From: an archaeon
Lineage (GTDB): Archaea > Nanobdellota > Nanobdellia > Pacearchaeales > DTIR01
Reading direction: 5' to 3'
Assembly: GCA_043799715.1 (NCBI GenBank)
Contig: JAZDNM010000007.1
Location: 21,265 to 85,264 of the forward strand
Length of the DNA: 64,000 nucleotides
Both the position numbers and the translations under genes were made by a program. Within the stretch, counting starts at the first letter, position 1. The number at the start of each line of letters is the position of its first letter. Below are positions 1-64,000 of this stretch, piece by piece. The notes below the pieces were generated by a model. It was not told where the DNA came from, ran no database searches, and was given only the letters and a program-made list of their open reading frames with translations.

Positions 1-1163
1 AGCTTCTTGAGGACATGGACTTATATGCTGAAGGGATGCCCATTGAAAAAATGACAGAGGCAATAGCAAAAGGCAAGATAAAATGCCCGAAATGTTCCGG
101 GGAATTAAGCGAAGTGAAGTGGTTCAACATGATGTTTGCTGTGCCAATCGGATTTGCAGGCGAGAAAGGCTATCTTACCCCTGAAACAGCCCAGTCCTCT
201 TACATAGCATTCAACCAGGAGTTTGACGCAACAAGGAAAAAGCTTCCTTTGGGTTTAGCGATAATAGACAAGGCATACAGGAATGAAATCTCGCCAAGGC
301 AGCTTTTTTTCAGGTTAAGGGAGTTCACACAGGCAGAACTGCAGATTTTCTTTGACAAGGATGATATGGACAAGCTTGACGAGAAAAAATGGAAGAATAT
401 TGAGGATACAAAACTGAAAATTAAGCTTGCAAAAGAAAAAGAAGCAAAAGAAATATCATGCAAGGAGCTGAACAAAACCTTCCCCAAGTTCTACCTTTAC
501 AATGCCTCAAAGATTCAGAATTTCTATCTTAATGTCATGAAAATTCCAAAAGCAAAATTTAGATTCAGGGAATTGAGCCAAGAAGAAAGGGCTTTCTACA
601 ACAAGATACACATGGATGTTGAGCTTGAGATTGACAGCCTTAACGGCTTCAAGGAAGTTGCGGGATTGCATTACAGGACAGACCATGACTTGCAGGGGCA
701 TGCAAAAACCTCTGGCAAGAATCTGGAAGTTTTTTACAATGAGAAAAAAATCATTCCCCATGTTCTTGAGCTTTCATTCGGGGTTGATAGGAATGTTTAT
801 GCAGTTATTGACATATTCTACAGAAAAGAAAAGCTCAAGGATGATGAAAGGGCTATTTTCAGCTTTCCAAAGGAGATTTCGCCTTTCAATGCAGCTATTT
901 TCCCTCTTGTGAACAAGGATGGATTGGACAGCGAGGCTGAAAAAATTTACAGGATGCTGAAAAAATATCAGCTGAACATTTTCTATGATGATTCAGGCAG
1001 CATTGGAAGAAGATACAGGAGGCAGGACGAGATTGGCACTCCATACTGCATCACAATAGACTACGACAGCATGAAAGACAAGACAGTCACAATCAGGGAC
1101 CGGGACACAATGAAGCAGGAAAGAGTAAAGATTTCCGAACTGTCTGAAATTTTGATGAAATAA
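1..1163 (+). CDS. glyS: Glycyl-tRNA synthetase, archaeal/eukaryal class II type (C-terminal part; 5' end runs off the window)
   Basis: The frame is open from base 3 with no stop before the listed Met at 15. Class II core motifs are present (FRLREFTQAELQIFF, ELSFGVDR), as is the anticodon-binding tail (SIGRRYRRQDEIGTPYCITIDYDS). Confidence 0.9.
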   Translation, partial: LLEDMDLYAEGMPIEKMTEAIAKGKIKCPKCSGELSEVKWFNMMFAVPIGFAGEKGYLTPETAQSSYIAFNQEFDATRKKLPLGLAIIDKAYRNEISPRQLFFRLREFTQAELQIFFDKDDMDKLDEKKWKNIEDTKLKIKLAKEKEAKEISCKELNKTFPKFYLYNASKIQNFYLNVMKIPKAKFRFRELSQEERAFYNKIHMDVELEIDSLNGFKEVAGLHYRTDHDLQGHAKTSGKNLEVFYNEKKIIPHVLELSFGVDRNVYAVIDIFYRKEKLKDDERAIFSFPKEISPFNAAIFPLVNKDGLDSEAEKIYRMLKKYQLNIFYDDSGSIGRRYRRQDEIGTPYCITIDYDSMKDKTVTIRDRDTMKQERVKISELSEILMK

Positions 1164-1181
1164 ATTTATCAGCTAACAGAA

Positions 1182-1592
1182 ATGGAATATGAAGAATTAT
1201 TAATAAAAGATTACAAGTATTGGACAATTTATCTTTACAAAAACCAGTATTATCTGGGAAGAGTTTATATCTGGGCAAAAAGGGAAAATGCCTTTGATTT
1301 TATGGACATTACTTCTGAAGAACAAAAAGAATTTTTTGAGATAGGAAGAGCTGTAAAAAAGGCATTAAAAAAATTGTTTAATCCCGACTTGTTTAATTGG
1401 GTTTCACAGGGAAATATCACTCCTCACTTGCATATTCATTTAATCCCAAGATATGCTTCCCCAAGAAAATTTGGAGAAATTGATTTCAATGATGAAAGAT
1501 GGGGCAAGAACTATGCACCTTATAACTATGATTTTAAAGTTTCCAAAGAAGTCCTTATTAAAATTAGGGATGCTATAAAAAAAGAGTTATAG
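1182..1592 (+). CDS. HIT (histidine triad) family hydrolase
   Basis: 136 aa with the histidine-triad motif PHLHIHLIPRY. Confidence 0.8.
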   Translation: MEYEELLIKDYKYWTIYLYKNQYYLGRVYIWAKRENAFDFMDITSEEQKEFFEIGRAVKKALKKLFNPDLFNWVSQGNITPHLHIHLIPRYASPRKFGEIDFNDERWGKNYAPYNYDFKVSKEVLIKIRDAIKKEL

Positions 1593-1647
1593 ATTACCCA
1601 TACAGCAAGAACTACTTTTATAAACGCTTTTTCTCTCAATAAATCAG

Positions 1648-1719
1648 GGGCCCATAGTTTAACGGTTAGAACACGAGGCTGGCAGTCTTGTGATTCGGGT
1701 TCGATTCCCGATGGGTCCA
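1648..1719 (+). tRNA. tRNA-Ala (anticodon GGC), no intron
   Basis: Hand-folded 72-nt cloverleaf. Acceptor GGGCCCA/TGGGTCC includes the G3:U70 alanine identity pair. Anticodon loop is CTGGCAG and T-loop is TTCGATT. Confidence 0.85.
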
Positions 1720-1844
1720 TAATCAGAACCAATTGAGATTGGTTCCGATACCTCCAACAATCAAACCTCATAATAAAAAGAACCAAGGGTTCTCTTTATG
1801 AACTCTCCTTCATTAGAATAGGAGATTTTGATAACCTAAAAAAA

Positions 1845-2276
1845 ATGGCAAAAAAAGAAAATAAGGGCTGCATTTTCTGCAGGATAGCCAGAAAGGAAAT
1901 TCCTGCAGAGATAGTCTATGAGGACAGGAATTTCCTCGCGTTTCTTGATATAAAACCTGCAACAAAGAAAGGAGGGCACACACTTGTGATACCCAAGAAA
2001 CATTACGACATCATAACAGACATGCCCTCTGAAGAGCTTGCAGGCATGATGGTTGCTGTAAAGAAAGTTTCAGGCGCGCTTATGAAAATCTCAGAGGGCT
2101 TGAATATACTGCAGAACAATAAAAAAGCTGCAGGGCAGTTTGTCAATCATGTGCATTTCCACTTAATCCCAAGATACAGGGATGACCATATAGTAATAGA
2201 AAAGTGGAAAGAGTGCGAATACAAGGGCAACAGGATAAATGAAGTCTCAGAGAAAATAAGAAATCTTTTAAAATAG
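1845..2276 (+). CDS. HIT family protein (HinT-like nucleotide hydrolase)
   Basis: 143 aa with N-terminal CIFCRI and the HIT motif HVHFHLIPRY. Confidence 0.85.
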   Translation: MAKKENKGCIFCRIARKEIPAEIVYEDRNFLAFLDIKPATKKGGHTLVIPKKHYDIITDMPSEELAGMMVAVKKVSGALMKISEGLNILQNNKKAAGQFVNHVHFHLIPRYRDDHIVIEKWKECEYKGNRINEVSEKIRNLLK

Positions 2277-2295
2277 CAACTCTTCACTCTATTGC

Positions 2296-2388
2296 GGCTG
2301 TGTAGCTCAGTTGGCAGAGCGCTGCTCTCATGCAATCATCATGATTTAAGAAAGGCAGATGTCGGCGGTTCAACTCCGCCCACAGCCA
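2296..2388 (+). tRNA. tRNA with anticodon CAU (elongator Met or Ile2), 20-nt intron at 37/38 (2333-2352)
   Basis: Acceptor GGCTGTG/CACAGCC, D-arm GCTC-AGTTGGCA-GAGC, anticodon stem CTGCT/GGCAG and T-arm GGCGG-TTCAACT-CCGCC. The mature length is 73 nt once the intron is removed. Confidence 0.8.
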
Positions 2389-2419
2389 TAAATAAAAAAA
2401 GGTTGAAAAGATAAAAAAA

Positions 2420-2737
2420 TTACTTCCTTGCGAGGGTTATGTCAATTGTGCTTACATTGACTCTTCTTCCCTCTTGGTTGTCAAATTCTTCTGAGTCAAT
2501 CTTTATGTCCTTAACGAAGACACCCTGCTCTTTCAGGAATTTTTTCGCTGTAACCTCTGCAATGTCAACTGCACGGCTGATAAACTTGCCTCTTGCCCTT
2601 ACTATCACTTCCCTTGCACCTTTTGTTGTGAATTGCATTACTACGCCGGTTACATAGTTCATGAAAGGCTTTCCTCCAACAAAGATTGTATTGGTGTCTT
2701 CCTTGCCCCTCACTTTCTTCGCCTGTTCTTCTGTCAT
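2420..2737 (-). CDS. albA: Alba (Sac10b) DNA/RNA-binding protein
   Basis: 105 aa with NTIFVGGKPFMNYVTGVVMQF...VIVRARGKFISRAVDIAEV. A GGAGGT Shine-Dalgarno lies 8 nt upstream, so the gene is probably co-transcribed with S17e. Confidence 0.9.
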   Translation of the reverse strand: MTEEQAKKVRGKEDTNTIFVGGKPFMNYVTGVVMQFTTKGAREVIVRARGKFISRAVDIAEVTAKKFLKEQGVFVKDIKIDSEEFDNQEGRRVNVSTIDITLARK

Positions 2738-2795
2738 CTTTACCTCCTGTCTGTTTTTATGTTTCTGTTATCCAAGCTTTTGCTTGAGCATGATA

Positions 2796-2981
2796 TCACT
2801 TCTTGTTCATTTTGACAAGCCTTGTTATGTATCCAACAACTATGTTCCTTGTTCTCTTGTTTGGGATAAGCCCCTTGACAAGCTGCTTGTTCTTCTCAAA
2901 ATCTAATGAAAAAGAGGATTTGTTCTCCAAAAAGAACTGCTTTCCTGTCTTTTTCATTATTCCTGATTTTATTCTTCCCAT
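2796..2981 (-). CDS. rps17e: 30S ribosomal protein S17e
   Basis: 61 aa: MGRIKS...DFEKNKQLV...RNIVVGYITRLVK, the typical archaeal eS17 pattern. Confidence 0.8.
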   Translation of the reverse strand: MGRIKSGIMKKTGKQFFLENKSSFSLDFEKNKQLVKGLIPNKRTRNIVVGYITRLVKMNKK

Positions 2982-2990
2982 TTTTCTCCC

Positions 2991-3854
2991 TTACCTTATC
3001 TTCCTTAAAAACAGGGTGCTTTTAAAATTTTCTATCTCAGCCAGAGCCTTTTTTGACGGGTTTCCATCGCACAGGAAAAGCACAGGAAGCCTTCTCGCCT
3101 GGTTGTAGCTAAGCAGGACTCTTATATCATTCTCGCTGATTGACTTCTTGTCCTTTGCAATCACAAGCATCTCTATATCCCCTATTGAGGAGCTGACAAG
3201 AGCCTTCATTATCATGCTTTTTTTCTTTGACTCCTCCTCAGATAGTATTCTTATCTTCTCTTTTTCAAGGAATGCATGAACTTTTTTTGTGAATTCATCC
3301 TCACTTCTCTTTGGCTGCGGCTTTTCAGCCCTTATCACAGGTTTTTCCGCTGCATCAGGAGCTATAGCCTCTTTTGCAGCCTCTTTCTTTGGTTTCCTGG
3401 CTTTGTTTAATGCAGCTTCAGCTGACTTGACAGCTTCCTCATGGCTGAAAGAGTTGAATCTCCAGAAAACTTTTTCCCCTTCTTCTGCTTTTATGCTGAA
3501 CTGGCTTGCAAAATCTTTTATGTTTCTGATTGCAACTCTCAACGCAGGAAGCAAGCTCTCCTCTTCAAGCACATGATGCTTTTGAAGGAGCAGGAACACT
3601 TCCTTTTCTTTTGAAGGAAGATATGTATAAAAATTTTCGAGCATTGGCTCCTGCCCAGGCAGATAGTAAAGCGGAGAGCCCCCCACTTTTAAATTGCTGA
3701 CACGCAATGTTCTGTTTGAAACCATCTCAGAAAGAATTGCTGATGCAAATAATATGCTCAACTCCGCACCTTTTGTGACATGTATCGGCAGCGAAGGGCC
3801 TCTCTGCCCGATAATCTCTGCTATCTTCCTTTTCTTTTCATCAACATCAATCAT
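2991..3854 (-). CDS. Hypothetical protein, apparent tandem winged-helix N-terminus plus an acidic/lysine-rich linker and a small C-terminal domain
   Basis: 287-aa ORF with a GGAGG Shine-Dalgarno upstream. It sits in the EndA-to-Alba operon. I cannot name a family from the sequence. Confidence 0.5.
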   Translation of the reverse strand: MIDVDEKKRKIAEIIGQRGPSLPIHVTKGAELSILFASAILSEMVSNRTLRVSNLKVGGSPLYYLPGQEPMLENFYTYLPSKEKEVFLLLQKHHVLEEESLLPALRVAIRNIKDFASQFSIKAEEGEKVFWRFNSFSHEEAVKSAEAALNKARKPKKEAAKEAIAPDAAEKPVIRAEKPQPKRSEDEFTKKVHAFLEKEKIRILSEEESKKKSMIMKALVSSSIGDIEMLVIAKDKKSISENDIRVLLSYNQARRLPVLFLCDGNPSKKALAEIENFKSTLFLRKIR

Positions 3855-3882
3855 TTTAAGTATCCTCCAGAATCCAAGGCAA

Positions 3883-4455
3883 TTACGGACGTTTCCATGC
3901 TATTTCGTAATAGGTCACATCGTTCTCATCATCTACAATTGCTATGAGAAGATTTTTCTTTGTTGAGTGCGCAACCCTGTTTTTTGCCGCGAATTCATGC
4001 CATGTAAGCCCTGCTGACTCAAACACGGGATAAAGTATCCACTTGGCATGATCCTCCCCAGGCTTTACGCCTCTTTCATAAACCCTGAAATCAGCCCCAA
4101 ACTTCAATGCGGTTTTCAGGATATAGCCCCTGTTTCTCATGTCCTTGAAAACAACAAATCTTGTATGGAAATTATTCTCAATCAGCTGGGCTTCATGAGT
4201 AAATGCATTCATGCTTAATTTTTTATTTGCCTTGTATGCCTGAATCCTGCCCTTTTCCAGCAGATACTGCGCCTCAACAATAGAGTAGTATATCTTGCCC
4301 TCTTTTGGCTCGCCGAACCTGCTTGACTCATAAAGCGAAAAAGCTTCCTTTGAATTTGAAAAAATTCTTCCGCCTTCAAAAACAGCCCTGAAAACTCTGC
4401 CCCTATCAGGAGTTTTTGCTGAACTGGCTTTTGCATTAGTTTTTTTTGCTTTCAT
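3883..4455 (-). CDS. endA: tRNA-splicing endonuclease (short, homotetramer-type size)
   Basis: 190 aa with FKDMRNRGYILKTALKFGADFRVYERG...HAKWILYPV. A TTTAAATAT box starts 29 nt before the ATG. Confidence 0.85.
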   Translation of the reverse strand: MKAKKTNAKASSAKTPDRGRVFRAVFEGGRIFSNSKEAFSLYESSRFGEPKEGKIYYSIVEAQYLLEKGRIQAYKANKKLSMNAFTHEAQLIENNFHTRFVVFKDMRNRGYILKTALKFGADFRVYERGVKPGEDHAKWILYPVFESAGLTWHEFAAKNRVAHSTKKNLLIAIVDDENDVTYYEIAWKRP

Positions 4456-4475
4456 AAGATTATCATGCTCAAATG

Positions 4476-4532
4476 ATATTTAAATCTTGTTCCAAAAAAC
4501 ATCCTTTGTTGAGTTCCAAAAGGTATTTAAGA
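4476..4532. promoter_or_regulatory. Divergent promoter pair for endA (-) and RNase Z (+)
   Basis: TTTAAATAT (minus strand, 4476-4484) and TATTTAAGA (plus strand, 4524-4532) each start exactly 29 nt upstream of their ATG (4455 and 4553). Confidence 0.6.
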
Positions 4533-4552
4533 ATGCAGGGCTTTTCCTGATT

Positions 4553-5446
4553 ATGATAGAGTTGACATTCCTTGGGACATCACAGGCAGTGCCTACAGCA
4601 TCAAGAAACCACACTGCAATGCTGCTAAGATACAAGGATGAAAGCATTCTTGTTGACTGCGGCGAGGGCACGCAGAGGCAGTTCAGGATAGCAAAATTAA
4701 ACCCCTGCAAGCTCACGAGAATTCTTATAACCCACTGGCACGGGGACCATGTTCTTGGCTTGCCTGGCTTGCTCCAGACTCTTGCCTTGAATGGCTACAA
4801 CAAAACTCTTGAAATCTACGGGCCAAGAGGCACAAAGAGATTTTTTGATTTCATTTACAGCATGTTTGTTTTTGCAGGCAATATTAAGATTAATATCACA
4901 GAAATTGAATCAGGGGAATTCATCAAAACAGATGACTTCAGCATTGAAGCACTGCCTTTGCAGCACGGAACAGAGTGCCTTGCTTACAGGTTTTCTGAAC
5001 ATGATAAAAGAAGAATGAATGCTGCAAAAATAAAAAAATTGGGGATTGAAGGGCAGATGATAGGCAGACTGCAGAAAGGGGAAACAATAAGCATTAACGG
5101 GGAAAAAATAAAGCCAGAAGCTGTAAGCAGCATTGAGAAAGGAAAGAAAATTGCATTCATGCTTGACACTGGAGTATGCGACAACTGCATTAAAATTGCA
5201 AAAGATGCTGACTTGCTGATATCAGAGTCAACTTATTCAGATGAATTAAGAGAAAAGGCAAGGGAATACCTACATCTCACTTCAAAGCAGGCTTCTGAAA
5301 TAGCAAAAAAGGCAAAGGCAAGAAAATTAATTCTTACTCATCTCTCGCAGAGATACGAGCGAGAGGAACAGAAAATTCTGCAGGAAGCAAAAAAAGTTTT
5401 CAAGAATACAGAACTGGCAAAAGATTTTATGAGGGTTGAGATATAA
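4553..5446 (+). CDS. rnz: Ribonuclease Z (tRNA 3' endonuclease, metallo-beta-lactamase fold)
   Basis: MIELTFLGTS...ITHWHGDHVLGLPGLL (HxHxDH motif). The start is set at 4553 by the -29 TATA rule. The ORF-track start at 4487 would include the promoter. Confidence 0.9.
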   Translation: MIELTFLGTSQAVPTASRNHTAMLLRYKDESILVDCGEGTQRQFRIAKLNPCKLTRILITHWHGDHVLGLPGLLQTLALNGYNKTLEIYGPRGTKRFFDFIYSMFVFAGNIKINITEIESGEFIKTDDFSIEALPLQHGTECLAYRFSEHDKRRMNAAKIKKLGIEGQMIGRLQKGETISINGEKIKPEAVSSIEKGKKIAFMLDTGVCDNCIKIAKDADLLISESTYSDELREKAREYLHLTSKQASEIAKKAKARKLILTHLSQRYEREEQKILQEAKKVFKNTELAKDFMRVEI

Positions 5447-5488
5447 ATGCGTAGATAAATATTTATATTGAAAGGTTATATTCCTGAT

Positions 5489-5746
5489 ATGCCTAAATTA
5501 GAAAGTTTATGCTCTAAAGATTTTTACTTGAAAGATAATGCTCGTTATAAAGCAATAGATTTTTTACCTACTTTAGGTTTTTTTACAAATTTGTTTAGAA
5601 ATTATAGTTGGAGAGAACCCCCTAAATCATCCACACAAGAGCAAAAAAAATATGTTAGACAAATGCCCTTTTACTCTATTTATCAGGGCCTTTCAAGTTC
5701 TACAGCTTATGTTATAATTGACAATTTTATAAGAAATTTAAAATAA
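5489..5746 (+). CDS. Hypothetical small protein (orphan, very AT-rich)
   Basis: 85 aa from the ATG at 5489. A TATTTATAT box starts 29 nt upstream. No motif is recognisable. Confidence 0.4.
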   Translation: MPKLESLCSKDFYLKDNARYKAIDFLPTLGFFTNLFRNYSWREPPKSSTQEQKKYVRQMPFYSIYQGLSSSTAYVIIDNFIRNLK

Positions 5747-5777
5747 AGATAGATTCTCCTTTTTCATCGTAGTCTAA

Positions 5778-6728
5778 CTATTTCTTCTTCTCTTTTTCCT
5801 TAACAACCTTTGCCTCTGCTTCCTTTATCTTCAGCTTTTCCTGCAGCTCAAGCTTTTCAAGAAGCTCCTTGTACCTGTTCCTTATTGTGACTTCTGTTAT
5901 GCCTGCAACATCAGCCACTTCCCTCTGTGTTTTTTTCTCGTCATTCAGCAATGCTGCAACATACAGTGCAGCTGCTGCAATGCCAGCAGGCCCTCTTCCA
6001 GAAGTCAGCTCTGAAATCTCTGCTTTTTTCAAAATTCTTAATGTGTCATTCTGAGTTCTTGGGGACAAATGCAAAATTGAGGAAAATCTCGGAATGTAAT
6101 CTTTAGGGTTTGAAGGAGTTACTTTTATTGTCAGCTTGCGTGTTATAAACCGATATGTCCTGCCTATCTCCTTTCTCTCAACTTCAGACGCATTTGCTAT
6201 CTCGTCAAGTGTCCTTGGGATGTTGTAGCTGCGGCATGCGGCATATATGCATGCAGCAATAACTGACTCCATGCTTCTGCCCCTGACTAATCCTCTCTGG
6301 AGAATTACATTGTAAACCCTTGATGCCTCTTCTCTTACAATATTTGGCAGGCTGAGGAAAGATGCAACCCTTCTCAGCTCGAACATAGCCAGCCTCAAGT
6401 TTCTTTCAATGCTTGTTGATACTCTTTCCTGCCATTTTTTCAATCTCAGGAATTTTCTTGTCTGCTTTGCCCCCTGAAGCCTGTAAATATCAGAAATCTC
6501 TCCTATGTTTGTTGTCAGCCCCTTGTCAAACTTCTGCATGCTCAATGGAGCTCCGCCTCTGCCTTTCTTGTCGCCTTCTTCAAAATGACTCCACTCCTGC
6601 CCGAAGTCAACCATTTTGTCCTCTACAACAAGCCCACAGTCATGGCAGATAATCTCCCCTTTTTGCTCATCATATCTCAAGTTTATGCTTCCGCATTCAG
6701 GGCATTTCTTGATGAATTGTGTAGGCAT
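5778..6728 (-). CDS. tfb: Transcription initiation factor IIB (TFB)
   Basis: 316 aa with an N-terminal zinc ribbon (CPECGS...CHDCGLV) and two cyclin-like repeats. Confidence 0.95.
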   Translation of the reverse strand: MPTQFIKKCPECGSINLRYDEQKGEIICHDCGLVVEDKMVDFGQEWSHFEEGDKKGRGGAPLSMQKFDKGLTTNIGEISDIYRLQGAKQTRKFLRLKKWQERVSTSIERNLRLAMFELRRVASFLSLPNIVREEASRVYNVILQRGLVRGRSMESVIAACIYAACRSYNIPRTLDEIANASEVERKEIGRTYRFITRKLTIKVTPSNPKDYIPRFSSILHLSPRTQNDTLRILKKAEISELTSGRGPAGIAAAALYVAALLNDEKKTQREVADVAGITEVTIRNRYKELLEKLELQEKLKIKEAEAKVVKEKEKKK

Positions 6729-6737
6729 TTTAGCAGT

Positions 6738-6790
6738 ATTTATAAATATTTCCCAAAATGATTTATAAATCTTTCGGAATGTTTATAAAT
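6738..6790 (-). promoter_or_regulatory. Three TATA-like boxes upstream of tfb
   Basis: TTTATAAA cores lie at 6739-6746, 6762-6769 and 6782-6789, spaced 23 and 20 nt apart. Confidence 0.5.
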
Positions 6791-6806
6791 AGAAAAATAG
6801 GGGGGA

Positions 6807-7178
6807 TTATTCTTTCTTTTCCGATACAAGCACTGCGTTGACAAATGATTCCTGACTCGGGCGATTTGTTATTCTTGCATTGCCTATTTCAGTCTCGATT
6901 ATCGCACCCTTAATCAGCACGTTCTGCCTTGCAAGAAACTTGTTTGCAGGGGTTTCAATAACCTTTTTTATAGCTACAATTTTGCATTTCCCTGTTTTTT
7001 TGTCAAGCACATTAGCTGTGTTTGCAGAAAGCAAAACTGTTTTTATTCTTCCGCCCATGCCTCTCATTCCCTTCTTTTTTCCCTTGCCGAGCTTTACAGT
7101 TCTTGTCTGCCCTGTTCTTTCAAAAAGCTTTTTCTTCCTGAATTTTTTGTATCTCCCGCCAGAAGATTTTCTTGCCAT
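6807..7178 (-). CDS. rps8e: 30S ribosomal protein S8e
   Basis: 123 aa: MARKSSGGRYKKFRKKK...NVLIKGAIIETE. A TTTTTAAAC box starts 29 nt before the ATG. Confidence 0.9.
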   Translation of the reverse strand: MARKSSGGRYKKFRKKKLFERTGQTRTVKLGKGKKKGMRGMGGRIKTVLLSANTANVLDKKTGKCKIVAIKKVIETPANKFLARQNVLIKGAIIETEIGNARITNRPSQESFVNAVLVSEKKE

Positions 7179-7211
7179 CCTAGAAGCATAAAATTTCAGT
7201 TTAAAAAGATT

Positions 7212-7311
7212 GTTATTTGCGGCTTTGTCATAAACCTGGGACTTTTATCAATATTATCCTTAATAGGAATTATTGAAAGTCCCGCAAATTGGACAAAGCC
7301 GTTATTTGCGG
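7212..7311 (-). terminator. Structured intergenic element (nested or alternative hairpins followed by a T-run); probable terminator or attenuator after the CAP-domain gene
   Basis: Complementary pairs are cggctttgtc 7220-7229 with gacaaagccg 7292-7301, gggacttt 7238-7245 with aaagtccc 7276-7283, and atttgcgg 7215-7222 or 7304-7311 with ccgcaaat 7282-7289. gttatttgcgg is a direct repeat (7212-7222 and 7301-7311). Confidence 0.4.
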
Positions 7312-7328
7312 TCTGCCTTGGAAAAAAA

Positions 7329-7715
7329 TCAGTAGAATCTCTGAACAAGCACAAGAAGCCCTGATTCGGGATTATACGCAATCTCAGCGCCAATATGAGC
7401 CCATGCTGGATTTATCATGTTATTCCAGTGGCTCTCATCAAAAGAAGAGATGATTCCGGATATGTGCCCTTCAAGCGAATCACTCCCTTTTGAGTATCCC
7501 ATGTTCTCTGATGCATACTCCCCTGAGAAAAATGGATTCGAATGCTTAATCTCCCAAATCCTGTGCTCTCCCCATTTCTGCATCTCCTCAAGAACATACT
7601 GTGCATGCTTCTGCGCAGCATCGCTATTTCTTTCATGGATAAACAAAGGATGCCTTTTGCACTCGCCTCTTTTAAAATTTGTATGGCTGAGTATAAAATA
7701 TCTTATATCACCCAT
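7329..7715 (-). CDS. CAP/SCP/PR-1-like domain protein
   Basis: 128 aa with the pattern ...SGEYASENMGY...GHISGIISSFDESHWNNMINPAWAHIGAEIAY...LVLVQRFY, typical of YkwD/CAP domains. No signal peptide is seen. Confidence 0.5.
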   Translation of the reverse strand: MGDIRYFILSHTNFKRGECKRHPLFIHERNSDAAQKHAQYVLEEMQKWGEHRIWEIKHSNPFFSGEYASENMGYSKGSDSLEGHISGIISSFDESHWNNMINPAWAHIGAEIAYNPESGLLVLVQRFY

Positions 7716-7814
7716 TCCGGTTTCATCAAATTGTGAGATAAATACCTTGTGGAAAATAGAATATATAGATTGAAACAGGGAAATATTTAAAAACTCCCCT
7801 GATGAATTCTTAAA

Positions 7815-8072
7815 ATGGTCAACGGCGTCGAAAGACCCCTGGATTTGCTGAACAATTCCAAGGGTAAAGAGATACTTGTGCAGTTGAAGAATGACAGGCA
7901 GTTAGTCGGAACTTTGCTAGCATTTGACATACATATAAACATTGTCCTAGACAATGCAAAGGAAATTGAGAACAATGAGGCAAAGAGAAGCATAGGACTG
8001 GTTTTTGTCAGAGGCGACACGATAATCTTCATATCGCCTGCATCAACTTCTGCGCATGCAAAGAAAGAGTAA
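7815..8072 (+). CDS. Sm-like (LSm/SmAP) RNA-binding protein
   Basis: 85 aa with Sm1/Sm2 motifs (ILVQLKNDRQLVGTLLAFDIHINIVLDNA...VFVRGDTIIFI). A TTTAAAAAC box sits at -29. Confidence 0.9.
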   Translation: MVNGVERPLDLLNNSKGKEILVQLKNDRQLVGTLLAFDIHINIVLDNAKEIENNEAKRSIGLVFVRGDTIIFISPASTSAHAKKE

Positions 8073-8107
8073 GAGAACAGGGATTCTGGCTTGTTTCTGA
8101 TAGGTTT

Positions 8108-8129
8108 TCTGGTGCATTAAGTGTCCATA
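8108..8129 (+). repeat. Left terminal inverted repeat TCTGGTGCATTAAGTGTCCATA
   Basis: It is the exact reverse complement of 12618-12639. The TTCTG-TGCA core resembles IS6-family ends (GGTTCTGTTGCAAAGT). Confidence 0.85.
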
Positions 8130-8174
8130 ATCATGGCTTTTTTATGAGAAAAGAAGATAGAAATAATTGAGAAA

Positions 8175-9281
8175 TTATTTTCCAGATTTAATTCTATTGT
8201 CGTGTTTACATAACATCTGACAATTTTCAGCTGTTGTTTTTCCACCTTCGTGCCAAGGAGTTATATGGTCTGCTTCCATTCCTTCTATTTCAAAATGTTT
8301 CTTGCATTTTGGGCAAATACCCTTCTGTTTTTCATATGCAATTCTTTTTTGTTTATCTGAGAAAGCACGAAGATTGAGATATCGCTCGTTTCTTGTTAAA
8401 ATATATAGATATATTCCTTTTTGGTTCGTAATCTCTTCATCTTGCATTAATCCAGCTATTTCTTTTTCTAGTTTTTTTGAATCTAATTTTTTGTTCTTAA
8501 ATTTATTATACAATTCGCCCCAATTAATACCTCTCATCTCTTTTCTGTAATTTGGAAAAATTTTCCTCACCCAGCTAATTACATTTTGGAAATATTCCCA
8601 TAATTCGTCTGCTTTTTTGTCGTGTTGATGTTTAGACATATATTCCTCTATCTTCTCATTGTTAATCCACGATAAAACCGTTTCTAAAATTTCTTGTCTA
8701 ATCGGAGAGCCATTTACTAGTTGTCCACCATCGCCAGCTAGAAGATATGCTGCACAATTTGTCTTACTAAATTTTAATTTGGCATCTGAAAGCCATGGTC
8801 CTGTGTATACTGCATTAAGAAGCTCTTGTTCAGTTAATTTTACTCCAGAGATATTCACGATTCTAAACCAATCCAATTTTTCTCTTTCTTTTCCTTCACA
8901 AAAATAAATCATTAATTCATATTCTAATATTTGACTTTGTTCGTCTTTTGTTAAGCTATGAAAATATTTCCCATTTATTGAAAAATCTCCAGCAACATAT
9001 TGAGCAATACTAATTGTTCTTTGTTGTCCGTCTAAAACTTCAAAATTCCCACCATCTTTTTTTACCCAATATATAATATTAAGTGGGAACTTTTTCTTGA
9101 CTGTTTCAATAACCTCATTTCTCTGTTTATCCTTGTATACAAATTCTCTTTGATATTTCGGACGAATATCTAGTTTTCCTTCATAAGCAGTTACGCCTTC
9201 TTCAGCACTATCTTTATAGTCCTTTACAACTTCTCTTATGGGAATCTTATGTAACTCTACTTTCATAAGATAATGAACCAA
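8175..9281 (-). CDS. DUF262 (ParB/GmrSD-type N-terminal domain) - HNH endonuclease fusion
   Basis: N-terminal KYQREFVY and LDGQQRT motifs mark the DUF262 domain. The C-terminal HNH is CPKCKKHFEIEGMEADHITPWHEGGKTTAENCQMLCKHDN. The first codon at 9281 is TTG and the first ATG is at 9266. Confidence 0.8.
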   Translation of the reverse strand: MVHYLMKVELHKIPIREVVKDYKDSAEEGVTAYEGKLDIRPKYQREFVYKDKQRNEVIETVKKKFPLNIIYWVKKDGGNFEVLDGQQRTISIAQYVAGDFSINGKYFHSLTKDEQSQILEYELMIYFCEGKEREKLDWFRIVNISGVKLTEQELLNAVYTGPWLSDAKLKFSKTNCAAYLLAGDGGQLVNGSPIRQEILETVLSWINNEKIEEYMSKHQHDKKADELWEYFQNVISWVRKIFPNYRKEMRGINWGELYNKFKNKKLDSKKLEKEIAGLMQDEEITNQKGIYLYILTRNERYLNLRAFSDKQKRIAYEKQKGICPKCKKHFEIEGMEADHITPWHEGGKTTAENCQMLCKHDNRIKSGK

Positions 9282-9291
9282 AAAGAATTAT

Positions 9292-10440
9292 TTAAACTTT
9301 CTTATTCTTAATAATTACACGGGCATAAATGCTTGAATATAGCTTTCCTGTCATTACATCCTTAAAAGAAGGAACCTTATCTATTTTGGGATTGTAATCA
9401 AGATATAATGTACCTTTTGCATTAACAGTAAATTTGCCTGTTGGTTTTCCATTTTTATCTAGAATTTCCATTTTTTTGTTACTCTTAAAATCAATTGAAC
9501 CAACTATACCTAGGGCAATAATTTCAAATTGTTCTGGATTATATTTATCTAAAAAAGTAATTGGTACACCAATTAATCCTTTATAGTCCATCGGAATTTC
9601 GCTCACTTTATCTACATTTATAGCATCATAATTATCATACTTTGGATACTCGTTAGGGCTATATTTTTTATACAAAGTTAGAAACTCCCTATGCTTTTCA
9701 ACATCTAAATTAGTAAACCAACAAGAAGTTGAAACTCTGGCAATTTTATTTCCTTTTTCATCTGTATGGTGAAATTGTTTCCAATCTTTTGGAACTATAA
9801 AAAACATACCCACATTAAAATTTGTATAACCTGTTCTAATTTTATTTTCCTTGAACAATTTAAAAATATCTTTGTAAGTTAAGGCATTTGTATTTCCTAT
9901 AATCAAAAATTTTTTATTATAGTCTATTAATTGAGTTAAATATTCTCTAAATAGGGAGAAAGGAGGATTAGTGCAAACTATGTCTGATTGTTTTAATAGG
10001 TCAATGCACTCTTTACTACGAAAGTCCCCTCCTTGTTTAAGAGGTGTTGCTGTATTTTCGTTATGTTTAAGCAACCATTCAACATCAGATATGCCAATTG
10101 AACCATCATTATTAGAATCTTCTACTTTGTTTATTTCAAGTTTAAATGCTTCTTTAGAATTGGCTTTTAACCCCTTTATATTAAACAAAGGTAATTGACT
10201 CCCAACAATTGGCGACCCAGAATAAGAAGTGGCAATAAGTTTTTTTAATTGGAAATTGTTGAAGTTAGCTGCAAAAAACTTAAAAAAATTACTTTCATAT
10301 GGGTCATCACAGTTACAATAAATTACTTTATCCTTAAATTGTGCCTTATAATGCCTTAACTCTCTCTCAATATCACTAATCTGTGTATAAAATTCATCTT
10401 TCTTTGATTTTTTAGCATTGTCAAAAAGTTTAGTAGCCAT
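9292..10440 (-). CDS. N6-adenine DNA methyltransferase, EcoRI-methylase-like family
   Basis: 382 aa with N-terminal KDEFYTQ and the catalytic motif IV DIVCTNPPFS. It lies 10-25 nt upstream of the nuclease gene on the same strand. Confidence 0.8.
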   Translation of the reverse strand: MATKLFDNAKKSKKDEFYTQISDIERELRHYKAQFKDKVIYCNCDDPYESNFFKFFAANFNNFQLKKLIATSYSGSPIVGSQLPLFNIKGLKANSKEAFKLEINKVEDSNNDGSIGISDVEWLLKHNENTATPLKQGGDFRSKECIDLLKQSDIVCTNPPFSLFREYLTQLIDYNKKFLIIGNTNALTYKDIFKLFKENKIRTGYTNFNVGMFFIVPKDWKQFHHTDEKGNKIARVSTSCWFTNLDVEKHREFLTLYKKYSPNEYPKYDNYDAINVDKVSEIPMDYKGLIGVPITFLDKYNPEQFEIIALGIVGSIDFKSNKKMEILDKNGKPTGKFTVNAKGTLYLDYNPKIDKVPSFKDVMTGKLYSSIYARVIIKNKKV

Positions 10441-10464
10441 GATTAATTATTGGTTTTCCCATTT

Positions 10465-11418
10465 TTATAAGTTTTGTTGTGCTAAATTTATTAATTCAAG
10501 CCATCTATTCGGTGTCTGAAATTTCAGTTCAGGGATAGCCAACTCGCTCGGCGTTTTTCCTTTCAGGGCTTCGTGCGGTTTTACAAAATTGTAAAATATC
10601 TCTATGCTTTTCATAATCGCATAAGCACTTTCAACAGAGCCGTGCATCCCTCTAAATCCAGTTGTTCTCTGTCTTATTGTGTTGTGCATCCTCTCAACCC
10701 AGATGTTAAATCCCTCATTCTTCCTTTGAGTGACTATTTTATGCTCTATCTTGTATTTTCTTGTGCGGTTGTCATAACCAAAAGTTTTCTTGACTGCATT
10801 TTCATAAGCGAGAAATCCGTCTGTCGTAACTATCTTGACTTGTTCGCCTGTCTTGTCTTTGATGTTTGACAGGACTTTCTTTAGGTTGTTTTGGCTTCTG
10901 CTTTTGACATAAGCGGAGTTAATCATGAATCTTGTCTTTACATCAATCCCATCTATAAACCAGTTCTTGTCCGTTCCTTTCCTTTTGTGGCTCTTTCTCC
11001 TGTGATACTCCATTTCATCAACTTCTATGTAGCTTCCTATCTGGACTTTCAAGCCATCTGTGTAATCAGCTATTTTCAAGCTGTATTTTCTAACCCATCT
11101 TAAAATGGTGCTGTGGTCAGAGTTGTGCGGAAAGAACGCCTTAAAGTGCTCCTGAACCCCTCTTGTGCTTAATCCCCTGCAAAACAGGTCTAAGGCACAA
11201 GTTATCTTCTGAGGGCTGTTTCGCATCCTAAAGAATGTGTCTCGTGGTATGAACCTCTTGAAGCATGATTTGCAGAAGTATCTTTGCCTCTTTCCGTGGG
11301 CTTCTGTCTGTTTGAATCCTCGCCTGACTACCTCTTTGCTTTGGCAGTGAGGACAAGCTATCTGTTGTTTTTCCATGATATATTCATGTACCTGAACTAT
11401 ATAAACCTTTCGGTACAT
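10465..11418 (-). CDS. IS6-family DDE transposase with N-terminal zinc finger
   Basis: Zinc finger CPHCQS...FCKSCFKRF. The DDE triad context is IEVDEMEY...WFIDGID, VTTDGFLAYENAV and VERMHNTIRQRT, followed by YNFVKPHEALKGKTPSE. An alternative start is M15 at 11376. Confidence 0.8.
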   Translation of the reverse strand: MYRKVYIVQVHEYIMEKQQIACPHCQSKEVVRRGFKQTEAHGKRQRYFCKSCFKRFIPRDTFFRMRNSPQKITCALDLFCRGLSTRGVQEHFKAFFPHNSDHSTILRWVRKYSLKIADYTDGLKVQIGSYIEVDEMEYHRRKSHKRKGTDKNWFIDGIDVKTRFMINSAYVKSRSQNNLKKVLSNIKDKTGEQVKIVTTDGFLAYENAVKKTFGYDNRTRKYKIEHKIVTQRKNEGFNIWVERMHNTIRQRTTGFRGMHGSVESAYAIMKSIEIFYNFVKPHEALKGKTPSELAIPELKFQTPNRWLELINLAQQNL

Positions 11419-11528
11419 GATTTCAAATAACCCATACTGTCTTATAAAACGCCTATTAATTACATAAAGACATAGTCATTTTGCTACAAACCGAAAGACT
11501 TAAATAGTATGGTTAATAATATAACTAT

Positions 11529-12293
11529 ATGGAAAACAAAATGAAAGAATATAACCTGAAACTACCAAGTAGTTCAATAGTCAATCTTAAGAGCAGTTGG
11601 GAGGTACTTAAGATTATTTCAAAGACAGGAAAAACGTTTACAGACAAAGATGTAGTAAAAAACGGCTCTCCAATAAATGAAAATAATCTTTTTAGGGTTC
11701 TATCTTATCTTAAATATTTAGGGCTACTCGTAGAAAAGAGAGAAAGAGAAGTGATTAACGGTAAAGAAGAGTCTGTTCAAAGATGGATGCAAGAAGATAA
11801 CAAAGATGTCACGGAATTTTTCTTTCTGTTAAGGGATAATAGAGAAGAAGAGGCAAAAAAGATTTTGATAGAATTAATTAAAAAACACGATTTGTTTTTA
11901 TCAATCAAAGATGAGCTGATTAACGGGCATCCTTCAATTACAGTTATAGATTTAAAAGATTTTTTTAGGAAGAAAATTCCAGAAAAAAGCCCAAGCTACT
12001 ATGATAATGGAATCAAATTTACAATAGATTTCTTATTGTTTTGCAAATTGATATTCACTGAAGGGAATATAATAAAGCTAAAAGAACAAGAAAGCAAACA
12101 TGAAGAAAAGAAAGAAGAACCACAAGGTAGGGAGCAAACCAACGAAGCTAAAAAAAATATAACTCTTGGCGAGAATAAGTATATCGTCTCTATTTTTGGA
12201 AAAAATACTAACTTTGAATTTCCTATTAATCAAAATTCAGATATAGAAGATGTTGAAGCTATATTAAACATAATAAGAAAGAAACTAACATAA
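11529..12293 (+). CDS. Hypothetical protein (possible N-terminal winged helix), island passenger
   Basis: 254-aa ORF with lysine/glutamate-rich composition. No catalytic motif is recognised. Confidence 0.5.
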   Translation: MENKMKEYNLKLPSSSIVNLKSSWEVLKIISKTGKTFTDKDVVKNGSPINENNLFRVLSYLKYLGLLVEKREREVINGKEESVQRWMQEDNKDVTEFFFLLRDNREEEAKKILIELIKKHDLFLSIKDELINGHPSITVIDLKDFFRKKIPEKSPSYYDNGIKFTIDFLLFCKLIFTEGNIIKLKEQESKHEEKKEEPQGREQTNEAKKNITLGENKYIVSIFGKNTNFEFPINQNSDIEDVEAILNIIRKKLT

Positions 12294-12321
12294 TGCTCAT
12301 CGGTGAGAAATATAGGGACAC

Positions 12322-12365
12322 CACGAGGATTTGCTTGTTGTTTCCAAGCAAGTAAAATCCTCGTG
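12322..12365. terminator. Bidirectional hairpin between convergent island genes
   Basis: cacgaggatttgcttg (12322-12337) pairs with caagc...aaaatcctcgtg (12345-12365) around a 7-nt loop. Confidence 0.5.
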
Positions 12366-12389
12366 TCTATATTTATATTATTATAATGC

Positions 12390-12557
12390 TTATTCTTTTA
12401 AATCTTTTTCTAAACATATTTTTTCGTGATTGACCGTTACTTTTAACTCCTTACCTAATAACTTAGATTGTTCAACAATATCTTTAGGCAAGATGACAAT
12501 ATAGCGGTTATAGGTTTTATCACCAACTTTCTTGTCTAAAACTTCCCGTATTTTCAT
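12390..12557 (-). CDS. AbrB/SpoVT/MazE-like small DNA-binding protein (55 aa, below the ORF-track cutoff)
   Basis: My own translation is MKIREVLDKKVGDKTYNRYIVILPKDIVEQSKLLGKELKVTVNHEKICLEKDLKE. The ...IVILPKDIVEQ...G.EL.V pattern fits swapped-hairpin AbrB-type domains. Confidence 0.45.
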   Translation of the reverse strand: MKIREVLDKKVGDKTYNRYIVILPKDIVEQSKLLGKELKVTVNHEKICLEKDLKE

Positions 12558-12617
12558 AATATAATCATGTGCATGAATTATTTAAATCTGTCGGTACATG
12601 AACAAAAACAAATTACA

Positions 12618-12639
12618 TATGGACACTTAATGCACCAGA
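12618..12639 (-). repeat. Right terminal inverted repeat (reverse complement of 8108-8129)
   Basis: TATGGACACTTAATGCACCAGA is followed 3 nt later by the direct repeat TCTGATAGG. Confidence 0.85.
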
Positions 12640-12714
12640 GAGTCTGATAGGCAATTTTTATATAGTGAAGCCTTCTTTAGAAAAGAAGCTTTGGGAAGAA
12701 AACCCAAGGAAAAT

Positions 12715-12861
12715 GCGGAGGTGCCGGAGCGGCCAAACGGGCTAGCCTTAGGAGAGAGCATTTCTTTTCAGAGAAAAGAAATGCTCGGCAAAGAAAAGCT
12801 TCAATAATCTCAGAAAGCTAGTGGCTTAGTGCCTGCATAGGTTCAAATCCTATCCTCCGCA
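12715..12861 (+). tRNA. tRNA-Leu (anticodon UAG) with 63-nt intron at 37/38 (12753-12815)
   Basis: Acceptor GCGGAGG/CCTCCGC, anticodon stem CTAGC/GCTAG, loop CTTAGG-intron-A, a long variable arm and T-arm ATAGG-TTCAAAT-CCTAT. The mature length is 84 nt. Confidence 0.85.
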
Positions 12862-12873
12862 TAATCTATAAAA

Positions 12874-15800
12874 TCACGCAAATGCGCTTATTGATTGGGA
12901 GATGGCTGAAGCAAGCTGGATTTTTTCAGATTCCTGGGAAATTTTTTCCATATCATCCTTGTTGCAGATGAATGCAGGTTCTGTAAGCACAGCAGGCATG
13001 TTTGTGTTCTTGAGAACATACAGGCTGCCTTCTGCGGCTTCTGTGTCAGGCTTGATGCCCCTGTCTTTCACACCCAAACTGGCTACAATATTCTCCTGGA
13101 CTATCCTGGCAAATTCCTTTCCTTTTGTGGAAGTTCTGTAATAGAATGTTTCGGCTCCATTCGCAGAGCAGTACTTTCCATCAACATCCAATGATGCAGA
13201 ATTCATGTGAATGCTGACAAAGATATCCGCTTCAAAATCATTTGCGATTTTTACTCTTGAAGCAAGAGAAACAGCAGCGTCAGTTTCTCTGGTCATTTTT
13301 ACGCTGTATCCTTTTTCTTCAAGCACGCTCTTTAATTTTTCTGCTATTGCCAGATTCATGTCTTTTTCATTTACTCCGTCGCTGTTTACAGCGCCAGGGT
13401 CTGTTCCGCCGTGCCCCGCATCTATCACAATCTTCTTGCTGGCACTCTGGGCTGCTGCAGCGGCAGCAGCTGCGTTTGCTTGTTGGCTTGATGAAGCAAT
13501 ATAATAATATGCTTTCCCGATTTTCTTTACATATGCCTTTGCGCTGTCCCCATTCTGTTTCAAGAAGGGATTCTTGCAGGAGGAAATATCCTTGCTGCAG
13601 TATGTTGAAACATAAGTAGGGCCTTCCTTGTAAGCTGCAATAGCAAGCCCGATATTGCTGAACCTTCTCATATTGCAGGCGAGATATGCTATGCCGCCCT
13701 GGATGTTCTGCTCTGTATTGTACTTGTTTATCGACAGTATCCCCATTGTTTTTGCGCATGCCCCGCCATTCTTGAAATCATTCACAACTGTGTCCTTGAG
13801 CTGCATCAAGCCGTAAGCGCCTGTGCTTGACTGCTCCTTTACATCCCAGCTGCTTTCAACTTCTATGAATGCCCTTGCAAGATTAAAATTCACATCATAC
13901 TGCTTTGCATATTTGTCAATGAGAATATAAATTGCCTGCCTGCTCTGGAATGTGCTTTCAGATTTTGAATTCAGCATATCAGAGGCGCTGTAATCTTTTC
14001 TTATTATAATGCAAATCTCGCTGTTTGAAACCGCAGCGCCTGTTATCCCGGAATTATCTGCATCAATATCTATGCAGACAACATTATCAGGGGTTTCAGT
14101 GTTCTCAGAACCCTCAACTAAATTTTTTTTTTCCTCAGAAACAATGCATTTTGAGCCAGTCCACTGGCAGTTCTCAACAGAGCATTTGTTGCTCTCGCAT
14201 TCAATCTGGTTGTTAAAATTAGAGCATTCCATGCCATCTTCGCAATTAAGGCACGCTGCCTTGATTAATCCCTTTTGAATGTAGCATCTGCCTAATTCAT
14301 GGCATTCACTGTAACTACAGGTATTGAAAATGCCGTCGCTGCATGAAACGCAGTTTGCCTTGATTGTTCCAGGGCTTATTTTTGTGATTTCAGCCACTTC
14401 TTTCTTTGATGTTTTTTCAAGCTGTATGCTCGCCACATTCTCACGATACTTTGCGACCACTAAAGTCATAAGAAGATAATCCCCACTTTCATCCAAATCA
14501 AACTGCTGCTGAATATTCATTTCCAAAATTATTTCCCTGCCGCCAAGTGAGATTTTTGCACCATCTTTCACTGACAACTCCTTCAGCAAAATAGGATACT
14601 CCTTGCTGTTGAATGAAAGAATCTTTTCTGTATTGAGTTCCAAATCAGTGTACTCTGTGCTTGATTCCTTTATCTCGGTTGCCTCAACAGATTTCTTTTT
14701 TTCTGAAGAAACAAGACTCTTTTCTATTTTTGCCTTGAAAATCAATGTTGTTATTCTGTCAAATATCTCAGCAAGCCCTATTCTTGCCTGCGCTTTGTCC
14801 TGATTAAACAAGGATTTCAGGATTATATTCTCATATTGCCCTGTCACATTTGCTATTGCGCTGTTTATTTCCTGCGCTGTTTTGTCTGCTGTGTAGGACT
14901 TGCCGACAATGAGCTTTTCAAGAATTCCATTGTCTTTTGTCAGTTCATACTGTTTCTGGCTTACCTCTGCAAGCAAAGCCTGGCTTCCAGAGTGATCAAG
15001 CATGCTTGTATTCTGCAATGTTGATGCCAGTTCCTTTGCTTTTGCAAGAGTCTCGGAAAGCAAGCCCTGGTCTGTAAAGCTCTGATTTAGCGAGAGAGTA
15101 TCAAGCCAGCATATTATTTTCTTGTCAGTGCAATAGCCCACCTGTTTCCATCTGTCTGGCTGTGTTGTCAGGCTCGGGTTGTCTGTTGTGCACACTCTGA
15201 TAATGCCTAAGCTTGAAATTGACGGGGATAATGCTGATTCCACAGATGACTGCAGATTTAATGATGAAACTGATACAATCCCTGATGTCCCTGCTATGCA
15301 TTCCTGCTCTGTTTTTACCTGCTGCGCTGCCTGCGCAGCAAGATAAGAGTCCTGCAGTTCATTCATGAAATAGGATGTTGTAACCTGCCCGAAGCCGCAT
15401 TCCTCCTGCGCATTTATCTTTACGCATAATTCTGTATATCCTGAAGGCCCTGTGAAATCAACTGACTTGTCAACCTGCTCGCCTTTTGCAATGTAGCCGA
15501 CTGCATTAGGCACAGCCATCTGCTGCATCTGCGCATAATATTCTGTCTGCGGCGACCCTTTCAGATACACATTGTAGTAAGCCCCTGCATCCTTGCCTGC
15601 ATAAATCCTGTAATAAACTTTGTAATGGGATGTTGAAGGCACAGTCGCCTCTGAAAGAATATTCGAGGAGAATGTTGCGTGGAACTGCACAGGGCTTTCA
15701 GGCTCGAGAAGTGAATCGAACATGTCTGATGTTGTTGGATATCTTGCAGAGACCCATGCCTTGCAGATTTCTGTTCCTGCCGCCTCTGTGCTTCTTGCCT

Positions 15801-18800
15801 GGAATGCATTAAAAGCATTTGCGCCATAATAATTTGTAAAGTAATTCACTGAGTCCTGCGCTTTCTGCCATGAGTCCTGCACAAACAGATACTCCCCTCC
15901 GCCGCGCGCGGTGCTTTTTCCTGACATGGTTTCAAGCAGCGACGGAATTCCAACCTTGGCTAAAGGCGCTGCCTGCTTCCAGAAAAATTCGCATAGATAA
16001 ATGGATTTAATCTGGTCGCAGATCCCCACATTTCTGCCTGTTGCAAGATTTTCCTGAAGGCAGTCCCTGACTGCTTTCTGTATCATCACAAAATTATCCA
16101 ATCCTGCATGAACCCCTGTAAGGCAGATTGGAACAATTATCCCCTCTCTTGCATTCGGCAGGCACAGCGCAATGCTGCCTATGATTCCTGTCTGCACAAC
16201 ATCTGCAACAGGATACTTGCCCCCAAAATCGCATCTTGATGAAGGGCATAAAACAGGGTCGCATAAATTAAACATTGTATGGCAGTCTTTTGGTGACATG
16301 AAATCCTCGCATTCATACTGGGGAACTGTAACTGCAGGCTTTCCTCTTGAAAATGACTGCCCTCCAACAGATATGCCTCCTTTGTTCTTGTACTGCCTTG
16401 CAGCTTCAAGCAGATACTGCCTTGCGAGTTTTATCATGTCTGCTGAATTGGGTATTGATGAATAGGTATTTTCAGACATTCCTGTCTGCATGCTGAATTG
16501 AATGCACGGCTTGTCATCCCCATGCCCTGTTGATTCCCATTCTTCCAAGCCATCGCCATTAACATTGCAAATCCAGTAGCTTACAGGCATTCCTGATTCA
16601 GTGTAGGATTTTGTGCTTGAAGTGCCTAAGCTGGATGGCTCGGTTGCGGCATACCATCCGTCTTTTGCATATTTGCCAAGAGGGAGTATGGCAGGCAGCC
16701 CTGCATAAGAGCCTGTCTCCCAGAATTTTACAGCAGGATTTTTGTAAGGATTTGAATATGTTGATGCTGCTGTTATTTCAGCGTATGAAGTTCCAAGGCT
16801 GCTTAAGATTTTTCTCTTGTTCTCCCCTGCAAGTTCATCTCCTATTTTCAATGCACCACTACTGCTAGAGATTTCATAAATTTTAGAAAAGCTGTAGCCC
16901 TGCCCGATAGAATCAAGCACTGCTATATAACTGATGCCCTGCGCAGTGAAAACCGCTGCTTTCTGCCCCTGCGAGATGCTGACGCCCTGCATTTTGCTGT
17001 AATCAGCTTCCTTGACAATATTTTTGTCAGAGAAGGATATTGCCTTGCTCTGGTCCCCTACAAGGGTGCTTTCAACATCTATCCCTGCTGCCTGGAAGAT
17101 ATTTGTTGCTTCTGTGCTTGCCTTGGTGGTTGTTAAAATCTTGTTCCAGTAATTTGCATCATCATAAAGCTTCTGCTGCGAAGCCTGGCACATTGCATCA
17201 GACAGCTTTTTATCAGTACATGCCTGCTGCATTTCAAGATTGAACAATGAATCCCTTACATCAGTTGATGAAAGATAATTCTTGTCCTCAAGAACCTTAA
17301 TATTCCCCTCGCTGAAGACATCCCCTGCTTTCAGCTCAGTGCCATCCCTTGACTTGAATGTAACATCCTTGTACTCATCAAAATATGTCTGGGATTCCTG
17401 GACATATTTTTCCTGGTTTACATATTCCTCTCCGAATGCTCCAAGAACTCCCTCTTTCTTTTCAACAACACCTGCGGTTTTCTTTATTGTGTCTGCTTTG
17501 GAATTTACATTCTTGTAAATGCCCTGTATTGTGCTGACAGAGCTGTCAATTGCGTCTGCATTCTTGTAATAGCAGTCATGGAATGTGCTGTATTTGCCTT
17601 CTGCAACCCCTGACTGGCATATTGGCTCCCAGTATTTCATTGCCTCTGTTCTCGCAAGGCTGCTGCCGCTGCCTGCACCCAGATTATTGAAGAAATTTTT
17701 CACAACAAAATATGCGCTGCCAGCAAAGCATGTGCCTTTCCATACCTTAATGATACTCCCAAGATTATCAACAATCTTCTCCCATTTTGCAATTGAATCG
17801 TTAAGCTCGCTTATCAATTCCTGGGTTTTTTCAGTGCTGAGCTGTATCGACCTTTTCTCAATCCCAATCTTAAATGTGAAATTTGCCTGTGTCTGGGCTC
17901 TTGCAATCATTGGAGAGATAGTCACTGATGCATCTTTTTTCAGGTTTATCTTGCTGACTCTCAAGTCAACTAAGATTTCTTTTGAGGCATCCTTTACAGA
18001 AAGCTTCACTGAATCTTTTTCCTTTACTTTCACTGTAATCGGGTTGCCAGCCTTGTTTTGATAGGAAAATTCAACATAATCCTCTGCAATGCTCAAAACA
18101 GACAATGTCCCTGAGACTGCCTCGTTCTCGCTGTAAGCTTCTGTATTGCCATTAACCATCAAGTCAGCGGACTTCTCGTCCCTGCTCACTTCCTTTATGT
18201 CCTCAAGAACAGCATAATAGCTTCCGCTTGAGGCAGAGATGAATGCTGAAGACAAGCTTAAATCGTGGATTTTCATCAGCTCAAGCTGCTGGCTTGCCTG
18301 TTCTGCGATTCCTGAGCCAGAATAGTCCTTTGCAATCCTGTTAAGCAAATCCTCCTGTGTCTTGAACTTTTTCAAATTTCCAGCAAGCTCTGCTGCCTTG
18401 TACAGCGCATCAGCGCCGTAATATTCCGGCTTTGCACCTTCCTGCTGGGATTTTTTCTCAGAACCATACTGCTCTGAAACTTTTTTGTAATCAGCCAAAG
18501 ATTCAGAGAAATATTCCTCAAGAAGTTTGCCAAAATCATCAGAGTTGTAATTTTTTTCAACAGAGCCTGTCAGCTTGTCAAATGTGAAATAATAGTCCCA
18601 GACAAAAGTGCCCTGCCCTGTTTCCGACGCTGTAATAATCCTGAATTCCGCGTCCTTTCCGAGATAATCTTTGAGCCCTTTTTCAACGCTTGTGTCGCAG
18701 CCGCTCAGGCATTTGATATCCTCTCCAAATTTTGAAGAGCCTTTAATCAGTGTGCTGAATATGTTGAAAAGCGAGTACTTCTTGCCTTTCAGGAGGCTGT

Positions 18801-20052
18801 TTACTACTATATTGAAGTTGTCGAAATAATCGCTCTTTATTGTGTCTGCCTTGACAATCACAACAAAATCCTGATTGAGATTTTTTAGATAAGAGGAAAT
18901 TGCATTTGATGTGCTGCCGATATATGCAAGATATACATTCTGCCCTGAAACAATCTTGTCTCCTGTCTTGAATTCATTTGATGCAATCTCATTCTTTGCA
19001 GAGTCCCTGATTGTCAATCTTGCTTTTGGAGGGTCAATTGAGAGAGTTGTCGGCTGTGAGTCCTTGCAGTTTACTGTCACCTTTCCTCCGCCGACAATAT
19101 TCTGCTCTATATTTGAAATCCAGCATTCATCATCCAAAAATCTCTGCCCTTTTGAAAGCCATAATTCATCGTCGCCAATCCTCACCTTTGCCTTCATTTC
19201 CGGATAGTTGATGCTGTTCAGATTAACTTTCAGCGCAGCAGAGCAATAGTATCCGGGCAGATAGATTTCATTTGAACTCTGCCCTGCCCTTAATGTAACA
19301 GAAGTCAACTGAGTTACTGCATCAGTGTATATCGCAATCTTAACATATTCTCCTGCAGAATCTTTTCCTATCTCCAATGCCCTCAAATACGCCTTTCCGT
19401 TCCAGAATGAATACATTTTGTAATATTGTTTCCATTCCTCCTCGCTCAGCACAGGCAGCAGGAATCCTGCTTTCCCAACTCCAAACGCTTTTTCTGCATT
19501 ATACTGTATCAGGGCTGTTAAATTTGCCTCAACCCACTCAGTCATATTCTTTTCAATCGGCTGATTTTTTAATATCACAACAAGATACCCCAGATTATTC
19601 AATACAGGGCTGCCGAGCAGCTGGGTTCCCCATGTTGTCAGGGCTGCTCTTGCAGGATGAAATCCTATCCCTGCAATATCTTTTGACAACTGCTGCCCCT
19701 TGAATGAGATTGATGTTATTTCAGGGACTTCTATCAAAGGATTAATTTTTATTCCAGTAAGCTGGCAGAAAACCGGGACATCCTGCTCCTCAAGCAAATC
19801 GCTTCTGACAACTGCAGGCGAACAGCTTCCAGGCAAAATCTGCAGGATGAAATCCTGCCTTGCGAGGCACTGCTCCTGGCTGAATGCAGGCCAGTATGTA
19901 TCAATTGAATTTGAGTAATATGAAAGCGGAGAAGGGGAATAGCTGTATGTTGCTGCATATGCTGCTGCAGAGATTATTGCTGCAAAGAAAATGAAAGCAA
20001 AAGCTAACAGTATTCTGCATTTGCCTATTTTAATCAAATCTGTTTTTCTCAT
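12874..20052 (-). CDS. Giant secreted protein (2392 aa) with C-terminal lytic transglycosylase (SLT/GH23) and N-acetylmuramoyl-L-alanine amidase (Amidase_3) domains
   Basis: N-terminal signal ...LLAFAFIFFAAIISAAAYA. SLT motifs are FIEVESSW, GAYGLMQL and AIAAYKEGP (about nt 13501-13938). An Ala8 linker follows. Amidase_3 motifs are IVIDAGHGGTDPGA, VSIHMNS and GAETFYY (about nt 12877-13437). A 12-Cys module lies at about nt 14140-14358. Confidence 0.9.
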   Translation of the reverse strand: MRKTDLIKIGKCRILLAFAFIFFAAIISAAAYAATYSYSPSPLSYYSNSIDTYWPAFSQEQCLARQDFILQILPGSCSPAVVRSDLLEEQDVPVFCQLTGIKINPLIEVPEITSISFKGQQLSKDIAGIGFHPARAALTTWGTQLLGSPVLNNLGYLVVILKNQPIEKNMTEWVEANLTALIQYNAEKAFGVGKAGFLLPVLSEEEWKQYYKMYSFWNGKAYLRALEIGKDSAGEYVKIAIYTDAVTQLTSVTLRAGQSSNEIYLPGYYCSAALKVNLNSINYPEMKAKVRIGDDELWLSKGQRFLDDECWISNIEQNIVGGGKVTVNCKDSQPTTLSIDPPKARLTIRDSAKNEIASNEFKTGDKIVSGQNVYLAYIGSTSNAISSYLKNLNQDFVVIVKADTIKSDYFDNFNIVVNSLLKGKKYSLFNIFSTLIKGSSKFGEDIKCLSGCDTSVEKGLKDYLGKDAEFRIITASETGQGTFVWDYYFTFDKLTGSVEKNYNSDDFGKLLEEYFSESLADYKKVSEQYGSEKKSQQEGAKPEYYGADALYKAAELAGNLKKFKTQEDLLNRIAKDYSGSGIAEQASQQLELMKIHDLSLSSAFISASSGSYYAVLEDIKEVSRDEKSADLMVNGNTEAYSENEAVSGTLSVLSIAEDYVEFSYQNKAGNPITVKVKEKDSVKLSVKDASKEILVDLRVSKINLKKDASVTISPMIARAQTQANFTFKIGIEKRSIQLSTEKTQELISELNDSIAKWEKIVDNLGSIIKVWKGTCFAGSAYFVVKNFFNNLGAGSGSSLARTEAMKYWEPICQSGVAEGKYSTFHDCYYKNADAIDSSVSTIQGIYKNVNSKADTIKKTAGVVEKKEGVLGAFGEEYVNQEKYVQESQTYFDEYKDVTFKSRDGTELKAGDVFSEGNIKVLEDKNYLSSTDVRDSLFNLEMQQACTDKKLSDAMCQASQQKLYDDANYWNKILTTTKASTEATNIFQAAGIDVESTLVGDQSKAISFSDKNIVKEADYSKMQGVSISQGQKAAVFTAQGISYIAVLDSIGQGYSFSKIYEISSSSGALKIGDELAGENKRKILSSLGTSYAEITAASTYSNPYKNPAVKFWETGSYAGLPAILPLGKYAKDGWYAATEPSSLGTSSTKSYTESGMPVSYWICNVNGDGLEEWESTGHGDDKPCIQFSMQTGMSENTYSSIPNSADMIKLARQYLLEAARQYKNKGGISVGGQSFSRGKPAVTVPQYECEDFMSPKDCHTMFNLCDPVLCPSSRCDFGGKYPVADVVQTGIIGSIALCLPNAREGIIVPICLTGVHAGLDNFVMIQKAVRDCLQENLATGRNVGICDQIKSIYLCEFFWKQAAPLAKVGIPSLLETMSGKSTARGGGEYLFVQDSWQKAQDSVNYFTNYYGANAFNAFQARSTEAAGTEICKAWVSARYPTTSDMFDSLLEPESPVQFHATFSSNILSEATVPSTSHYKVYYRIYAGKDAGAYYNVYLKGSPQTEYYAQMQQMAVPNAVGYIAKGEQVDKSVDFTGPSGYTELCVKINAQEECGFGQVTTSYFMNELQDSYLAAQAAQQVKTEQECIAGTSGIVSVSSLNLQSSVESALSPSISSLGIIRVCTTDNPSLTTQPDRWKQVGYCTDKKIICWLDTLSLNQSFTDQGLLSETLAKAKELASTLQNTSMLDHSGSQALLAEVSQKQYELTKDNGILEKLIVGKSYTADKTAQEINSAIANVTGQYENIILKSLFNQDKAQARIGLAEIFDRITTLIFKAKIEKSLVSSEKKKSVEATEIKESSTEYTDLELNTEKILSFNSKEYPILLKELSVKDGAKISLGGREIILEMNIQQQFDLDESGDYLLMTLVVAKYRENVASIQLEKTSKKEVAEITKISPGTIKANCVSCSDGIFNTCSYSECHELGRCYIQKGLIKAACLNCEDGMECSNFNNQIECESNKCSVENCQWTGSKCIVSEEKKNLVEGSENTETPDNVVCIDIDADNSGITGAAVSNSEICIIIRKDYSASDMLNSKSESTFQSRQAIYILIDKYAKQYDVNFNLARAFIEVESSWDVKEQSSTGAYGLMQLKDTVVNDFKNGGACAKTMGILSINKYNTEQNIQGGIAYLACNMRRFSNIGLAIAAYKEGPTYVSTYCSKDISSCKNPFLKQNGDSAKAYVKKIGKAYYYIASSSQQANAAAAAAAAQSASKKIVIDAGHGGTDPGAVNSDGVNEKDMNLAIAEKLKSVLEEKGYSVKMTRETDAAVSLASRVKIANDFEADIFVSIHMNSASLDVDGKYCSANGAETFYYRTSTKGKEFARIVQENIVASLGVKDRGIKPDTEAAEGSLYVLKNTNMPAVLTEPAFICNKDDMEKISQESEKIQLASAISQSISAFA

Positions 20053-21938
20053 TTGAATGAAATATCAATTCCGCTTTCTTCAGCCAGAATGTATGCGCTC
20101 TGCAATTCATCAACACTCTTGGGAGTTTGTATGTATGAGGCCGTAATGCTCATTTTCCTTGAATTTGCGAGAATACTTGCTGTTAAATATTCTGCCCTGC
20201 TTCCTCCTCCTGATATAACCTGTGAAAGAGTCTGCGCAGGCAGCTCTATATCATAGCATTGTTCATTCTGGAATCCGAAAAAGCCTGCTATGCCCCTTGC
20301 AGGAGCTTTAACGCACTGCTGTGTCTTGTAGCTGGCAATTTCAATTTTGCCCTGCCTGAAAATCTGCACAGAAATATTGTAATAGCCCTCTTTGAGCTGG
20401 ACTGTTTTCTGCAGAGGATACATAATACTTTCAGTCTCGTCCCCTGAATCAAATGTTATGAATGCCTGCTCGTCTTTTGACAATGGAACCCCGCCTGCAT
20501 TCACATCAAGCGTTAAATTATACAATGGCTGCATCACAATTTCTGCGCTGCCCTCCTGATTTGTGCTGAACTGCAGTTTTGCATCAGCATATCCTGCTGC
20601 CGAGGCAATGATAAAACCGTTAACGCACTGGGGAAATTTCCCTTCAAGCTCTGCTGTTGCCCCGGAAATTTTTGTCCTGCCAATCTCACACTCCTCATTG
20701 AAGCACTTTAATTTTATGTCTGCCTCAACAGGCTCAAGCCCTATATCAAATGTTGAAACTTTTACAGGAGTTGTCTTGTATTTGCATAATTCGGATTCTT
20801 GCTGCTGCGTAATCTCGCTTAATACAGCGTTTCTTGGCATGTTCTTGCTTATCACAACAAGCACTGGAAACTGGAAAAACTCTGATTCATCAAAAATCTG
20901 GATTAAAACAGGGAATGCAATATCATAAACAAAATGGTACTGGACATAGCAGAATCCAAGAATCCCCAAACCCTGCTGCATTCCGATTGGCTTTGCAATA
21001 AGCATCTCCCCATTATCGCTTTCTTCAGAATCCCCTGAAACCTCAAACCTCATCGGGAAACTGCTTGAGTACATGAAGTTAATATTTTCAGAAACCCTCG
21101 CTGCATTGTCAACAACAAAATACTTGTTTCTTGAGTCAGCAAGGCTGTAATAACTGCCCTTGAGCTTCAATGATGCGATGTTTGCTGAAACAGCATTCTG
21201 CAAGTCCTGCATTATCCCTGATTTCAGCCATGTTTTCGGCGCGCAGTTCAGCTCAACATCGCTTACAGGGGCATAAAGGCTGAGCACATCAATTGTGTAG
21301 TTCTCAAGGAACAGTTCATCCTGCTGCTGGTTATAGATTTTGACAGCAAGATTGTAGAACTTTCCAAGATTGCTTTTTATCTCTGCTCTGTGCCTTGAAA
21401 GTTTTGCTTTAGTATTCCCCTTGCTGACTACAAGCCCTGCATCAACCTCCGCTGAGATCATGCTATCCTTGATGCTTACTGATGCCTTTGCATTTTCCCG
21501 CGCAACAGAATATCCCTGCAATTCAAAATCTGAAAAGCTGCATTTTGCAATCTCTTCCTGGATATACTGGGCAAGCTGTTTTTGCATTTCTGCAATAGAA
21601 GGCACCTGCTGCCTTGCGATGTTGTTTCCTGAAATGTAAAACCAGTAAGGCACTGCATTGCCAAAGAAATCAAGCTGGGAGGAGAAGGGCATATAGGAAG
21701 AGCCTTTTTCAAATGAGGGGGGATAAATATATCCTGCCTGCGCTCCAAGCATTGCACTTCCTTCCTGAAGCTTTTCCTTAATGCATCCTGTAAAATAATT
21801 TTCAATCGGCTGAAATTCAGCCGGAACTGCAGTTGGCATGCTTCTCAAATAATAGAAAAGCCCGACTGAGCCGACTATCAATACGGAGATTATAACAAAA
21901 ATCGTAACCTGTGCTTTTTTGTTCTTTAAAGTGTTCAT
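20049..21938 (-). CDS. Hypothetical 629-aa protein with prepilin-like (class III) signal, translationally coupled to the giant gene
   Basis: The start is chosen at MNTLKNKKAQVTIFVIISVLIVG (21938) because the longer ORF start at 21995 would include TATA-like sequence. Its stop overlaps the giant gene ATG as ATGA (20049-20052). Confidence 0.7.
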   Translation of the reverse strand: MNTLKNKKAQVTIFVIISVLIVGSVGLFYYLRSMPTAVPAEFQPIENYFTGCIKEKLQEGSAMLGAQAGYIYPPSFEKGSSYMPFSSQLDFFGNAVPYWFYISGNNIARQQVPSIAEMQKQLAQYIQEEIAKCSFSDFELQGYSVARENAKASVSIKDSMISAEVDAGLVVSKGNTKAKLSRHRAEIKSNLGKFYNLAVKIYNQQQDELFLENYTIDVLSLYAPVSDVELNCAPKTWLKSGIMQDLQNAVSANIASLKLKGSYYSLADSRNKYFVVDNAARVSENINFMYSSSFPMRFEVSGDSEESDNGEMLIAKPIGMQQGLGILGFCYVQYHFVYDIAFPVLIQIFDESEFFQFPVLVVISKNMPRNAVLSEITQQQESELCKYKTTPVKVSTFDIGLEPVEADIKLKCFNEECEIGRTKISGATAELEGKFPQCVNGFIIASAAGYADAKLQFSTNQEGSAEIVMQPLYNLTLDVNAGGVPLSKDEQAFITFDSGDETESIMYPLQKTVQLKEGYYNISVQIFRQGKIEIASYKTQQCVKAPARGIAGFFGFQNEQCYDIELPAQTLSQVISGGGSRAEYLTASILANSRKMSITASYIQTPKSVDELQSAYILAEESGIDISFK

Positions 21939-22022
21939 TTGACGAAGCAAGAGCAATAAAAAATAGAGCCGAAAGCCATATTTAAATTTTGTCAAAATTG
22001 CCTTAAAACATGGGAATTAGAA

Positions 22023-22158
22023 TGAGCCCGACAGGATTCGAACCTGTGATCTTCTCTATTCTGAGTTTCTTCTCGGTTTTTCTCTTTCCGAGGTTTCTCT
22101 TTTTCTAAAAGAGAAAACTCACGTCAAAGAGACGTCTTAACCACTGGACTACGGGCTC
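22023..22158 (-). tRNA. tRNA-Val (anticodon GAC) with 63-nt intron at 37/38 (22059-22121)
   Basis: Acceptor GAGCCCG/CGGGCTC, anticodon stem TCTCT/AGAGA, loop TTGACG-intron-T and T-arm ACAGG-TTCGAAT-CCTGT. Confidence 0.85.
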
Positions 22159-22262
22159 ACGTCAAAGCAAGAAATGCTCTGGTTTAAAATATTTGCTTTT
22201 TCAGCTTTGTGTAATTTATCAATAAAAATAAAATTTATAAATCTGACTGCTGTAGAATAATC

Positions 22263-22595
22263 ATGAAAAAAAGGTGCTGCAGGAGGTTATATCCCTTCAT
22301 TGTCATATTTTTGGCAATTGGCGTGTTGATATCCCTTGCTGTATTCACAGCAAGAACTGTCGAAACTTTGATGAGTGTTGAGGAGGCTATAGCTATAGCG
22401 CAAAACACCGAATGCACTGAAAAGGGCATGCTGACACAAGACAGCTTTTACAACCCAAATTCAAAGACGTGGTGGATTAGCCTGGAAATGAATCCTGAAT
22501 TCAGGAGCGAGATATGCAATCCTGCATGCGTTATTGATGCTGTGCAGAAAACCGCAGAGATAAACTGGAGATGCACTGGCTTTATTTCTGAGTAA
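22263..22595 (+). CDS. Hypothetical small membrane-anchored or secreted Cys-containing protein
   Basis: 110 aa with an N-terminal hydrophobic helix. A TTTATAAAT box starts exactly 29 nt before the ATG. Confidence 0.55.
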   Translation: MKKRCCRRLYPFIVIFLAIGVLISLAVFTARTVETLMSVEEAIAIAQNTECTEKGMLTQDSFYNPNSKTWWISLEMNPEFRSEICNPACVIDAVQKTAEINWRCTGFISE

Positions 22596-22597
22596 GT

Positions 22598-22972
22598 TTA
22601 TTTGCTTCTGCCTCTTATCTTAATCCCTTTCTTTCTCAGCTCATCTGTCTTTTTCTTTGAGCAGTCCATGCACAGGAATATTGGCTTTTCATTTCTCTTG
22701 TCATAATTTGGCGCGAGAACTAATCTCCACAAGTGCGCTTTTTTGCCGCAGTTGTCGCATCTACCTTCCTTGACGTGCCACATTTCTATTGCTTTTGAAG
22801 TAAAGATAAACTTGTCAACCCAGAAAAATATCATGCCCCCAATCAGGTTTGCAATGACAGTAGACCAGAACCCGACTCCAAGCTGTTTCACAGCAAGATA
22901 AAGAATCGGCGTGCTTAACTGCCATCTTACAAGATACAGAATAAATTTTCTTATTCCTGCAGCCATTTTCAC
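22598..22972 (-). CDS. Hypothetical membrane protein (GtrA-like helices) with C-terminal zinc ribbon
   Basis: 124 aa with two or three predicted TM helices, followed by CDNCGKK...CMDCSKK. Confidence 0.45.
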   Translation of the reverse strand: MKMAAGIRKFILYLVRWQLSTPILYLAVKQLGVGFWSTVIANLIGGMIFFWVDKFIFTSKAIEMWHVKEGRCDNCGKKAHLWRLVLAPNYDKRNEKPIFLCMDCSKKKTDELRKKGIKIRGRSK

Positions 22973-23106
22973 CTCTCTTTGCGAAAAAAGAAATGATGGT
23001 TTAAAAAACTAATGAACCATAAGAGTGTTAAGTTTTAGGGATTAAACTTTTCTAATACAGTTTAAAGTTTATTATGTTCTAAGAATAGGAGAATAAGGAT
23101 ATCTTA

Positions 23107-23592
23107 TTATAACTTTTCTACCTTATCACAACCATAATTCTCTCCTATCAGTTGATAAAATTGCTTATCCATATCTCCAGGCTCGAGGTTAGCTTTAGTT
23201 ACCTTAACCTTGTCTCCTACATTCAAAAGATTGTCGTAGGCTGCCCCGTAATAATCTATAGAAAATACTTTTTCTTTACCATCATCACTTTTTACTGTGA
23301 AAACATACCTATCATGATCACTATGCCCCCCATTTCCCCCCCCAAAAATGTAAGCATTACCAAAACCAGTTGGTATAGGGATAGCTAATCCACTAACATC
23401 CCCCTGTGCTTTTCCTTCTATATCTTCTGTTTTGTAATATGCTTCTTTCACAATTCTCCCTTCCAAAGTTAAATCTTTTAATGATTGCCCATGGGAATAA
23501 CAAAGTCCTCCCATAGCTATTAAACCCGTTGCCAAACCTATCTGTATGATGTTCTCTCCTACATATGTAGCTATTTTTTTAAGTTTATTCAT
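23107..23592 (-). CDS. Hypothetical membrane-anchored protein
   Basis: 161-aa ORF with an N-terminal hydrophobic segment and a Gly-rich patch (GGGNGGHSDHD). Confidence 0.45.
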   Translation of the reverse strand: MNKLKKIATYVGENIIQIGLATGLIAMGGLCYSHGQSLKDLTLEGRIVKEAYYKTEDIEGKAQGDVSGLAIPIPTGFGNAYIFGGGNGGHSDHDRYVFTVKSDDGKEKVFSIDYYGAAYDNLLNVGDKVKVTKANLEPGDMDKQFYQLIGENYGCDKVEKL

Positions 23593-23679
23593 TTTTACAA
23601 ATCTCTTAAAAAATAGCAGTTAGAATGACTATTTAAATATTTCTATTTGTAACTACTTTAAAATAACAAATGATAGGTA

Positions 23680-23797
23680 AGCCTCCAGCAGGATTTGAAC
23701 CTGCGACCCTCTGTTTTTTTAGTTTTCTTTTCCGAGGTTTTCTTCCCAAGAAAAGCTCTTACAAAACAGATGCTCTAGCCAACTGAGCTATGGAGGC
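23680..23797 (-). tRNA. tRNA-Thr (anticodon UGU) with 44-nt intron at 37/38 (23716-23759)
   Basis: Acceptor GCCTCCA/TGGAGGC, D-arm GCTC-AGTTGGCTA-GAGC, anticodon stem TCTGT/ACAGA and T-arm GCAGG-TTCAAAT-CCTGC. Confidence 0.85.
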
Positions 23798-23911
23798 ATC
23801 AGAAACCAGGGTTTCCGATACCTTCCTTAAGAAAAAACTGATGTTTTTAAGTATTTTGGAGGCTTTGTCTTGTTCGGAAATGTTTTTATATATTAATAGT
23901 GTCATGCCTTG

Positions 23912-24121
23912 ATGCCCTTTGAAAAGTATAAACCTCTATTGTTCATAGAAAACCCCAAGTTGAAAAGGGTAGAAGGATTTCTTGATACCCCTGAAAAAGT
24001 CCAGCAGTTGAGAAGCGACTTGGAGAAATCAAGTGAAGAAGCTTTTAAAAGAATTGACAGGGAAAAAAGAGACTGTTTGGCTCATGCAAGAGATTATATT
24101 CTGGATGGATACCCCAACTAA
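23912..24121 (+). CDS. Hypothetical small protein
   Basis: 69 aa from the ATG at 23912. A TTTTTATAT box starts 29 nt upstream. Confidence 0.45.
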   Translation: MPFEKYKPLLFIENPKLKRVEGFLDTPEKVQQLRSDLEKSSEEAFKRIDREKRDCLAHARDYILDGYPN

Positions 24122-24633
24122 TTTTGCTTCTTTCTTTCTAGAACTCGGATTTCGCAGACTGCAAGAGGATAAATCTTCTTCAATGCAACTGACAAATCCT
24201 TCTGAATTTTTGATGCCACTACCTCAGAGAAAACCTCTGCTGATTCCCTCTCCTTGCAGAAGTCCAGAATAATCTCCTTTGCCCTGTCCCTTATTGCTTT
24301 CCTTATGCTTCTTGAAACCTTCTTCCTTGTTATAAGGAACGGCTTTATCCTCAATGTAACATCCTTGCACTTGGCATCAAAAGAATCCTCAATGTAGTTT
24401 GTCCCTTTCCTGATTAGCCTTCTTATATGGAAATTCAAAAGGTTAAGCTTTTTTGGATGCGCTTCAAGGTTTTTTGATGAAATTACAAAAATTCCCTCCA
24501 TGCTCTTGCCCCTGAGAATCCTTGTCAAGTCCAGCTTCATTGTCCTGCCGTCAACCTGCTCAGGAGTGCCTTCTATTGATACTGTCTCGCCAATCAATGG
24601 AATTTTTATTTCAACGGTTTTTCTTGTCGCCAT
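24118..24633 (-). CDS. rps3ae: 30S ribosomal protein S3Ae (eS1)
   Basis: MATRKTVEIKIPLIGE...DLTRILRGKSMEG...RRLIRKGTNYIEDSF. The start is taken at the Met after the L44e overlap. Confidence 0.85.
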   Translation of the reverse strand: MATRKTVEIKIPLIGETVSIEGTPEQVDGRTMKLDLTRILRGKSMEGIFVISSKNLEAHPKKLNLLNFHIRRLIRKGTNYIEDSFDAKCKDVTLRIKPFLITRKKVSRSIRKAIRDRAKEIILDFCKERESAEVFSEVVASKIQKDLSVALKKIYPLAVCEIRVLERKKQN

Positions 24634-24958
24634 ATTCTGTTTTTGCCTTCTCCTCAAATGTTATTTTGCCTGATCTTATTCCCTTTGACTGCATTGTTGA
24701 TTTTTTGCAGACAGCGCAGGTATATAAAATGTTTGTCTTTTTTGTTGATTTTGTCTTCCTTTTCCATGCTGTAATTGGCGGCTTGCTGTATCTTCCAAGA
24801 TTGCCTGAACCCCTCCACTGCCCTCTTTTTTTAACCCTGCTCTTGCCGCCCCTTTTCATGCTTCCTCTTTTATGCCCTGAGCTGACAAGGCTGACTTTCT
24901 GCTCTGTATGCTTCTTGCAGTACGGGCAATACCTTCTTGTTTTCTTAACGAGTTTCAT
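24611..24958 (-). CDS. rpl44e: 50S ribosomal protein L44e (eL42)
   Basis: RRYCPYCKKHTEQKV...YTCAVCKKSTMQSKG, a four-Cys zinc ribbon in a basic protein. Confidence 0.85.
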   Translation of the reverse strand: MKLVKKTRRYCPYCKKHTEQKVSLVSSGHKRGSMKRGGKSRVKKRGQWRGSGNLGRYSKPPITAWKRKTKSTKKTNILYTCAVCKKSTMQSKGIRSGKITFEEKAKTEYGDKKNR

Positions 24959-25020
24959 TTTTACTATGTTGGCAGAAAAAAAGCGTATTTAAATATTTCC
25001 TCGGTCAGCTTTGTATTTCC

Positions 25021-25578
25021 TCAGTCCTCGGTTATCATCTCTGCCTTGTTATCCTGCACAAGAATCTGGGCTATCTCAGAAGGCAGATTTGCAACTTCTC
25101 CCTCTTTGAAAGGACCAAGAACATTGCCTTCTGCATCAAGAAAGCTCTGGGAATCGGATTTGAACCTCAAAAGGATGTGCATCATCTCCTTTTCCTGTAT
25201 ACCGTTGAGCATATTGCTGAAATCCTTGTTGATTTTCTCGAGCTGCTGCGTTACTTCCTGGAAAAGCGTTTTTTCAAACGGCAGCATATTGTCAAAATCC
25301 CTCTTGCTTATGCCTGTTTCAGAGGATATAAACGCGAGATTCAATATTTTTTTCTTCCTTCTCAGAACAAGCTCCTTGATAAGCTCTATTGTGTTGTCAA
25401 GCTGCTTTTTTGTCTTGACAATGACTTCAGCGAACATGTCGGTTTCCTTGCTGATAATCTCTTTTTTTTCAGAAATGTATGCAGAAACCTCATTGAAGAA
25501 AGATTTTGCTAAGGGCTGCAGCTCCTCAGAATACTTTTCCTTCCTAAGCAAATCGTAAATGTCCTGATATGATATCAT
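25021..25578 (-). CDS. GINS complex subunit (Gins51/Gins15-like)
   Basis: 185 aa with an N-terminal YQDIYDLLRKEKYSEELQPL...FFNEVSAYI helical pattern and a small C-terminal beta domain. It lies 9 nt downstream of apgM. Confidence 0.45.
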   Translation of the reverse strand: MISYQDIYDLLRKEKYSEELQPLAKSFFNEVSAYISEKKEIISKETDMFAEVIVKTKKQLDNTIELIKELVLRRKKKILNLAFISSETGISKRDFDNMLPFEKTLFQEVTQQLEKINKDFSNMLNGIQEKEMMHILLRFKSDSQSFLDAEGNVLGPFKEGEVANLPSEIAQILVQDNKAEMITED

Positions 25579-25587
25579 TTTCCCTAG

Positions 25588-26823
25588 TCATGCCAGTATC
25601 AGCTTTAATATCCCTGAACTGGCTGTGTTCCCCAAAGAGCCTTTTTTTGACTCTTTCTCTGAAAATCTTGCTGTGTCATCTCTCCCAATCCCATAGATAA
25701 GCAGCGGCACTGCATCTGAACAATGAAGCTTCAGGTTACATGCAGTTGCATGATCAACTGTCACGATAATTTTGAATTTTTCCTTTGATTCAAGCTGCCT
25801 GACAAAGCCAAAGAACTCCTTGTCTATAATCTCAATCATTTTTTTCTTGTCAAGAGGCCTGTTGTCGTGCCCTGGCAAATCAGTTTCCTTGAAATGGATA
25901 TAGAAATAATCGTGCTTTTTGCTGTTACGGAGTATATGCTTCTTTGCCTGCTCTATTGTTGCATTCAGCGATGCATAGAGATTTTTATAAACATCATAAT
26001 TCTTCATTTCAGGAAGGTTCACTGGATAGAGCTGCATCCCTGCAAGTTTTGCTATGCCTTTTTCAAGCGGCATTCCGGCAACTGCCGCCCATTTTCCCGG
26101 AATTTTTTCTATCTCTCTGAATTCAGAGCCCGCATCCCTTGTGAGAATTATGTTGGCGGGAAGAAGTTTTTTTTCAGCCCGCATCTTGTTTATAGGATGA
26201 TTCTTCAGTATGAAATAGGAATGCTCGACAAATTCATTCACAATGTTTGCACTGAGCTTAGAGGTTTCATCATCATCAAGCGGAATCGAATAATGCAGTT
26301 CGTCCTGCTTTTTTGGCTTGAATACTGAAACATCCGTATCTGTTATGTTGTCTGAAAAGCCGCCTTTTATGACTAGAATTCCCCTATGCTGGACAGTCGG
26401 CTTGAACACAAACTTGTAAGGAATTTTAACGCCTTTATTTATTGCCTTCGCAAGTATAAGGGATTCCCTTGTTGTCAAGGTTCTTCCTGCTCTCCGGTCA
26501 ATAATTTTTCCTTCCTTGATATTGTTTACAGTGGCAAAATTTGTCCTTAAAGCCAAATCACCATAGTTAAGCTTTACATCCGCCCCGATTGCCTCTATTG
26601 TGCCTCTTGAAATAATTTCGGGATTGTATCCAAGAATTGCGAAAACGCCCTCATTTGATTCAGGGGTTACATTCTCGCTCACAAGATGGGAGTATCCCTG
26701 CTTGCCTTCTTTTGCGAAAAAATCAAGATTTGGCGTTGATGCTGCTTCGAGGGGAGTTTTTCCATCCAGTTCATCGCATGCCCTGTCAGACGCCCCGTCA
26801 AGCACAACCAAAAGCGTTTTCAT
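25588..26823 (-). CDS. apgM: Cofactor-independent phosphoglycerate mutase, archaeal type (ApgM / alkaline-phosphatase superfamily)
   Basis: MKTLLVVLDGASDR...GKTPLEAASTPNLD...TVDHATA. The start at 26823 is supported by a TTTATAAAT box at -29. Confidence 0.8.
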   Translation of the reverse strand: MKTLLVVLDGASDRACDELDGKTPLEAASTPNLDFFAKEGKQGYSHLVSENVTPESNEGVFAILGYNPEIISRGTIEAIGADVKLNYGDLALRTNFATVNNIKEGKIIDRRAGRTLTTRESLILAKAINKGVKIPYKFVFKPTVQHRGILVIKGGFSDNITDTDVSVFKPKKQDELHYSIPLDDDETSKLSANIVNEFVEHSYFILKNHPINKMRAEKKLLPANIILTRDAGSEFREIEKIPGKWAAVAGMPLEKGIAKLAGMQLYPVNLPEMKNYDVYKNLYASLNATIEQAKKHILRNSKKHDYFYIHFKETDLPGHDNRPLDKKKMIEIIDKEFFGFVRQLESKEKFKIIVTVDHATACNLKLHCSDAVPLLIYGIGRDDTARFSEKESKKGSLGNTASSGILKLILA

Positions 26824-26843
26824 TGTTTCTGAAGGCTCTCCGG

Positions 26844-26882
26844 ATTTATAAACATTTAACAGCACTCCAAATCTTTATAAAT
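26844..26882. promoter_or_regulatory. Divergent TTTATAAAT promoter pair (apgM minus strand, ftsY plus strand)
   Basis: The boxes at 26844-26852 (minus) and 26874-26882 (plus) each start 29 nt before their ATG. Confidence 0.6.
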
Positions 26883-26902
26883 TCCCGAAGATTTTTTAGC
26901 AT

Positions 26903-27982
26903 ATGTTCAAATTTCTGAAGGAAAAATTAAAGGGCTTCTTCAAAAAAGGCGCAGAGGAAACAATTGAGAAAGCTGCAGAAGAGCGGGAAGAAGAAACAAT
27001 TGAGAAAAAGCATCCGATTAAAACTGAACTGAAAAAAAAGGAAACGAACATAACAGAAATTCCAAAAGAGAAAAAGGAGAGTGAGCCGGAGATGCAGGAA
27101 GAAAAACCGAAAGAGGGCTTTTTTTCAAGATTAAAAAAAAGATATTCCTTTAAAATCAGCGAGGATATGTTCAGCAAGTTCTGGGCTGAGCTTGAGATTG
27201 CGCTTCTCGAGGGGAATGTCGCAATTGAGGTTGTAGAAAAAGTAAAGCATGAACTTCACAGCAGCCTTGTAGGCATTGAAGCTGAAAAGGAAAAAGTGAA
27301 GGAGTTGATAAAAACTGAACTGAAAAAAGCGCTTCTTGGCATTATGGCTGAGCCGTTTGACATTATAAGCAGGATAAACTCGGGAAAGAAGCCCTATGTA
27401 ATTGTTCTTTTCGGCATAAATGGCTCGGGAAAGACAACAACAATAGCAAAGCTCGCGTTTTATCTCAAGCAGAGAAATTTAAGCTGTGTTCTTGCTGCTT
27501 CTGACACATTCAGGGCTGCGTCAATAGAACAGATTGAAAAGCATGCGGCAAAACTCGGAGTAAAAGTCATAAAGCACAGCTATGGTGCTGACGCTGCTGC
27601 AGTTGCATTTGACGCAGTTGAATACGCAAAATCACACAGTATCGATGTTGTGCTTGTTGATACAGCAGGCAGGATGCACAACCAGTCCAATCTCATGAGG
27701 GAAATGGAAAAAATATGCAGGGTTGCAAAGCCGGATATGAAAATATTCATAGGCGAAGCAACAGTTGGGAATGACATGATTGAACAGGCAAAGGATTTTT
27801 CAGAGAAAATAGGCATTGATGCAATAATCCTGTCAAAAGCTGATGTTGACGAGAAAGGCGGGGCGGCAGTTTCAGCAAGTTATATTGCAAAAAAGCCGGT
27901 TATTTTTCTCGGTACAGGCCAGGAATATAAGGACTTGGAGCTGTTTGACAGGGAAAAGATTCTTGAAAGAATAGGGCTTTGA
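26903..27982 (+). CDS. ftsY: Signal recognition particle receptor FtsY
   Basis: A charged N-terminus is followed by the NG domain (GINGSGKTTTIAKLA, DTAGR, SKADVDEKGG). Confidence 0.95.
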   Translation: MFKFLKEKLKGFFKKGAEETIEKAAEEREEETIEKKHPIKTELKKKETNITEIPKEKKESEPEMQEEKPKEGFFSRLKKRYSFKISEDMFSKFWAELEIALLEGNVAIEVVEKVKHELHSSLVGIEAEKEKVKELIKTELKKALLGIMAEPFDIISRINSGKKPYVIVLFGINGSGKTTTIAKLAFYLKQRNLSCVLAASDTFRAASIEQIEKHAAKLGVKVIKHSYGADAAAVAFDAVEYAKSHSIDVVLVDTAGRMHNQSNLMREMEKICRVAKPDMKIFIGEATVGNDMIEQAKDFSEKIGIDAIILSKADVDEKGGAAVSASYIAKKPVIFLGTGQEYKDLELFDREKILERIGL

Positions 27983-28026
27983 GCTGCTTGATTAATCTTT
28001 ATAAATATCCGTTCATTCCATCAGCA

Positions 28027-29400
28027 ATGGCTTTGGAAAAATTGGGAAGTGCATTGAAAGGGATAATAAACAAGATAGCTGGCAGCATATTCATTGACAA
28101 AAAAACGATTGACGCTGTATGCGATGAACTGAAACGTACGCTTATCGGAGCGGATGTTGATTTGGGGATGATAAACGAGATAACTGAAAAGCTGAAGAAG
28201 CTTGCATCAAGCGAAAGCATAAAGGGCATTGAGAAAAAAGAGCAGATTGTAAAGCTCCTGCATGATGAGATTGTTGATATTCTCGGAAAAAAGAAATATG
28301 AGATTGAAATTGAGAAAAAGAAATTCACAAAAATTATGTTTCTCGGGCTTTATGGCGCGGGAAAGACAACAACAATAGCAAAGCTCGCGTTTTATTACAG
28401 CAAGCGTGGATACAAGGTGTGCATGCTCGGGCTTGATGTTCACAGGCCTGCTGCGGCAGAGCAGCTTGAGCAGCTTGGCAAACAGATAAAGGTTGATGTT
28501 TTCATAGACAAGAATGAAAAAAATCCTGAAAAAATATTCAATAAATTCGAAAAAAAACTGGGGGAGTATGACATTGTGCTTGTTGATACAGCAGGCAGGG
28601 ATGGATTAAACAAGGATCTGATTGATGAAATAAAAAAAATTGACAGAAAAGTAAATCCCCAGTATTCAATCCTGGTTATGCCTGCTGATATCGGCAGGAG
28701 CGCAAGGAAGCAGGCGGCTGAATTCAAGAATTCATGCGGGATTTCAGGGGTTATATTGACAAGAATGGACGGGACAGCAAAAGCAGGCGGCGCTCTTGCT
28801 GCGTGCCATGAAACAAATGCCCCTGTGCTTTTTGTCGGAACAGGGGAGCATATTTCGGATATTGAAGTCATGAACCCTACAAGCTTTGTATCAAGAATGC
28901 TCGGCTATGGCGACATGGAAGCACTGCTTGATAAAGTAAAAGCATCAACAGAGGAAAAAAAGCCAGGCGAAAAAAAAGAGGATTTCACATTGCTTGATTT
29001 CTACGAGCAGATAAAGGCAACGCAGTCTCTTGGCCCTTTAGGCAAGATAACAGAATTGATTCCGGGGCTTGGGAACATAAAAATGCCCAAAGATTTAATT
29101 GAGGGACAGCAGGAAAAGATGAAGAGATGGAAGTTTGCAATAGACAGCATGACTCTTGAGGAAATAGAAAATCCAGAAGTGCTTGAAAAGGAAACAGCGA
29201 GGATATCGAGGATAGCAAAGGGCTCCGGGGTTTCTGCAGGCGATGTAAGGGAGCTGATAAACCAATACAAGCTCATCAGGGGCATGGCGCAAAGCAAACA
29301 GAACCTTGATTTGTCAAGGATACAGAATGCAGGGGATTTAAGAGGCCTGGGCATAAACCAGAAGCAGCTGAAGAAGCTTGCAAAAAAATTCAAGTTTTAA
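28027..29400 (+). CDS. srp54: Signal recognition particle protein SRP54
   Basis: The NG domain (GLYGAGKTTTIAKLA, DTAGR, TRMDGTAKAGGAL) is followed by a Met-rich M domain. The start at 28027 is supported by TTTATAAAT at -29. Confidence 0.95.
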   Translation: MALEKLGSALKGIINKIAGSIFIDKKTIDAVCDELKRTLIGADVDLGMINEITEKLKKLASSESIKGIEKKEQIVKLLHDEIVDILGKKKYEIEIEKKKFTKIMFLGLYGAGKTTTIAKLAFYYSKRGYKVCMLGLDVHRPAAAEQLEQLGKQIKVDVFIDKNEKNPEKIFNKFEKKLGEYDIVLVDTAGRDGLNKDLIDEIKKIDRKVNPQYSILVMPADIGRSARKQAAEFKNSCGISGVILTRMDGTAKAGGALAACHETNAPVLFVGTGEHISDIEVMNPTSFVSRMLGYGDMEALLDKVKASTEEKKPGEKKEDFTLLDFYEQIKATQSLGPLGKITELIPGLGNIKMPKDLIEGQQEKMKRWKFAIDSMTLEEIENPEVLEKETARISRIAKGSGVSAGDVRELINQYKLIRGMAQSKQNLDLSRIQNAGDLRGLGINQKQLKKLAKKFKF

Positions 29401-29409
29401 ATTTTAAAA

Positions 29410-29667
29410 ATGAACAGCGAGATTTTTGCGTATATAGGGGGATTTCTTGTTATTACATGCTTGATTCCCCAGATAATAAAGTCCTTCAGGACAAAAAGCA
29501 CAAAGGACTTGTCCTTATACATGGTTGTGCTTGCCTTGCTCGGCGGCATTTCCTACACCTTTTTTGGGTTTTCGATAGGAAGCATTGCAATAATCTCAAC
29601 AAATCTTATATACTGCATTTTTGCAGTCATGCAGCTTTTTCTTAAAATAAAATACACAAAAAAATAA
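29410..29667 (+). CDS. PQ-loop / SemiSWEET-type small membrane transporter
   Basis: 85 aa with three TM helices and a PQ motif (CLIPQIIKSFRTKST). Confidence 0.6.
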   Translation: MNSEIFAYIGGFLVITCLIPQIIKSFRTKSTKDLSLYMVVLALLGGISYTFFGFSIGSIAIISTNLIYCIFAVMQLFLKIKYTKK

Positions 29668-29668
29668 A

Positions 29669-30280
29669 ATGGAAGAGATAATCGCACAGGGAGCAGAGGC
29701 ATTGCTTGTCAGACAGAACTGCCAATTAATCAAAAGAAGGATAAAGAAAGGGTACAGGCATCCGCTTCTTGATGGGAAATTAAGAAAAACAAGGACAAGA
29801 AAAGAGGCGAAACTGTTTGAAAAGGCATCCGGGCTGATAAACGTGCCTGCTGTTTCCTCTGTCGACGAAAAGAATATGGAGATTAAGATGGATTTCATAA
29901 ACGGCAGAAAAATGAGCGATGTCCTTGACTCATTCAGCATGAAAAAATCTTCTGCAATATGCGAGAATATCGGAAAGTCTATTGCAAAAATCCATGATGC
30001 AGGAATTATACATGGGGACTTGACAACAAGCAACATGATTCTTAATGAAGACAGAATTTTCTTTGTGGATTTCGGCTTGGGATTTGAAAGCCAGAAAGTC
30101 GAGGACAAGGCAGTTGACTTGCATCTGCTGAAACAGGCATTTGAATCAAGGCATTTCGAGAGGGGAAAGGAGTATTTTGATTCTGCAATCGGAGGGTATA
30201 AAATTTCCAAAAATGCAAATGCAGTTTTAAAGCAACTGGAAAAAGTGGAGGCAAGAGGCAGATACAAGGGCAAACATTAA
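29669..30280 (+). CDS. bud32: Bud32/PRPK atypical kinase (KEOPS subunit)
   Basis: 203 aa with GAEALL, IIHGDLTTSNMIL, FVDFGLG and EDKAVDLHLL. Confidence 0.85.
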   Translation: MEEIIAQGAEALLVRQNCQLIKRRIKKGYRHPLLDGKLRKTRTRKEAKLFEKASGLINVPAVSSVDEKNMEIKMDFINGRKMSDVLDSFSMKKSSAICENIGKSIAKIHDAGIIHGDLTTSNMILNEDRIFFVDFGLGFESQKVEDKAVDLHLLKQAFESRHFERGKEYFDSAIGGYKISKNANAVLKQLEKVEARGRYKGKH

Positions 30281-30313
30281 GATTTTTAAGTTCTCATTCT
30301 TTTGTTTTTAGAC

Positions 30314-30422
30314 AGCCCCATAGTACAGCGGTCCAGTATGATGCCCTTTGGAGGAAGGTATCGGAAACCTTGGTTTCTGATGAAGAAAGGCATAGACCCA
30401 GGTTCGAATCCTGGTGGGGCTA
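30314..30422 (+). tRNA. tRNA-Gln (anticodon UUG) with 36-nt intron at 37/38 (30352-30387)
   Basis: The acceptor pair is AGCCCCA/TGGGGCT, with the A1:U72 pair typical of archaeal tRNA-Gln. Anticodon stem is ATGCC/GGCAT and T-arm is CCAGG-TTCGAAT-CCTGG. Confidence 0.85.
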
Positions 30423-30473
30423 CTTCTTTTTTGCAAAGGAAAGGTTTAAAAAATAAATCCTTTAGGTATTGGG

Positions 30474-30839
30474 ATGAAATCACAGAAAACAGAAAACATT
30501 GAAAAGCCTTTGTGGCTGAAAAGAAGCGCTGAGGAAGTTGAATCGCTTGTCCTCAAATTTGCCAAGCAGGACATCAGCAGCGAGAAGATAGGGCTGATAC
30601 TCAGGGATACATACGGAATACCCACAACAAAAATAATCTCCGGAAAGATAACAAAAATCCTCGCAAGGCACAATGTCGAGCAGGTAAGCCCGGAACTTGA
30701 CAATTTGAAAAAAAGCGCTGAAAAGCTTAAACTGCATATAGAAAAGAACAAGCAGGATAAGGTGGCGAAAAGGGGTTTACAAATGACACAGGCAAAACTG
30801 ATAAAGCTTGATAAATACTACAAGCGCAAAATAAAATAG
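30474..30839 (+). CDS. rps15: 30S ribosomal protein S15 (uS15/S13e)
   Basis: 121 aa: LILRDTYGIP...HIEKNKQDKVAKRGLQMTQAKL. A TTTAAAAAA box sits at -29. Confidence 0.9.
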   Translation: MKSQKTENIEKPLWLKRSAEEVESLVLKFAKQDISSEKIGLILRDTYGIPTTKIISGKITKILARHNVEQVSPELDNLKKSAEKLKLHIEKNKQDKVAKRGLQMTQAKLIKLDKYYKRKIK

Positions 30840-30854
30840 TTTAGGCGCCTGTCT

Positions 30855-32228
30855 TTGTCTAAAATGCTTAAAGCAATAGAGGGCATTATCCAAGAATTCC
30901 GGGAAGCAAGCAAAAGTTCTGTGATAAGGATAATCAGCCACTATGACAGCGACGGAATAACCGCGGCGTCAATTCTCTCAAAAGCGCTCCAGCGAGAAGA
31001 TAAAAATTTCTCTGTGACAATAGTCAAGCAGCTTGAAAGCTCCTTTATCGAGGGCTTGAAGGAGATTGTAAAGAATCCAAAGGAAATGCTGATTTTTCTC
31101 GACCTTGGCTCTTCTGCGCTTGAGCAGCTATCAAAACTTCCTGCTGAAATTTTTGTCTTTGACCATCACGAAATAAACAGCAGCGAGGAATCGCAAAATG
31201 CGAAGAATATTCATTTCATCAACCCGCACAGTTTCAATGAGGAAGTCAGCGCAGCAGGACTAGTATATCTTTTTGCAAAGGCGCTAAATCCAGCGAACAA
31301 AGATTTGGCTGGCTTGGCGATAATTGGCATGGTGGGGGATATGCTTGAACAGAGCATAAGCAAGATGAACAACCATATCATGAAAGATGCCGCTGACTTG
31401 ACAGTAAAACAGGGCTTGCTTATTTTTTCTGCTGCGAGGCCTCTTAACAAGGCACTTGAGCTAAGCTCTGACATATTCATTCCAGGAGTCAGCGGCTCGG
31501 CTTCAGGAACTATTGACTTGCTGAGGGAGATAGGGATAAAAATCTCAAATGGAAGATATCCAAGCATGCTTGAAATCAGCAAAGAGGAGCTTTCAAGGCT
31601 TATAACAACAATAATGCTAAGGCGGCTTCATATAGACAAGGAAAAAGAGAAAAACATAATCGGAAATATTTATCTGCTGAAATTTTTTGGCAAGGTTGAG
31701 GACATAAGGGAGTTAAGCGCGCTGATAAATGCATGCGGGAGGCTTGGTTATCCGGATATTGCACTTGCATTCTGCCTGGGCAGCAGGGATGCAAAGAACA
31801 GGGCAGAGGAAATATACGCAAAATACAAGCATGATTTGATAAAAGCACTGAGATGGGTTGAGAACAACAAGCATATCATGGGCAAGGGATATATGATAAT
31901 CAACGCAAAGGACAGCATAAGCGATTCAATAATAGGAACAACTCTCAGCATAATCTCCTCCTCATTCATATACGACGAGGGCACAATAATTGTGGGTCTT
32001 GCTTACCAGCAGGGCGGCAAAATAAAGGTTTCAGCGAGGATAGCAGGAAGAAGCAAGGACGGAGTTAATTTGCACAAGCTTATGGGCAAGGTGGCAGGAA
32101 CAGTCGGAGGCGAGGCTGGCGGGCATTCAAGAGCTGCAGGATGCATAATCCCTGTTTCCAAGGAAACAGAGTTTATCGAAGAGCTTGAAAAAGAGGCTGA
32201 AGCAGAGCAGATAAAAATTAGGGTTTAG
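30855..32228 (+). CDS. DHH/DHHA1 phosphoesterase, RecJ/GAN (Cdc45-like) nuclease
   Basis: HYDSDGITAASIL, FDHHE and GGHSRAAGC motifs. The S15-RecJ neighbourhood is common in archaea. The first ATG is at 30864. Confidence 0.8.
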   Translation: MSKMLKAIEGIIQEFREASKSSVIRIISHYDSDGITAASILSKALQREDKNFSVTIVKQLESSFIEGLKEIVKNPKEMLIFLDLGSSALEQLSKLPAEIFVFDHHEINSSEESQNAKNIHFINPHSFNEEVSAAGLVYLFAKALNPANKDLAGLAIIGMVGDMLEQSISKMNNHIMKDAADLTVKQGLLIFSAARPLNKALELSSDIFIPGVSGSASGTIDLLREIGIKISNGRYPSMLEISKEELSRLITTIMLRRLHIDKEKEKNIIGNIYLLKFFGKVEDIRELSALINACGRLGYPDIALAFCLGSRDAKNRAEEIYAKYKHDLIKALRWVENNKHIMGKGYMIINAKDSISDSIIGTTLSIISSSFIYDEGTIIVGLAYQQGGKIKVSARIAGRSKDGVNLHKLMGKVAGTVGGEAGGHSRAAGCIIPVSKETEFIEELEKEAEAEQIKIRV

Positions 32229-32304
32229 AGCATGCTAACAGCAGGGATAATGTCTGCCCTATTGACAAGATTTAAAAATGCAAGGAACAGGATAAGGGGA
32301 TAAA

Positions 32305-32493
32305 ATGGAACAGAAATTATCAATAACAAAAAGCAAGTTTATAAAAGTCAGATGCTCTGGCTGCAAGAACGAACAGATTATATTCGGCAGGGCTTCAAGC
32401 GAAATAAAATGTGTTATATGCGGGCAGGTTTTGTCTGAGCCGTCCGGTGGAAAGGGAAAAATCAAGGGAAGAATACTTGAATTCCTGAGCTGA
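32305..32493 (+). CDS. rps27e: 30S ribosomal protein S27e
   Basis: 62 aa with a C4 zinc ribbon (CSGCKNEQ...CVICGQ). Confidence 0.9.
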   Translation: MEQKLSITKSKFIKVRCSGCKNEQIIFGRASSEIKCVICGQVLSEPSGGKGKIKGRILEFLS

Positions 32494-32510
32494 TTATCTT
32501 CTTTTTAAAA

Positions 32511-33245
32511 ATGAAAATGAATGAACTGCCGCTGGAAAATGAAATTGTCTTGTGCATAGTGGACAGAATTCTCGGCACAACTGTATTTGTCAAGCTTCTG
32601 AAATACAGCAAAGAAGGAGTGATATCCACCTCTGAAGTCGCGCCTGGAAGAATAAGAAACATAAGGGATTATGTTATGGCAGGCAAGAGAATTGTCTGCA
32701 AGGTTTTGAGAGCAGACGAGAAAACAGGGAATATCGACTTGTCATTGAGAAGAGTGAGCAAAAAAGAAAGGGAAGATGCAGTTGAAGCGGATAAAAAGGA
32801 AAGGGATGCGTTCGCAATGCTTAAGATGATTTCAGGGGAAAAGGCAGAAGGAATTGCTGAAAAAATCCGTTTGGAACACGCAAAATTATCAGAATTTATC
32901 AGGGATATAAATTCAATTGACACTGAAAAATTCGGGCTGAGCAATGAAAGCAAGAAACAGATTGAAAAAATCATCAGCGAGAAGCCAAAGAAGATTGTTT
33001 CAGCAAAGGCGAAAATCAAACTCCAAAGCGAGGAGAGCAATGGAATTATAATGATAAAGGAGATTTTTTCAGAAATAATGAAATCATACAAAAATGTCAA
33101 AATAAGCTACATTTCAGCAACGAATTACTCTATATCTGTGAGCTCAGAGGACTATAAAGAGGCAAACAAAAAGCTTTCTGAAATCCTGAAGAAAATTGAA
33201 GAGTTGGCTGAAGAGAAGCACTGCGAGGCTGAATTTCTTGACTGA
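32511..33245 (+). CDS. eif2a: Translation initiation factor 2 subunit alpha (aIF2-alpha)
   Basis: An N-terminal S1 domain (GVISTSEVAPGRIRNIRDYV...DLSLRRV) is followed by helical and alpha-beta domains. Confidence 0.9.
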   Translation: MKMNELPLENEIVLCIVDRILGTTVFVKLLKYSKEGVISTSEVAPGRIRNIRDYVMAGKRIVCKVLRADEKTGNIDLSLRRVSKKEREDAVEADKKERDAFAMLKMISGEKAEGIAEKIRLEHAKLSEFIRDINSIDTEKFGLSNESKKQIEKIISEKPKKIVSAKAKIKLQSEESNGIIMIKEIFSEIMKSYKNVKISYISATNYSISVSSEDYKEANKKLSEILKKIEELAEEKHCEAEFLD

Positions 33246-33250
33246 TTCAG

Positions 33251-33370
33251 ATGAAAAAACTCAAAAAATGCCCGAGATGCAATGCCTACACTTTAAATGA
33301 TTTATGCAAGAACTGCAAAACAAAAACAGAACAGGCAGGCTCAAAGTTTATCAGGAAATATTCACAGTAA
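33251..33370 (+). CDS. nop10: Nop10-like H/ACA RNP protein (39 aa, unannotated in ORF track)
   Basis: My translation is MKKLKKCPRCNAYTLNDLCKNCKTKTEQAGSKFIRKYSQ. It has the CPxC-YTL-CxxC zinc ribbon and sits immediately after aIF2-alpha, the conserved archaeal position. The C-terminus is shorter than in typical Nop10. Confidence 0.55.
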   Translation: MKKLKKCPRCNAYTLNDLCKNCKTKTEQAGSKFIRKYSQ

Positions 33371-34588
33371 TTTTGCCTGCTTTTCCTGAAGCATCGCCTC
33401 GCCGTAAACTCCGTCAAAGCCGGGCTTTACCTTTATTTTTCCTTCCCTGTTAAGCAGGATTATATCAACAAGCTTTTTATCTGTCACTCTTGCCAGTTTT
33501 TCTTTTTCAGCATCAAGCAGGATGTTAAATTCAGAGCCGAATGCATTGATTAATTTGTTGTATTCCTCCCAGACTTTCTTGCTTGAAAGTGTTGATGCTT
33601 TTGCCGCAGCAATCAGTTCATGCAGGGGCAGAAGGCTATAGAACTGCTTTGCATTCCGAGGCTTGAATCCAGCGGGATGATTCGCAAGCTCTTCAACCCT
33701 GTGCTCAACGCCAATTGTCATGGTTTTATGGCATACAGGGCATATGTCCTTAAGCTTCAATGCCTCTGCAGGCGAGCATGAAAAATTGCACAGCCTGTGC
33801 CCGTCATAATGATACTTGCCGTATGCAGGGTCTGTTTCTATTGTGCCCAAAAGTTCATTGTCCCTGATTTGTTTTAGAATATCCTTGTAGGAAACTTCCT
33901 CATTCACTTTTCCCGAGAAAATAGTAGCTTCCCTTCCTAGGCGGAACGGCCAGAATGAGTGCGCATCAGAAAAGCTTACAAGAGATTTCTCGTTCAGTTC
34001 AGACAGTCTCCAGTTCATTGCGGGATTTGAGGACATTCCTGTTTCTATTGCATGGATTTTTCCCGTATACTCCTTGAATGCCTCTTTCAAAGAGTCAAAT
34101 CCGGACATGCTTCCGAATATTCCAAACCAGGGAGTCCAGGCATGAGCAGGGATTATCTCAATGTCTCGGTCAATCTTAAAAAGATTTTCCGCCAGTTCAA
34201 TGCAGGACATTCCGAAAATAGGCCTGCCGTCATAATCCAGTCTTCCTTTTGTCAGAAGCCATGAGTTTATCTGCTCTGCAGTTTCAAGAGAAGGCGCAAG
34301 AATCACGATATGAACTCTTCTGCCTTTTCCTGCTTCAGAGAAAACCAGCGAGAGCTCGGTTGAAAAAATAAAGGGAAAATCCTGATAATAATAAACTCCT
34401 GAGCCATTGTGTTTTAATTTTTCCTTCAGCTCCTTAATCCAGAGCGGATGCGTGAAGTCCCCGGTGCCAAGCATATCAACGCCTTTTATCCTTGCATACT
34501 TGACAAGATTATCAAAAGTTATGTTCTTTGATGTCGCCCGCGAGTATCTGCTATGAATGTGAAAATCAGCAATTATCCCCTTGTCCAT
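33362..34588 (-). CDS. Endonuclease Q-like PHP-domain nuclease
   Basis: DFHIHSRYSRATS...GTGDFTHPLW is followed by the zinc finger CPVCHKTMTIGVEHRVEEL. Confidence 0.65.
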   Translation of the reverse strand: MDKGIIADFHIHSRYSRATSKNITFDNLVKYARIKGVDMLGTGDFTHPLWIKELKEKLKHNGSGVYYYQDFPFIFSTELSLVFSEAGKGRRVHIVILAPSLETAEQINSWLLTKGRLDYDGRPIFGMSCIELAENLFKIDRDIEIIPAHAWTPWFGIFGSMSGFDSLKEAFKEYTGKIHAIETGMSSNPAMNWRLSELNEKSLVSFSDAHSFWPFRLGREATIFSGKVNEEVSYKDILKQIRDNELLGTIETDPAYGKYHYDGHRLCNFSCSPAEALKLKDICPVCHKTMTIGVEHRVEELANHPAGFKPRNAKQFYSLLPLHELIAAAKASTLSSKKVWEEYNKLINAFGSEFNILLDAEKEKLARVTDKKLVDIILLNREGKIKVKPGFDGVYGEAMLQEKQAKLL

Positions 34589-34869
34589 AGCATAGAAAAA
34601 ACAGAGTTATTTTTATAGCTTTGGATAATCATTGATTCCCATAAAAGTGTGATGGCAGACATTCACAAAAAGCAGGATATTTGTCAGCTTGGCAGTGTAC
34701 TCTGCAAGAAAATGCTGCTTTGACAGATAAAGCACTCCTGCAGCAACAAAACAAATCGCACTTAGTGCATAACCTTCCCTTACTTTTTTATCCTTCCAGC
34801 CATTTTCTATAATTTTTGATGAAGAATTCACAAATTTTCCAGAACTTTCATTTTTCCCCTAATTGAGGT

Positions 34870-35988
34870 TTATTCCAGATAAATATCAATCTGTCCCAGA
34901 TTGACTTCTGTGTCAGGAGTAACCTTGATGCTGTTCTGCCCTTTCAAAAGCAGTCTTCCGATTGAAGTCTTGTAATCAATCTTCTCTGTGTCTATCTTGA
35001 CAGGGTTGCCGTTCACATAGATTGTAAGCTCCTTGTGCTCTTTGTCAGGGAACCTCAATGACATCATCGCCAAAACCCTTCCTTCATCAATCTTATCGTA
35101 ATTCTCCTTGTCAATTGCAAAGTAATATGTTGGATAATCCCTCTGCTTGAATTTTATCTTGACTCTTACATTGTCTATGAAATAATTCCCGTCGCTTGAG
35201 AAAACAAGCTCATTATCTTCCGCGAGCATGCCCTTGATATTTCCTGTAAAGCCAGTGCATATTTTTTCATTCACAATTGATTTGTCATTAAGGCTGACTT
35301 GCAAAGCATCTGTTGAATAGCAGTCAGCGTCAAACTTCAGCTCAGCTGAGCTTATGTCATTGACATCCTGCTCTATTACAAAACCCCTTCCTATTTCTGG
35401 TTGTGTCAGGGAGTACCTTTCTTTCAGCATAAACGAGCTTATAACAAACCTGTTTATCTTGCTTGGGAAAAGCGGGATGGAAGCTGCAAGCTTTATTGTG
35501 TTTGTGTGCTTCATTCTTGATTCAGGCAGTTCTATCACATGAACTCCCGTGCCTATAACTCTCGCGACTGTCTTTCCGTTGAGAATAACAGATATCGCGG
35601 CAAGCTCGCTTGCCTCGCTTATTCCCAGGAATAATGTAACCTTAATTGCCCTTCCGGGAATTACAAACTCCTCCTCAATAACTTTTGAATTGAACCATGA
35701 GCCCTCAACTGTTGTCTCTGCGTCAAGTTTTATAGGCACTTCTGTGTTCTCTCTGTTGAAAAGGTCAACTGCGCTTATCTTGTATTCTGCTGAATCCTCA
35801 ATCGGCTGAAGAAGCCCTGGTGTCTCAGAAAGAAAATTTTTGCCTTGTGTTTCTGATGTCTTGTTGCATAAAGGAGAATCAGGAAAAACCTTGCATTTGT
35901 CGCTCGCAGGCATGAAGATCAAAGCTCCAAGCAGCAATGCTGCTATGACAATTATTGCCGCTGCTGCCTGTGCATTTTTTCCTGACAT
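34870..35988 (-). CDS. Hypothetical secreted or membrane-anchored protein
   Basis: 372 aa with N-terminus MSGKNAQAAAAIIVIAALLLGALIF and beta-rich composition. Confidence 0.5.
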   Translation of the reverse strand: MSGKNAQAAAAIIVIAALLLGALIFMPASDKCKVFPDSPLCNKTSETQGKNFLSETPGLLQPIEDSAEYKISAVDLFNRENTEVPIKLDAETTVEGSWFNSKVIEEEFVIPGRAIKVTLFLGISEASELAAISVILNGKTVARVIGTGVHVIELPESRMKHTNTIKLAASIPLFPSKINRFVISSFMLKERYSLTQPEIGRGFVIEQDVNDISSAELKFDADCYSTDALQVSLNDKSIVNEKICTGFTGNIKGMLAEDNELVFSSDGNYFIDNVRVKIKFKQRDYPTYYFAIDKENYDKIDEGRVLAMMSLRFPDKEHKELTIYVNGNPVKIDTEKIDYKTSIGRLLLKGQNSIKVTPDTEVNLGQIDIYLE

Positions 35989-36185
35989 TTTATATTCCCT
36001 ATAACAAGGGATTTAGTATATAACCTTTTCGTTTCTTACAGGCAAAAATAGATAAATATGCTATATTTCCTGAAAGAATGGATTATGGCGTTCCTGAGCA
36101 GAGAAAAAGCAAGAAAAGCTCCAGAAAGAAAAGAAGATTGAGAGTTTACAAGAAAGGCGGGCAGTTCAGGTGCATTAAGCTTGAT

Positions 36186-37271
36186 TCAAAACCAGAATAG
36201 CTTGGGAAGAAATCTTAACAGCCCTGGATTTTTCAAGACAACTGAAACTGCTATCCTGCTTAGATTATCCCTGTTTTTTGCTGCGTCTCCCTTGACTTTT
36301 CCGGCTATCCTGAATAGAATTTCAAAATCTTTTGATTTAAACTTTGACAGCAGCTTTGTCACAAGATGATTGAAAAAAATTGTTTTCTTCAGCTCAAATG
36401 CTTTTTTCCTGTTTTTATAAATTAAGATATCTCTCAGTGCAAATGCTGATTCAATTGCAGGAACAATCCCTCCTCCTGTAAATTTTACCATGCAGGCGGC
36501 ATCCCCCAAAAGAAAAATGGATTTTTTTTGCGTTCTGATAAGCTTTGGCTGGGGGATAAGCGCGGCAGAGAATTTCGGCTTTCTCAACCCCAGATGCTCT
36601 GCAAATGCATTAAAGCATTTAACTGCATTATCCTGCTGCGCAACAACCCCGATTACATATCCTGAATTTGAGGGAAAAATGTAAGAGTAATATCCAAATT
36701 TCTTGACAAAGAAAATTTTGTATTTGTTTGGGGATATTTTTGCCTTGGCAGGAACATTTGCCTTGACGGCAAGCCAGAATTTCCTGTTCTGCCATAATCC
36801 CGATTTTTTTGCGACATTGCTAAGCGCGCCGTCTGCTCCGATAACAAAATCAGCATGCTCTGTTATTTTTCTTCTGTTCTTTCCAATCAGGACATCTCCA
36901 GATTTCCGAACATCAATAAATCTCGCATTGAAAATGAACCTAACTCCAGTATCCTGCGCCTTTTTTATCAGTGAGGATATCAATTCCTTCCTGTTTATCT
37001 CATAGTCCCCGATAGGTATGTTCACAGAACTTGTTTCTGAATAGAATTCAGCGCGCGAGAATTTTCTTGAGACAACTTTTCTTGGGTTTATGCCTAGCTC
37101 TCCTGCAAGATTAAGAAATTTTGATGTAACGATATTAGCGCAGATTTTATTGCATATTTGGCTGCAGGGCTTCTGCTCAACAACAAGGATATCCATATGC
37201 CTCCCTAGAAGGCATGCTGCTGCGAGCCCTGCAATGCTTCCTCCGATGATAACTGCCTTCTGCCTTTGCAT
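36186..37271 (-). CDS. Geranylgeranyl reductase family FAD-dependent oxidoreductase
   Basis: FAD-binding VIIGGSIAGLAAA at the N-terminus and LLGDAACMVKFTGGGI near residue 260. Confidence 0.8.
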   Translation of the reverse strand: MQRQKAVIIGGSIAGLAAACLLGRHMDILVVEQKPCSQICNKICANIVTSKFLNLAGELGINPRKVVSRKFSRAEFYSETSSVNIPIGDYEINRKELISSLIKKAQDTGVRFIFNARFIDVRKSGDVLIGKNRRKITEHADFVIGADGALSNVAKKSGLWQNRKFWLAVKANVPAKAKISPNKYKIFFVKKFGYYSYIFPSNSGYVIGVVAQQDNAVKCFNAFAEHLGLRKPKFSAALIPQPKLIRTQKKSIFLLGDAACMVKFTGGGIVPAIESAFALRDILIYKNRKKAFELKKTIFFNHLVTKLLSKFKSKDFEILFRIAGKVKGDAAKNRDNLSRIAVSVVLKNPGLLRFLPKLFWF

Positions 37272-37321
37272 AATGCGTAAAATTCAGAAATACTTATAAA
37301 TCTATTCTGGCAAATTAAATC

Positions 37322-38209
37322 ATGGATGCGATTTTTTTTGCTGATGTTCTGCTCGCTTCAATAGCCCTTATCTGGCTTTTTGCCGCGGCTATTCAGGACA
37401 TGAAAAAAAGAGAGGTTGCAAACTGGCTGAATTTCTCGCTTGTTGCAATTGCGCTTGCAATAAGGGCGATTGTGTCTGTTGTTTCATCTGATGCAGGATA
37501 TTTCATTTATGGAATTGCAATGACTCTGATTTTTTTTGCAATAGCAAACCTGTTCTATTACGCCAGAATTTTTGCAGGAGGCGACGCCAAAATGCTTGTA
37601 GCCCTCGCAGCTGCATTTGCAACAACTCCTGTTTTTGTCTCAAGCAGCGTAACATCAATAGGAAATATCCAGATTCCATTTATGGCGGTGTTTGTGCTTA
37701 ATATGCTGTTCGCCGGCTCTGTTTACGGGATTTTATGGAGTGCTGCCCTCGCAGCAAAGAACTTTAAAGAATTCATAAAAGAATTCAAAAAATCCAGCAG
37801 ACAAAACAGGCTTGTAAGAATAATCTTCTTTCTGCTTTTTGCTATTGTGCTTTTAATCTGCTTTTATGTAAAGGACATAATTCTGCTGATTATCGCCCTT
37901 TTGGCGCTGGCATTTCCCTACTTGCTGATTTTTGTCAAGGCTGTTGAGAATTCATGCATGGTAAAAAGCATCAAGGCATGCCAGCTTTCAGAAGGGGACT
38001 GGCTTTACAAAGCAGTGAAAATCGGAAAAAAGAGCATAATGCCAAGATGGGAAGGGCTTAACAATGCGGAAATATCACTGATAAAAAAATCAGAAATAAG
38101 AAGAGTGATGATAAAGCAGGGCATACCATTTGTTCCTGTTTTTCTTCTTGCGCTTATAATAAGCTTCTTCGCAAATTTGCTTGTTGTTCTTGTTGGTATT
38201 ATCGGATAA
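37322..38209 (+). CDS. Archaeal prepilin/preflagellin peptidase (A24 family, PibD/FlaK/EppA-like)
   Basis: A polytopic membrane protein with the two catalytic Asp contexts AAIQDMKKREV and AGGDAKML. A CTTATAAAT box sits at -28. Confidence 0.8.
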   Translation: MDAIFFADVLLASIALIWLFAAAIQDMKKREVANWLNFSLVAIALAIRAIVSVVSSDAGYFIYGIAMTLIFFAIANLFYYARIFAGGDAKMLVALAAAFATTPVFVSSSVTSIGNIQIPFMAVFVLNMLFAGSVYGILWSAALAAKNFKEFIKEFKKSSRQNRLVRIIFFLLFAIVLLICFYVKDIILLIIALLALAFPYLLIFVKAVENSCMVKSIKACQLSEGDWLYKAVKIGKKSIMPRWEGLNNAEISLIKKSEIRRVMIKQGIPFVPVFLLALIISFFANLLVVLVGIIG

Positions 38210-38213
38210 GAAA

Positions 38214-38924
38214 TCAATTTGGAATTCTTCTTCTGAAAAACTTGTCAAGCTCGTGCTCGGGATATCCCGCATTGTCCTGTTTTGTTTCCTTTGGCTGCTC
38301 TTTTTCCTGAATTTTTTCTTCCGGCTTTTCCTTTTCAATTTTTTTCTCTAAAATAGGCGGTTTTGCGGATTCTCCTGCATCCTTCCTGATTGCAGAAGCG
38401 ACAGTTTCAATTTCCTGCCTTGGAATCTTCTGCCGTTGCATGAATAAGTCCAGCTTGTCGTCATTGAACCTCGGAATGATATTCAATGCAAAATGAGGCA
38501 CAGCCTGCTCCTTGCCCTGTAGTATGCTCAAGGCAACACCTTGCGACTTGACAGTCCTTATCATTGAAGGAATAACATGCCTTGCAAATGAAAAAATCTC
38601 AAAAAGAAGAGGGTCGGGAAGCTGCGTAAGAAACTGATAGTGCTGCTTAGGCATTACAATCATATGCCCTTTTGAAGCGGGATTTATGTCCATTACAGCC
38701 AGGATATTCTTTGATTCATACACCTTGACTGTGGGAATTTTTCCTTGGGAAATCTGGCAGAATAGGCACTGCTGAAGCGGCATTGCATATTCCTTCAGAA
38801 ATGCACTGAACTCGGCATCATCCATTGCCTCTATTTTCTCGAACATTTCTTTGCTATTTTCATCAGAAAGCTTGCTAAGTTCTTCGAGAATTTTCTCCTT
38901 GATTTTTCCTATGTCTTCTTCCAT
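38214..38924 (-). CDS. HIT-fold protein with degenerate histidine triad and N/C-terminal extensions
   Basis: The core is CLFCQISQGKIP...DINPASKGHMIVMPKQH, but the triad position reads HFALNIIPRF rather than HxHxHxx. Confidence 0.6.
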   Translation of the reverse strand: MEEDIGKIKEKILEELSKLSDENSKEMFEKIEAMDDAEFSAFLKEYAMPLQQCLFCQISQGKIPTVKVYESKNILAVMDINPASKGHMIVMPKQHYQFLTQLPDPLLFEIFSFARHVIPSMIRTVKSQGVALSILQGKEQAVPHFALNIIPRFNDDKLDLFMQRQKIPRQEIETVASAIRKDAGESAKPPILEKKIEKEKPEEKIQEKEQPKETKQDNAGYPEHELDKFFRRRIPN

Positions 38925-38972
38925 ACTTCAATCGAGAAAAAGAATTTTAAATATCTTTGCCAGTATCCCCAA

Positions 38973-39245
38973 TCAGCCGAATGCTCTTCTGAAATCAATA
39001 ACCTCCACTGACTGCACTTCAGGGACTTTTTTTAATGCATCCTCTAACTCTGACTGGTCTTTTTCTTCATGCCATACAACAGTAAGAATCAATGCTTTTA
39101 ATCCGAATGCTATTTCCTCTATTTCAGCCGAATGCAGTTTCGCGTCCTTGCTTTGGATTATCTTTTCTGCATTCTTTTTTATCTTTTCAATATCTGTGTC
39201 AATAGACACCGGCATCATCCTTATTTTCAATGCTGCAATTCCCAT
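38973..39245 (-). CDS. ef1b: Elongation factor 1-beta (aEF-1beta)
   Basis: 90 aa: ...AFGLKALILTVVWHEEKDQSELEDALKKVPEVQSVEVIDFRR. Confidence 0.85.
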   Translation of the reverse strand: MGIAALKIRMMPVSIDTDIEKIKKNAEKIIQSKDAKLHSAEIEEIAFGLKALILTVVWHEEKDQSELEDALKKVPEVQSVEVIDFRRAFG

Positions 39246-39282
39246 AATGCTAATTCAAGAAAGCGATTTATAAAACTTCTGC

Positions 39283-39534
39283 TTATATCTCTATTGGCAC
39301 TTCAAGGACATACTTGCCGTATCCCGCTGCAAAAGAACAGGGCTTCATCAGGATTTTTTTTGTAACTTTCATGTTCCTGTCAAGCCATTTTATCTCAAGG
39401 GGCATAAAACAGAAAAAAGTGTGCAGTGAAATTTTCCTTTCCTTATCAAAAACAAAAAGCAGCGGCTCTTCTGAAAAAGAAAACATCTTTCCCCTGAGCT
39501 TGCTGAAAAATGTCCTGCATATTCTTGGTTTCAT
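39283..39534 (-). CDS. DUF192-like small protein
   Basis: 83 aa. The pattern ...LHTFFCFMPLEIKWLDRNMKV...YVLEVP resembles COG1430/DUF192. Confidence 0.4.
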   Translation of the reverse strand: MKPRICRTFFSKLRGKMFSFSEEPLLFVFDKERKISLHTFFCFMPLEIKWLDRNMKVTKKILMKPCSFAAGYGKYVLEVPIEI

Positions 39535-39545
39535 TTTCTACCGTA

Positions 39546-39618
39546 TGCCCCCACGAGGACTCGAACCCCGATTACAACCTCCGCAAGGTCGTTTCCTATC
39601 CGATTAGAAGATAAGGGC
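39546..39618 (-). tRNA. tRNA-Arg (anticodon GCG), no intron
   Basis: Acceptor GCCCTTA/TGGGGGC has two G:U pairs. Anticodon stem is CGACC/GGTTG, loop is TTGCGGA and T-arm is CGGGG-TTCGAGT-CCTCG. Confidence 0.75.
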
Positions 39619-39663
39619 ATTAATAATAAAGAAATAAATTGGATTTAAAGATTGTGTTATGGT

Positions 39664-40650
39664 TTATTCTTTATCCGGCTCATCCTTGATGCCGGCTGCA
39701 GTTATGTAAAAAATATTCTCTGATTCCGGAAGATTTGGGGAATCAATAACTTTCACAACCCGTGAATTCTGTTTTCCGCGCCTCATATACAGCCTCAGTG
39801 TTGAGGCATGCGCAAGGATATGCCCTCCGATTGCCCTTGTAGGGTCGCCAAACATTACTGACGGGTCAGCCATAACCTGGTTTGTCACATAAACCGCAAC
39901 ATTATACTGCTCTGCCATTCTTATAATCTCATGGAGATGCCTGTTTAATTTCTGCTGCCTGTCTGCAAGCATGCCCCTGCCTGCAAATTCCGCCCTGAAA
40001 TGGGCAGTCAAACTGTCAATTATAACAAGCTTGATTGGCTCCCCCTTCTTGATCATCTCTGTAATTTTATCGAATAATAATATCTGGTGGTCTGAATTGA
40101 ATGCTCTTGCCACAAAAATATTCTTCATAACCTTTTCAGGGTTCATTCCCCTTGCTTCTGCAATCTGCTTTATTCTTTCTGGCCTGAAAGTGCCTTCAGA
40201 ATCAATGTACACTGCCTTGCCGTCTGCGCCGCCTTCTTTATTAGGCAGCTGGACATTTACTGCAAGAGTATGCGCAAGTTGGGTTTTGCCAGAGCCATAG
40301 GCTCCGTAAACCTCTGTTATCGCTTTTGTCTCAATCCCCTTGCCGCCAAGAAGTATGTCAAGATTTTTGCACCCTGTTGTAATTGTCAGAAGTTCAGCCC
40401 TTTTCTTCATGTATTCTGAAGCGTCTTCAAAATCCAGATTCAGCATTTTCCTTGAAGCCTGGATTGCTTTTCTTGCAACAGCTTCGCTAATTCCTGAAAT
40501 ATTGGAAAGTTCAGTAGGACCCAATACTGCTAGATTCATAAGTTCAGTCACGCCAGCCCCCTCAAGCTTTGCTGCTATCGCAGGGCCTATGCCCGGCAGG
40601 TCAGTGATTTTAAAGCCGTCTTTCTTATTTTCCTTTTCAGATTCAGCCAT
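39664..40650 (-). CDS. radA: DNA repair and recombination protein RadA
   Basis: An HhH N-terminal domain is followed by Walker [10 protein letters not shown] and Walker B LVIIDSL. The ATG at 40650 has TTTATAAAT at -29, whereas the ORF-track start at 40656 is TTG. Confidence 0.95.
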
Positions 40651-40703
40651 GACCAAAAAAAGGGCTTTTCATTTATAAATTTAGTTCTTTTGGGATATAT
40701 CAG

Positions 40704-41159
40704 TTAGAAGAGATAAGCTGCAATCCATGCTATATCAAGCAGGACAAGCACTGAAAAAATTATCTTCTCTGTAATGCCTCCTGTTGTTATCCTGCCCTTG
40801 ACTTTATACTTAACAGGCCAGAAGGGCTCCACTCCTTGCACAGTAAAGCTGTCCAGAAGAATATGCATGCTGTATCCCGCAAAGAATGCCATTGAGACAA
40901 ATGGGGAAAATGCAAACAGGATAGCGCTGAGAATAAAAGAGCAGGTAAATGAATGAAAAAATCCCCTGTGTTTTGAAAGGAAAAATGCGATTTTTGCGAA
41001 TATTCTGTATTTCCTGCCGATGAAAGAATGAAGCGTGTCTATGTCGGGCAGCATTGTCGCCAAAATTACAATGGAGACGAATGCAATCTTATTGCTGAAT
41101 TGTCCTGAAAAAATTAGGGCAAAAAGGATATTGGCTGCAATATGCGTCTTAAGGAGCAT
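40704..41159 (-). CDS. Membrane-bound metal-dependent hydrolase (DUF457/YdjM family)
   Basis: 151 aa with four TM helices and the MLPDIDT and HRGFFHS motifs. Confidence 0.55.
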   Translation of the reverse strand: MLLKTHIAANILFALIFSGQFSNKIAFVSIVILATMLPDIDTLHSFIGRKYRIFAKIAFFLSKHRGFFHSFTCSFILSAILFAFSPFVSMAFFAGYSMHILLDSFTVQGVEPFWPVKYKVKGRITTGGITEKIIFSVLVLLDIAWIAAYLF

Positions 41160-41166
41160 TTTTTAT

Positions 41167-42126
41167 TTATCCGCTGATTTTTGCTATAAGCTCTTCTACA
41201 TCAACCACTGAAACATCTGATACTACAAATTCTGTATTGCCAAAAAGTTTGTTTGTTCTTGCCCGGCCATCAAGCCAAAGCTCCTTGCCAAGAAGTTCAT
41301 TTTTCTTTTTCAGGAAAAAATCAGCATTTCTCAGCATCTCCATTTCATTTGCCGGAAGGTTCAGCAGCTTGGATATCGAATCAGAAAAGAAAATCGCTCT
41401 TATATTCTCAGTCCCGTCATCAGCCACAGCAGTAATAATCGCGCGGTTTTCAGGGGCGACAGTATTGTGCTTGCTGCAGATGAATCTGTTCTCCTCCTGA
41501 GTCAAGCGCATTGAGCATTCAGGGCATACTGAAAAAAACCTCGGCTCGAAAATCTGCAAGACAGCAGCCCTTATCCTTGCCTTGTCGTTCTGTTTTAGCT
41601 CTGCAATTGTTTTTTCATGCATAACCTCTGATATCTTCACTGATGCTATTTCTTCTGTGCTTGGGCTCAGCCCGGACATGCTGCCGAGATGCAGTTCCCC
41701 CTCCCTGACAGCAGCATCCTTTATCTCTATAACACTGCCTTTTGAAATGTTTCCGGTCTCAACGAGATTTATGTGCTTGATATCCCAAAGAACAGTCCTC
41801 ACGCTTGCGGTCTCATCTGCAATAACCAATGTTGCAACTTTTCCTTCCCTGTCCCCTTTCTTGAAACTCCTGATAGGATAAACCTCAATAATCTTTGCGG
41901 TCACAGAAACCTTTCTCATTCCTGTAAGAAGCTCTGAAACCTTGACTTTCTGCTTGTCAAAGTTTATGCCGAGCTCTGCTGCAACAACCTGCGCAGCGCC
42001 TTCCTTGCTTATCAATCCGGAAAGCTTTGCCCTCTTGGCGTCAATGCGCCTTTCAACCTGTTCTATATCAAGCCCTGACTGCTTTGCAATCTTGTCAACA
42101 AACTGCTCGTATGCGGCTGTTATCAT
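41167..42126 (-). CDS. rpa: Replication protein A-like ssDNA-binding protein (OB folds plus zinc finger)
   Basis: OB-fold repeats are followed by CPECSMRL...ICSKHN. The first ATG is at 42126, and the ORF-track start at 42144 is TTG. Confidence 0.7.
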   Translation of the reverse strand: MITAAYEQFVDKIAKQSGLDIEQVERRIDAKRAKLSGLISKEGAAQVVAAELGINFDKQKVKVSELLTGMRKVSVTAKIIEVYPIRSFKKGDREGKVATLVIADETASVRTVLWDIKHINLVETGNISKGSVIEIKDAAVREGELHLGSMSGLSPSTEEIASVKISEVMHEKTIAELKQNDKARIRAAVLQIFEPRFFSVCPECSMRLTQEENRFICSKHNTVAPENRAIITAVADDGTENIRAIFFSDSISKLLNLPANEMEMLRNADFFLKKKNELLGKELWLDGRARTNKLFGNTEFVVSDVSVVDVEELIAKISG

Positions 42127-42187
42127 TTTTATCAGTCCAAACAAGAGAAAATCCGTTTAAAAGTATTTTTATATGCAAGAGCAACTA

Positions 42188-42916
42188 TCAAATGCTGAAC
42201 CTTACTTCAATATTCCTGTATTCTTCATTTATGAAATATCTGCTTTTGCTTTTCATTGTTATTGATTTCATGTCTATTTCAGAAATTTCCCCTGTTTCTA
42301 TATTAAAACTGCCAAGATTCATGCACAATGCAATATCCTCCTTGGCTTTGCACTCATCTGCCTTCTGCCAGATTTCCTGGAATGAAGCAAGATTAATATC
42401 CTCCAAGTCAACAGCAAAAGAGGATTTGAAATCAAGCATAAAAGAGTACCCAAAAACACCCTTGACGCTTCCCTTCAGCTCAATCTCGTTAGAATCAAAA
42501 TTAATTATCTTATCTTTAATGCTGGCTTTGTATTTTATTTTGTTAAAATCAGGATTATAATAGAGAGAATTTATCTCATTCATTCTTTCTCCTATATCTG
42601 TTGCAAATTCCTCATCAAAATTTCTTGTAAAATTGCAGAAATGCAAATACCCTGAATAAACCTTGCAGTCCTGTGGTGCAAATTTCCCTTCATCAGAAAT
42701 ATTCTGATAGGCATTTGCAACCGCAATCTTCGCAGCTTCTGCTGCGAATTCCCTGTAAACAGATATTTCTTCGTTCATCTTCAGCACTTTATCAGGAGGG
42801 GCAAACATTTCAGCAGCTCCTGTTTTTGCTGTAATAAACTTGAAAAGGGCATAACCGCAAAGCACGAAAACTGCGATAGTTATAAGCAGTGCGAAAATTG
42901 CAGCTTTCTTGTTCAT
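42188..42916 (-). CDS. Pilin-like protein (class III signal)
   Basis: N-terminus MNKKAAIFALLITIAVFVLCG. Its start overlaps the stop of the upstream gene as ATGA (42913-42916). Confidence 0.6.
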   Translation of the reverse strand: MNKKAAIFALLITIAVFVLCGYALFKFITAKTGAAEMFAPPDKVLKMNEEISVYREFAAEAAKIAVANAYQNISDEGKFAPQDCKVYSGYLHFCNFTRNFDEEFATDIGERMNEINSLYYNPDFNKIKYKASIKDKIINFDSNEIELKGSVKGVFGYSFMLDFKSSFAVDLEDINLASFQEIWQKADECKAKEDIALCMNLGSFNIETGEISEIDMKSITMKSKSRYFINEEYRNIEVRFSI

Positions 42917-43392
42917 GATTTTTCCTCCAGACATTTGCTGTCAACAGCAAGCATTGCTGTAACATCCTTATTTTTTGTTACAGGAAGAATTATCATTACT
43001 GTATTCCCAATATATGCTGTATTGCCTGACTTGATTCCCGCTGCCTCAAAAAAATAACAGCTTCCAAAAGGCTTGAATATTTCTTCTGTTTTATTCTTCA
43101 CAATAGCATTTGACTCTATTGAATCAATCCTTATGATATCCGCAATTTCCGTTTCTATACCCTGAAATTCCACTTTTGTATCCAAAAATGCCTTTAATGA
43201 AATCATTGCCTGCTGTTTCCCGCTGTAAGCAAGATAAACATCTGAATTTTTCCTGAACTGGAATCCCGCGGCTATTGTGCTGAGATAAAAGAAAATCGCA
43301 ATTGTAAAGAAGATTAATAGAGTCGCGACTGTCAGTGCGACAGTTTCTCCAAGCTGCGCTTTTTTTGAAATTCTTATTTTTTGTCTTGTCAT
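42913..43392 (-). CDS. Pilin-like protein (class III signal)
   Basis: ...ISKKAQLGETVALTVATLLIFFTIAIFF. An ATGA overlap with the upstream gene lies at 43389-43392. Confidence 0.6.
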   Translation of the reverse strand: MTRQKIRISKKAQLGETVALTVATLLIFFTIAIFFYLSTIAAGFQFRKNSDVYLAYSGKQQAMISLKAFLDTKVEFQGIETEIADIIRIDSIESNAIVKNKTEEIFKPFGSCYFFEAAGIKSGNTAYIGNTVMIILPVTKNKDVTAMLAVDSKCLEEKS

Positions 43393-43853
43393 TCTGCCCC
43401 TTTTATCGTTGCGACAAACAAGTCGGCATAAATTCCATTACGGCTGACTGAATAGTATCTCTGGAGGAGGCATGCGGGCTTGGCTTTCATAGTAATCCCT
43501 TTAATCCTGCAGAGAATTTCTAAATCGCTGTTTCCAATTGAGAAGTTTTCGTATCCTGAAGTGATGCGGACATAACTCTCCTCCAAATCAATGTTCAAGC
43601 CGCATTTTTCTGCACTTAATGAAGAGATATCCTGAAGACTGCTGTCTTTTATCATGCAGCCGGCAACTCTTCCTGCAATAATTGCGGTTTCCATTTCCCT
43701 TGTGTCCACATTTCTTGAATAGAAAACATATGAAATCATTATCACTCCTACAACAATAACTATAATCAGGAAAAATCTGAATATCCATAAAATGCTGTCC
43801 CAGCCAAGCCTGTCAAGCGCCTTTTTCTCAATCAAAAATCTGCTGTTTGTCAT
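43389..43853 (-). CDS. Pilus-associated membrane-anchored protein
   Basis: 154 aa: ...EKKALDRLGWDSILWIFRFFLIIVIVVGVIM. It lies in the same operon. Confidence 0.5.
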   Translation of the reverse strand: MTNSRFLIEKKALDRLGWDSILWIFRFFLIIVIVVGVIMISYVFYSRNVDTREMETAIIAGRVAGCMIKDSSLQDISSLSAEKCGLNIDLEESYVRITSGYENFSIGNSDLEILCRIKGITMKAKPACLLQRYYSVSRNGIYADLFVATIKGAE

Positions 43854-43854
43854 T

Positions 43855-44226
43855 TTACTCCCAAACCTTTATTTTTATCTCATTGCCCTGCACTGATGTT
43901 TCAATCTGCCTTGCTGTTGAGAATGAATATTCATAAGGATGTGCTGCAATTTCTTTTGAGTTTACCTCAACCTTATTCCCCTTGAATGAAACAGTTAAAT
44001 TTTCAGTGTATACTGTGAATTCTGTGCCGGGCTCTGCAGAATCAACAAGCAGGGCAATTTCTTTTGCCAGAATCTGCTGCTTTGCAAGCGTGCCTGTTGA
44101 CGCATTTCTTATGAAAGCAAGCAGTACAAGAAAAATTATCAGGACAAAAACAATATAGATGATAAAAGACTGCAATTCCTCCATATCCCCTTTTTTTCCC
44201 TTCATAGCTTCCTGAATGATGTGCAA
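43855..44226 (-). CDS. Pilin-like protein (class III signal)
   Basis: MKGKKGDMEELQSFIIYIVFVLIIFLVLLAF, counting from an internal Met at 44205. Confidence 0.55.
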   Translation of the reverse strand: MHIIQEAMKGKKGDMEELQSFIIYIVFVLIIFLVLLAFIRNASTGTLAKQQILAKEIALLVDSAEPGTEFTVYTENLTVSFKGNKVEVNSKEIAAHPYEYSFSTARQIETSVQGNEIKIKVWE

Positions 44227-44236
44227 TTAATAAATC

Positions 44237-45094
44237 TTATGGGATACTTTCTATGTTCGTGCAGCCAACCTCTCTTATGTCTTGGGGATTATATTCCACA
44301 AGATACAGCGAAGCGAGATAATCAGAGCCCTTTCCTCCTGAAAACATGTCTGCAATTATCTTTTTCCATTTATCTTGAAGTGCTCCCCCAATCGCTCCGC
44401 CGATTATAAGCCCTACTCCTGCACCGATTGTAGTTCCTGGACCGGGAATAATGCTGCCTATTACAGCCCCTACTTTTGCGCCTATCCATCCCCCCTCTCC
44501 GACAGCAAGCCAGTTGGATAATAATTCATTCTTGAAAAATGAGAAGACAACCACATATTCCTCATTAGTATCTATCACTTCCCCTGTGCCTACAACCTCT
44601 GGACTATCTAAATTGGAAAAATACTGCAAGTAAGTTATATTGCTTGTCGGCAGTTTCTCAACAGCAAGATATTCCTTGAAATCATTAATCTTGAGATTTT
44701 TTGCATCCTTGTCAAATTTTATTGTTGAGCATATAAGGCAGTAATTCTTCTTGAAAAGCCCTGCTGAAAAGAAATTCAATTTGCCTTCTCCCAGCATCCA
44801 CCAGCAGTCGTGCATTGCATTTGCAATCCTGCTTTTTATGGCATTCTCATCATCCTGAGTAAGGAGTATTTTTTCTGTCCTGCATTTTAATGGCAGTCCT
44901 GCCCTCAAAGGAGCTCCCACAATTGTAGGCAGGCTTCTCATCAAAACAGACTGATGGCATGCCTCCCTGTCAATAAAGTCGGTTGTTCTTGAATTGTAAA
45001 TGTATAGAAACCAGAATATAACTGATGCAACAATGATTGTGATGATTATGCCTACAAGCACCTCTGCTTCTATGCCTTTTTTGTTGAATTTCAT
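44237..45094 (-). CDS. Pilin-like protein (class III signal), Gly-rich C-terminus
   Basis: MKFNKKGIEAEVLVGIIITIIVASV. The start at 45094 has GGAG upstream, and the ORF-track start at 45148 adds an implausible Cys-rich leader. Confidence 0.55.
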   Translation of the reverse strand: MKFNKKGIEAEVLVGIIITIIVASVIFWFLYIYNSRTTDFIDREACHQSVLMRSLPTIVGAPLRAGLPLKCRTEKILLTQDDENAIKSRIANAMHDCWWMLGEGKLNFFSAGLFKKNYCLICSTIKFDKDAKNLKINDFKEYLAVEKLPTSNITYLQYFSNLDSPEVVGTGEVIDTNEEYVVVFSFFKNELLSNWLAVGEGGWIGAKVGAVIGSIIPGPGTTIGAGVGLIIGGAIGGALQDKWKKIIADMFSGGKGSDYLASLYLVEYNPQDIREVGCTNIESIP

Positions 45095-45201
45095 TTTACA
45101 AAAATCTCCTGAGCAGATACCACAATGAGGAAAAGAGCACTGCAGCAAAAACTATCCAGAGGATTACCCTTATCAATGTTTCCTGTTGGAGTGATGCTTT
45201 T

Positions 45202-45714
45202 TTATTTTTCTTTATTCGCAATCCAAACATGATATTTATCCTCCTCATTAGTAATGCCCAGTTTAAGCAAATTTATCTTTTCTGCGAGATTGCCAGTCCA
45301 GGTTTTCAGGGGTTTTGGAAATTCCCTGCATGCGGAGTTTTTTGTGCAGTCAGCAGAATCCCTGCATAGGCATAGGCATACTTTGTCCGTGCATTCTGCC
45401 TTTCTTTTTACTTCAGTGTCCCTTAATCCGACAACAGGATTGCTGTATTTGTCAAAAGATAGAATCCACCATCCTGCAGGAGCATACACAAGCACAGGAC
45501 TTGGCGTTGACTCGCCAATACCCAGCATATCCACAGTGTTATATAATTCCTCAAGAGTTCCCTGAGCCTGAAGCACTTCCTTCTGTGTCGAGAAAAAAAT
45601 TGAGGAAAGGGAAGAGCCAAGATAAAGAAGGGGGATAATGCAAAGAATGCCCACTATCAAGCCGATAACAAATTTCAGCAGTCCTCTTTTGCCGCCTAAT
45701 AATCTTCTGGGCAT
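45202..45714 (-). CDS. Pilin-like or pilus-associated protein
   Basis: MPRRLLGGKRGLLKFVIGLIVGILCIIPL. It has its own TTTAAATAA box at -29. Confidence 0.55.
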   Translation of the reverse strand: MPRRLLGGKRGLLKFVIGLIVGILCIIPLLYLGSSLSSIFFSTQKEVLQAQGTLEELYNTVDMLGIGESTPSPVLVYAPAGWWILSFDKYSNPVVGLRDTEVKRKAECTDKVCLCLCRDSADCTKNSACREFPKPLKTWTGNLAEKINLLKLGITNEEDKYHVWIANKEK

Positions 45715-45763
45715 AGCAAGAAAAACAAAAAGAATTATTTAAACTTTTGCGATTTCCCGCTTG

Positions 45764-46165
45764 CTAGCCAATCATCGCTGTGCATGCCTGTGTTTTGAGA
45801 ATATCTGTGCAGTCTATCCCGCATATGATATTATATCCCTCTTCCTTAAGCCCATTGCATGTTTTTTTCTCAGGATTCTTTGGATCAGATATCACAACGC
45901 TTTTTTTCTCACAGCAGTACACTGTGTTAAGCTGGGCAAGGCAGTTGGCATTGCATGTGCTTATCACTGCATCTATGCTGTCTATTGCAGGGGTAAAAAC
46001 ATTGATTTTTTCCCAAAGATTTGTCCAGCCCATTGTGAATCCCAATGTAACAACAAGCAGCACAAGAACAGCAAGTATGACAACAACAATAGTCCCAATG
46101 GTTGTCTCAGCCCCTCTTTTATTTTTCAGCATTTTTCCTCTTTTTGTTTTAAACTCCTGCTCCAT
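45764..46165 (-). CDS. Pilin-like protein (class III signal)
   Basis: ...MLKNKRGAETTIGTIVVVILAVLVLLVV. An alternative start is at 46132. Confidence 0.6.
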   Translation of the reverse strand: MEQEFKTKRGKMLKNKRGAETTIGTIVVVILAVLVLLVVTLGFTMGWTNLWEKINVFTPAIDSIDAVISTCNANCLAQLNTVYCCEKKSVVISDPKNPEKKTCNGLKEEGYNIICGIDCTDILKTQACTAMIG

Positions 46166-46217
46166 CGCCCATTTTATGCTCCTTGTCCACCCATTTTTTA
46201 ACCGCCGCTTGTCGGCT

Positions 46218-46418
46218 TCATTCCCTTATCAATGCCCTTGTATTTTTAAACCTTTTTGTCCCAAACATCAAAATTGCTGTTCCCAGAACCTCGCTGCCTA
46301 TTCCTGAGAAATACTGCTTGAGATAATTGTTCCAGAAAAGGAAAAGCGCTGATGCAACAACAACAATCACAAGCAGGATGAGTACCACTTTTATTATTGT
46401 ATCAATTGTTATTTCCAT
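46218..46418 (-). CDS. Small hydrophobic pilus-locus protein
   Basis: 66 aa: MEITIDTIIKVVLILLVIVVVASALF. Confidence 0.45.
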   Translation of the reverse strand: MEITIDTIIKVVLILLVIVVVASALFLFWNNYLKQYFSGIGSEVLGTAILMFGTKRFKNTRALIRE

Positions 46419-46419
46419 A

Positions 46420-46572
46420 TTATCTGCCGAACCTGAACAGGTTGCTCACTTTTTCTATCAAATCTGCGCCCTTTGATTTCAGGAGCATAATTCCCAACCC
46501 AACAATTGCAAGAACAAGCAAAGCAATAATCCATTTTGCAAGAGTTTCAAAAGCAATGCCTTTTTTGTTCAT
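46420..46572 (-). CDS. Small pilin-like protein (50 aa, unannotated in ORF track)
   Basis: My translation is MNKKGIAFETLAKWIIALLVLAIVGLGIMLLKSKGADLIEKVSNLFRFGR. A TTTATTAAC box sits at -29. This is the first gene of the operon. Confidence 0.55.
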   Translation of the reverse strand: MNKKGIAFETLAKWIIALLVLAIVGLGIMLLKSKGADLIEKVSNLFRFGR

Positions 46573-46647
46573 TGTTTCAGAAGGCATAAATTGTTAATAA
46601 ACTTAACTCTCACAAAAATTTTTAAGTTGCAATCTCCTTGAAATCAA

Positions 46648-48324
46648 ATGGGAAAATTGAGGAAACTTGCTGTTCTGGGCATAGCAGCGGGCATGCTTCT
46701 CGCTCCAATCAGGCATTCAAATGCAGAAATCCTGCAGAAAACTTATACGCAAGACAGCAGGCAGACCAAAATTCAGATTGACACAGAGAAAAAGGAATTC
46801 AGAACCGAGCCGGATATGGATGAAGGGAAAGCAAGGGAGATTCTGTCTCTTGCGCTTCTTGAACAGATTGTCTACGAAACAGAACCCAAAAACAAAGATC
46901 TAAGCAAAAAAACAGAGGAATTCTTCTGGAAAAATCCAAGCGAGATGCTGATGAGATTTTCAGAGCCAATAGGAACTACTTCAAAGAATATAGCAGAATT
47001 CAAGCCATTTGACATTCCAAAACTGGACATCAATGTGATTAAAACTGGGAATGAACTTGGCTTGAATTTCAAGCTGCAGTCTCCGGATTACTCTTTCAGA
47101 TGGGGCAAGAGCAGCAGCATAGGCATTTTTTATCCCAAAGGCACAAGAATAACAAGAAAAGTGGATGAAGCATACGTGCTTGCAGACAGCAAGGACAATC
47201 TTGGCTTCAGAAAAACAGAGACAGATAAATGGAATGATGAAAGAGAGGCTTATGGAAAGCTTGCAGAAGCAGCAGTAAAATATGGCTTAAACAAGGCAGA
47301 GAAAAATCCGCTTGGAGTGATGCTGTCCTTGGGAATAAAAATTGAGAATCTTCTGGAAGAGGATGAAAAATCAAGAAGGGAAGAAATTGCATCTGCACTG
47401 AAGGAAAAATATAACTGGATATCCTACAGCCCTGCTGATTTCTTTGCAACTCCTGAGCAGGGCAGGCTGATAAGAATAAATTTTGATGGCAGGCCTGAAA
47501 GCTTTGCATTCTTCATAAATTCAGATGTTGAATTGAACATATCAGAATACGGCACGCAGACAAAGAAATCAGGAAATTTAGCCAGCATTACGGGAATTGA
47601 AATGAAAAAGGAGAATGTCTTGAAAAAAACTTCTGCAGGCAGAATTATCGGGCAGTCACTGCTTGTTTCACAGCGCCTTGATGGATACATTGAAGAATAC
47701 AAAAAAAATAGAAGATTAGGGAAGCTAAATTCAAAAGAAAAACATGATCTTTATGAAAATATCAGCTTATGGAAAGCGCAGCTTGAACCTTTTCTTGATA
47801 TGCTCAACAAAATTACGAACAAGCAGCTGGGCAGCAGCCTTGAGGAAGTGGCAGAGTATAATACCTTTAGAAAAAAATCAGAAACCTTGACTGAAAAAAT
47901 ATTCTCGCTTAATCAGGCCTCAAACAGCTATACTTTCCTCTCAAAATACAGCAAAGGAGACAAGGAAAAAATTCTTGAACTGTTTGACAGGGAGCTCAAA
48001 GCGCTGAATGAGAATAATTTTGAGTTATATTCAAGCTGTTTTACAAAGAATGTGCTAAAATCAAAACAACTAAGCTCTATGAAAGAGTTTGACAGCAGAA
48101 AGAAGACGGGAGCTGAAGAAAACTGGGAAATTGAAAATGTTTCTATCAATGGATGGCTGGCTATCGTAAACATGAAATACTTCTACAGAGATGAATCCCA
48201 ATCGCTTGAGATGAGATATAGCGTAGATCTCGCAAAGGAAAACAGCGAATGGAAGGATATGGGGAGAAATAAGATAATCGAGAGCCTGCGCCCAATATCA
48301 CGCCAGCCCTCCGGTAGCAACTGA
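46648..48324 (+). CDS. Hypothetical secreted protein
   Basis: 558 aa with a Sec-type signal (MGKLRKLAVLGIAAGMLLAPIRHSNA). No catalytic motif is recognised. Confidence 0.6.
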   Translation: MGKLRKLAVLGIAAGMLLAPIRHSNAEILQKTYTQDSRQTKIQIDTEKKEFRTEPDMDEGKAREILSLALLEQIVYETEPKNKDLSKKTEEFFWKNPSEMLMRFSEPIGTTSKNIAEFKPFDIPKLDINVIKTGNELGLNFKLQSPDYSFRWGKSSSIGIFYPKGTRITRKVDEAYVLADSKDNLGFRKTETDKWNDEREAYGKLAEAAVKYGLNKAEKNPLGVMLSLGIKIENLLEEDEKSRREEIASALKEKYNWISYSPADFFATPEQGRLIRINFDGRPESFAFFINSDVELNISEYGTQTKKSGNLASITGIEMKKENVLKKTSAGRIIGQSLLVSQRLDGYIEEYKKNRRLGKLNSKEKHDLYENISLWKAQLEPFLDMLNKITNKQLGSSLEEVAEYNTFRKKSETLTEKIFSLNQASNSYTFLSKYSKGDKEKILELFDRELKALNENNFELYSSCFTKNVLKSKQLSSMKEFDSRKKTGAEENWEIENVSINGWLAIVNMKYFYRDESQSLEMRYSVDLAKENSEWKDMGRNKIIESLRPISRQPSGSN

Positions 48325-50433
48325 AGCAAGCAGCGATAATGCAGTTATGGCTATGAATGCGACAAGTGCATAAAGCATCATGCCAAACTTGAGATTTCTT
48401 GATATCTGAGCTTTCTCGCTTAACTCATCAATGCCTGACTCTACCTTCACAAGCGTTCCTGTGAGGATGAATATTATCTCAATTATGTAAAATCCAACAA
48501 CGATCTGCAGAAAATATGGAGGGATCATTGTGGTTATGTCAAACATGCTTGTCAGCTGGGACGCTGTCTCAATGCCTGCGAGGCCCTCTGTGCCCTGCAC
48601 TGACATCATAAGCTCAAGCTTGTTGAGAATTGTTGTTATCATCACTGCAAGCCCTGTGACAATGCCTGCGAGCACAGGCGCGAGGAATGTCATATTGCTG
48701 CGCATATCAGAGACAATCTCTGCAAGAAGGTCCTGCAGCCTTTCATTTATCTTGTTTATATTCTTGATATACTGCGATATGCTCATCAGCGCCCTTGCTG
48801 CTACCTGCAATCCCTTCTTGACTGCCTCAACCATAATCTGCATTGAAGTTTTTACAAGTTCAGAGGGGTAATACACAATCGCTCCTCTTTTAGGATTGAA
48901 TATTGCATTCTCAAGCGACATGCCAACCTGATTTATGTTCAGATTAACAGTCCTGAAAAAATTCTCTGTTTTTGTTCCGCGGACAGATTCTGACACTCTC
49001 CCGAATGCAATTTCTGCAGGAACCCCGTCGCCAAGGCGGTTGCCAAGCTGAAAAAGCGATGATGCAAATTCCTGCTCAAGCTCTTTTGTCTCAGTTCTTG
49101 TTTTTATCAGCTGTGATGTTTTCAGGTTGTAGACTGTTGAAAAGAACAGGGCTACGCCCAAAGGAATAAGAAGACTGAGAATTGCAGAACCAAGTCCAAA
49201 CGGACCTGTAACAATCCCCGCTGTTTCCTTGAAATCAAAAAACTTTGCGTTGCCCAAAAGAGGCATTGCAAAATCTTTTTCCATGCCAAGAAGCCCAGGC
49301 AGTCCTGTATACTGGAATAAAAGAGGCAGAAGCCCTGCAAGGATCATTGGAACAGAAATAAGGCATGCCATCAGATAAGGCTGCTTTGACTTATAGAGAT
49401 AATAATCAGGATTTTGTTCAAGAAGTTCTGTTTCACCGTAGCCGCCAGGACGTTTGCTTAGAACGCTGCTTGTCATGTAAAAAACAAAAAATGGCACAAT
49501 GAGATTAAAGAGAATCATCACATGATACCACTTTATTGCGCCCTGAAGAAGTGTTGATGCAAGAGGCAGGAGCGCAAGGGCAAGGGTAGGCAGGACAATC
49601 CCGAGCATATAAAGATTAGTCAGGGGTGTTGTGACATCATGAGTAAATCTCAGCATTCTTTCGTAAACCCCATTGAGTATGACATCAAGTGCTTTTTCAA
49701 GAGTTGCTGTTCTGCTTGTCTCGCTTGGCTCATATAATGAACTTTCAATGAGATGGAATGCCTCAATGAACTCGGTGGAATATCCTCTCCACGACTCAAG
49801 ATATGCATCAAGGCTTTCCTTCAGTGTTGAATATCTTCCAATCTCAACATCCCAGAATATTTTTTTGAAATCAAGGGCAAGAGGCGGCTGCAAATGCTCT
49901 GATGCAAACTTGACAGCTCTTTCAAGATTGCTTGTGTGCCTCATGTAAACCACAACATAAAGGATTGCAGGAACCATCTGCGAGCTTGCCTTTAATCTCC
50001 ACGCCTCTGCAATCCTGTCAGGAGCTGTAACTGAAAAATAAAACAGGAACATGGAAGTGAAGAACATAAGGAAAAAGGCAAGAAATGAAAAACTGTTTGT
50101 CGCGAGAAATATCCCTACAAGCATTACAACAGAAATAAATAATCCTGTCAGGAGCACAAGCGTTGAGAATGCCATCACATCGCTTGGAGTGATATCAAGA
50201 TGCGCTGTCTCAAGATTTTTTCTTATTCTCTCGTCATCAGCTTTCTTGACTTTTATTTTTATAATGCCCCCGACATTCTTGCACAGTCTCTCAAATCTTG
50301 AAAGATTGGGCATTGACTCCTCTTTGAACTGCTTGTATTCCTTGCTATATTCAACATTCACCTCACTCATTATCTCTGATTCTATCTTGCTTCCATACTT
50401 CTTCAGAATATCGTCAACTTTTTTCTCAGCCAT
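48298..50433 (-). CDS. Polytopic membrane platform protein of a type IV pilus/archaellum-like system (FlaJ/TadC-like)
   Basis: About 711 aa from MAEKKVDD, with many TM helices. It lies immediately downstream (13 nt) of the secretion ATPase, the standard partner arrangement. Confidence 0.6.
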   Translation of the reverse strand: MAEKKVDDILKKYGSKIESEIMSEVNVEYSKEYKQFKEESMPNLSRFERLCKNVGGIIKIKVKKADDERIRKNLETAHLDITPSDVMAFSTLVLLTGLFISVVMLVGIFLATNSFSFLAFFLMFFTSMFLFYFSVTAPDRIAEAWRLKASSQMVPAILYVVVYMRHTSNLERAVKFASEHLQPPLALDFKKIFWDVEIGRYSTLKESLDAYLESWRGYSTEFIEAFHLIESSLYEPSETSRTATLEKALDVILNGVYERMLRFTHDVTTPLTNLYMLGIVLPTLALALLPLASTLLQGAIKWYHVMILFNLIVPFFVFYMTSSVLSKRPGGYGETELLEQNPDYYLYKSKQPYLMACLISVPMILAGLLPLLFQYTGLPGLLGMEKDFAMPLLGNAKFFDFKETAGIVTGPFGLGSAILSLLIPLGVALFFSTVYNLKTSQLIKTRTETKELEQEFASSLFQLGNRLGDGVPAEIAFGRVSESVRGTKTENFFRTVNLNINQVGMSLENAIFNPKRGAIVYYPSELVKTSMQIMVEAVKKGLQVAARALMSISQYIKNINKINERLQDLLAEIVSDMRSNMTFLAPVLAGIVTGLAVMITTILNKLELMMSVQGTEGLAGIETASQLTSMFDITTMIPPYFLQIVVGFYIIEIIFILTGTLVKVESGIDELSEKAQISRNLKFGMMLYALVAFIAITALSLLASVATGGLA

Positions 50434-50446
50434 CTTCCCTCTTTTT

Positions 50447-52738
50447 TTAGATTCTTTTTTTCCTGATTTCCCTGTTAAGCCATTCTTTCCATTCCCTGAA
50501 AACTTTCTTGCTTTCAGGCAGACCAATCTCTTCTCTTACTGTATCAGAAAGGTGATGGAATGCATTGTTGCTTGCGACATTAAACTCCGCTTCAAGAAGC
50601 TCAGGCATTTTCAATTTTTCAGCTGTATCTACAATCTCCTGCTTTATGTTCGCTCTGAGCATTATATTATCCCAGACAGCATCCCAATTGCCCGCCCATC
50701 CTTTCACATTCGCAGCGATTGATTTTATTATTTCGCTCTCGCCTGTAATCAAGTCAGGAGTTGCTTCAAGCTCATCGGTCTGGACATTGTATTTCATTAA
50801 GTCTACAAATCCGCGCTCTTCAATAGGGTCTCTTGTCCAGTGCTTTCTCACTTCTGTAATGGAAAACATCCTTCTCCATGAATGCATTCCGTCTGCTGAC
50901 TTTATTGGGTTCACAATAGTAATCAAATCAGTTGCCTTGAAGCTTGTTATAGGGACTTGCAAATCATTGACAACTCTGTCAAAAACACCGTAAGGCGAAG
51001 CGCCGTGCACTGTTCCAGCCACAACATTTGCCAATGCTCCAACTCTCATTGCCTCATACAATGCTTTTGCCTCTGTGCTTCTTATTTCCCCGAGAATAAG
51101 GCAGGAATCGCCAAGCCTTAATGAAGTCCTTATCCCTTCATCAGCAGGAACCTCTGTTGTTTCTTTCAGCAATGCCGCCCTTACTTTCATTCTTAGAATA
51201 TCATACCCTAATTTCCTTAATGAATCCACAGGCAGTTCAAGAGTATCTTCAAGCACTATCATTCTGTACTTCGACATTATCTCAAGCAGCAAAGCCCCAA
51301 GCAGCGAGGTTTTTCCCGCGCTTCTCGTGCCGGCGACAAGCATTGTCCTTGACCCGTCAATCATGAAGCTTAGCAATCCCGCAGAAAGTGAATTGAGCAT
51401 CTTGTTCTTGATAAACAATGGCAGTGTCCACGGGCTTTCTCTGTGCCTCCTGAATGCATATGCAAGCCCGTATGGGCTGAGCGGCTGCTGTATTATCGCA
51501 ACTCTCGCCCTTACATTCCCAAGAGACAAGTCCGTGTCAAGTATGGGATTTGCCTCATCAAGAGGCCTGCCTGAAAGCATCCTGAATTTTGCAGCCCATG
51601 AATTTGCATCCTCGACACTCGGCATTATATTCGTGTAGCATTCGTCAAATTCAGCATGCCTGACAAATATCGCTGTCTGCCCTGCAGGGGAATTCATGAC
51701 AACATCCTGCAGCTTGTCATCCTGAAGCAGCACTTCAATAAGCCCGAAGCCGATTGTGTGCCTTACAAGAATTGTTGCAAGCTTGTTGAGCTGCCTGTAT
51801 GAGATTTTTATTTTCTTGTTTTCAGACAGCTCCTGAAGCAAGTCCCTTGATATGGAGAAAAACACCTGCCTTGTTCTTTCAGGATCTGTGAATTCCTCTG
51901 CCTTGGGCCTGTGCTCAATAAGGACATTCCTTGCAAGATTTAGGAGCATGTAATAATCTTCTCTCAACTGGAATTCAGGGGGAACAATATGGTAAAGGAA
52001 TTTTGGCTGGTTTGGCAGGCGGAGTATTGTAACTATGCTCCTATCATAGCCTGAAACAACCTCATACTGGCTGACAATCTCGCTGTCTTCAGGAAATGAA
52101 GCTGAAAGCCGCGTGAATGTGAAGTTGGGAATTACATCCGGGCTGAATATTCTTGAATAAACATCCCTGCTGCCTATGTGATATGCGTCTATAAACGGCT
52201 TTGTTTGTTTTATCATCCTTGTGTCTTCAAGCATCCGCATTATTCTCTCAAGAAGCATAAGATAATTATCCTCGCATTTCTTGCATGACTCCGGAAGTTT
52301 CTCTGCATTTATCCTCTCTTCTCTCAAAAGCCTTTTTGCTTCCACATAGCACCCAATAGGATCCTGCTTCAGCAATGTGAGAATAAGATAATTCAGGGAG
52401 TTGTATCTCTGCGGCAGGCATTTCTTGCATTCAAAAGGAGCAAGTTTCTCTACACTTAAGATTCTCTCCTGCTTGATTAAATGAGTGTAAAGCTGCGCGA
52501 TTTCAACAAGCATTGATACCTGCGAAAAATCATAGCTGTAATTTCTCTGCTGGACAAAAACAATCCTTGAAACTCTAGGTGATTCAACAAGCGAATCTAT
52601 TGTCCGCGACATGCAGACAGAAGAGTCAGCAAGACTCGGGACTATTGTTGCGCCAAGGTAATTGACATACATTATGTCTTCGCCTGCTTCCCTTATTATT
52701 TCAAAATCGTACAAAGCTGTGTCTGGCTTGAAAATCAT
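50447..52738 (-). CDS. Type II/IV secretion-family ATPase (FlaI/PilB/VirB11-like)
   Basis: Walker A VAGTRSAGKTSLLGAL, IVLEDTLEL, and GEIRSTEAKALYEAMRVG...AGTVHG. It has a large N-terminal extension. Confidence 0.8.
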   Translation of the reverse strand: MIFKPDTALYDFEIIREAGEDIMYVNYLGATIVPSLADSSVCMSRTIDSLVESPRVSRIVFVQQRNYSYDFSQVSMLVEIAQLYTHLIKQERILSVEKLAPFECKKCLPQRYNSLNYLILTLLKQDPIGCYVEAKRLLREERINAEKLPESCKKCEDNYLMLLERIMRMLEDTRMIKQTKPFIDAYHIGSRDVYSRIFSPDVIPNFTFTRLSASFPEDSEIVSQYEVVSGYDRSIVTILRLPNQPKFLYHIVPPEFQLREDYYMLLNLARNVLIEHRPKAEEFTDPERTRQVFFSISRDLLQELSENKKIKISYRQLNKLATILVRHTIGFGLIEVLLQDDKLQDVVMNSPAGQTAIFVRHAEFDECYTNIMPSVEDANSWAAKFRMLSGRPLDEANPILDTDLSLGNVRARVAIIQQPLSPYGLAYAFRRHRESPWTLPLFIKNKMLNSLSAGLLSFMIDGSRTMLVAGTRSAGKTSLLGALLLEIMSKYRMIVLEDTLELPVDSLRKLGYDILRMKVRAALLKETTEVPADEGIRTSLRLGDSCLILGEIRSTEAKALYEAMRVGALANVVAGTVHGASPYGVFDRVVNDLQVPITSFKATDLITIVNPIKSADGMHSWRRMFSITEVRKHWTRDPIEERGFVDLMKYNVQTDELEATPDLITGESEIIKSIAANVKGWAGNWDAVWDNIMLRANIKQEIVDTAEKLKMPELLEAEFNVASNNAFHHLSDTVREEIGLPESKKVFREWKEWLNREIRKKRI

Positions 52739-52803
52739 ATAATGCTAAATCCCCTTTCTATTTTATACCGCAGAAGGACTTTTAATATTTTTGCAGTTGA
52801 GGA

Positions 52804-54009
52804 TTATAAAGAGAAATCAGATATTCTTTTCTGGCTCCGGAAATTCCTGAGCAGAACGCTTCTGCCTGTGAACTCCTGAATATTAATCCTCATCCTTGCC
52901 TGCGCCGCCTGCAATGCCTCCTGCAGTGTTGGGAATTTTTCAGGAGCTCTTGTAAATGCATCCCTTGATGCTTCCCTTAATATGCCTACACCACAAGGCA
53001 TGTAATATTCCGGGCGGGCTTCTCTCAAGAAAATGCATGCTGCCTGCCTTCCCACTCCTGAAAGGTATTCTGAAACTGCAAGCTTATTTGCATAATAAGC
53101 CCCTGTAACCTCTGATGCATAATCCTTTCTTCCAAAAGTGTTCTCGTAATCCCTTGAGAAATAATTTCCTGAGCTGCCTTCAGCCCATAAACTTCCTGAC
53201 ATCCTTGCCTCTATAACCTCAAATTCAAACTGCGAAGGCAGAAGAATAATCTCATAATGGTTCCCAAGATACTCTGAATGAAAAAGCATTATGTCTGAAA
53301 TCCATGGCAGTGTTTTGACTTTTTCAAGAAGCATTTTTGAAATGCTGTCGTCAACAGCTGTCACAGCCCATCTTGAAGGAACAAGCTTTCTCTGCACTTT
53401 AACTCCGAGCAATCCCGCAGAAAGAACTTTTATTATGTTGCTAACGGCAATGTCTGATTTGTACAGCTCACGAACCGCCTCTGTTGCTTTTGCATCATAA
53501 TCTGAAGTCAGGTAGTCCACTTTTCTTTCAACTTGGGGATTTTCCTCAACTCTTACTGATGCAAGGGGAGCGGGATTGCCGACAACAGGCATATTCTTTG
53601 CTAAACTGAAGGAAACATTTGGCTTCTTTTTCAGCTTGAATTCTGTTGCCACAGGCTTGCTTGCAAGAGCTATTTCCTGCATAACTCCCAGAAACCTGCT
53701 GCCTTTTTTTATGTGGCTTTGGAATCTTGAGTAAATCATCTGGCTCCTGAACTTCATTATGTCCTCAATGCCTGCTTTTTCCCTGAACCAGATTTCGGGC
53801 ATGCTGAACTTTTCAGTGCGGCCATATTCATTAGGCGCAAGAATTCCTGTATAGACTTCAGGATAATTATATTTCCCGACAAATATTTCAGGGGCGCTTC
53901 CGGAAAACTGGAGCTTTATTTTTGGCTGCAGGTGCTTCAATGACGCAAGAATCCTGCATGACTTTCCGCACATTCCCTTGCCCCTGCACCTGTAACATAA
54001 TTCCCCCAT
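52804..54009 (-). CDS. Nre-family archaeal DNA repair protein (NreA-like)
   Basis: 401 aa with an N-terminal Cys cluster (CYRCRGKGMCGKSC). The overall pattern resembles DUF650/DUF651. A TTTAAATTC box sits at -29. Confidence 0.5.
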   Translation of the reverse strand: MGELCYRCRGKGMCGKSCRILASLKHLQPKIKLQFSGSAPEIFVGKYNYPEVYTGILAPNEYGRTEKFSMPEIWFREKAGIEDIMKFRSQMIYSRFQSHIKKGSRFLGVMQEIALASKPVATEFKLKKKPNVSFSLAKNMPVVGNPAPLASVRVEENPQVERKVDYLTSDYDAKATEAVRELYKSDIAVSNIIKVLSAGLLGVKVQRKLVPSRWAVTAVDDSISKMLLEKVKTLPWISDIMLFHSEYLGNHYEIILLPSQFEFEVIEARMSGSLWAEGSSGNYFSRDYENTFGRKDYASEVTGAYYANKLAVSEYLSGVGRQAACIFLREARPEYYMPCGVGILREASRDAFTRAPEKFPTLQEALQAAQARMRINIQEFTGRSVLLRNFRSQKRISDFSL

Positions 54010-54074
54010 AACAAAAAGAGGAAGAAAAAGAATTTAAATTTTTACAAATAATGCAAAAAAAATATAAATCCAAA

Positions 54075-54269
54075 TCAGCCCTTTATGTCGCTTATGCCAA
54101 GCATCAGGAAAAGCAGTCCGATAAGGATAACGCCAATTATCATTCCGCCTTCCAAGAAAAGGATTGCTGCTGCGCCCCATACAGGCATATTTATAGCAAC
54201 AACAATCGGCACAAGGACAAGCATCAAGCCAGCAAGCAACTCAAGCCATTTATTCATTTTTCCCTCCAT
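54075..54269 (-). CDS. Small two-TM membrane protein
   Basis: 64 aa and strongly hydrophobic, with a TATA-like box at -28. Confidence 0.45.
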   Translation of the reverse strand: MEGKMNKWLELLAGLMLVLVPIVVAINMPVWGAAAILFLEGGMIIGVILIGLLFLMLGISDIKG

Positions 54270-54359
54270 TATCTTATTGGGAGCAGAAATTTAAATATCT
54301 TTCCATTAGCAATCCAAACAAAGGAGAAGGTTTAAAAAATTGGCTTGCTATAAAAGAAT

Positions 54360-55052
54360 ATGCCAAGGGTTAAAGAAACACTGTTTATATTGCTGGCTGC
54401 TGCTGTATTGGGATATGTTACATCATTCCCTATGTTGTTTTATAGTACCTGGCTGAAATTCTCCGCAATTGCGCTGGGCATACTTCTTGTTAATATCCTT
54501 GCAAAAAAGGCGCTTGCATACAAGCTTGGCTGCGTGCTTGAAATCAAGCCATGGACTTTTGAAAGATACGGCTTTGGCAGGGCGCAGTATTTCGGAGTGC
54601 CTATTCCTGCATGGCTTCTCTGGCCTGTGCTTGTTGTCTGGGCGAGCCTTGGCAATGTGTGGTGGCTTGTTGTCTCAACATTTGAAGTGCATGCAACAAT
54701 GAGAAGAGTTGGCAGAAAGTTTGCAGAAGTCACTGAATGGGACATCTCGCTGATTGCCGCTCTTGGAATTATCGCAAACATAATCGCTGCGGTTATAGCC
54801 TATTCCCTTGGATACCAGCAGATTTCATTCATGAGCATGTGGTTCGTGTTCTTCAATATGCTGCCATTTCCGGCATATGATGGCGGCAGGATATTCTTTG
54901 GCAGCAGGATCTTCTGGGTGTTCATGTCCTCGTTAAGCCTTGCTGTTCTCATACTGCTGCATATTGAAGCCAGCGCGACAATCACAATAATCACTGCTGT
55001 TGTCTCGGCGATTATCGCCGCTGTTATTTTCTACAGCGTTAAAGAGAGATAA
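54360..55052 (+). CDS. Membrane protein with site-2-protease (M50)-like C-terminal motif but no HExxH
   Basis: FFNMLPFPAYDGGRIF resembles the NxxPxxxLDG motif. The position expected for HExxH reads ALAYKLGC. A TTTAAAAAA box sits at -29. Confidence 0.4.
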   Translation: MPRVKETLFILLAAAVLGYVTSFPMLFYSTWLKFSAIALGILLVNILAKKALAYKLGCVLEIKPWTFERYGFGRAQYFGVPIPAWLLWPVLVVWASLGNVWWLVVSTFEVHATMRRVGRKFAEVTEWDISLIAALGIIANIIAAVIAYSLGYQQISFMSMWFVFFNMLPFPAYDGGRIFFGSRIFWVFMSSLSLAVLILLHIEASATITIITAVVSAIIAAVIFYSVKER

Positions 55053-55090
55053 ATCGATTGTTATTTAAACAAGCAAATTTCTTTTTTCTC

Positions 55091-56632
55091 ATGCTGATTG
55101 CAATAAAGCCAAGGCAGTACCAGGAGGCAATATTGCAGACAGCGCTCAGGCACAATACTCTTGTTGTTCTGCCAACAGGAATAGGAAAAACGCTTATTGC
55201 TCTTATGCTTGCGATTGAAAGGCAGAAACTCGGGGGAAAAGTTCTTTTTCTTGCGCCTACAAGGCCGCTTGCTATGCAGCATCTTGAATATTTCAGCAAG
55301 CATCTTCCTGAACTTTATGCGGATATGCAGATTTTCACAGGAAAAATTGAGTCTGGAAACAGAAAAAAAATCTGGCAGACCGCAGATATCATCTTCTCAA
55401 CTCCGCAGTGCATTGCAAATGACATCAAAAATAATCTTTACACTCTTGAAGATGTTGTCCTTCTGATTGAGGATGAAGCGCACAGGTGCCTTAACAACTA
55501 TGACTATGTCTATGTTGCAGATGCATATGCAAAGCAGGCAAAAAAGCAGAGAATACTTGGGCTTACTGCAAGCCCAGGAAGCGAAACAGAAAAAATAAAT
55601 GAGATTTGTAAAAATCTTCATATAGGCGCAATAGAGGCAAGGACAAGGGACAGCGAAGATGTCAAGCAATATCTCCAGGAGCTGAAAACAGAAATTAAAA
55701 GAGTTGACTTGCCTGATTCATTTAAAGAAATATTAAAGGACCTGGAAATCATTTTCAGCAAGAAAGTTGAGGAGCTGAAAAACAGGAAGCTTCTTTTTTC
55801 GCAGGCAACAAAAAAAAGCCTTCTTGAACTGCAGGGCAGGATAATGAGGGCTATAGCCTCTGGCAACAAGCACTTCAACCTGCTCAAAGGGGCAAGCATC
55901 GGCGCACAGGCAATAAAGATTCAGCATGCACTTGAACTGGTAGAAACACAAGGCATCTCTCCATTGTACAATTATATGCAAAATCTGTTTGAGCAGGCAA
56001 GGCTGAAAAAGAGCAACGCAGCAGTGCAGCTTGTTAAGCAGCCGGAGTTCAACAGGGCTCATATAAAAACTTCAGAGCTTCTCGCGCTGAATATTGAGCA
56101 TCCAAAATTAAATGCATTAAAAGAGGAGATTGAAAAGGCAATCAGGGAAAATAGCAAGGCAAGAATTATAGTATTTTCTCAGTATAGAGACACGATAATG
56201 ATGATTTGTAAAGAGCTGAACAAGATTCAGGGAGTAAACGCAAAGGTGTTTATCGGGCAGGCAAGAAGGGATGAGGGCGGCTTGACGCAGAAAGAGCAGC
56301 AGGAGATAATTTCTGAATTTAAAAAAGGAAATGTCAACATAATTGTCGCAAGTTCAATAGGGGAGGAAGGGCTGGATCTGCCTGAAGTAAATGCTGTTAT
56401 TTTTTACGAGCCAATACCCTCTGCAATAAGGAAAATACAAAGGCAGGGAAGAACAGCAAGATTAATGCCCGGAAAGCTTGTTATACTGCTGACAAGAGAC
56501 ACGAGAGACGAATCATACCACTATGCCTCACTTGCAAAAGAAAAAAAGATGCACAGCATATTGAAAGATATGGCTGATAACTTCAACAAAAAGGCAAAGA
56601 AACAACAGCAGTCCCTCGGGAGTTTTGTATAG
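55091..56632 (+). CDS. Hef/FANCM-family SF2 helicase (helicase domains only, no ERCC4 nuclease domain)
   Basis: PRQYQEAI...LPTGIGKT, DEAH, SEFKKGNVNIIVASSIGEEGLDLPE and QRQGRTAR. A TATTTAAAC box sits at -29 relative to the ATG at 55091. Confidence 0.8.
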   Translation: MLIAIKPRQYQEAILQTALRHNTLVVLPTGIGKTLIALMLAIERQKLGGKVLFLAPTRPLAMQHLEYFSKHLPELYADMQIFTGKIESGNRKKIWQTADIIFSTPQCIANDIKNNLYTLEDVVLLIEDEAHRCLNNYDYVYVADAYAKQAKKQRILGLTASPGSETEKINEICKNLHIGAIEARTRDSEDVKQYLQELKTEIKRVDLPDSFKEILKDLEIIFSKKVEELKNRKLLFSQATKKSLLELQGRIMRAIASGNKHFNLLKGASIGAQAIKIQHALELVETQGISPLYNYMQNLFEQARLKKSNAAVQLVKQPEFNRAHIKTSELLALNIEHPKLNALKEEIEKAIRENSKARIIVFSQYRDTIMMICKELNKIQGVNAKVFIGQARRDEGGLTQKEQQEIISEFKKGNVNIIVASSIGEEGLDLPEVNAVIFYEPIPSAIRKIQRQGRTARLMPGKLVILLTRDTRDESYHYASLAKEKKMHSILKDMADNFNKKAKKQQQSLGSFV

Positions 56633-56704
56633 TATGCATTGCATTACCTATCAAAGCTTCCAGCAGTTTAAAAAGGAATTAGAAGAAATAATCTGCCTGC
56701 AGCT

Positions 56705-56977
56705 TTAAAGCCCGAATGTCTCCTGGAATTCAGTCAGTTTCTTCAGCTTTTCCATGAACTCCTCGCCTCTCGGCTTTAGAAGTAGGTAGATATTTTTTTC
56801 CTGTTTTGTCTCAAGCACCATCTCTTTTGTGATGAGCTCCTCAAGATAAGACTTCATCAGCTTGTGGGACAAATTAACCTTGTACATCAAATGGGTTTGC
56901 TTTATTCTCCCCCGCTTGTCCTTGATTGTCCTGAGAATGTCGTTTATTATCTCTATCTTGTTTCTTTTTTTTGCCAT
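56705..56977 (-). CDS. Small winged-helix transcription regulator
   Basis: About 90 aa from MAKKRNKIEIINDILRTIKDKRGRIKQTHLMYKVNLSHKLMKSYLEEL. Confidence 0.55.
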   Translation of the reverse strand: MAKKRNKIEIINDILRTIKDKRGRIKQTHLMYKVNLSHKLMKSYLEELITKEMVLETKQEKNIYLLLKPRGEEFMEKLKKLTEFQETFGL

Positions 56978-56984
56978 TTTCAGA

Positions 56985-57698
56985 TTATCTCTTTCCTGTA
57001 AGGGTGTAATACTCGTAGAGCAGAATGAAGAAGCCAGCAAGCTGGAAAAGTTCAGCTATGACATATGCTGACAAGCCGACAAGCGCAAAGATGAATGCCA
57101 TCTGGCTGAGGCACATCAATGCAAAGCTCAGGAAAATCCTAAATGACGAGCTTTTCTTCTTCCTTATGTAAATCCGATAATAAAAATAGGAGATGTATGC
57201 CAGGAACAGCGCAGCTGTGATGTGGAAAAGAGGATAAAGTTCAAGGATGAAATAGGAAGTGACAGCAGCAAAAATGCTTGTGAATGAGACTGCGGATATG
57301 AAATAGAGCAGGATTATCATCTTGTTCTTTTCCCTTGACTTGCCTATAATCCAGAAAATTCCAAGAAGCCCGCAAAGCATAAGGAATCTGTAAGCAAGGT
57401 TCCCTGCTGCATAAACAAGATTGGTGTTGCCAAGAATATAATATTTCACAAGGAAATAATCCACTGTGCTCTTTCTCAGCTCGGGAAAATAAAGCAATAG
57501 ATTTGTTATAACTTTAGCAAAAAAAGCCAGGGCAATCATAAGGAAGCTCAGGCTGAAATATTTGTGGGTTGATTTTTTTGTGAACTGATAAAGCCTGCGC
57601 GCAAAAAAAGCAAGCAGCAGTGCAGCGAGGATTGCGATTGACTCAAATATTGCGTCTATGCCCCAGAACCATCTTGGGCTGAATAACACGTTGACCAT
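56985..57698 (-). CDS. Hypothetical polytopic membrane protein
   Basis: 237 aa with about seven TM helices. A TTTTTAAAA box sits at -29. Confidence 0.6.
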   Translation of the reverse strand: MVNVLFSPRWFWGIDAIFESIAILAALLLAFFARRLYQFTKKSTHKYFSLSFLMIALAFFAKVITNLLLYFPELRKSTVDYFLVKYYILGNTNLVYAAGNLAYRFLMLCGLLGIFWIIGKSREKNKMIILLYFISAVSFTSIFAAVTSYFILELYPLFHITAALFLAYISYFYYRIYIRKKKSSSFRIFLSFALMCLSQMAFIFALVGLSAYVIAELFQLAGFFILLYEYYTLTGKR

Positions 57699-57744
57699 AA
57701 GTTATTCAGGCTTGCAGATTTTAAAAAGGCTTTGGTTTTTTTGT

Positions 57745-57867
57745 GGTTCTGATATGGAAAAGAGGCTGTGGATGTCTGGAAAGAGGCTGCTGGAGGTATC
57801 GGAACCCGCAGAGGTTCTGATAGGGGGATAGGAGTTATCGGAAACAGCCGGACAGGCTGGTTCTGAT
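57745..57867 (+). repeat. Tandem copies of the GGAGGTATCGGAACC...GGTTCTGAT hairpin module plus GGAAAGAGGCTG direct repeats
   Basis: Full copies lie at 57792-57821 and 57831-57867, and a half copy at 57745-57753. ggaaa(a)gaggctg occurs twice (57755-57769 and 57777-57790). Confidence 0.7.
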
Positions 57868-58056
57868 AACCTATGGAACATTGTTCTGTTCAATGCTTTC
57901 ACAATTATTTAAAAAGGGGTTTTCCTGGAGAAATCAGCATATTCGATGCTGGCTGGTTAGGGGGTTATGGAAAGGGTTAACCTCTTTTTCCCTGGACATA
58001 ACCTCTCTAATTCTTTTTATCATTAGATTTTTATATTGGTTTTTCCTGTTCAAAAA

Positions 58057-58701
58057 ATGAAAAGCTATGACGCAATAATCTTTGATTTGGATGGCACACT
58101 GATTGACTCGCTGCCTTATCATTTTCTTGCATTCAGGGATTTGCTTCTGGAGCATAATATAAGGATTAATGACATTTTTCTCAAAAAGATGATAGGAATG
58201 CCCACTTCAACAATACTAAAAAAGCTTAAGGCAAGATACAGCTTCAGGGAAAATGTGCAGGACTTGCGCGAGGAAAGAAGATACCATTATTTCAAGTTTC
58301 TCGGGCAAAGAAACATTGTTTTTCCGGGAGTCAAGGCCACGTTAAAAAAGCTGAGGTTCAACTTCAAAATAGCAGTTGCGACAGGCTCAAGCAAAGTGAT
58401 TTTTCTGCATTCAACAGACAAGGACTTTCAGGAGATGTTTGACTTTGTCGCCACAATAAATGATGTCAAAAAAGGGAAGCCGTACCCAGAGCAGTTCCTT
58501 TTTACAGCAAAAAAGCTCAGAGCAGCTCCAGACAGGTGCCTTGTTATCGGAGATTCAATATATGATGCAATTGCTGCAAAAAGAGCAGGGATGGACTTCA
58601 TAGGAGTGCTTTCTGGCTATAACAAAAAATCCGAATTATTCAAAGAAGGGGCGATAAAAACAATAAAATCTGCAAATGAGCTTGTCAGAATCCTTGGATA
58701 A
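58057..58701 (+). CDS. HAD-superfamily hydrolase (phosphatase / beta-phosphoglucomutase-like)
   Basis: AIIFDLDGTLIDS, VATGSS and VIGDSIYDAIAAKRAG. A TTTTTATAT box sits at -29 relative to the ATG at 58057. Confidence 0.85.
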   Translation: MKSYDAIIFDLDGTLIDSLPYHFLAFRDLLLEHNIRINDIFLKKMIGMPTSTILKKLKARYSFRENVQDLREERRYHYFKFLGQRNIVFPGVKATLKKLRFNFKIAVATGSSKVIFLHSTDKDFQEMFDFVATINDVKKGKPYPEQFLFTAKKLRAAPDRCLVIGDSIYDAIAAKRAGMDFIGVLSGYNKKSELFKEGAIKTIKSANELVRILG

Positions 58702-58738
58702 TTTTCTTCTAAGATTTTTAGTCCAATATCCAAAATAA

Positions 58739-59575
58739 TTATTGCGAATTCAGAGAGTCAAGAGGCGATTTTACTTTCCTCAATTCCTCTGATGAAATAT
58801 GAGTGTAAATCTGCGTTGTGCTCAAGTCAGCGTGCCCGAGCAATTCCTGAATTTTTCTTATGTCTGTGCCTGACTCAAGCAAATGTGTTGCAAATGAATG
58901 TCTCAATGTATGCGGCATAACTCTCTTGCCTATGCCTGCTTTCAACGCAGCTTTCTTGACTATTTTCTCTATGTTCCTTGTGGAGAGCATTCCTTTTGGC
59001 CCTGTGAAAAGCAGCTCTGCATTTTTATTTTTCTGCGCTTCAGCTTGCTGCCTGAGCTCCTCTGAAATTGATGCGGGGATATTGAAAAATCTGTCTTTTT
59101 TGCCTTTTGCCTGCCTGATATGCCCGGTTTTCTCATTGAAATCTATATCATTTATTTTAAGGCCGACAATCTCTGAAACCCTGAAGCCGCAGGCATATAT
59201 CATGCTTATCATCATCCTGCTCTTGGTGTTATTTATTGATGAAATCAGCTTCCGGACTTCGTCTATTGTAAGAACAATTGGAATGCGCTTCTCCCTTTTC
59301 GGCCTTTTTATCCCCGCTGTAATGTCCTTTCCAAGAATGTTGAAATACGCGTATTTCAGCGCAGAGAGAAACAGGATTGTGGTTGATGATGATTTATCCG
59401 CGAGTTTCTCTGCCATGAAAAACTTGACATCATCTTCCCTGATTTCATCTGGATTTTTCTTTGTGAAATCAATAATTGAAGAGTTAAAAAAAAGATAATT
59501 CCTTATTGTGTACCCGGAATTCTTGGAAATTTTCAGTTCTGTTTCAAGTTTCTTGAGAAATTCCTCTTTGTTCAT
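58739..59575 (-). CDS. xerA: Tyrosine recombinase XerA (XerC/D-like)
   Basis: ACGFRVSE...HTLRHSFATHLLESGTDIRKIQELLGHADLSTTQIYTH. Confidence 0.9.
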   Translation of the reverse strand: MNKEEFLKKLETELKISKNSGYTIRNYLFFNSSIIDFTKKNPDEIREDDVKFFMAEKLADKSSSTTILFLSALKYAYFNILGKDITAGIKRPKREKRIPIVLTIDEVRKLISSINNTKSRMMISMIYACGFRVSEIVGLKINDIDFNEKTGHIRQAKGKKDRFFNIPASISEELRQQAEAQKNKNAELLFTGPKGMLSTRNIEKIVKKAALKAGIGKRVMPHTLRHSFATHLLESGTDIRKIQELLGHADLSTTQIYTHISSEELRKVKSPLDSLNSQ

Positions 59576-59604
59576 TAGGGCAGTTGTGCGAACTTACTTA
59601 TAAA

Positions 59605-60003
59605 TTATTGGTCATAACCTAATGCAATCATCTCGTATGTAATCTTCTTATGATCAATATTAAGCTTAAGATGGTTGTGCCTGGCTAGAGTCTCAAGCTG
59701 TTTTGGAGTCAGCAAAACAGAGTTTATGCTTGCATTGTTCAAAGTCATGCCGTCAACATTGAAAATATTTCTTGCAAAGGTGGGGTCGTAGCCCCTTAGT
59801 TCAGAAGGAAGCATGCCTAAGCAGTGTTTTTCAAGATTGTCTCTTATATCAAGGGCAAGATACAAACTGCATCTGCCTATATCCTTCATCAAAGCATCCC
59901 CAATATAAAGGCAGTCAATCTCATAGTTTGCGGCAAGGAAATCGGTGATAGAATCAAATCTATGCTTTGTTTCTATCCTCTGGGAGATCTCTTTATTGCC
60001 CAT
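59605..60003 (-). CDS. Hypothetical protein
   Basis: 132-aa ORF with no recognisable motif. Confidence 0.45.
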   Translation of the reverse strand: MGNKEISQRIETKHRFDSITDFLAANYEIDCLYIGDALMKDIGRCSLYLALDIRDNLEKHCLGMLPSELRGYDPTFARNIFNVDGMTLNNASINSVLLTPKQLETLARHNHLKLNIDHKKITYEMIALGYDQ

Positions 60004-60063
60004 TTTATGCTTAAATCCTAGATGTAAATATTTTTATAGTTTGCTGCCTGCAGATAATTGAAA

Positions 60064-60330
60064 ATGCCCTATATAAAACAGGATGAAAGAAAGCAATATG
60101 AAAAGTTTATAGGGGATATCATCCAAATCCTGAAAAAAGTTCCGGCAGAGCAGCAGGATGGGGCATTAAACTATATTGTAAGCAAGATTTTACTGGGTGT
60201 TTATGAGCCGAGATATTTTAATTTTAACAGGGCTGTTGGTGTTCTGGAATGCATAAAGCAGGAATTTTACAGGAGATTTGTTGCGGGATATGAGGATAAG
60301 AAGATAAAGGAAAACGGGGATATCACATGA
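60064..60330 (+). CDS. Hypothetical protein
   Basis: 88 aa from the first ATG (MPYIKQDERKQYEKF...). The ORF-track start at 60058 is TTG. Confidence 0.45.
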   Translation: MPYIKQDERKQYEKFIGDIIQILKKVPAEQQDGALNYIVSKILLGVYEPRYFNFNRAVGVLECIKQEFYRRFVAGYEDKKIKENGDIT

Positions 60331-60381
60331 GAACAGCGAATAAGATAGATTTATAAAGTAAACAAATTAGTGAGAATAAAC

Positions 60382-60403
60382 GTAAAGGAAAGCTTTCCTT
60401 TAC
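60382..60403 (+). promoter_or_regulatory. Perfect 22-nt palindrome in the leader of the RGG/zinc-ribbon gene
   Basis: gtaaaggaaagctttcctttac equals its own reverse complement. It lies 22 nt upstream of the ATG and is followed by the AGGAGG Shine-Dalgarno. Confidence 0.5.
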
Positions 60404-60425
60404 AAAAATACAACCAGGAGGAAAA

Positions 60426-60614
60426 ATGGGAAATTTTAACAGGGGCGGCGGCGGATTCGGCAGAAGTGGCGGATTCAGGCGTGATTTTGGCCCTAGAGAA
60501 ATGCACAAGGCAGTTTGCTCTGAATGCAAGAAGGAATGCGAAGTTCCATTCAAGCCTACAGAAGGCAAGCCTGTTTTCTGCAGAGAATGCTACGCTAAGA
60601 AGAAAGGATTCTAA
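60426..60614 (+). CDS. Small RGG-box plus CxxC...CxxC zinc-ribbon protein (putative nucleic-acid binding)
   Basis: MGNFNRGGGGFGRSGGFRRDFG...CSECKKECEVPFKPTEGKPVFCRECY, with a strong Shine-Dalgarno. Confidence 0.7.
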   Translation: MGNFNRGGGGFGRSGGFRRDFGPREMHKAVCSECKKECEVPFKPTEGKPVFCRECYAKKKGF

Positions 60615-60685
60615 GCTCTTCTTTTTGGCAGAGTATATTTTATTTTTATTTTTTATTTTTTAAAACTTAATCAAGTGTCCTGAAA

Positions 60686-61336
60686 ATGGCTAAAAGCAGA
60701 AGGATAATGCTGGCAGTATCTTTAACAATAGTGCTTGTTTCTTTTTTGGCTTCTATTTTGCTGTATAATTCCCTTCCTGCGATTATGATATCCCATTGGG
60801 ATTCTGTTGGAAATGCCAATGGGTATATGCCAAAGTTCTGGGCGGCTTTTCTTGTGCCTTTTATCTCGCTTTTTTTGCTGTTATTGTTTATTCTCCTGCC
60901 AAAAATAGACCCTTTAAGGAAGAATATAGAAAAATTCAGAGCAGATTACAATAAACTTATCATTTTGCTTATGATTTTCATGCTTTACATTCATATCCTC
61001 ACACTACTTCTAAATAGGGGATATGAATTCAACATTGTTTCAATGATGCTTCCTTCTCTGGGGATTTTATTCTATTATACCGGCATATTAATACAGAATT
61101 CAAAAAGAAACTGGACCATAGGCATAAGAACTCAATGGACATTAAGCAGTGAAAGGGTTTGGAACAGGACAAACCGGCTTGGGGGGAAACTTTTCAAGAT
61201 ATCGGGGATTCTTGCAATTGTTGGTTTTTTATCTGGGAAATATGCAATTTTCCTTGTAATTGTGCCTGTGATTCTATCAGCAATCTTCCTTATCATTTAC
61301 TCTTATCTTCTTTACAGGAAGGAAAAGAAACACTAG
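60686..61336 (+). CDS. SdpI/YhfL-family membrane protein (DUF1648 plus SdpI-like)
   Basis: HWDSVGNANGYMPKFW and NWTIGIRTQWTLSSERVWNRTNR. A TTTTTAAAA box sits at -29. Confidence 0.5.
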   Translation: MAKSRRIMLAVSLTIVLVSFLASILLYNSLPAIMISHWDSVGNANGYMPKFWAAFLVPFISLFLLLLFILLPKIDPLRKNIEKFRADYNKLIILLMIFMLYIHILTLLLNRGYEFNIVSMMLPSLGILFYYTGILIQNSKRNWTIGIRTQWTLSSERVWNRTNRLGGKLFKISGILAIVGFLSGKYAIFLVIVPVILSAIFLIIYSYLLYRKEKKH

Positions 61337-61441
61337 ATTTGTTAAATGAAACGCAAAGGCTTATAAAGCAGGAATTCGGAATTTCTATAACAAGAGACTG
61401 ATGATTTATAAGAAAAAGCGCGTCTTTTTCTTTGAGGAATT

Positions 61442-62872
61442 ATGGATAAGTTCAGAAAGCTGGGTATTAGCGAACCCATGCTTGAAGCAATAAAGGAAGC
61501 GGGTTTTGAGAAACCCACTGAAATACAGGAGAAGTCAATACCTTTGATTCTTTCTGGCAAGGATGTCATAGCTTGCTCTGCAACAGGCTCAGGTAAGACG
61601 CTTGCATTTGCAGCAGCGATAATAAAAGATGCTGAACCAGGCAGGGGTATAAGGGCTCTTGTTCTGACTCCGACAAGGGAGCTCGCAGAGCAGGTTGCAA
61701 AGGCGCTTGAATCTTTTTCAAAACATAAAAAGCTTGAAATCGCTGCGATTTATGGCGGGCTTTCAATTAACCCGCAGATTTCACATCTGAGGCATGCTGA
61801 TGTTGTTGTAGGAACTCCCGGCAGAATCCTGGATCATATGAACCGCGGCACAATAATTCTGCAGAATGTAAAAACCCTTGTTCTTGATGAGGCAGACAGG
61901 ATGCTTGATATGGGTTTCATAGATGATGTAAAGAAAATTCTCAGGGAATGCCCTGAGAAAAAGCAGACGCTGCTTTTCTCAGCAACAATAAATGAGGATA
62001 TCGCGAGGCTTATAGAGAAACATCTGAAAAATCCGGTTGAGGTTGCTGCTGAATCATATGTAAACGCTGAAAAGCTGCCTCAGGCATATTATGATACCCA
62101 GGACAACCAGAAATTCTCGCTTCTTGTGCATCTTTTGAAAAATGAAAAAAGTGGGCTTGTCATGGTTTTCTGCAATACCCGAAGAAATACTGATTTTGTG
62201 GCAAACAATCTCAAGTTCCTGGGAATAAACGCGATGGCAATTCATGGTGGATTCTCACAGGAAAAAAGAAATTTTGTAATGGGAAAATTTCATTCAAAAA
62301 ATGTGCAGGTGCTTGTATGCACTGACGTCGCTGCAAGAGGGCTTGATATAGAAGGGATTTCTCATATATACAACTATGACATTCCTAAAGACAACAAAGA
62401 ATACATTCACAGGATAGGCAGGACTGCAAGAGCAGGGAAAGAGGGCAAGGTTATCAATATTGTCGCAAGCAGGGATTATGAAAATTTTGGCAGGGTTCTG
62501 AGAGACAAAAATCTGAATATAATAAAAGAGGAAACACCCGAGATTGAAAGGGTTTATGTAAAACCTGCTGAACGCAGCAGATACAGGAGTTCGGAGTATT
62601 CCCCTAGGGGAGATGGATACAGAACAGGGCATAGTTCAAGGCCCAGGGAATACAGGAGTTCAGGGGATAGTTCAAGACAAGGGGGATATAGGAAGGATTC
62701 TGAAGAATCAGGAGGAAGGCATTACAGCACAAACAGATTTACAGGAAGAGAAGACAGAGGGGGGGGAAGAAGGTTTGGCAGAAGCAGTTCTGGCAGCAGG
62801 ACTCCAAGCAGAGGCAGTTTCAACAGAGGCAGAAATCCCAGAAGCAGAAGTTTCGGAAACAGGGCAAGATAA
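61442..62872 (+). CDS. DEAD-box ATP-dependent RNA helicase with Arg/Ser/Gly-rich C-terminal tail
   Basis: Q motif, AxTGSGKT, DEAD, SAT and HRIGRTARAG. The tail is ...RGGGRRFGRSSSGSRTPSRGSFNRGRNPRSRSFGNRAR. Confidence 0.95.
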   Translation: MDKFRKLGISEPMLEAIKEAGFEKPTEIQEKSIPLILSGKDVIACSATGSGKTLAFAAAIIKDAEPGRGIRALVLTPTRELAEQVAKALESFSKHKKLEIAAIYGGLSINPQISHLRHADVVVGTPGRILDHMNRGTIILQNVKTLVLDEADRMLDMGFIDDVKKILRECPEKKQTLLFSATINEDIARLIEKHLKNPVEVAAESYVNAEKLPQAYYDTQDNQKFSLLVHLLKNEKSGLVMVFCNTRRNTDFVANNLKFLGINAMAIHGGFSQEKRNFVMGKFHSKNVQVLVCTDVAARGLDIEGISHIYNYDIPKDNKEYIHRIGRTARAGKEGKVINIVASRDYENFGRVLRDKNLNIIKEETPEIERVYVKPAERSRYRSSEYSPRGDGYRTGHSSRPREYRSSGDSSRQGGYRKDSEESGGRHYSTNRFTGREDRGGGRRFGRSSSGSRTPSRGSFNRGRNPRSRSFGNRAR

Positions 62873-63547
62873 TTATTCCTTAAAATTTGAAAAGGACTTG
62901 CTTATTTTCTCGTTCCAGAATTCAGGCAGGGAATATGAAAGCATTCCTTCAAACTCGTCTGCAATAACATAAAAAGATTTTACTCTTTCTTCTGCAGGAA
63001 TATCCTTGAAATGGATTTCTGCTTTTTTGAACAAGTCAAGTATTGATTTTCTCTCAAACCTCGCCTGAAGCAAGGAGGGCTCCTTGAACAGCAAGACATC
63101 TGAAAGCCGCATGACATTCAAGTCAAGCATTGCAGAGTTCTGTGTTATGATTATCAGAGACAGATTCTTGTGCCTTGCTATAACCATCATATCGCTTAGC
63201 ACTTTGTTTGCTTTCTGCATTGAATCCCTTGAAGAATAGCTTATTGCAGCCTCGTCAATCAGAACAGCCGAGTTATTCTTGACTTCATTCATTCCCGAAA
63301 CTTGCTTTATGAACCACGGGAGTTTTGCCTTTCCAAGATAATACGCTTTCCTGTTTCTTGAAAGCTGCTCGAGGAACTTGAATCCAAGAGCTGTTTTGCC
63401 GCTGCCTCTCCTGCCTGTTATGAGAATTATAAGACTGGAACTGCCTAATCTTTTTTTGAATGCATCAAAGCTTCCTGAAACTTTTTTTCCCTCAGAAAAA
63501 TCGATTTCTTTCTGCTCTTTTTTCCTTAAAAAATCTAATATCGGCAT
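62873..63547 (-). CDS. P-loop NTPase (Zot-like / small AAA-like)
   Basis: Walker A ITGRRGSGKTALG and Walker B AVLIDEAA. A TATTTAAAC box sits at -29. Confidence 0.55.
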   Translation of the reverse strand: MPILDFLRKKEQKEIDFSEGKKVSGSFDAFKKRLGSSSLIILITGRRGSGKTALGFKFLEQLSRNRKAYYLGKAKLPWFIKQVSGMNEVKNNSAVLIDEAAISYSSRDSMQKANKVLSDMMVIARHKNLSLIIITQNSAMLDLNVMRLSDVLLFKEPSLLQARFERKSILDLFKKAEIHFKDIPAEERVKSFYVIADEFEGMLSYSLPEFWNEKISKSFSNFKE

Positions 63548-63652
63548 TAACAGGAAAATTCAACGCAGTTTAAATATATTTATCCTAAGTATGAAGGCAT
63601 AACTAATATATGCAAGGGTTCTTCCCTTTGCTTAAATTATTTTTCGCAAGGC

Positions 63653-63883
63653 TCATTTCCTTTTTTTCTTTTTCCTGGCTTCTCTTTTCTTTGCTTTCTT
63701 GAGGATTAATCCGACTATTGAGACAATCAAACCAACTACTGCGACAAAAAGCCAAAGTATCTGGTTAGAGCCGTAGATTAACGGGATTGTCACATTGCCG
63801 GGCAATACTGCTCCTGAAAGGAAGCCGATTATAAATCCGCCAAAAAGCAACACAAGCCCTGTGCAAAGAACTGTTTTTCTCAT
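63653..63883 (-). CDS. Small two-TM membrane protein with Lys-rich tail
   Basis: 76 aa with a GGAGGT Shine-Dalgarno 5 nt upstream of the ATG. Confidence 0.45.
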   Translation of the reverse strand: MRKTVLCTGLVLLFGGFIIGFLSGAVLPGNVTIPLIYGSNQILWLFVAVVGLIVSIVGLILKKAKKREARKKKKRK

Positions 63884-64000
63884 GTTTACCTCCTTTTTGA
63901 TTTTATTTTAAGGCATCCGGATTTTTTAAAGCTTTTCAAGGCAAGATTTTTATAGACTGATTGGTTTGTAACTTCATGAAAAAGGGGTGGGAAATAGCAG

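Follow-up and report, generated by a model that had tools for sequence, protein, structure and literature searches.

The 64,000-nucleotide stretch of archaeal DNA analyzed here (the window) carries a gene whose product is, judging from its sequence, probably a Sec-exported protein built of two parts, a core and a variable tail. We consider it probable, at roughly 60%, that this giant protein acts as a scaffold on the cell surface, possibly in association with a pilus, and brings murein hydrolases to bear on bacterial walls. An earlier note on this DNA had proposed a surface-exposed or secreted weapon or docking device directed at a bacterial wall. The archaeal origin of the protein, its export signal and its intact hydrolase domains agree with that proposal, but the N-terminal region is not specific to a weapon.

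The giant reading frame and its export signal

The giant open reading frame starts with ATG, has zero internal stops and encodes 2,392 aa followed by a stop codon. The protein is identical to P0001, the NCBI MAG protein "N-acetylmuramoyl-L-alanine amidase [archaeon]" from a 98-kb contig.

12874..20052, minus strand: giant open reading frame (reading-frame check and 100% identity to P0001)
19954..20052, minus strand: predicted Sec-type signal peptide, aa 1-33, with an AYA↓A site (hydrophobicity peak and V-x-A of the family)

The uninterrupted frame with a Sec-type signal described in the earlier note was borne out, and every motif quoted there was found where it had been placed. The N-terminus (MRKTDLIKIGKCRILLAFAFIFFAAIISAAAYA↓A, the arrow marking the predicted cleavage) has a charged start and a putative A-x-A cleavage site. 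The hydrophobicity profile has its highest peak in the whole protein at aa 14-32, and a V-x-A site is retained in the consensus of the giant family. No membrane or surface anchor of its own was recognizable in the hydrophobicity profile of the giant protein, so it could simply be released.

An archaeal contig and a syntenic locus

The window encodes the archaeal markers S3Ae, S8e, S15, TFIIB, RadA, tRNA-intron endonuclease, SRP54/FtsY, Nre, Alba and Gins51 together with five intron-bearing tRNAs. The earlier note had raised a bacterial contig and assembly chimerism as weaknesses to be checked. The contig is clearly archaeal by its ribosomal proteins, TFIIB and other markers and by its intron-bearing tRNAs, and six further sequences, each recovered independently, have the same fusion of core, SLT and Amidase_3 (P0002, P0003, P0005, P0006, P0013 and L003). 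The locus is chromosomal and syntenic, with the order S3Ae ... partner-giant ... S8e/TFIIB/MBL/tRNA-intron endonuclease/HIT, and on this gene order it is not an island. The partner-giant pair has tRNA genes on its flanks; downstream of the pair, and outside it, is an IS/restriction-modification island.

It is extremely improbable that the gene is an artefact, whether through a bacterial or chimeric contig, misjoined hydrolases, or a virus or mobile-element gene encoding a tail-associated lysin. Such an origin would fit the neighboring tRNA genes and island and the matches of the hydrolase domains to phage endolysin and lytic tail PHROGs. However, archaeal markers lie on either side of the gene, the six other sequences have the same fusion, the locus is syntenic with that of relatives with the island outside the pair, and the core had neither a viral structural match (N-terminal model against BFVD) nor a PHROG match. 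A mobile-element or viral origin of the giant gene was rejected on the synteny with relatives.

A conserved core in Pacearchaeota and Woesearchaeota

The first ~1,700 aa form a sharply bounded core that is common to the lineage, Pacearchaeota/Woesearchaeota-type DPANN archaea. At least 551 GTDB species genomes contain the core, almost all of them carrying a Pace-, Woese- or Nanoarchaeota label, and the family forms ~1,000 clusters at 50% identity. Matches to aa 1240-1660 were found in 1,008 cluster representatives, and the family boundary is sharp because 894 of them scored E<=1e-30. When 8,000 candidates were scored, 612 proteins had E<=0.001, mostly 1,750-2,700 aa long and without a Pfam domain. 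Most of the 120 best matches were 35-60% identical over about 85-90% of aa 1-2031, and across the ~1,700-aa core the giant protein is homologous to proteins of Pacearchaeota/Woesearchaeota. Among 120 homologues conservation was concentrated at aa 51-350, 700-800 and 1100-1650, and the sequence was variable beyond ~aa 1700, where alignment occupancy dropped from 0.91 to 0.22.

19003..19902, minus strand: N-terminal block of the core, aa 51-350, beta-strand-rich (conservation and AF2)
17653..17955, minus strand: helical block, aa 700-800, the "FKIGIEKR...KGxCF" region (conservation, consensus and AF2)
15073..16755, minus strand: central core domain, aa 1100-1660 (column identity up to 74%)
15703..16323, minus strand: best-conserved stretch, aa 1244-1450, Cys-rich and partly hydrophobic (conservation, hydrophobicity and consensus)

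Column identity to the giant protein in the N-terminal block was 0.29-0.64 per 50-aa bin at an occupancy of at least 0.92 (120 homologues). This block was modelled by AF2 at a pLDDT of ~80, and the N-terminal half of the core was predicted to be a chain of beta-sandwiches. In the central domain numerous Cys are invariant and two helices, at aa 1280-1323, are moderately hydrophobic; identity exceeds 50% across the best 150 representatives. The input alignment for AF2 held 35 sequences, which probably limited model quality, and aa 1244-1450 were modelled only as helices of low confidence. Because this best-conserved stretch was modelled at pLDDT<50, the predicted structure lends no mechanistic support.

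Searches of Pfam, NCBIfam and PHROGs gave zero matches in the giant protein outside SLT and Amidase_3. Foldseek comparison of two AF2 models to the PDB gave a best E>0.005 and none at E<0.001, the sub-threshold matches being ApaG/FnIII-like beta-sandwiches, complement-like multi-sandwich noise and YbgF/CpoB-type TPR. The N-terminal model had no match in BFVD, and the family profile matched PDB sequences only in a TPR-like segment at E>0.01. The ~1,900 aa in which the earlier note had seen no recognizable motif are indeed free of Pfam matches, but they are no orphan region, as ~1,700 aa of them are the core of a strongly conserved family. The suggestion that this long N-terminal region is the delivery module of a weapon was not borne out. 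Because the core is lineage-wide (at least 551 species) and ~87% of members are without a peptidoglycan hydrolase, its primary function must be independent of murein.

Alternatively, core and partner could make up an S-layer-like or other surface lattice, with the hydrolase tail a late, lineage-specific decoration that would say little about the role of the family. The presence of the core in at least 551 species-representative genomes, at a syntenic locus beside housekeeping genes, is consistent with an envelope component, as are the identities of 35-60% for the core and ~45% for the partner and the predicted chain of beta-sandwiches in the N-terminal half, as in many surface proteins. The central domain is, however, far more conserved than usual S-layer proteins, and we regard the lattice as clearly unlikely. 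It is compatible with the surface-scaffold explanation and not opposed to it.

Two intact hydrolase domains in the C-terminal tail

14353..15072, minus strand: start of the tail, aa 1661-1900, helical stalk and small beta region (fall in occupancy; AF2)
14146..14352, minus strand: Cys-rich module, aa 1901-1969, 12 Cys in 69 aa (sequence)
13591..13923, minus strand: SLT (family 1 lytic transglycosylase), aa 2044-2154 (PF01464, E=2.4e-15)
13450..13473, minus strand: Ala8 linker, aa 2194-2201 (sequence)
12886..13431, minus strand: Amidase_3, aa 2208-2389 (PF01520, E=3.9e-55)

Pfam HMM searches confirmed the SLT and Amidase_3 domains that the earlier note had placed at the C-terminus, both above their cut-offs, and the 12-Cys cluster and the Ala8 linker between the two domains were also present as it had described. 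The SLT domain (PF01464, GH23) scored 56.6 bits over profile positions 2-107 of 117, where the gathering score is 21.3. Its catalytic Glu in IEVESSW (aa 2063-2069) aligned with Glu478 of Slt70, and the GLMQL and AYKEGP motifs were present. The Amidase_3 domain (PF01520) scored 187 bits against a cut-off of 27 over profile positions 1-173 of 174. The zinc ligands H2214, E2229 and H2282 and the catalytic residue E2358 (H in DAGHGG, E in NEKD, H in SIHMNS and E in LTEPAF) aligned with those of CwlV and Cwp6, relatives in the PDB with E down to 6e-28. These residues were kept in 14 of 15 archaeal copies, including that of the window, the exception being L057, which has Asp for the Glu ligand. Missing catalytic residues had been a concern of the earlier note; the SLT Glu and all amidase zinc ligands and the catalytic Glu are in place.

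The nearest relatives of the amidase were CwlD/CwlV-like enzymes of Bacillota and phage endolysins, and the hydrolase domains matched phage endolysin and lytic tail PHROGs. Assignment as a CwlD orthologue was rejected, as the TIGR02883 equivalog score was 137.7 bits against a cut-off of 221.55, and the domain is CwlD-like only. The profile scores, the catalytic residues and the closest amidase relatives show two intact hydrolase domains of bacterial type. The Cys-rich module is a mosaic accessory that occurs in tails with and without hydrolases. It was rejected as a docking element tied to the hydrolases, being also found in hydrolase-free tails and absent from several hydrolase tails.

SLT and Amidase_3 enzymes act on MurNAc-containing murein. 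Because an archaeal protein with an export signal carries two intact murein hydrolase domains of bacterial type, extracellular murein would be its naturally inferred substrate. Pseudomurein was set aside as a target on the MurNAc-murein specificity of these enzymes and on evidence from a published survey, in which archaeal peptidoglycan hydrolases were not concentrated in pseudomurein producers (PMC12352652).

The same domains could serve as a bacteriolytic toxin in competition, with no symbiosis involved. Bacteria-killing archaeal peptidoglycan hydrolases are documented and their homologues are prominent in Nanoarchaeota (PMC12352652), and endolysins and autolysins are the types nearest to the amidase. 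Such a weapon is nevertheless very unlikely: Gram-negative murein is out of reach from outside for unaided Amidase_3/SLT, Pfam recognized no cell-wall-binding domain (SH3, LysM, CWB, PG_binding) in the giant protein, and the module is carried by a lineage-wide scaffold of housekeeping-like character and does not lie in a toxin/immunity locus.

An optional tail and its variants

A peptidoglycan hydrolase was present in only ~13% of core family members (14 of the 120 best homologues and 10 of 77 complete GTDB loci), always within the variable C-terminal tail, and ~87% of members had none at the locus. On this sequence comparison the hydrolase tail is an exchangeable accessory on the core scaffold. 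A bacterial target cannot be generalized to the family because ~87% of its members are without a hydrolase.

The syntenic locus L002 represents a split variant, in which a separate 414-aa SLT+Amidase_3 gene lies downstream of the giant gene. Its product has its own hydrophobic N-terminus and shares 43% identity with the window module along its full length. Among the sequences compared here, the tandem of SLT and Amidase_3 recurred only in archaeal relatives, namely P0121 and P0122, the two nearest matches that are free-standing, the L002 gene and the fused giants. In a neighbor-joining tree of the amidase domain, the archaeal sequences fell into four clusters among those of Bacillota type. The bacterial sample for this tree was biased towards matches to the window protein, and the tree did not separate a single acquisition from several.

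A partner gene with a prepilin-type signal

20049..21938, minus strand: partner gene, 629 aa (ATGA overlap with the giant gene, class III signal)
37322..38209, plus strand: type IV prepilin leader peptidase, Peptidase_A24 (domain match; context only)

In the window the TGA stop of the partner gene overlaps the ATG of the giant gene (ATGA). The partner (~625 aa in relatives) was found directly upstream on the same strand in 65 of the 66 loci with room for testing, and it is 42-52% identical in L001 and L002. NCBIfam and PHROGs gave no match in the partner. Its N-terminus, KKA↓QVTIFVIISVLIV (NKKA↓QVTIFVIISVLIVGSVGLFYYL), is by sequence a class III (type IV prepilin-type) signal, defined by a short basic N-terminus and a [KR]-[GA]↓Q motif followed by ~20 hydrophobic residues. 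The N-terminal consensus of 56 orthologues was K[RK]G↓QVTIFIIIAIVIVA, in which Q, F, I and A are invariant and T is near-invariant. A class III-like N-terminus can also serve as a plain membrane anchor. The window also holds pilin-like ORFs and a T2SSE ATPase, and the Peptidase_A24 product could process the signal of the partner.

The partner bears on a further alternative, scavenging, in which the protein or a tail released from it by proteolysis digests the murein of dead bacteria or free wall fragments and so provides amino sugars as well as amino acids for an auxotrophic archaeon that has no specific host or prey. This is a minor but real possibility. The hydrolase domains are intact and come with an export signal, and no anchor was detected in the giant protein. 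Muramoyl-tetrapeptide carboxypeptidase is abundant in Pacearchaeota, and peptidoglycan of dead cells has been proposed as an amino-acid source (PMC11537232). For a diffusible enzyme, however, it would be odd to mount two small catalytic units on a scaffold of 2,000 aa that is coupled to a pilin-like protein, and the free-standing version in L002 retains a hydrophobic N-terminus, suggesting cell association. No murein-salvage genes were seen within the 64-kb window, a small part of the genome.

Proposed mechanism

In the surface-scaffold explanation, the core is encoded at a conserved chromosomal locus and appears to be translationally coupled to the ~625-aa partner with the prepilin signal. 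The tail in the sub-lineage of the window carries a helical stalk, a Cys-rich knot, the lytic transglycosylase and Amidase_3. The giant protein would be exported and then held at the cell surface via the partner, which may be anchored in the membrane by its N-terminal helix or be part of a type IV pilus-like filament. We infer surface retention and the interaction of the two proteins only because their genes are coupled. The C-terminal tail would point outward, and at a bacterial sacculus the amidase would strip stem peptides from MurNAc while the transglycosylase would cut the MurNAc-GlcNAc bond. Local thinning of the wall could then allow attachment, penetration or the release of wall material.

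Relation to known systems

The interpretation in terms of a bacterial wall is not new. Castelle et al. 2021 described Pacearchaeota/Woesearchaeota proteins of up to 3,000 aa with SLT that were predicted to be extracellular, and proposed attachment to bacterial hosts (PMC8204110). Earlier descriptions include AR20 (Castelle 2015), the "large lytic murein transglycosylase" was described by Vigneron 2022 (PMC9723730), and related points were made by Vigneron 2022 and Strock 2025. The hypothesis of extracellular murein is thus already published (PMC8204110; also PMC9723730, PMC11537232 and PMC12352652). The giant protein very probably belongs to the published giant family, probably "fam00969" of PMC8204110, the basis for this equivalence being the lineage, the size and the SLT domain given in that description. 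According to the passages on the SLT giants, they share with the window protein the lineages, the size class (up to ~3,000 aa), predicted extracellular location, SLT and a proposed role in binding or degrading the walls of bacterial hosts. They are described there through SLT, whereas SLT and/or Amidase_3 occurred in only ~13% of the core family here, and the window member adds Amidase_3. Those passages make no mention of the conserved core, the coupled prepilin-signal partner or the split-gene variant. New here are the extent of the core, the ~13% share of hydrolases, the split variant and the partner with its prepilin signal.

The window domains have folds, catalytic Glu, zinc ligands and signature motifs in common with Slt70-type transglycosylases and CwlV/CwlD/Cwp6-type amidases. 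Unlike bacterial and phage peptidoglycan hydrolases, they occur in an archaeal host, have no recognized wall-binding domain and terminate an unrelated scaffold of ~2,000 aa. VirB1-like hydrolases of conjugation and type IV secretion and phage virion-associated lysins or tape-measure proteins breach walls locally from large structural carriers. The window protein may be a functional analogue of these, as a lytic module on a large structural component that opens murein at a contact point, but its scaffold is non-homologous, its gene is chromosomal and lineage-wide, and no secretion-system or virion genes are nearby.

PilY1/PilC and minor pilins form tip complexes with a large adhesin on bacterial type IV pili. 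By analogy, the giant protein would be a large secreted non-pilin encoded with a prepilin-signal protein, in a genome with a prepilin peptidase, pilin-like proteins and a T2SSE ATPase. It is not homologous to PilY1/PilC, its partner is of unusually large size (~600 aa), and the two genes lie outside a pilus locus. The SPEARE proteins of nanohaloarchaea are giant proteins implicated in prey or host interaction. The same was proposed for the "Archaeovorins" of Omnitrophota, some of which have SLT (bioRxiv 10.1101/2023.11.21.568195). Both resemble the window protein in being very large, in belonging to ultrasmall cells that depend on a host or are predatory, and in joining adhesion-like regions to degradative enzyme domains. 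No sequence relationship to either was detected for the giant protein, which is much smaller than Archaeovorins and differs from both in its single conserved non-repetitive core and dedicated partner gene.

Implications for the family

We know of no host for any Pacearchaeota or Woesearchaeota. The main argument from genomes for bacterial partners is the occurrence of murein hydrolases on a giant exported protein. It is already in the literature and bears on the question of whether any DPANN archaeon lives on bacteria. More speculatively, and with a fairly low probability, the partner-giant pair could be the conserved host-contact organelle of Pacearchaeales/Woesearchaeales, a pilus-tip or surface-anchored scaffold whose exchangeable tail sets the attachment target. 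If so, lineages with SLT/Amidase_3 tails, fused or split, would live on bacteria, the ~87% of members with other tails would be directed at different surfaces, archaeal S-layers for example, and the very highly conserved, Cys-rich and partly hydrophobic central domain would provide a step shared by all, for instance membrane contact or the formation of a channel. The hydrolases are a swappable tail of a two-protein module that runs through the lineage, and whether a tail is present, and of what type, could mark host type in genomes. The partner-giant pair gives imaging, pull-downs and structural studies in enrichment cultures a definite target, and the core is a large, sharply bounded family without a structural relative whose fold and function would be new biology.

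A giant archaeal gene predicted to end in two murein hydrolase domains

The giant gene (window 12874-20052, minus strand) starts with ATG and runs unbroken for 2,392 codons. The encoded protein has a basic start followed by its strongest hydrophobic segment (aa 14-32) and an AYA/A site, and a V-x-A site is kept in the consensus of the family. This bears out the single ORF with a Sec-type signal described in the earlier note, which had also correctly placed the Ala8 linker, a 12-Cys stretch (aa 1901-1969) and every motif that it quoted. Pfam returned exactly two domains in the protein, the two that the motifs had indicated, each far above its cut-off:

aa 2044-2154: SLT, PF01464 (E=2.4e-15; 56.6 bits, cut-off 21.3)
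aa 2208-2389: Amidase_3, PF01520 (E=3.9e-55; 187 bits, cut-off 27)

In the SLT domain the Glu of the VES motif aligned to Slt70 Glu478, the catalytic residue, and both GLMQ and AY(K)EGP were found. In the Amidase_3 domain the His/Glu/His zinc ligands and the catalytic Glu matched those of CwlV and Cwp6. These amidase residues were complete in 14 of the 15 archaeal copies compared, the window copy included; the exception, from locus L057, carries Asp at the position of the Glu zinc ligand. Judged by its residues, the gene is intact with an export signal, and its C-terminal extremity consists of two catalytically complete murein hydrolase domains. The NCBI entry for the protein itself, on a 98-kb contig, reads 'MAG: N-acetylmuramoyl-L-alanine amidase [archaeon]'.

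The giant gene is flanked on either side by archaeal marker genes, and those in the window comprise ribosomal S3Ae, S8e and S15, TFIIB, RadA, tRNA-intron endonuclease, SRP54, FtsY, Nre, Alba and Gins51. Rfam identified five tRNA genes of 93-147 nt, two of which bracket the giant gene and the 629-aa ORF directly upstream (the partner):

2296-2388, plus: tRNA
12715-12861, plus: tRNA
22023-22158, minus: tRNA
23680-23797, minus: tRNA
30314-30422, plus: tRNA

ARAGORN missed three of the five and reported the other two as tRNA-??? with no amino acid; all five are presumably intron-bearing. The gene order (S3Ae, partner-giant pair, then S8e, TFIIB, a metallo-beta-lactamase-fold protein, tRNA-intron endonuclease and HIT) is common to L002 and largely so to L001 (a 1.36-Mb contig), two GTDB loci with relatives of the giant gene. 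The locus is chromosomal and the gene pair lies outside any mobile element. The fusion of core, SLT and Amidase_3 recurs in six further sequences recovered independently (P0002 at 60% identity, P0003, P0005, P0006, P0013 and GTDB locus L003 at 59%), and a chimeric assembly of the giant gene is therefore very unlikely. The checks on the refuting conditions named in the earlier note all left its observation standing. Between the giant gene and S8e, an inserted island of about 4 kb (8175-12293) breaks the synteny seen in L002:

8175-9281: GmrSD_N+HNH nuclease
9292-10440: EcoRI-type adenine methylase
10465-11418: IS transposase with InsA zinc ribbon and DDE domain
11529-12293: unassigned 254-aa ORF

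Between the island and S8e, a 128-aa ORF (7329-7715, minus) gave a weak CAP/cysteine-rich secretory match (E=1.6e-4, barely over the gathering score). Near the right end of the window, a tyrosine recombinase (58739-59575, minus; Phage_integrase, E=5.6e-43) and a small P-loop NTPase (62873-63547, minus; weak Zot/nSTAND3) may form a second mobile element. In L001, positions 1-5401 upstream of S3Ae, partner and giant gene hold two successive gene pairs, each of about 1,000 aa (weak Disintegrin) then about 188 aa, which may be another surface-protein cassette.

A conserved core family with a variable tail

Searching with aa 1-2031 of the giant protein retrieved 612 proteins at E<=0.001 among 8,000 candidates scored. 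The best 120 of the 612 were nearly all 1,750-2,700 aa long, 33-60% identical and mostly without a Pfam domain, and came from MAGs of Pacearchaeota, Woesearchaeota or Nanoarchaeia. When one genome was scanned for each GTDB species, core relatives occurred in at least 551 genomes, and among the matches listed all but two were labelled Pace-, Woese- or Nanoarchaeota or plain archaeon. HMMER with aa 1240-1660 against 1.84 billion cluster representatives gave 1,008 matches at E<=1e-3, 894 of them at E<=1e-30. The family has sharp limits, and no remote relatives are visible.

Alignment of 120 members showed conserved blocks at aa 51-350, 700-800 and 1100-1650, many invariant cysteines in the core, and a peak column identity of 74% at aa 1251-1300. 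Beyond aa ~1700 occupancy and identity collapse, and the tail, counted from aa 1660, ranges from 108 to 1,034 aa, so the family consists of a core of about 1,700 aa and a variable tail. The earlier note had seen no recognisable motif in some 1,900 aa; Pfam was indeed empty there, but the region is not an orphan and holds the conserved core of a lineage-wide family.

AF2 modelling of aa 34-1110 from a 35-sequence alignment (pLDDT 74, pTM 0.50) gave a row of beta-sandwich domains together with a helical bundle and long helices. In the model of aa 1100-2040 (pLDDT 58), confident beta domains flank aa ~1244-1450 (nt 15703-16323). No part of the family is more conserved than this stretch, which has up to 74% column identity, about 12 invariant Cys and two moderately hydrophobic helices. 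It was also the worst modelled, with low-confidence helices at pLDDT<50; possible reasons are a shallow alignment, a fold that depends on the partner, or a region that is metastable or interacts with membranes. Neither model matched the PDB at E<0.001, the N-terminal model, the one run against BFVD, had no match there, and the family profile found only a weak TPR-like segment among PDB sequences, leaving the core without a recognisable relative. A primarily structural envelope role for this conserved core, though compatible with a surface scaffold, seems rather improbable.

A coupled partner with a prepilin-type signal

The TGA stop codon of the partner ORF (20049-21938, minus) shares bases with the giant ATG (ATGA), and the two genes are translationally coupled. 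Of the 66 loci with room for an orthologue, 65 have one directly upstream in the same orientation; the copies in L001 and L002 show 42-52% identity. The one locus without a detectable partner there, L027, has two core-matching ORFs, so its giant gene may be split or rearranged. The partner family search gave 1,647 proteins at E<=0.001, of which the best 120 were 608-668 aa long with identities mostly near 45%; every one is annotated as 'hypothetical', and none has a Pfam domain. The N-terminal consensus of 56 orthologues, K[RK]G/QVTIFIIIAIVIVA, in which Q, F, I and A never vary and T hardly does, is a classic archaeal class III (type IV prepilin-type) signal. Elsewhere in the window three regions (37322-38209, 42188-45714 and 48298-52738) resemble components of a type IV filament system:

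37322-38209, plus: Peptidase_A24 prepilin peptidase
42188-45714, minus: six small ORFs in a row (123-303 aa), N-termini prepilin-like, no Pfam match except glycine zipper
50447-52738, minus: T2SSE-type ATPase, 763 aa
within 48298-52738, minus: unannotated 742-aa ORF beside the ATPase

The hydrolases are an accessory tail

SLT and/or Amidase_3 occurred in 14 of the 120 best homologues, each time within the tail (precomputed Pfam and our own searches), and iterated HMMs detected a hydrolase at 10 of 77 GTDB loci with a complete giant ORF (13%); both samples are biased to proteins related to that of the window, so across the whole family the share may be lower. Eight of these loci have a fused SLT and two a fused amidase (L003 has both, giving nine fused loci); in the tenth locus SLT is encoded by a gene of its own. 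In L074, a record labelled Aenigmarchaeum, the giant gene is followed by a stand-alone SLT gene of 258 aa. In a neighbour-joining core tree the SLT+Amidase_3 forms and two split forms cluster in the window's subclade, and the SLT-only and amidase-only forms are scattered. In the syntenic L002 the giant gene stops after a Cys-rich module and is followed by a 414-aa SLT+Amidase_3 gene that has a hydrophobic N-terminus of its own and shares 43% identity with the window module along the full length. Fusion in one genome and adjacency in another is classical evidence of a functional link.

The nearest free-standing relatives of the module, P0121 and P0122, have the same two-domain layout, and P0122 is probably on the same archaeal contig as the giant homologue P0018, the contigs of the two being equal in length. 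Next nearest for the amidase were Bacillota enzymes (Mahella, Terribacillus, clostridial autolysins; 40-46% identity), and it was also close to CwlD (score under the CwlD cut-off) and phage endolysins. A crude amidase-domain tree was compatible with one or several acquisitions. Locus L057 (DAOTCN010000002.1, 379-kb contig) is labelled 'Candidatus Paceibacterota bacterium' yet has the archaeal partner-giant pair with a fused Amidase_3, and a second Amidase_3 protein (988 aa) just downstream; the label or the binning of this record is probably wrong.

Proposed function

SLT and Amidase_3 act on MurNAc-containing murein. To our knowledge, archaea except the pseudomurein producers have no such substrate themselves. 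We favour, at a probability of roughly 60%, a surface scaffold presenting murein hydrolases. The giant protein would be retained at the surface via the partner, membrane-anchored or in a pilus-like filament, with its C-terminal tail pointing outward; on contact with a bacterial sacculus the amidase would strip stem peptides and the transglycosylase would cut glycan strands. The earlier proposal of a weapon or docking device aimed at a bacterial wall is partly supported, by intact murein hydrolase domains on a protein with an export signal; the purpose may be host docking, predation, competition or feeding on wall debris. A giant protein that is purely a scavenging enzyme seems unlikely, and one that is a competition weapon very improbable.

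The headline claim of a murein-targeting giant protein is already in the literature. Castelle et al. 2021 describe a 'fam00969' family with proteins up to 3,000 aa and credit earlier sightings to Rinke 2013 and Castelle 2015 (PMC8204110). Vigneron et al. 2022 argued for predatory Woesearchaeota from a 'large lytic murein transglycosylase' (PMC9723730), and a 2024 chimney study made the same argument for Pacearchaeota (PMC11537232). The inference of the earlier note thus amounts to a rediscovery of a published hypothesis. Strock et al. 2025 report peptidoglycan hydrolases in about 5% of archaeal genomes, prominent in Nanoarchaeota, and show that some of these enzymes kill bacteria (PMC12352652). 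Within the compared portions of the published accounts, the accessory status (~13%) of the hydrolase tail, the giant protein's Amidase_3 beside its SLT, the existence of split as well as fused forms, and the coupled prepilin-signal partner are absent; other literature may have them.

The giant family bears on the question of the hosts of Pace- and Woesearchaeota. The partner-giant pair might serve these archaea as a conserved host-contact organelle whose tails are exchangeable, a tentative idea to which we give a low chance; if true, the type of tail would encode the type of host.

Follow-up and report, generated by a model that had tools for sequence, protein, structure and literature searches.

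We propose, with slightly better than even confidence, that two adjacent genes in the 64,000-nucleotide stretch of archaeal DNA analysed here (the window) form a two-gene unit in which a membrane or fibre anchor, processed by a prepilin peptidase, holds a secreted giant effector. The upstream gene encodes a 629-residue, cysteine-rich protein with a class III-type N-terminus, and the downstream gene a 2392-residue protein with a predicted Sec signal. The giant has already been noted by others, whereas the upstream partner and its pairing with the giant are apparently undescribed, no account of either having been found within our incomplete coverage of the literature.

Locus and conservation of the gene pair

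Both genes lie on the minus strand. The small gene, for the predicted surface protein, occupies 20049..21938, and the giant gene spans 12874..20052 from an ATG start in the ORF listing. The giant's start codon overlaps the stop codon of the small gene in a four-nucleotide ATGA common to both ORFs (20049..20052, minus strand), just as an earlier note on this DNA had described for a 629-residue ORF. The longest ORF listed for the small gene opens at a TTG and comprises 648 residues (20049..21995, minus strand). We place the start not at this TTG but at the ATG at 21938, which gives a 629-residue protein beginning MNTLKNKKAQVTIFVIISVLIVGSVGLFYY on translation and matches both the database copy (P0001, 629 residues) and the N-termini of homologues. 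About 44 nt 5′ of the ATG, a TATA-box-like TTTAAATA read by eye (21979..21986, minus strand) is a candidate archaeal promoter for a two-gene operon.

The same-strand tRNA-Val that the earlier note had placed directly upstream is present as well, 84 nt 5′ of the small-gene ATG. This tRNA-Val(GAC) with a 63-nt intron (22022..22159, minus strand) was not called by ARAGORN at default settings, and was recovered by an Rfam tRNA match (22023-22158, minus strand, 54.9 bits) and by aragorn -i, the search with introns (c[22022,22159], intron i(40,63)). In about 47 of 80 relatives, a tRNA-Val(GAC) is found no more than 700 nt upstream of the gene pair, on either strand.

The pairing, whose conservation in relatives the earlier note had singled out as decisive, is kept throughout the loci compared. 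The next gene downstream of the small gene on the same strand is a giant homologue in 82 of 82 loci, and in all three loci found independently from the giant side the upstream gene encodes a Pfam-less protein of 618-633 residues. The distant subfamily retains the gene pair together with the same ribosomal, SRP and TFIIB neighbourhood. Giants of the two deep subfamilies are only ~26% identical, and still gene order, strand and adjacency persist at all 82 loci, while the genes around the pair do rearrange among relatives. Such persistence argues against the two genes being mere neighbours whose products have no functional link. We regard that reading as barely credible, even though ATGA overlaps are common genome-wide and this one is missing from more than half of the relatives, and although binding between the two products is itself a proposal.

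The form of the junction between the genes varies. The 4-nt ATGA overlap is the commonest arrangement (38 of 82 related loci), some overlap occurs at 50 of the 82, and gaps of more than 50 nt separate the genes at 13. In the closest genome (L007) the ATGA overlap is absent and the genes lie 2 nt apart. Conservation of the overlap, a second point raised in the earlier note, therefore holds to the extent that ATGA is the most frequent state, but it is not obligatory. Over half of the relatives, the closest genome among them, lack the overlap, and the fixed stoichiometry once suggested for the two proteins is therefore no conserved requirement. ATGA overlaps are frequent in this genome overall and represent an ordinary operon feature. 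Coupled translation via ATGA is likely in this genome, but is no conserved requirement beyond it. Shine-Dalgarno-like motifs precede 13 of 80 giant starts against a background of 7%, no clear enrichment, and this count neither proves nor excludes coupling by reinitiation. A conserved operon is, by itself, no proof of a complex between the two proteins.

The 629-residue protein family

The small protein is the founder of a Pfam-less family of Pacearchaeota and Woesearchaeota, detected in at least 425 GTDB species genomes, with 7405 cluster representatives at E ≤ 1e-3 and 1647 homologues by word-index search. Searches of Pfam, NCBIfam and PDB sequences returned no match, and HisF matches at E ~0.004 were rejected as noise. 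The family has 10 invariant cysteines, and the cysteine richness of both the small protein and the giant favours an extracellular location for the two. An AlphaFold2 (AF2) model of the 629-residue protein (pLDDT 87.7) comprises a helix at residues 9-32, a proline-rich linker at 33-39 and a further helix at 40-66. Foldseek comparison of this model with the PDB retrieved generic tandem beta-sandwich proteins only, all with TM-scores of at most 0.13 and none of them a type IV pilin. Matches across the PDB and BFVD (Gram-positive pilus adhesins, SlaB, and phage baseplate and tail proteins) had TM-scores no higher than 0.19 and were not taken as homology. No relatives of the small protein were found on IMG/VR viral contigs, and for this reason a prophage or tailocin origin was dropped.

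A predicted class III signal and its peptidase

The 629-residue protein begins MNTLKNKKA/QVTIF, a short basic leader followed by a hydrophobic stretch, as expected of class III signals. This assignment, already made in the earlier note, is upheld at the level of sequence by the family as a whole. Among 255 intact homologues from two deep subfamilies, K or R occupies position −3 in 85% and position −2 in 89%, G, A or S occupies −1 in at least 91%, and Q occupies +1 in at least 97%. At the start of the helix, T or S is found at +3 in 86% and F or Y at +5 in 86%. The leader is variable (median 8 residues) while the junction, [KR][KR][GAS]/Q-x-T-x-F, is almost invariant. Judged by these residues, the signal is of class III and follows the EppA style in having Q at +1. 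Cleavage is predicted between A9 and Q10, which would remove the leader MNTLKNKKA (aa 1-9; 21912..21938, minus strand) and leave a mature protein whose hydrophobic N-terminal segment, QVTIFVIISVLIVGSVGLFYYLR (aa 10-32; 21843..21911, minus strand), has a Kyte-Doolittle maximum of 2.52 and is predicted by AF2 to be a helix.

The ORF also passes a FlaFind-style pattern scan. When the window is read in all six frames, its ORF segments contain just four instances of a strict pattern, [KR][GAS]Q plus 20 hydrophobic residues directly after it, and two of these instances are at true N-termini, namely those of the 629-residue gene and of a pilin-like ORF of the type IV pilus-like locus described below. 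The Pfam Class_IIIsignal model PF04021 did not match the 629-residue protein at E ≤ 0.01. The predicted processing enzyme is a Peptidase_A24 family prepilin/class III signal peptidase at 37322..38209 on the plus strand (Pfam E 1.1e-10), where the earlier note had correctly recognised one; it carries both aspartate motifs (IQDMKKRE and AGGDAKM).

The N-terminus could alternatively be an ordinary uncleaved signal-anchor of a type II membrane protein, with its conserved residues serving helix packing. The hydrophobic stretch of 23 residues is long enough to span a membrane, PF04021 does not match, and cleavage is deduced from the motif. However, signal anchors are not expected to hold such a junction invariant beside a variable leader, and in this family the cytoplasmic edge keeps an invariant [KR][KR][GAS]-Q after a leader that varies freely in length and sequence. 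The junction is, moreover, the same as that of the pilin-like proteins of this genome, and we consider an uncleaved anchor unlikely.

Membrane anchor or filament subunit

The window contains a type IV pilus-like locus (42188..52738, minus strand), recognised by T2SSE Pfam and NCBIfam FlaI/TadA matches and not adjacent to the gene pair. It comprises a FlaI/TadA-like ATPase (50447-52738), a polytopic platform-like protein (48298-50526) and seven pilin-like ORFs (42188-46165), all on the minus strand. All seven of the latter share the [KR][KR][GA] junction followed by a hydrophobic helix at their N-termini. The 629-residue protein might be a true, large ‘modular’ minor pilin that this machine incorporates at a fibre's tip or base, with the giant displayed on the filament, away from the cell. 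This would fit the shared class III junction and the presence of ATPase, platform-like protein and peptidase within one window. Positions +2 to +5 are also without an acidic residue in the family, whereas most small pilin-like ORFs of the window have one, and tip subunits such as bacterial GspK likewise have no Glu5. Bacterial modular pilins such as Streptococcus sanguinis PilB reportedly show that a pilin N-terminus can carry a large module (PMC8179133).

Several observations speak against a filament. The pair lies 20 kb from the pilus-like locus and is beside pilus genes in no relative examined, with none found within ±10 kb at five loci (L001, L003, L005, L089 and L090) or within ±4 kb at three more (L091-L093). 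Foldseek recovered no type IV pilin fold, and the predicted helix of only 23 residues gives way to the proline-rich linker before the ectodomain instead of running on into a pilin head domain. Display of the giant on a filament, as the earlier note had entertained, is accordingly not favoured, and a modular minor pilin appears fairly improbable. We favour a membrane anchor, since the AF2 helix ends at residue 32 ahead of the linker, Foldseek found no pilin and the pair has no pilus neighbours.

The giant protein: conserved core and swappable tail

The giant has a Sec-type signal peptide (aa 1-33; 19954..20052, minus strand) with an AYA/A-like site, which is also its sole transmembrane-like segment. 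Its homologues all carry n/h/c-type signal peptides and not class III junctions. By these features the giant is predicted to be secreted through Sec by means of a cleavable signal and to have no membrane anchor.

At E ≤ 1e-10 the giant has 593 homologues. BLAST coverage across 56 complete giants drops after residue ~1750, and only residues ~1-1750 are conserved, which defines a core at aa ~34-1780 (14713..19953, minus strand). The core has no PDB sequence match, and sequence and profile searches of the PDB gave marginal TPR and coiled-coil hits only. An AF2 model of aa 1080-1800 was partly confident (pLDDT 66.8) but poor in the most conserved part, and Foldseek matched this model to no more than a generic beta-sandwich, which is uninformative. 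Within an invariant cysteine-rich stretch, invariant alignment columns mark a hydrophobic hairpin, DVVQTGIIGSIALCLPNAREGIIVPICLTGVHAGLDNF (aa 1284-1321; 16090..16203, minus strand), which scores as borderline transmembrane on the Kyte-Doolittle scale in 20 of the 120 homologues and has an AF2 pLDDT below 50.

Beyond the core, the giant of the window ends in two lytic domains. An SLT lytic transglycosylase domain (aa 2044-2154; 13591..13923, minus strand; Pfam PF01464, E 2.4e-15) retains the E-S and GLMQ motifs, and is followed by an Amidase_3 domain, an N-acetylmuramoyl-L-alanine amidase (aa 2208-2389; 12886..13431, minus strand; Pfam PF01520, E 3.9e-55; CwlD/AmiA-like in NCBIfam). Other giants end differently. 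Among 48 C-terminal ends, we found SLT in six, M23 and glucosaminidase in two each, and Amidase_3, phage lysozyme, M15_4 and DUF2272 in one each; giant tails also gave PHROG endolysin and lytic-tail matches. The C-terminal end therefore reads as a swappable module on a conserved core, judging from domain composition. Lytic Pfam domains occur in only ~15 of the 120 closest giants, and most giants have no recognisable hydrolase. Hence the description of the partner as a ‘giant murein hydrolase’ suits this giant, with its SLT and Amidase_3 domains, but not the family, in which the conserved part is residues ~1-1750 and hydrolases are a minority addition; the peptidoglycan link may be valid for some lineages only. 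Remodelling of the cell's own wall by the lytic domains was set aside, as archaea, to our knowledge, lack murein.

Proposed mechanism and implications

In the mechanism that we propose, the two-gene operon would be passed down vertically throughout Pacearchaeota and Woesearchaeota. Its first gene would give rise to a disulfide-rich extracellular protein of ~620 residues with a short basic leader (MNTLKNKKA), which the A24 prepilin-type peptidase of the genome is predicted to cut before the invariant Gln. The mature protein would then begin with its 23-residue hydrophobic helix (QVTIFVII...) and be retained in the membrane, as are the bindosome proteins of Sulfolobus. The second gene would supply the giant via the Sec route, with a cleavable signal peptide and no membrane anchor of its own; the giant would therefore need a partner to stay on the cell, and we propose that this partner is the product of the first gene. 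The conserved junction, the pairing of the genes, the types of signal and the variable domain content are seen in the sequences, whereas leader cleavage, physical contact between the two proteins and anchoring by the 629-residue protein are inferred. The conserved cysteine-rich core of 1750 residues, including the hydrophobic hairpin, would be the common working part of the giants, and the C-terminal end an exchangeable module, in this case a lytic transglycosylase with a muramoyl-alanine amidase that may cut the peptidoglycan of bacteria touched by the cell.

The pair makes a good candidate for the means by which these tiny symbiotic archaea grip or attack bacterial hosts. We know of no cultured Pacearchaeota or Woesearchaeota. 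Giant ‘murein transglycosylase’ proteins were reportedly used in earlier genome surveys to suggest bacterial hosts, and our analysis turns this lead into a defined two-protein unit in at least 425 species-level genomes. It proposes a biogenesis route in which the giant is exported through Sec while a prepilin peptidase processes the partner, and alters the earlier view by treating the lytic domains as interchangeable tips on a conserved core. A new and very large family would also join the small set of non-pilin proteins predicted to carry class III signals. Testable predictions arise for the cleavage site, complex formation, peptidoglycan specificity per tail type and surface location. A more specific, and quite unlikely, extension is that the pair is the core host-contact machine, in which the processed anchor positions the giant, the lytic tail opens bacterial peptidoglycan and the hairpin at aa 1284-1321 engages the host membrane, so establishing a feeding contact. 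If true, this would be an archaeon-on-bacterium attack device without a described relative.

Comparison with known systems

Compared by description, the giant of the window fits fam00969 in its length (2392 residues), SLT domain (E 2.4e-15), Sec signal and lineage. In the relevant passages of a 2021 study (PMC8204110), fam00969 is a DPANN family of giant murein-like lytic transglycosylases of up to ~3000 residues described by its SLT domain; corresponding passages of Rinke 2013 and Castelle 2015 note the giant family too. Our family resembles fam00969 as portrayed there in size range, SLT domain and lineages (Pacearchaeota and Woesearchaeota). However, SLT is here one of several interchangeable tails on a 1750-residue core, whereas those passages describe the family by SLT. 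The passages of all three sources make no mention of an obligatory upstream partner.

The pair also invites comparison with SlaA/SlaB of Sulfolobales, in which adjacent genes likewise encode a large secreted protein without an anchor and a smaller, membrane-anchored protein rich in beta-sandwiches. By analogy, the pair could be a two-component S-layer-like envelope with the giant as outer sheet, the 629-residue protein as membrane stalk and the lytic modules as secondary additions. The pair is universal, single-copy, syntenic and situated among housekeeping genes, its two products match this division into a large anchorless and a smaller anchored protein, and SlaB (8qox_B) is among the Foldseek beta-sandwich matches (E 1.4e-5). 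However, that match has a TM-score of 0.13 and stands amid generic Ig-like matches, neither protein has a PDB sequence match, and we see no homology. SlaB is anchored at its C-terminus, not at the N-terminus as proposed here. The proteins of the pair are also very cysteine-rich (53 Cys in the giant, 10 in the small protein), carry lytic modules and retain 35-50% identity across deep lineages; high cysteine content and such cross-lineage identity are unusual for S-layer proteins. Repeated independent fusions to different peptidoglycan hydrolases point to bacterial contact rather than a passive coat, and we judge an S-layer-like envelope to be fairly improbable.

We return to the processed anchor as our preferred reading, for which three groups of proteins offer parallels. 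Pilins of Methanococcus maripaludis have leaders of 5-13 residues ending in G and a conserved +1 Gln that is thought to be needed by EppA (PMC3875500). The Epd pilins (EpdA-E, MMP1685; PF04021, Class_IIIsignal/DUF361; processed by EppA) share with the 629-residue protein a basic leader running to G/A, the +1 Gln, a small hydroxyl residue at +3 and a hydrophobic helix, and the genome studied here likewise encodes an A24 peptidase. Unlike the Epd motif QxSxExxxL, however, the family has F or Y in place of Glu at +5 (86%) and no PF04021 match. At 629 residues with a large multi-domain ectodomain, the protein also differs from Epd pilins of 60-250 residues, is not encoded in a pilus locus and has no pilin fold that we could find. 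Like the 629-residue protein, minor pilins of the modular and tip kinds (S. sanguinis PilB; GspK of type II secretion) join a large functional module to a pilin-type N-terminus and, in tip subunits, have no acidic residue at +5, but they belong to another domain of life, and no sequence or fold similarity to them was found.

The sugar-binding proteins of the Sulfolobus bindosome (GlcS, AraS and TreS, assembled by BasEF) are non-pilin class III signal proteins that keep their N-terminal helix after cleavage (bioRxiv 10.64898/2026.04.22.720090). The 629-residue protein differs from them in lineage (DPANN) and motif (QxTxF), and in having no substrate-binding-protein fold and no ABC transporter; its partner is a giant secreted protein. 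Both are nevertheless large class III-signal surface proteins, predicted as such in our case, that are encoded beside functional partners and not beside pilus genes.

Gene pairing across relatives

The small protein, a surface protein with a pilin-type signal, and the giant, a large secreted protein, are encoded by adjacent genes on the reverse strand. The giant ORF spans 12874..20052(-) and encodes 2392 aa from an ATG start, and the small-gene ORF is listed as 20049..21995(-), giving 648 aa if a TTG start is used. From the ATG at 21938 the small protein has 629 aa and starts MNTLKNKKAQVTIFVIISVLIVGSVGLFYY; this start yields the same length as its database copy P0001 and agrees with the N-termini of homologues. 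The two genes have 4 nt in common, which read ATGA on the coding strand, and a TATA-like TTTAAATA was seen by eye ~44 nt upstream of the small gene's ATG. The best genome match was Pacearchaeota RIFCSPLOWO2_01_FULL_38_24, with 73% identity; together with the intron-bearing tRNAs, it identifies the organism as a DPANN archaeon of Pacearchaeota type. On rechecking, all sequence statements in the earlier note proved right, including those on the ORFs, the ATGA, the tRNA and the peptidase gene.

Adjacency of the two genes had been set beforehand as the test that could refute their association. We fetched 86 loci from relatives, 82 of which have enough downstream sequence to score the next gene, and the gene that follows on this strand encodes a giant homologue in all 82. 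Queried from the giant side, three of three giants have a gene for a 618-633-aa protein lacking Pfam matches directly upstream. An extra ORF (235 aa) between the two genes was found in a single locus, L026 (2914-4083), and is unrelated to the giant core. The pair also occurs in a distant subfamily, with a 2-nt gap in locus L087, whose giant is 26% identical to that of the window, and a 4-nt overlap in loci L089 and L090. The neighbourhood in this subfamily is unchanged: SRP54, FtsY, phosphoglycerate mutase, GINS, L44e and S3Ae flank the pair to one side, LSM, S8e and TFIIB to the other. It is very unlikely that the small gene and the giant are mere neighbours.

The pairing is universal among the examined loci, but the ATGA overlap is not: the exact ATGA occurs in 38/82 loci and any overlap in 50/82, with gaps of 0-50 nt in 19/82 and larger gaps in 13/82. 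Translational coupling, proposed earlier from the overlap, is likely in this genome; it is not a conserved property, because ATGA is kept in only these 38 loci, a gap of 2 nt separates the genes in the closest genome (L007), and Shine-Dalgarno-like motifs ahead of giant starts are not clearly enriched. Synthesis of the two proteins at a fixed stoichiometry, a further idea of the earlier note, is hypothetical and, with the overlap lost in over half of these loci, cannot be a general requirement.

Flanking tRNA genes and low-GC island

Rfam places a tRNA at 22023-22158(-) (54.9 bits), which aragorn with intron search identifies as tRNA-Val(GAC) with a 63-nt intron at 22022-22159(-); default ARAGORN reported no tRNA at this position. 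The linkage of tRNA-Val(GAC) to the pair is conserved, with the tRNA lying no more than 700 nt upstream of the small gene in ~47/80 relatives (L001-L086) and flipping orientation, so that its strand is either the same or opposite. Introns are present in five of the seven window tRNAs, and those of tRNA-Val, tRNA-Leu and a third tRNA (22022-22159(-), 12714-12862(+) and 23680-23797(-)) are clearly alike in sequence, which suggests that a single intron family has spread to different tRNA genes. Two of the tRNAs with similar introns flank the operon. The aragorn -i calls of 'tRNA-Stop(tta)' at 30314-30423(+) and 'tRNA-Phe(aaa)' at 23680-23797(-), both intron-bearing, probably reflect misplaced introns or anticodons and not a suppressor tRNA. 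A low-GC island at 8175-11418 (GC 0.30 at 8-10 kb), ~1.5 kb past the giant 3' end, encodes a GmrSD/HNH endonuclease, an EcoRI-like adenine methylase and an IS-type transposase, and is probably a mobile restriction-modification insertion.

A large protein family with a class III junction

The small protein has no sequence match in Pfam, NCBIfam or PDB, and founds a very large, unnamed family. A word-indexed search returned 1647 homologues, every one of them full length at 610-660 aa, and an exhaustive profile search with the small protein returned 7405 cluster representatives at E<=1e-3. Relatives occur in at least 425 GTDB species genomes; among the 80 listed, nearly all are labelled Pacearchaeota, Woesearchaeota, Nanoarchaeota/Nanoarchaeia or simply archaeon, and two carry bacterial labels. 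Contigs L055 and L082, with GenBank labels 'Candidatus Dojkabacteria bacterium' and 'bacterium', hold the archaeal pair and are probably mis-binned DPANN contigs. No relatives were found among the viral contigs searched.

Across homologue N-termini, the residues ahead of the hydrophobic helix differ in length (median 8) and sequence, and the junction is almost fixed. Counted over 255 intact family members, position -3 is K/R in 85%, -2 is K/R in 89%, -1 is G/A/S in at least 91%, +1 (the first residue after the predicted cut) is Q in at least 97%, +3 is T/S in 86% and +5 is F/Y in 86%. In a second and more divergent subfamily, whose members have 640-680 aa, leaders are reduced to a minimum and follow the pattern MKKRG|QVT. 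A variable leader beside a fixed junction is the sequence-level hallmark of a class III signal, the prepilin-type signal cut by A24 peptidases, and the small protein is classed accordingly by sequence criteria; on this point the conserved junction bears out the earlier note. An uncleaved signal anchor would also account for a hydrophobic N-terminal helix, but is difficult to reconcile with a junction that stays invariant next to a leader that varies freely. The window encodes a Peptidase_A24 at 37322-38209 (Pfam), in which both aspartate motifs are present.

An AlphaFold2 model of the small protein is confident (pLDDT 87.7, 107 homologues) and comprises a helix at residues 9-32, a Pro-rich linker (33-39), a mixed alpha/beta region (40-370) and beta-sandwich domains (387-629). 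The family has ten invariant cysteines, which fits an extracellular protein. In Foldseek searches of the model against PDB and BFVD, every match was a generic tandem beta-sandwich protein (TM-score <=0.19), and type IV pilins were absent; the small protein thus has a pilin-like N-terminus and a body that is not recognisably pilin, and we do not class it as a structural type IV pilin.

A type IV pilus-like locus lies elsewhere in the window (42188-52738(-)), comprising a 763-aa FlaI/TadA-like ATPase (50447-52738(-)) with a ~300-residue N-terminal extension, a polytopic 742-aa platform-like protein (48298-50526(-)) without a match in Pfam or NCBIfam searches, and seven pilin-like ORFs (42188-46165(-)). 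The [KR][KR][GA] junction of the small protein is also found in these pilin-like ORFs. It is possible that the small protein sits in a fibre as a tip subunit or minor pilin, and the lack of an acidic residue at +2 to +5 would suit a tip subunit, but neither gene context nor the AlphaFold2 model favours this role.

Conserved core and variable tail of the giant

All giants start with an ordinary Sec-type signal peptide, and the window giant has no further transmembrane-like segment, which indicates a secreted protein without an anchor of its own. In BLAST comparisons of 56 complete giants, coverage stays high between aa ~50 and ~1700 of the window giant and collapses past ~1750, where each giant carries 50-830 unrelated residues. 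In the window giant, this tail holds SLT (aa 2044-2154) and Amidase_3 (aa 2208-2389) domains (Pfam), joined by a poly-Ala linker; between core and SLT lies a Cys-rich module, CVSCSDG...CQWTGSKC (14083-14352(-), aa 1901-1990), with ~16 Cys in 70 residues. Pfam scans of 48 tails identified SLT in six, Peptidase_M23 and glucosaminidase in two each, and Amidase_3, phage lysozyme2, Peptidase_M15_4 and DUF2272 in one each, with no Pfam match in the remainder; PHROGs agreed, with endolysin and lytic tail protein matches. Precomputed Amidase_3, SLT or Hydrolase_2 domains are present in 15 of the 120 closest giants, including all nearest relatives of the window giant. The conserved partner of the small protein is therefore the core and not, as had been proposed, a murein hydrolase: since tails vary and few giants carry a lytic domain, 'giant murein hydrolase' fits this genome's version, and the family as a whole is more aptly seen as a giant core protein repeatedly fitted with different peptidoglycan-cutting modules.

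No relative of the core was found in PDB, and an AlphaFold2 model of aa 1080-1800 was mediocre (pLDDT 66.8), failing (pLDDT <50) in the most conserved, invariant-cysteine stretch. This stretch contains a conserved hydrophobic hairpin, DVVQ[ST]GIIGSxxLCLPNxxEGIxVPVCLTGIHAGLD (16090-16203(-), aa 1284-1321), which may be membrane-active or serve in oligomerisation. A two-component, S-layer-like coat would be compatible with a universal and syntenic pair; against it, the proteins are cysteine-rich, well conserved and fused again and again to lytic enzymes.

Proposed function and comparison with known systems

Most likely, the small protein is cleaved, held in the membrane and anchors the giant. 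After membrane entry, the A24 peptidase would remove the leader ahead of Q10, and the 23-residue helix would retain the protein, whose ectodomain could then keep the anchorless giant on the cell surface, with the giant tail (here SLT and Amidase_3) presumably working on bacterial peptidoglycan.

Passages of PMC8204110, repeated in PMC10936187, report giant proteins, which the window giant fits by description, as fam00969 and propose that they bind or degrade bacterial walls. In a full-text literature search of incomplete coverage, neither the upstream partner nor its class III junction nor the modular make-up of the giant tail was found to be described. The small protein is a surface protein with a class III signal, and its pairing with the giant is new and very widespread, which gives clear experimental access to how uncultured DPANN archaea interact with their hosts.

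The pilins of M. maripaludis have leaders of 5-13 residues whose last residue is Gly, followed by a conserved +1 Gln considered necessary for the peptidase EppA (PMC3875500). Such Epd pilins resemble the small-protein family in leader and junction type and in the +1 Gln, but have Glu at +5, where the family has Phe, and match PF04021, which the family does not; on both counts we set aside an Epd/DUF361 pilin assignment. The class III-signal sugar-binding proteins of Sulfolobus show the same membrane retention by a helix as proposed here and, like the small protein, are encoded apart from pilus machinery.

Follow-up and report, generated by a model that had tools for sequence, protein, structure and literature searches.

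How does one short hairpin come to lie within the intron of one tRNA gene and directly in front of another? The question is raised by a 64,000-nucleotide stretch of a Pacearchaeota (DPANN) genome, hereafter the window, in which the first-pass annotation had reported a 29-nt module shared at 28 positions by the intron of tRNA-Gln(UUG) and the 5' leader of tRNA-Thr(UGU). This identity was confirmed, and becomes 30 of 31 if the common flanking a...g is counted. The Gln-side copy sits within the 36-nt intron, and the final base of the minus-strand copy contacts G1 of tRNA-Thr, both as originally described (Table 1). The 29-nt pattern, with up to three mismatches allowed, matched twice in the window and not once in 100 dinucleotide-preserving shuffles. 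The hairpin had been drawn with 10 bp including one G:U wobble; the stem and its wobble stand, but the sense-strand RNA folds into 9 bp with a 4-nt loop (-8.5 kcal/mol), since a tenth pair would force a 2-nt loop. In the antisense strand, which has an A.C mismatch, the fold is weaker, at -5.0 kcal/mol.

These two sequences are among five copies, in the window, of an element that we call X. It follows the pattern (G)G[G/A]AGGTATCGGAA(A)CC – variable loop – GG(T)TTCTGAT, and is about 25-45 nt long. Its foot, AUCGGAA.../...UUCUGAU, is nearly invariant and includes the G:U pair; a tail, GG[G/A]AGGU, lies on the 5' side, and the loop and upper stem vary freely. A third copy, antisense to tRNA-Ala(GGC), is separated from the 3' end of that gene by 2 nt. 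The remaining two stand in tandem, about 9 nt apart, and no regular array of X was found in the window. None of the five is flanked by a duplication. X is apparently undescribed so far. The literature yielded no description of it by sequence or keyword, and no Rfam 15 family matched it at the gathering threshold or at a permissive E-value in the window and five loci; tRNA alone reached its gathering score there, and matches around X were at chance level (E > 0.5). On inspection, X is neither a K-turn nor a C/D box, as its arms are equal in length, there is no 3-nt bulge and the 5' arm has no C box; among the copies of X, the sequence CUGAUGA occurs in that of tRNA-Gln alone. A hammerhead was rejected as well, because no stem II/GAAA core could be drawn and the hairpin pairing clashes with such a core, as was a CRISPR repeat, because X forms no arrays with unique spacers.

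Table 1. Features of the window discussed in the text (positions counted from the first letter of the window)
Feature	Position	Strand	Remarks
X copy, A-type (GGAACC), extended upper stem	1722..1755	-	CM 41.5 bits
tRNA-Ala(GGC)	1648-1719	+	
EndA, tRNA splicing endonuclease, 190 aa, N-terminal and catalytic domains	3883..4455	-	PF01974 3.3e-26, PF02778 1e-10; syntenic in relatives
RNase Z-like metallo-beta-lactamase, candidate for tRNA 3' end maturation	4487..5446	+	
Y-like hairpin leader of tRNA-Leu(UAG) (tRNA 12715-12861)	12689..12714	+	TATA 12655-12664 ends 24 nt ahead of hairpin foot
tRNA-Thr(UGU)	23680..23797	-	44-nt Y-type intron at ~23715-23758
X copy, B-type (GGAAAC), Thr leader, GGAAGGTATCGGAAACCCTGGTTTCTGAT	23798..23826	-	CM 43.5 bits; hairpin part 23798-23819 adjoins G1 of tRNA-Thr
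Predicted TATA box of tRNA-Thr, TACTTAAAAA	23844..23853	-	Conserved in relative
tRNA-Gln(UUG), 36-nt intron (30352-30387) at position 37/38	30314..30422	+	Rfam tRNA model; orthologous intron in L118
X copy, B-type, tRNA-Gln intron body, GGAAGGTATCGGAAACCTTGGTTTCTGAT	30353..30381	+	CM 43.4 bits
Solo X 3' arm, GGTTCTGAT	57743-57757		
X copy, A-type, first of tandem pair, divergent intergenic region	57792..57821	+	CM 43.8 bits
Degenerate X copy, GTTATCGG, longer upper stem, second of tandem pair	57831..57867	+	CM 29.5 bits

A genome scan found X at no fewer than 115 loci (labelled L below), nearly all in archaeal MAGs and distributed over many phyla. Because the scan used an exact pattern, this census is biased; its counts are those of the matches listed, and by our own estimate about six of these would be expected by chance. 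The first-pass annotation had considered that the module might be a dispersed repeat with no enrichment near tRNA genes; dispersed it is, but with strong enrichment at tRNA exon edges. Among the matches listed, about 58 of 120 copies, counting both orientations, have their CTGAT end within 0-10 nt of a tRNA exon edge or of a tRNA fragment. The sites taken at tRNAs are the 5' end (in sense, with the foot 0-1 nt from +1), the 3' end (in antisense), either splice junction and a duplicated fragment running from the T-loop to the 3' end. Other copies adjoin start codons, with the foot 1-7 nt from the ATG at 6 loci against 1 on the other side (among the matches listed), or a CRISPR array at its first repeat; at ANME-1 loci X lies upstream of arrays whose repeat differs from X. 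Relative to ORF ends there was no strand bias (10 against 8). Some copies, in tandem arrays, stand behind T8 terminators and lack a promoter of their own.

The proposed link between intron and leader is thereby borne out and extended: one module is the intron body in tRNA-Gln and the 5' flank abutting +1 in tRNA-Thr, and because X recurs in introns, leaders and trailers across the archaeal loci of the census, introns and leaders here are built from one pool of modules. Among the matches listed, 99.7% of the X stem is paired, covariation is seen at one pair (CG 82 to AU 22) and 113 of 116 copies have G at position -2; the G.T combination is found in 102 of 105 distinct copies of this set, which is biased by the search pattern, and in 5 of 9 further copies free of that bias. 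The wobble had been put forward as an argument for function as RNA. That reading is not supported: G:U is preferred and not obligatory, the orthologous Gln copy of a relative (L118) having G:C instead. Moreover, since about half of the tRNA-linked copies among the matches listed are antisense to the tRNA, the wobble cannot generally mean function as RNA within a tRNA transcript.

How would each of the two copies be removed? Over its positions 1-71, the Rfam tRNA model matches tRNA-Gln around a 39-nt insertion in the anticodon loop, the removal of which restores a canonical tRNA, and the exons are identical to those of the L118 ortholog. As read off the sequence, nucleotides 32-35 (CUUU) pair with GAAG at the 3' splice site to give a 4-bp helix and a 3' bulge, AA|A38; in the minimum-energy fold an alternative CUUU/GAAG pairing to the tail competes with this helix. 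The 5' splice site falls in a loop that measures about 10 nt (GG|AGGAAGGU) and precedes the X hairpin. A strict hBHBh' motif, with its 3-nt 5' bulge and second helix, does not form at this intron, where the bulge-helix-bulge (BHB) can be a relaxed one only. The X hairpin stacks on the 4-bp helix of the relaxed BHB, and EndA would cut X out; the EndA encoded in the window is expected to excise this copy.

At tRNA-Thr, the predicted TATA box ends 24 nt upstream of the hairpin foot, so transcription is predicted to start at the foot. This spacing suggests that the transcript includes the 22-nt hairpin and not the GGAAGGT tail. The same 24 nt separate TATA box and foot in all four leader cases (Thr and Leu in the window, L077 and L128). 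Across the window, the tRNA promoters keep a fixed distance of 22-24 nt to the mature 5' end, as in Nanoarchaeum equitans, for which leaderless tRNA transcription and the lack of RNase P are reported (Randau 2008, as cited in PMC10941002). Unlike in N. equitans, two of the seven tRNAs in the window (Thr and Leu) have a hairpin module between promoter and +1, and for this reason would need a 5' cleavage activity. The leader of tRNA-Leu(UAG), the second tRNA of the window whose leader is a module, belongs to a different module, Y, which is also present in the introns of tRNA-Thr, tRNA-Val and tRNA-Leu. The 44-nt intron of tRNA-Thr, built from this repeated module other than X, had been missed in the first-pass annotation.

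Presence of X differs between relatives. In L118 the Gln-intron copy is kept, and tRNA-Thr, with exons identical to those in the window, has neither leader hairpin nor intron. Both are also missing from tRNA-Thr of L126, and L128 has a diverged leader hairpin. At the tRNA-Ala site, L123 has no X and L122 has a copy 150 nt away with a different loop. Orthologous copies keep the foot and change the loop. Gain and loss at tRNA-Thr both fit the few relatives compared and cannot be told apart from these sequences; the leader of a relative's tRNA-Thr, ...TTTCTCTGAAT|G, could be a remnant of the 3' arm of X. A metagenome scan for further relatives at this site gave the same relative again.

Elsewhere X has left traces of insertion. 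Among the matches listed, 27 of 115 copies (about 23%) lie in the arrangement A-B-X-A, with direct repeats of 12-36 nt, compared with 9 in a downstream control, and this duplication is the footprint of a DNA insertion; the other 77% of the matches listed have no flanking repeat. The cargo, B, reaches 830 nt, and tandem arrays occur (three units at L026, two at L095). Cargo ORFs are present at L093, where the ORF had no Pfam or PHROG match, and at L106, and L006 contains a duplicate of an ORF's 3' end that differs by synonymous changes. In about 19 copies among the matches listed, an intact tRNA is followed by cargo, X and a fragment running from the T-loop to the 3' end, with the common junction CTGAT-GTGG-GAATC; none of the copies in the window is accompanied by such an intact tRNA and duplicated 3' fragment. 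No agent of mobility emerged: transposases and integrases were not enriched near X among 998 ORFs in 8-kb blocks of 116 loci, the top cluster in an all-against-all BLASTP comparison spanned only 7 loci, and no integrase was found in the inserts. A fixed-length target-site duplication was rejected because of the range in repeat length. A MITE of the DDE type was rejected too: the arms are inverted repeats, but most copies have no flanking repeat and the others have repeats of inconstant length. As to a viral or plasmid origin, plasmid and phage collections contained no X, which was found on a single IMG/VR contig only.

The explanation that we favour, with moderate confidence, is that X is a copy-number-variable, non-autonomous mobile hairpin cassette of many archaeal phyla, tolerated where tRNA processing can discard it. 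X would insert, or would survive only, with its CUGAU foot flush to the edge of an RNA-coding segment, where normal maturation can remove it. At tRNA-Thr, a sister of the Gln copy lies between promoter and +1, and with the predicted start at the foot would form a 22-nt hairpin leader; this would need a cut at U-1|G+1, for which RNase P, if encoded in this genome, would be the default enzyme. As X spreads, DNA would be broken and rejoined at the CTGAT foot. Several observations weigh against this explanation. No transposase or integrase is enriched around X, X is absent from plasmid and phage collections and known from just the one IMG/VR contig, the copies in the window have no flanking duplication, and the relative's Thr leader could descend from X. 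Because the foot hardly varies from phylum to phylum and loops turn over even between orthologous copies, X looks like an element under purifying selection for function and not like a decaying parasite.

This last point also speaks for an alternative that we consider unlikely: X would be a selected RNA signal, a hairpin at a 5' terminus or junction that is read by a conserved archaeal factor and marks a processing site at its 3' foot, maintained by purifying selection and not by selfish spread. The invariant foot beside variable loops, the retention of orthologous copies with changed loops (Gln against L118, Ala against L122), the constant distance from TATA box to foot, the close fit of the foot to tRNA +1 and its bias towards start codons, and the greater stability of the sense fold are all in keeping with such a signal. 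It accounts poorly for the copies antisense to tRNA transcripts, for those in tandem arrays behind terminators and without their own promoter, and for the presence and absence of X among relatives with identical tRNA exons; no candidate factor was found, and no known RNA family matches.

Also unlikely, to the same degree, is that X provides the arm or core site for small integrative cassettes, moved in trans by a site-specific recombinase or a hairpin-specific single-strand recombinase that targets tRNA loops and gene 3' ends like att sites. The layout of tRNA, cargo, X and fragment with its common junction argues for this, as do the tandem units, the cargo ORFs, the duplicated ORF end at L006 and the copies with flanking duplications. 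In its conserved G.T asymmetry X is similar to folded single-strand recombination sites with their strand-selective mismatches. However, no integrase or transposase lies in or near the inserts, units go down to 57 nt, too small for double-stranded circles, the length of the duplication is inconstant, integron attC boxes are absent, and no duplication accompanies the intron, leader and trailer copies, among them all five of the window.

More doubtful is a reading of X as a portable processing cassette, the foot of which (CGGA/UCUG plus AU) would itself be half a BHB, cut at CUGAU|N by EndA or another conserved nuclease and permitting 5' maturation independent of RNase P, with excised RNAs re-inserting. 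It would apply in lineages with leaderless tRNA transcription, possibly devoid of RNase P. There, X-ended RNAs circularised by ligase, or single-strand copies, would re-insert at RNA ends and tRNA loops, giving rise to new introns, leaders and A-B-X-A arrays.

We regard as improbable the original suggestion that removal of the Thr leader uses an EndA-type junction, in place of RNase P or besides it, which would link the origins of leader and intron in the manner of split tRNAs. In its favour, the window encodes EndA and has the promoter spacing of N. equitans. At L060 and L102, moreover, the foot of X itself serves as the 3' splice site, UCUG-AU|N38, with the same succession of helix, 2 nt and helix as UCUG-AU|G1 at tRNA-Thr, but the AU can also pair. 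The predicted folds of leader plus exon have no BHB at the Thr junction: two 3-nt bulges around a 4-bp helix spanning the boundary were not found, neither a second bulge nor a central 4-bp helix could be drawn, and the fold of leader, tRNA and trailer has a closed hairpin that stacks on the acceptor stem and is free of bulges. A pairing of the Thr leader module with the antisense module in the tRNA-Ala trailer, tried by inspection as a pair of BHB partners, gives two short helices at most and no BHB. The one EndA gene seen is of the alpha type, and EndAs that are homotetramers are strict enzymes. The U at -1 fits RNase P. The relation to split tRNAs also fails at this gene, which is contiguous and has no complementary module in its trailer. 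Finally, chance resemblance of the Gln and Thr copies, or independent convergence on a stable hairpin, has nothing but the short length of the module in its favour and is already refuted by the empty shuffles, by more than 115 near-identical copies elsewhere and by a tail and foot common to the copies beyond the needs of pairing.

A mobile hairpin cassette, as we favour it, has partial counterparts among known systems. In Thermoproteales, near-identical short introns in different tRNAs are gained and lost and are cut by EndA at a BHB (Fujishima et al, 2010, as summarised in PMC4033280). With these, and with split and tri-split tRNAs, X shares the occurrence of one sequence in several introns, gain or loss between relatives, kinship of intron and leader, and EndA/BHB excision. 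In contrast to the Thermoproteales introns, X spans many phyla and not one order, occurs in both orientations, is found also at mature 5' and 3' ends, start codons, CRISPR arrays and intergenic tandems, and has flanking duplications at about a quarter of the matches listed; unlike in split tRNAs, the tRNA with the X leader is not split. Like REP/BIME sequences and the subterminal hairpins of IS200/IS605 elements, including their archaeal 'PATE' derivatives, X is a short imperfect palindrome with a conserved asymmetric mismatch and 5' flank. Like them, it is non-autonomous and dispersed between genes, frequently as tandems or as mosaics with further small modules (Y in this case). However, no RAYT or TnpA gene was found near X in the 8-kb blocks, its foot is the same across phyla whereas REP sequences are species-specific, and REPs do not sit at tRNA exon edges or in introns. 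Archaeal elements integrated in tRNA genes have an intact tRNA at attL and a 3' tRNA fragment at attR, for example in C. subterraneum (PMC4033280, PMC3293823). Some X loci match this with an intact tRNA, an insert and a duplicated 3' fragment starting in the T-loop, and the tandem repeats fit repeated integration, but the inserts measure 36-850 nt, contain no integrase and have repeats of variable length, and X also occupies introns and leaders without duplication.

The origin of archaeal tRNA introns, of split-tRNA leaders and of disrupted tRNA genes is a long-standing question, and evidence for intron transposition has until now come mainly from one crenarchaeal order. X is one defined 25-nt sequence found in many phyla, in introns, leaders, trailers, the T-loop and duplicated 3' fragments. 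Because it occupies all the relevant positions, with gain or loss and with insertion footprints, the origin of tRNA introns and leaders becomes testable. If the foot of X is a nuclease site, the element would also matter for the question of how 5' extensions are handled in lineages that have leaderless tRNAs and possibly lack RNase P.

The first-pass annotation had reported a nearly identical 29-nt hairpin module (here X) in the intron of tRNA-Gln and in the 5' leader of tRNA-Thr. Both copies were confirmed, with a single loop difference, and the 29-nt pattern (up to 3 mismatches) matched twice in the window versus never in 100 shuffles. Folded in the sense direction, X RNA gives a hairpin with one G:U pair, as proposed, but the predicted stem (-8.5 kcal/mol) has 9 bp and not the 10 originally claimed. 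The complement carries an A.C mismatch and reaches only -5.0 kcal/mol.

Coordinates of X, a second module (Y) and associated features in the window
Feature	Position	Strand	Remarks
X copy, tRNA-Thr leader	23798-23826	minus	reads GGAAGGTATCGGAAACCCTGGTTTCTGAT; last base touches G1
tRNA-Thr(UGU)	23680-23797	minus	abutted by the X copy
X copy, tRNA-Gln intron	30353-30381	plus	as tRNA-Thr copy except T for C in loop
tRNA-Gln(UUG)	30314-30422		36-nt intron, 30352-30387
X copy	1722-1755	minus	2 nt past tRNA-Ala 3' end, antisense to tRNA-Ala
X tandem pair	57792-57821, 57831-57867		divergent intergenic region
Solo X 3' arm	57743-57757		near the tandem pair
Y	23715-23758	minus	tRNA-Thr intron
Y	22058-22122	minus	tRNA-Val intron
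Y	12754-12815	plus	tRNA-Leu intron
Y	12689-12714	plus	tRNA-Leu leader
EndA, alpha-type	3883-4455
RNase Z-like protein	4487-5446
Low-GC (0.33) island	8175-11418		adjoins tRNA-Leu
2392-aa ORF	12874-20052	minus

Five copies emerged when the 64-kb window was searched with R1, a covariance model of X, and with the looser pattern GGTATCGGAA...TTCTGAT. These share the base of the stem, whose 3' side ends CTGAT (the foot), and a GG[G/A]AGGT tail on the 5' side; the loop and upper stem vary, with compensating changes. A scan of representative prokaryotic genomes with AGGTATCGGAAMC-N(2-22)-GKTTCTGAT found at least 115 loci, compared with about 6 matches expected by our own estimate of chance. The metagenome labels among the matches listed comprise Woesearchaeota, Nanoarchaeota, Micrarchaeota, Iainarchaeum/Diapherotrites, Aenigmatarchaeota, Altiarchaeota, Undinarchaeota, Parvarchaeota, Bathyarchaeia and Methanophagales/ANME-1, together with a few CPR bacteria; about three of the scan matches are likely to be due to chance or misbinning. 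In the aligned matches listed, 99.7% of stem cells are paired and one stem pair covaries (CG 82, AU 22), while the wobble position, in copies where the pattern did not force it, is G:U in 5, G:C in 3 and A:U in 1. From phylum to phylum the foot hardly changes. That X is a selected RNA signal is retained as a rival explanation.

No Rfam family matched X in the window or in five further loci, a literature search by sequence found no paper carrying it, and the viral, plasmid and phage collections searched contained essentially no X. In three Parcubacteria-group CPR genomes (loci L023, L072 and L090) X lies within a larger conserved non-coding element, flanked upstream by a GC-rich hairpin and downstream by GATACC, for which Rfam also gave no match. 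By eye, the reverse complement of the X consensus, ATCAGAACCTGCGGTTCCGATACCTCC, is similar to the universal 16S rRNA 3' end, GAACCUGCGG(C/U)UGGAUCACCUCC, and the sense tail, GGAGGU, is a Shine-Dalgarno sequence; this likeness may be coincidence.

The placement of X was classified using ARAGORN, intron detection and inspection of flanks, and the counts that follow, all among the matches listed, are approximate, since part of the classification was visual and many disrupted tRNAs escape ARAGORN. About 58 of 120 copies have their CTGAT end within 0-10 nt of the edge of a tRNA exon. Some 6 copies sit in sense directly 5' of a tRNA +1 (spacer 0-1 nt), and about 12 are antisense just past a tRNA 3' end. 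Anticodon-loop introns hold about 14 antisense copies, with ATCAG beginning at intron nucleotide 1-2, and T-loop introns about 4 in the same arrangement; 3 copies are sense within introns. A further 19 or so, in sense, follow an intact tRNA and precede a duplicated piece of tRNA that begins in the T-loop and stops a few nt after the 3' end (recurrent junction CTGAT-GTGG-GAATC). In every tRNA-linked class the foot faces the exon side. The proposed link between intron and leader is thus supported and becomes more general, since X occurs in introns, leaders and 3' flanks of other archaea. Among the matches listed that lie away from tRNAs, the ATG of a long ORF follows the foot by 1-7 nt at 6 loci, versus 1 on the other side. 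In ANME-1/Methanophagales genomes (L114, about 2860-2990; L094, L041, L105) the foot is 1 nt before the first CRISPR repeat, GTTTCAATCC...; upstream of X lies a conserved stretch of some 70 nt, which recurs elsewhere. At L045 and L020 what appears to be an acceptor 5' strand lies 3' of X and runs almost straight into a T-arm, perhaps a tRNA 'top half' or a tRNA that has been heavily disrupted.

Some copies bear what looks like an insertion footprint. Among the matches listed, sequence starting 0-10 nt past the foot is repeated exactly, over 12-36 nt, 16-850 nt upstream in 27 of 115 copies (arrangement A-B-X-A), versus 9 such repeats, mostly tandem arrays, in the downstream control. A may be the 3' portion of a tRNA, a unit resembling Y or the closing stretch of a protein gene; B is anything from a few nt to 830 nt long and in places includes an ORF, for which Pfam and PHROG gave no match. 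Arrays of 2-3 units occur at L026, L095 and L098. At L006 (minus strand, reversed-locus positions about 1090-1200) X is flanked by two copies of the final 29 nt of an ORF; the upstream one ends AGT TTG TAG and the downstream one AGC TTA TAA, giving the same residues and a stop in synonymous codons. These synonymous codons argue for recombination with homologous DNA over a simple staggered cut, and suggest a diverged homologous fragment ending at X as the partner. That X serves as a recombination site for cassettes is likewise kept as a rival. No A-B-X-A repeat was found at the five window copies, and no transposase or integrase family was enriched beside X among the matches listed.

By its ribosomal protein homologues the window belongs to Pacearchaeota, and relatives provide a further comparison. 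GCA_018303805.1 (L118) has a syntenic 20-kb region, with S3Ae 66% identical to that of the window. Its tRNA-Thr matches that of the window in every exon base, shares its TATA element and lacks both X and an intron; its tRNA-Gln intron retains X, with one inserted A and a wobble T-to-C change making a G:C pair, while the flanks have diverged. In two more distant relatives, tRNA-Thr has neither leader hairpin nor intron (L126) or is preceded by a hairpin that has diverged, AGGAAATC-aca-GATTTCCT, 2 nt before +1 (L128). At the tRNA-Ala site X is missing from L123, and L122 has an antisense X with a different loop about 150 nt downstream. In these few taxa, X copies are thus gained or lost between relatives, and some are long-lived, with the foot intact.

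Module Y (CYTTTTCTT-loop-AAGAAAAG-N-GGAAAAGAAA) also turns up in other phyla, both in introns and in the flanks of tRNAs, frequently adjoining X (L077, L109, L060, L079, L024, L126 and ANME-1 loci). The low-GC island encodes a GmrSD/HNH nuclease, an EcoRI-type adenine methylase and a DDE transposase with an InsA-like zinc ribbon, and is probably an integrated mobile region. The 2392-aa ORF, syntenic in a relative (2512 aa there), has C-terminal SLT transglycosylase and Amidase_3 domains and is a predicted cell-wall-degrading giant protein of a kind typical of episymbiotic DPANN.

The tRNA splicing endonuclease EndA and the RNase Z-like protein are encoded by divergent neighbours, an order kept in relatives (L121, L123); an Rfam search found no RNase P RNA within the 64-kb window. 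In pre-tRNA-Gln, the GAAG just 3' of the hairpin pairs with CUUU (32-35), the bulge AA|A38 comes next, and the 5' splice site falls within a loop of about 10 nt. As modelled, this is a relaxed bulge-helix-bulge (BHB), the EndA substrate motif, with X supplying the outer helix. Where X is antisense in an intron, its hairpin starts directly after the 5' bulge, and at L060 and L102 the 3' splice site is X's own foot (UCUG-AU|N38). The first-pass annotation had also raised EndA-type removal of the tRNA-Thr leader. In the predicted folds of leader and exon the hairpin is closed and stacks on the acceptor stem, with no BHB at the junction; an EndA route for the leader is a minority possibility.

The TATA-like boxes of five window tRNAs (at 1648, 2296, 22158(-), 30314 and 39618(-)) and of the L118 tRNA-Thr end 22-24 nt upstream of +1, tRNA-Met among them coming to about 20 nt on a longer reading of its box. 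With such spacing, tRNA transcripts would be near-leaderless, resembling those of the RNase P-less N. equitans (PMC10941002). At the window tRNA-Thr, the window tRNA-Leu (with its Y-like leader), L077 and L128, the distance from the end of the box to the leader hairpin's foot is 24 nt, so the transcript would begin with the hairpin and leave the GGAAGGT tail untranscribed; a second TATA-like box farther upstream of tRNA-Thr casts some doubt on this predicted start.

On the best-supported reading, X is a small mobile cassette surviving at sites from which tRNA maturation can remove it. The tRNA-Gln copy would then be an intron excised by EndA, and the tRNA-Thr copy a sister insertion placed between promoter and +1.
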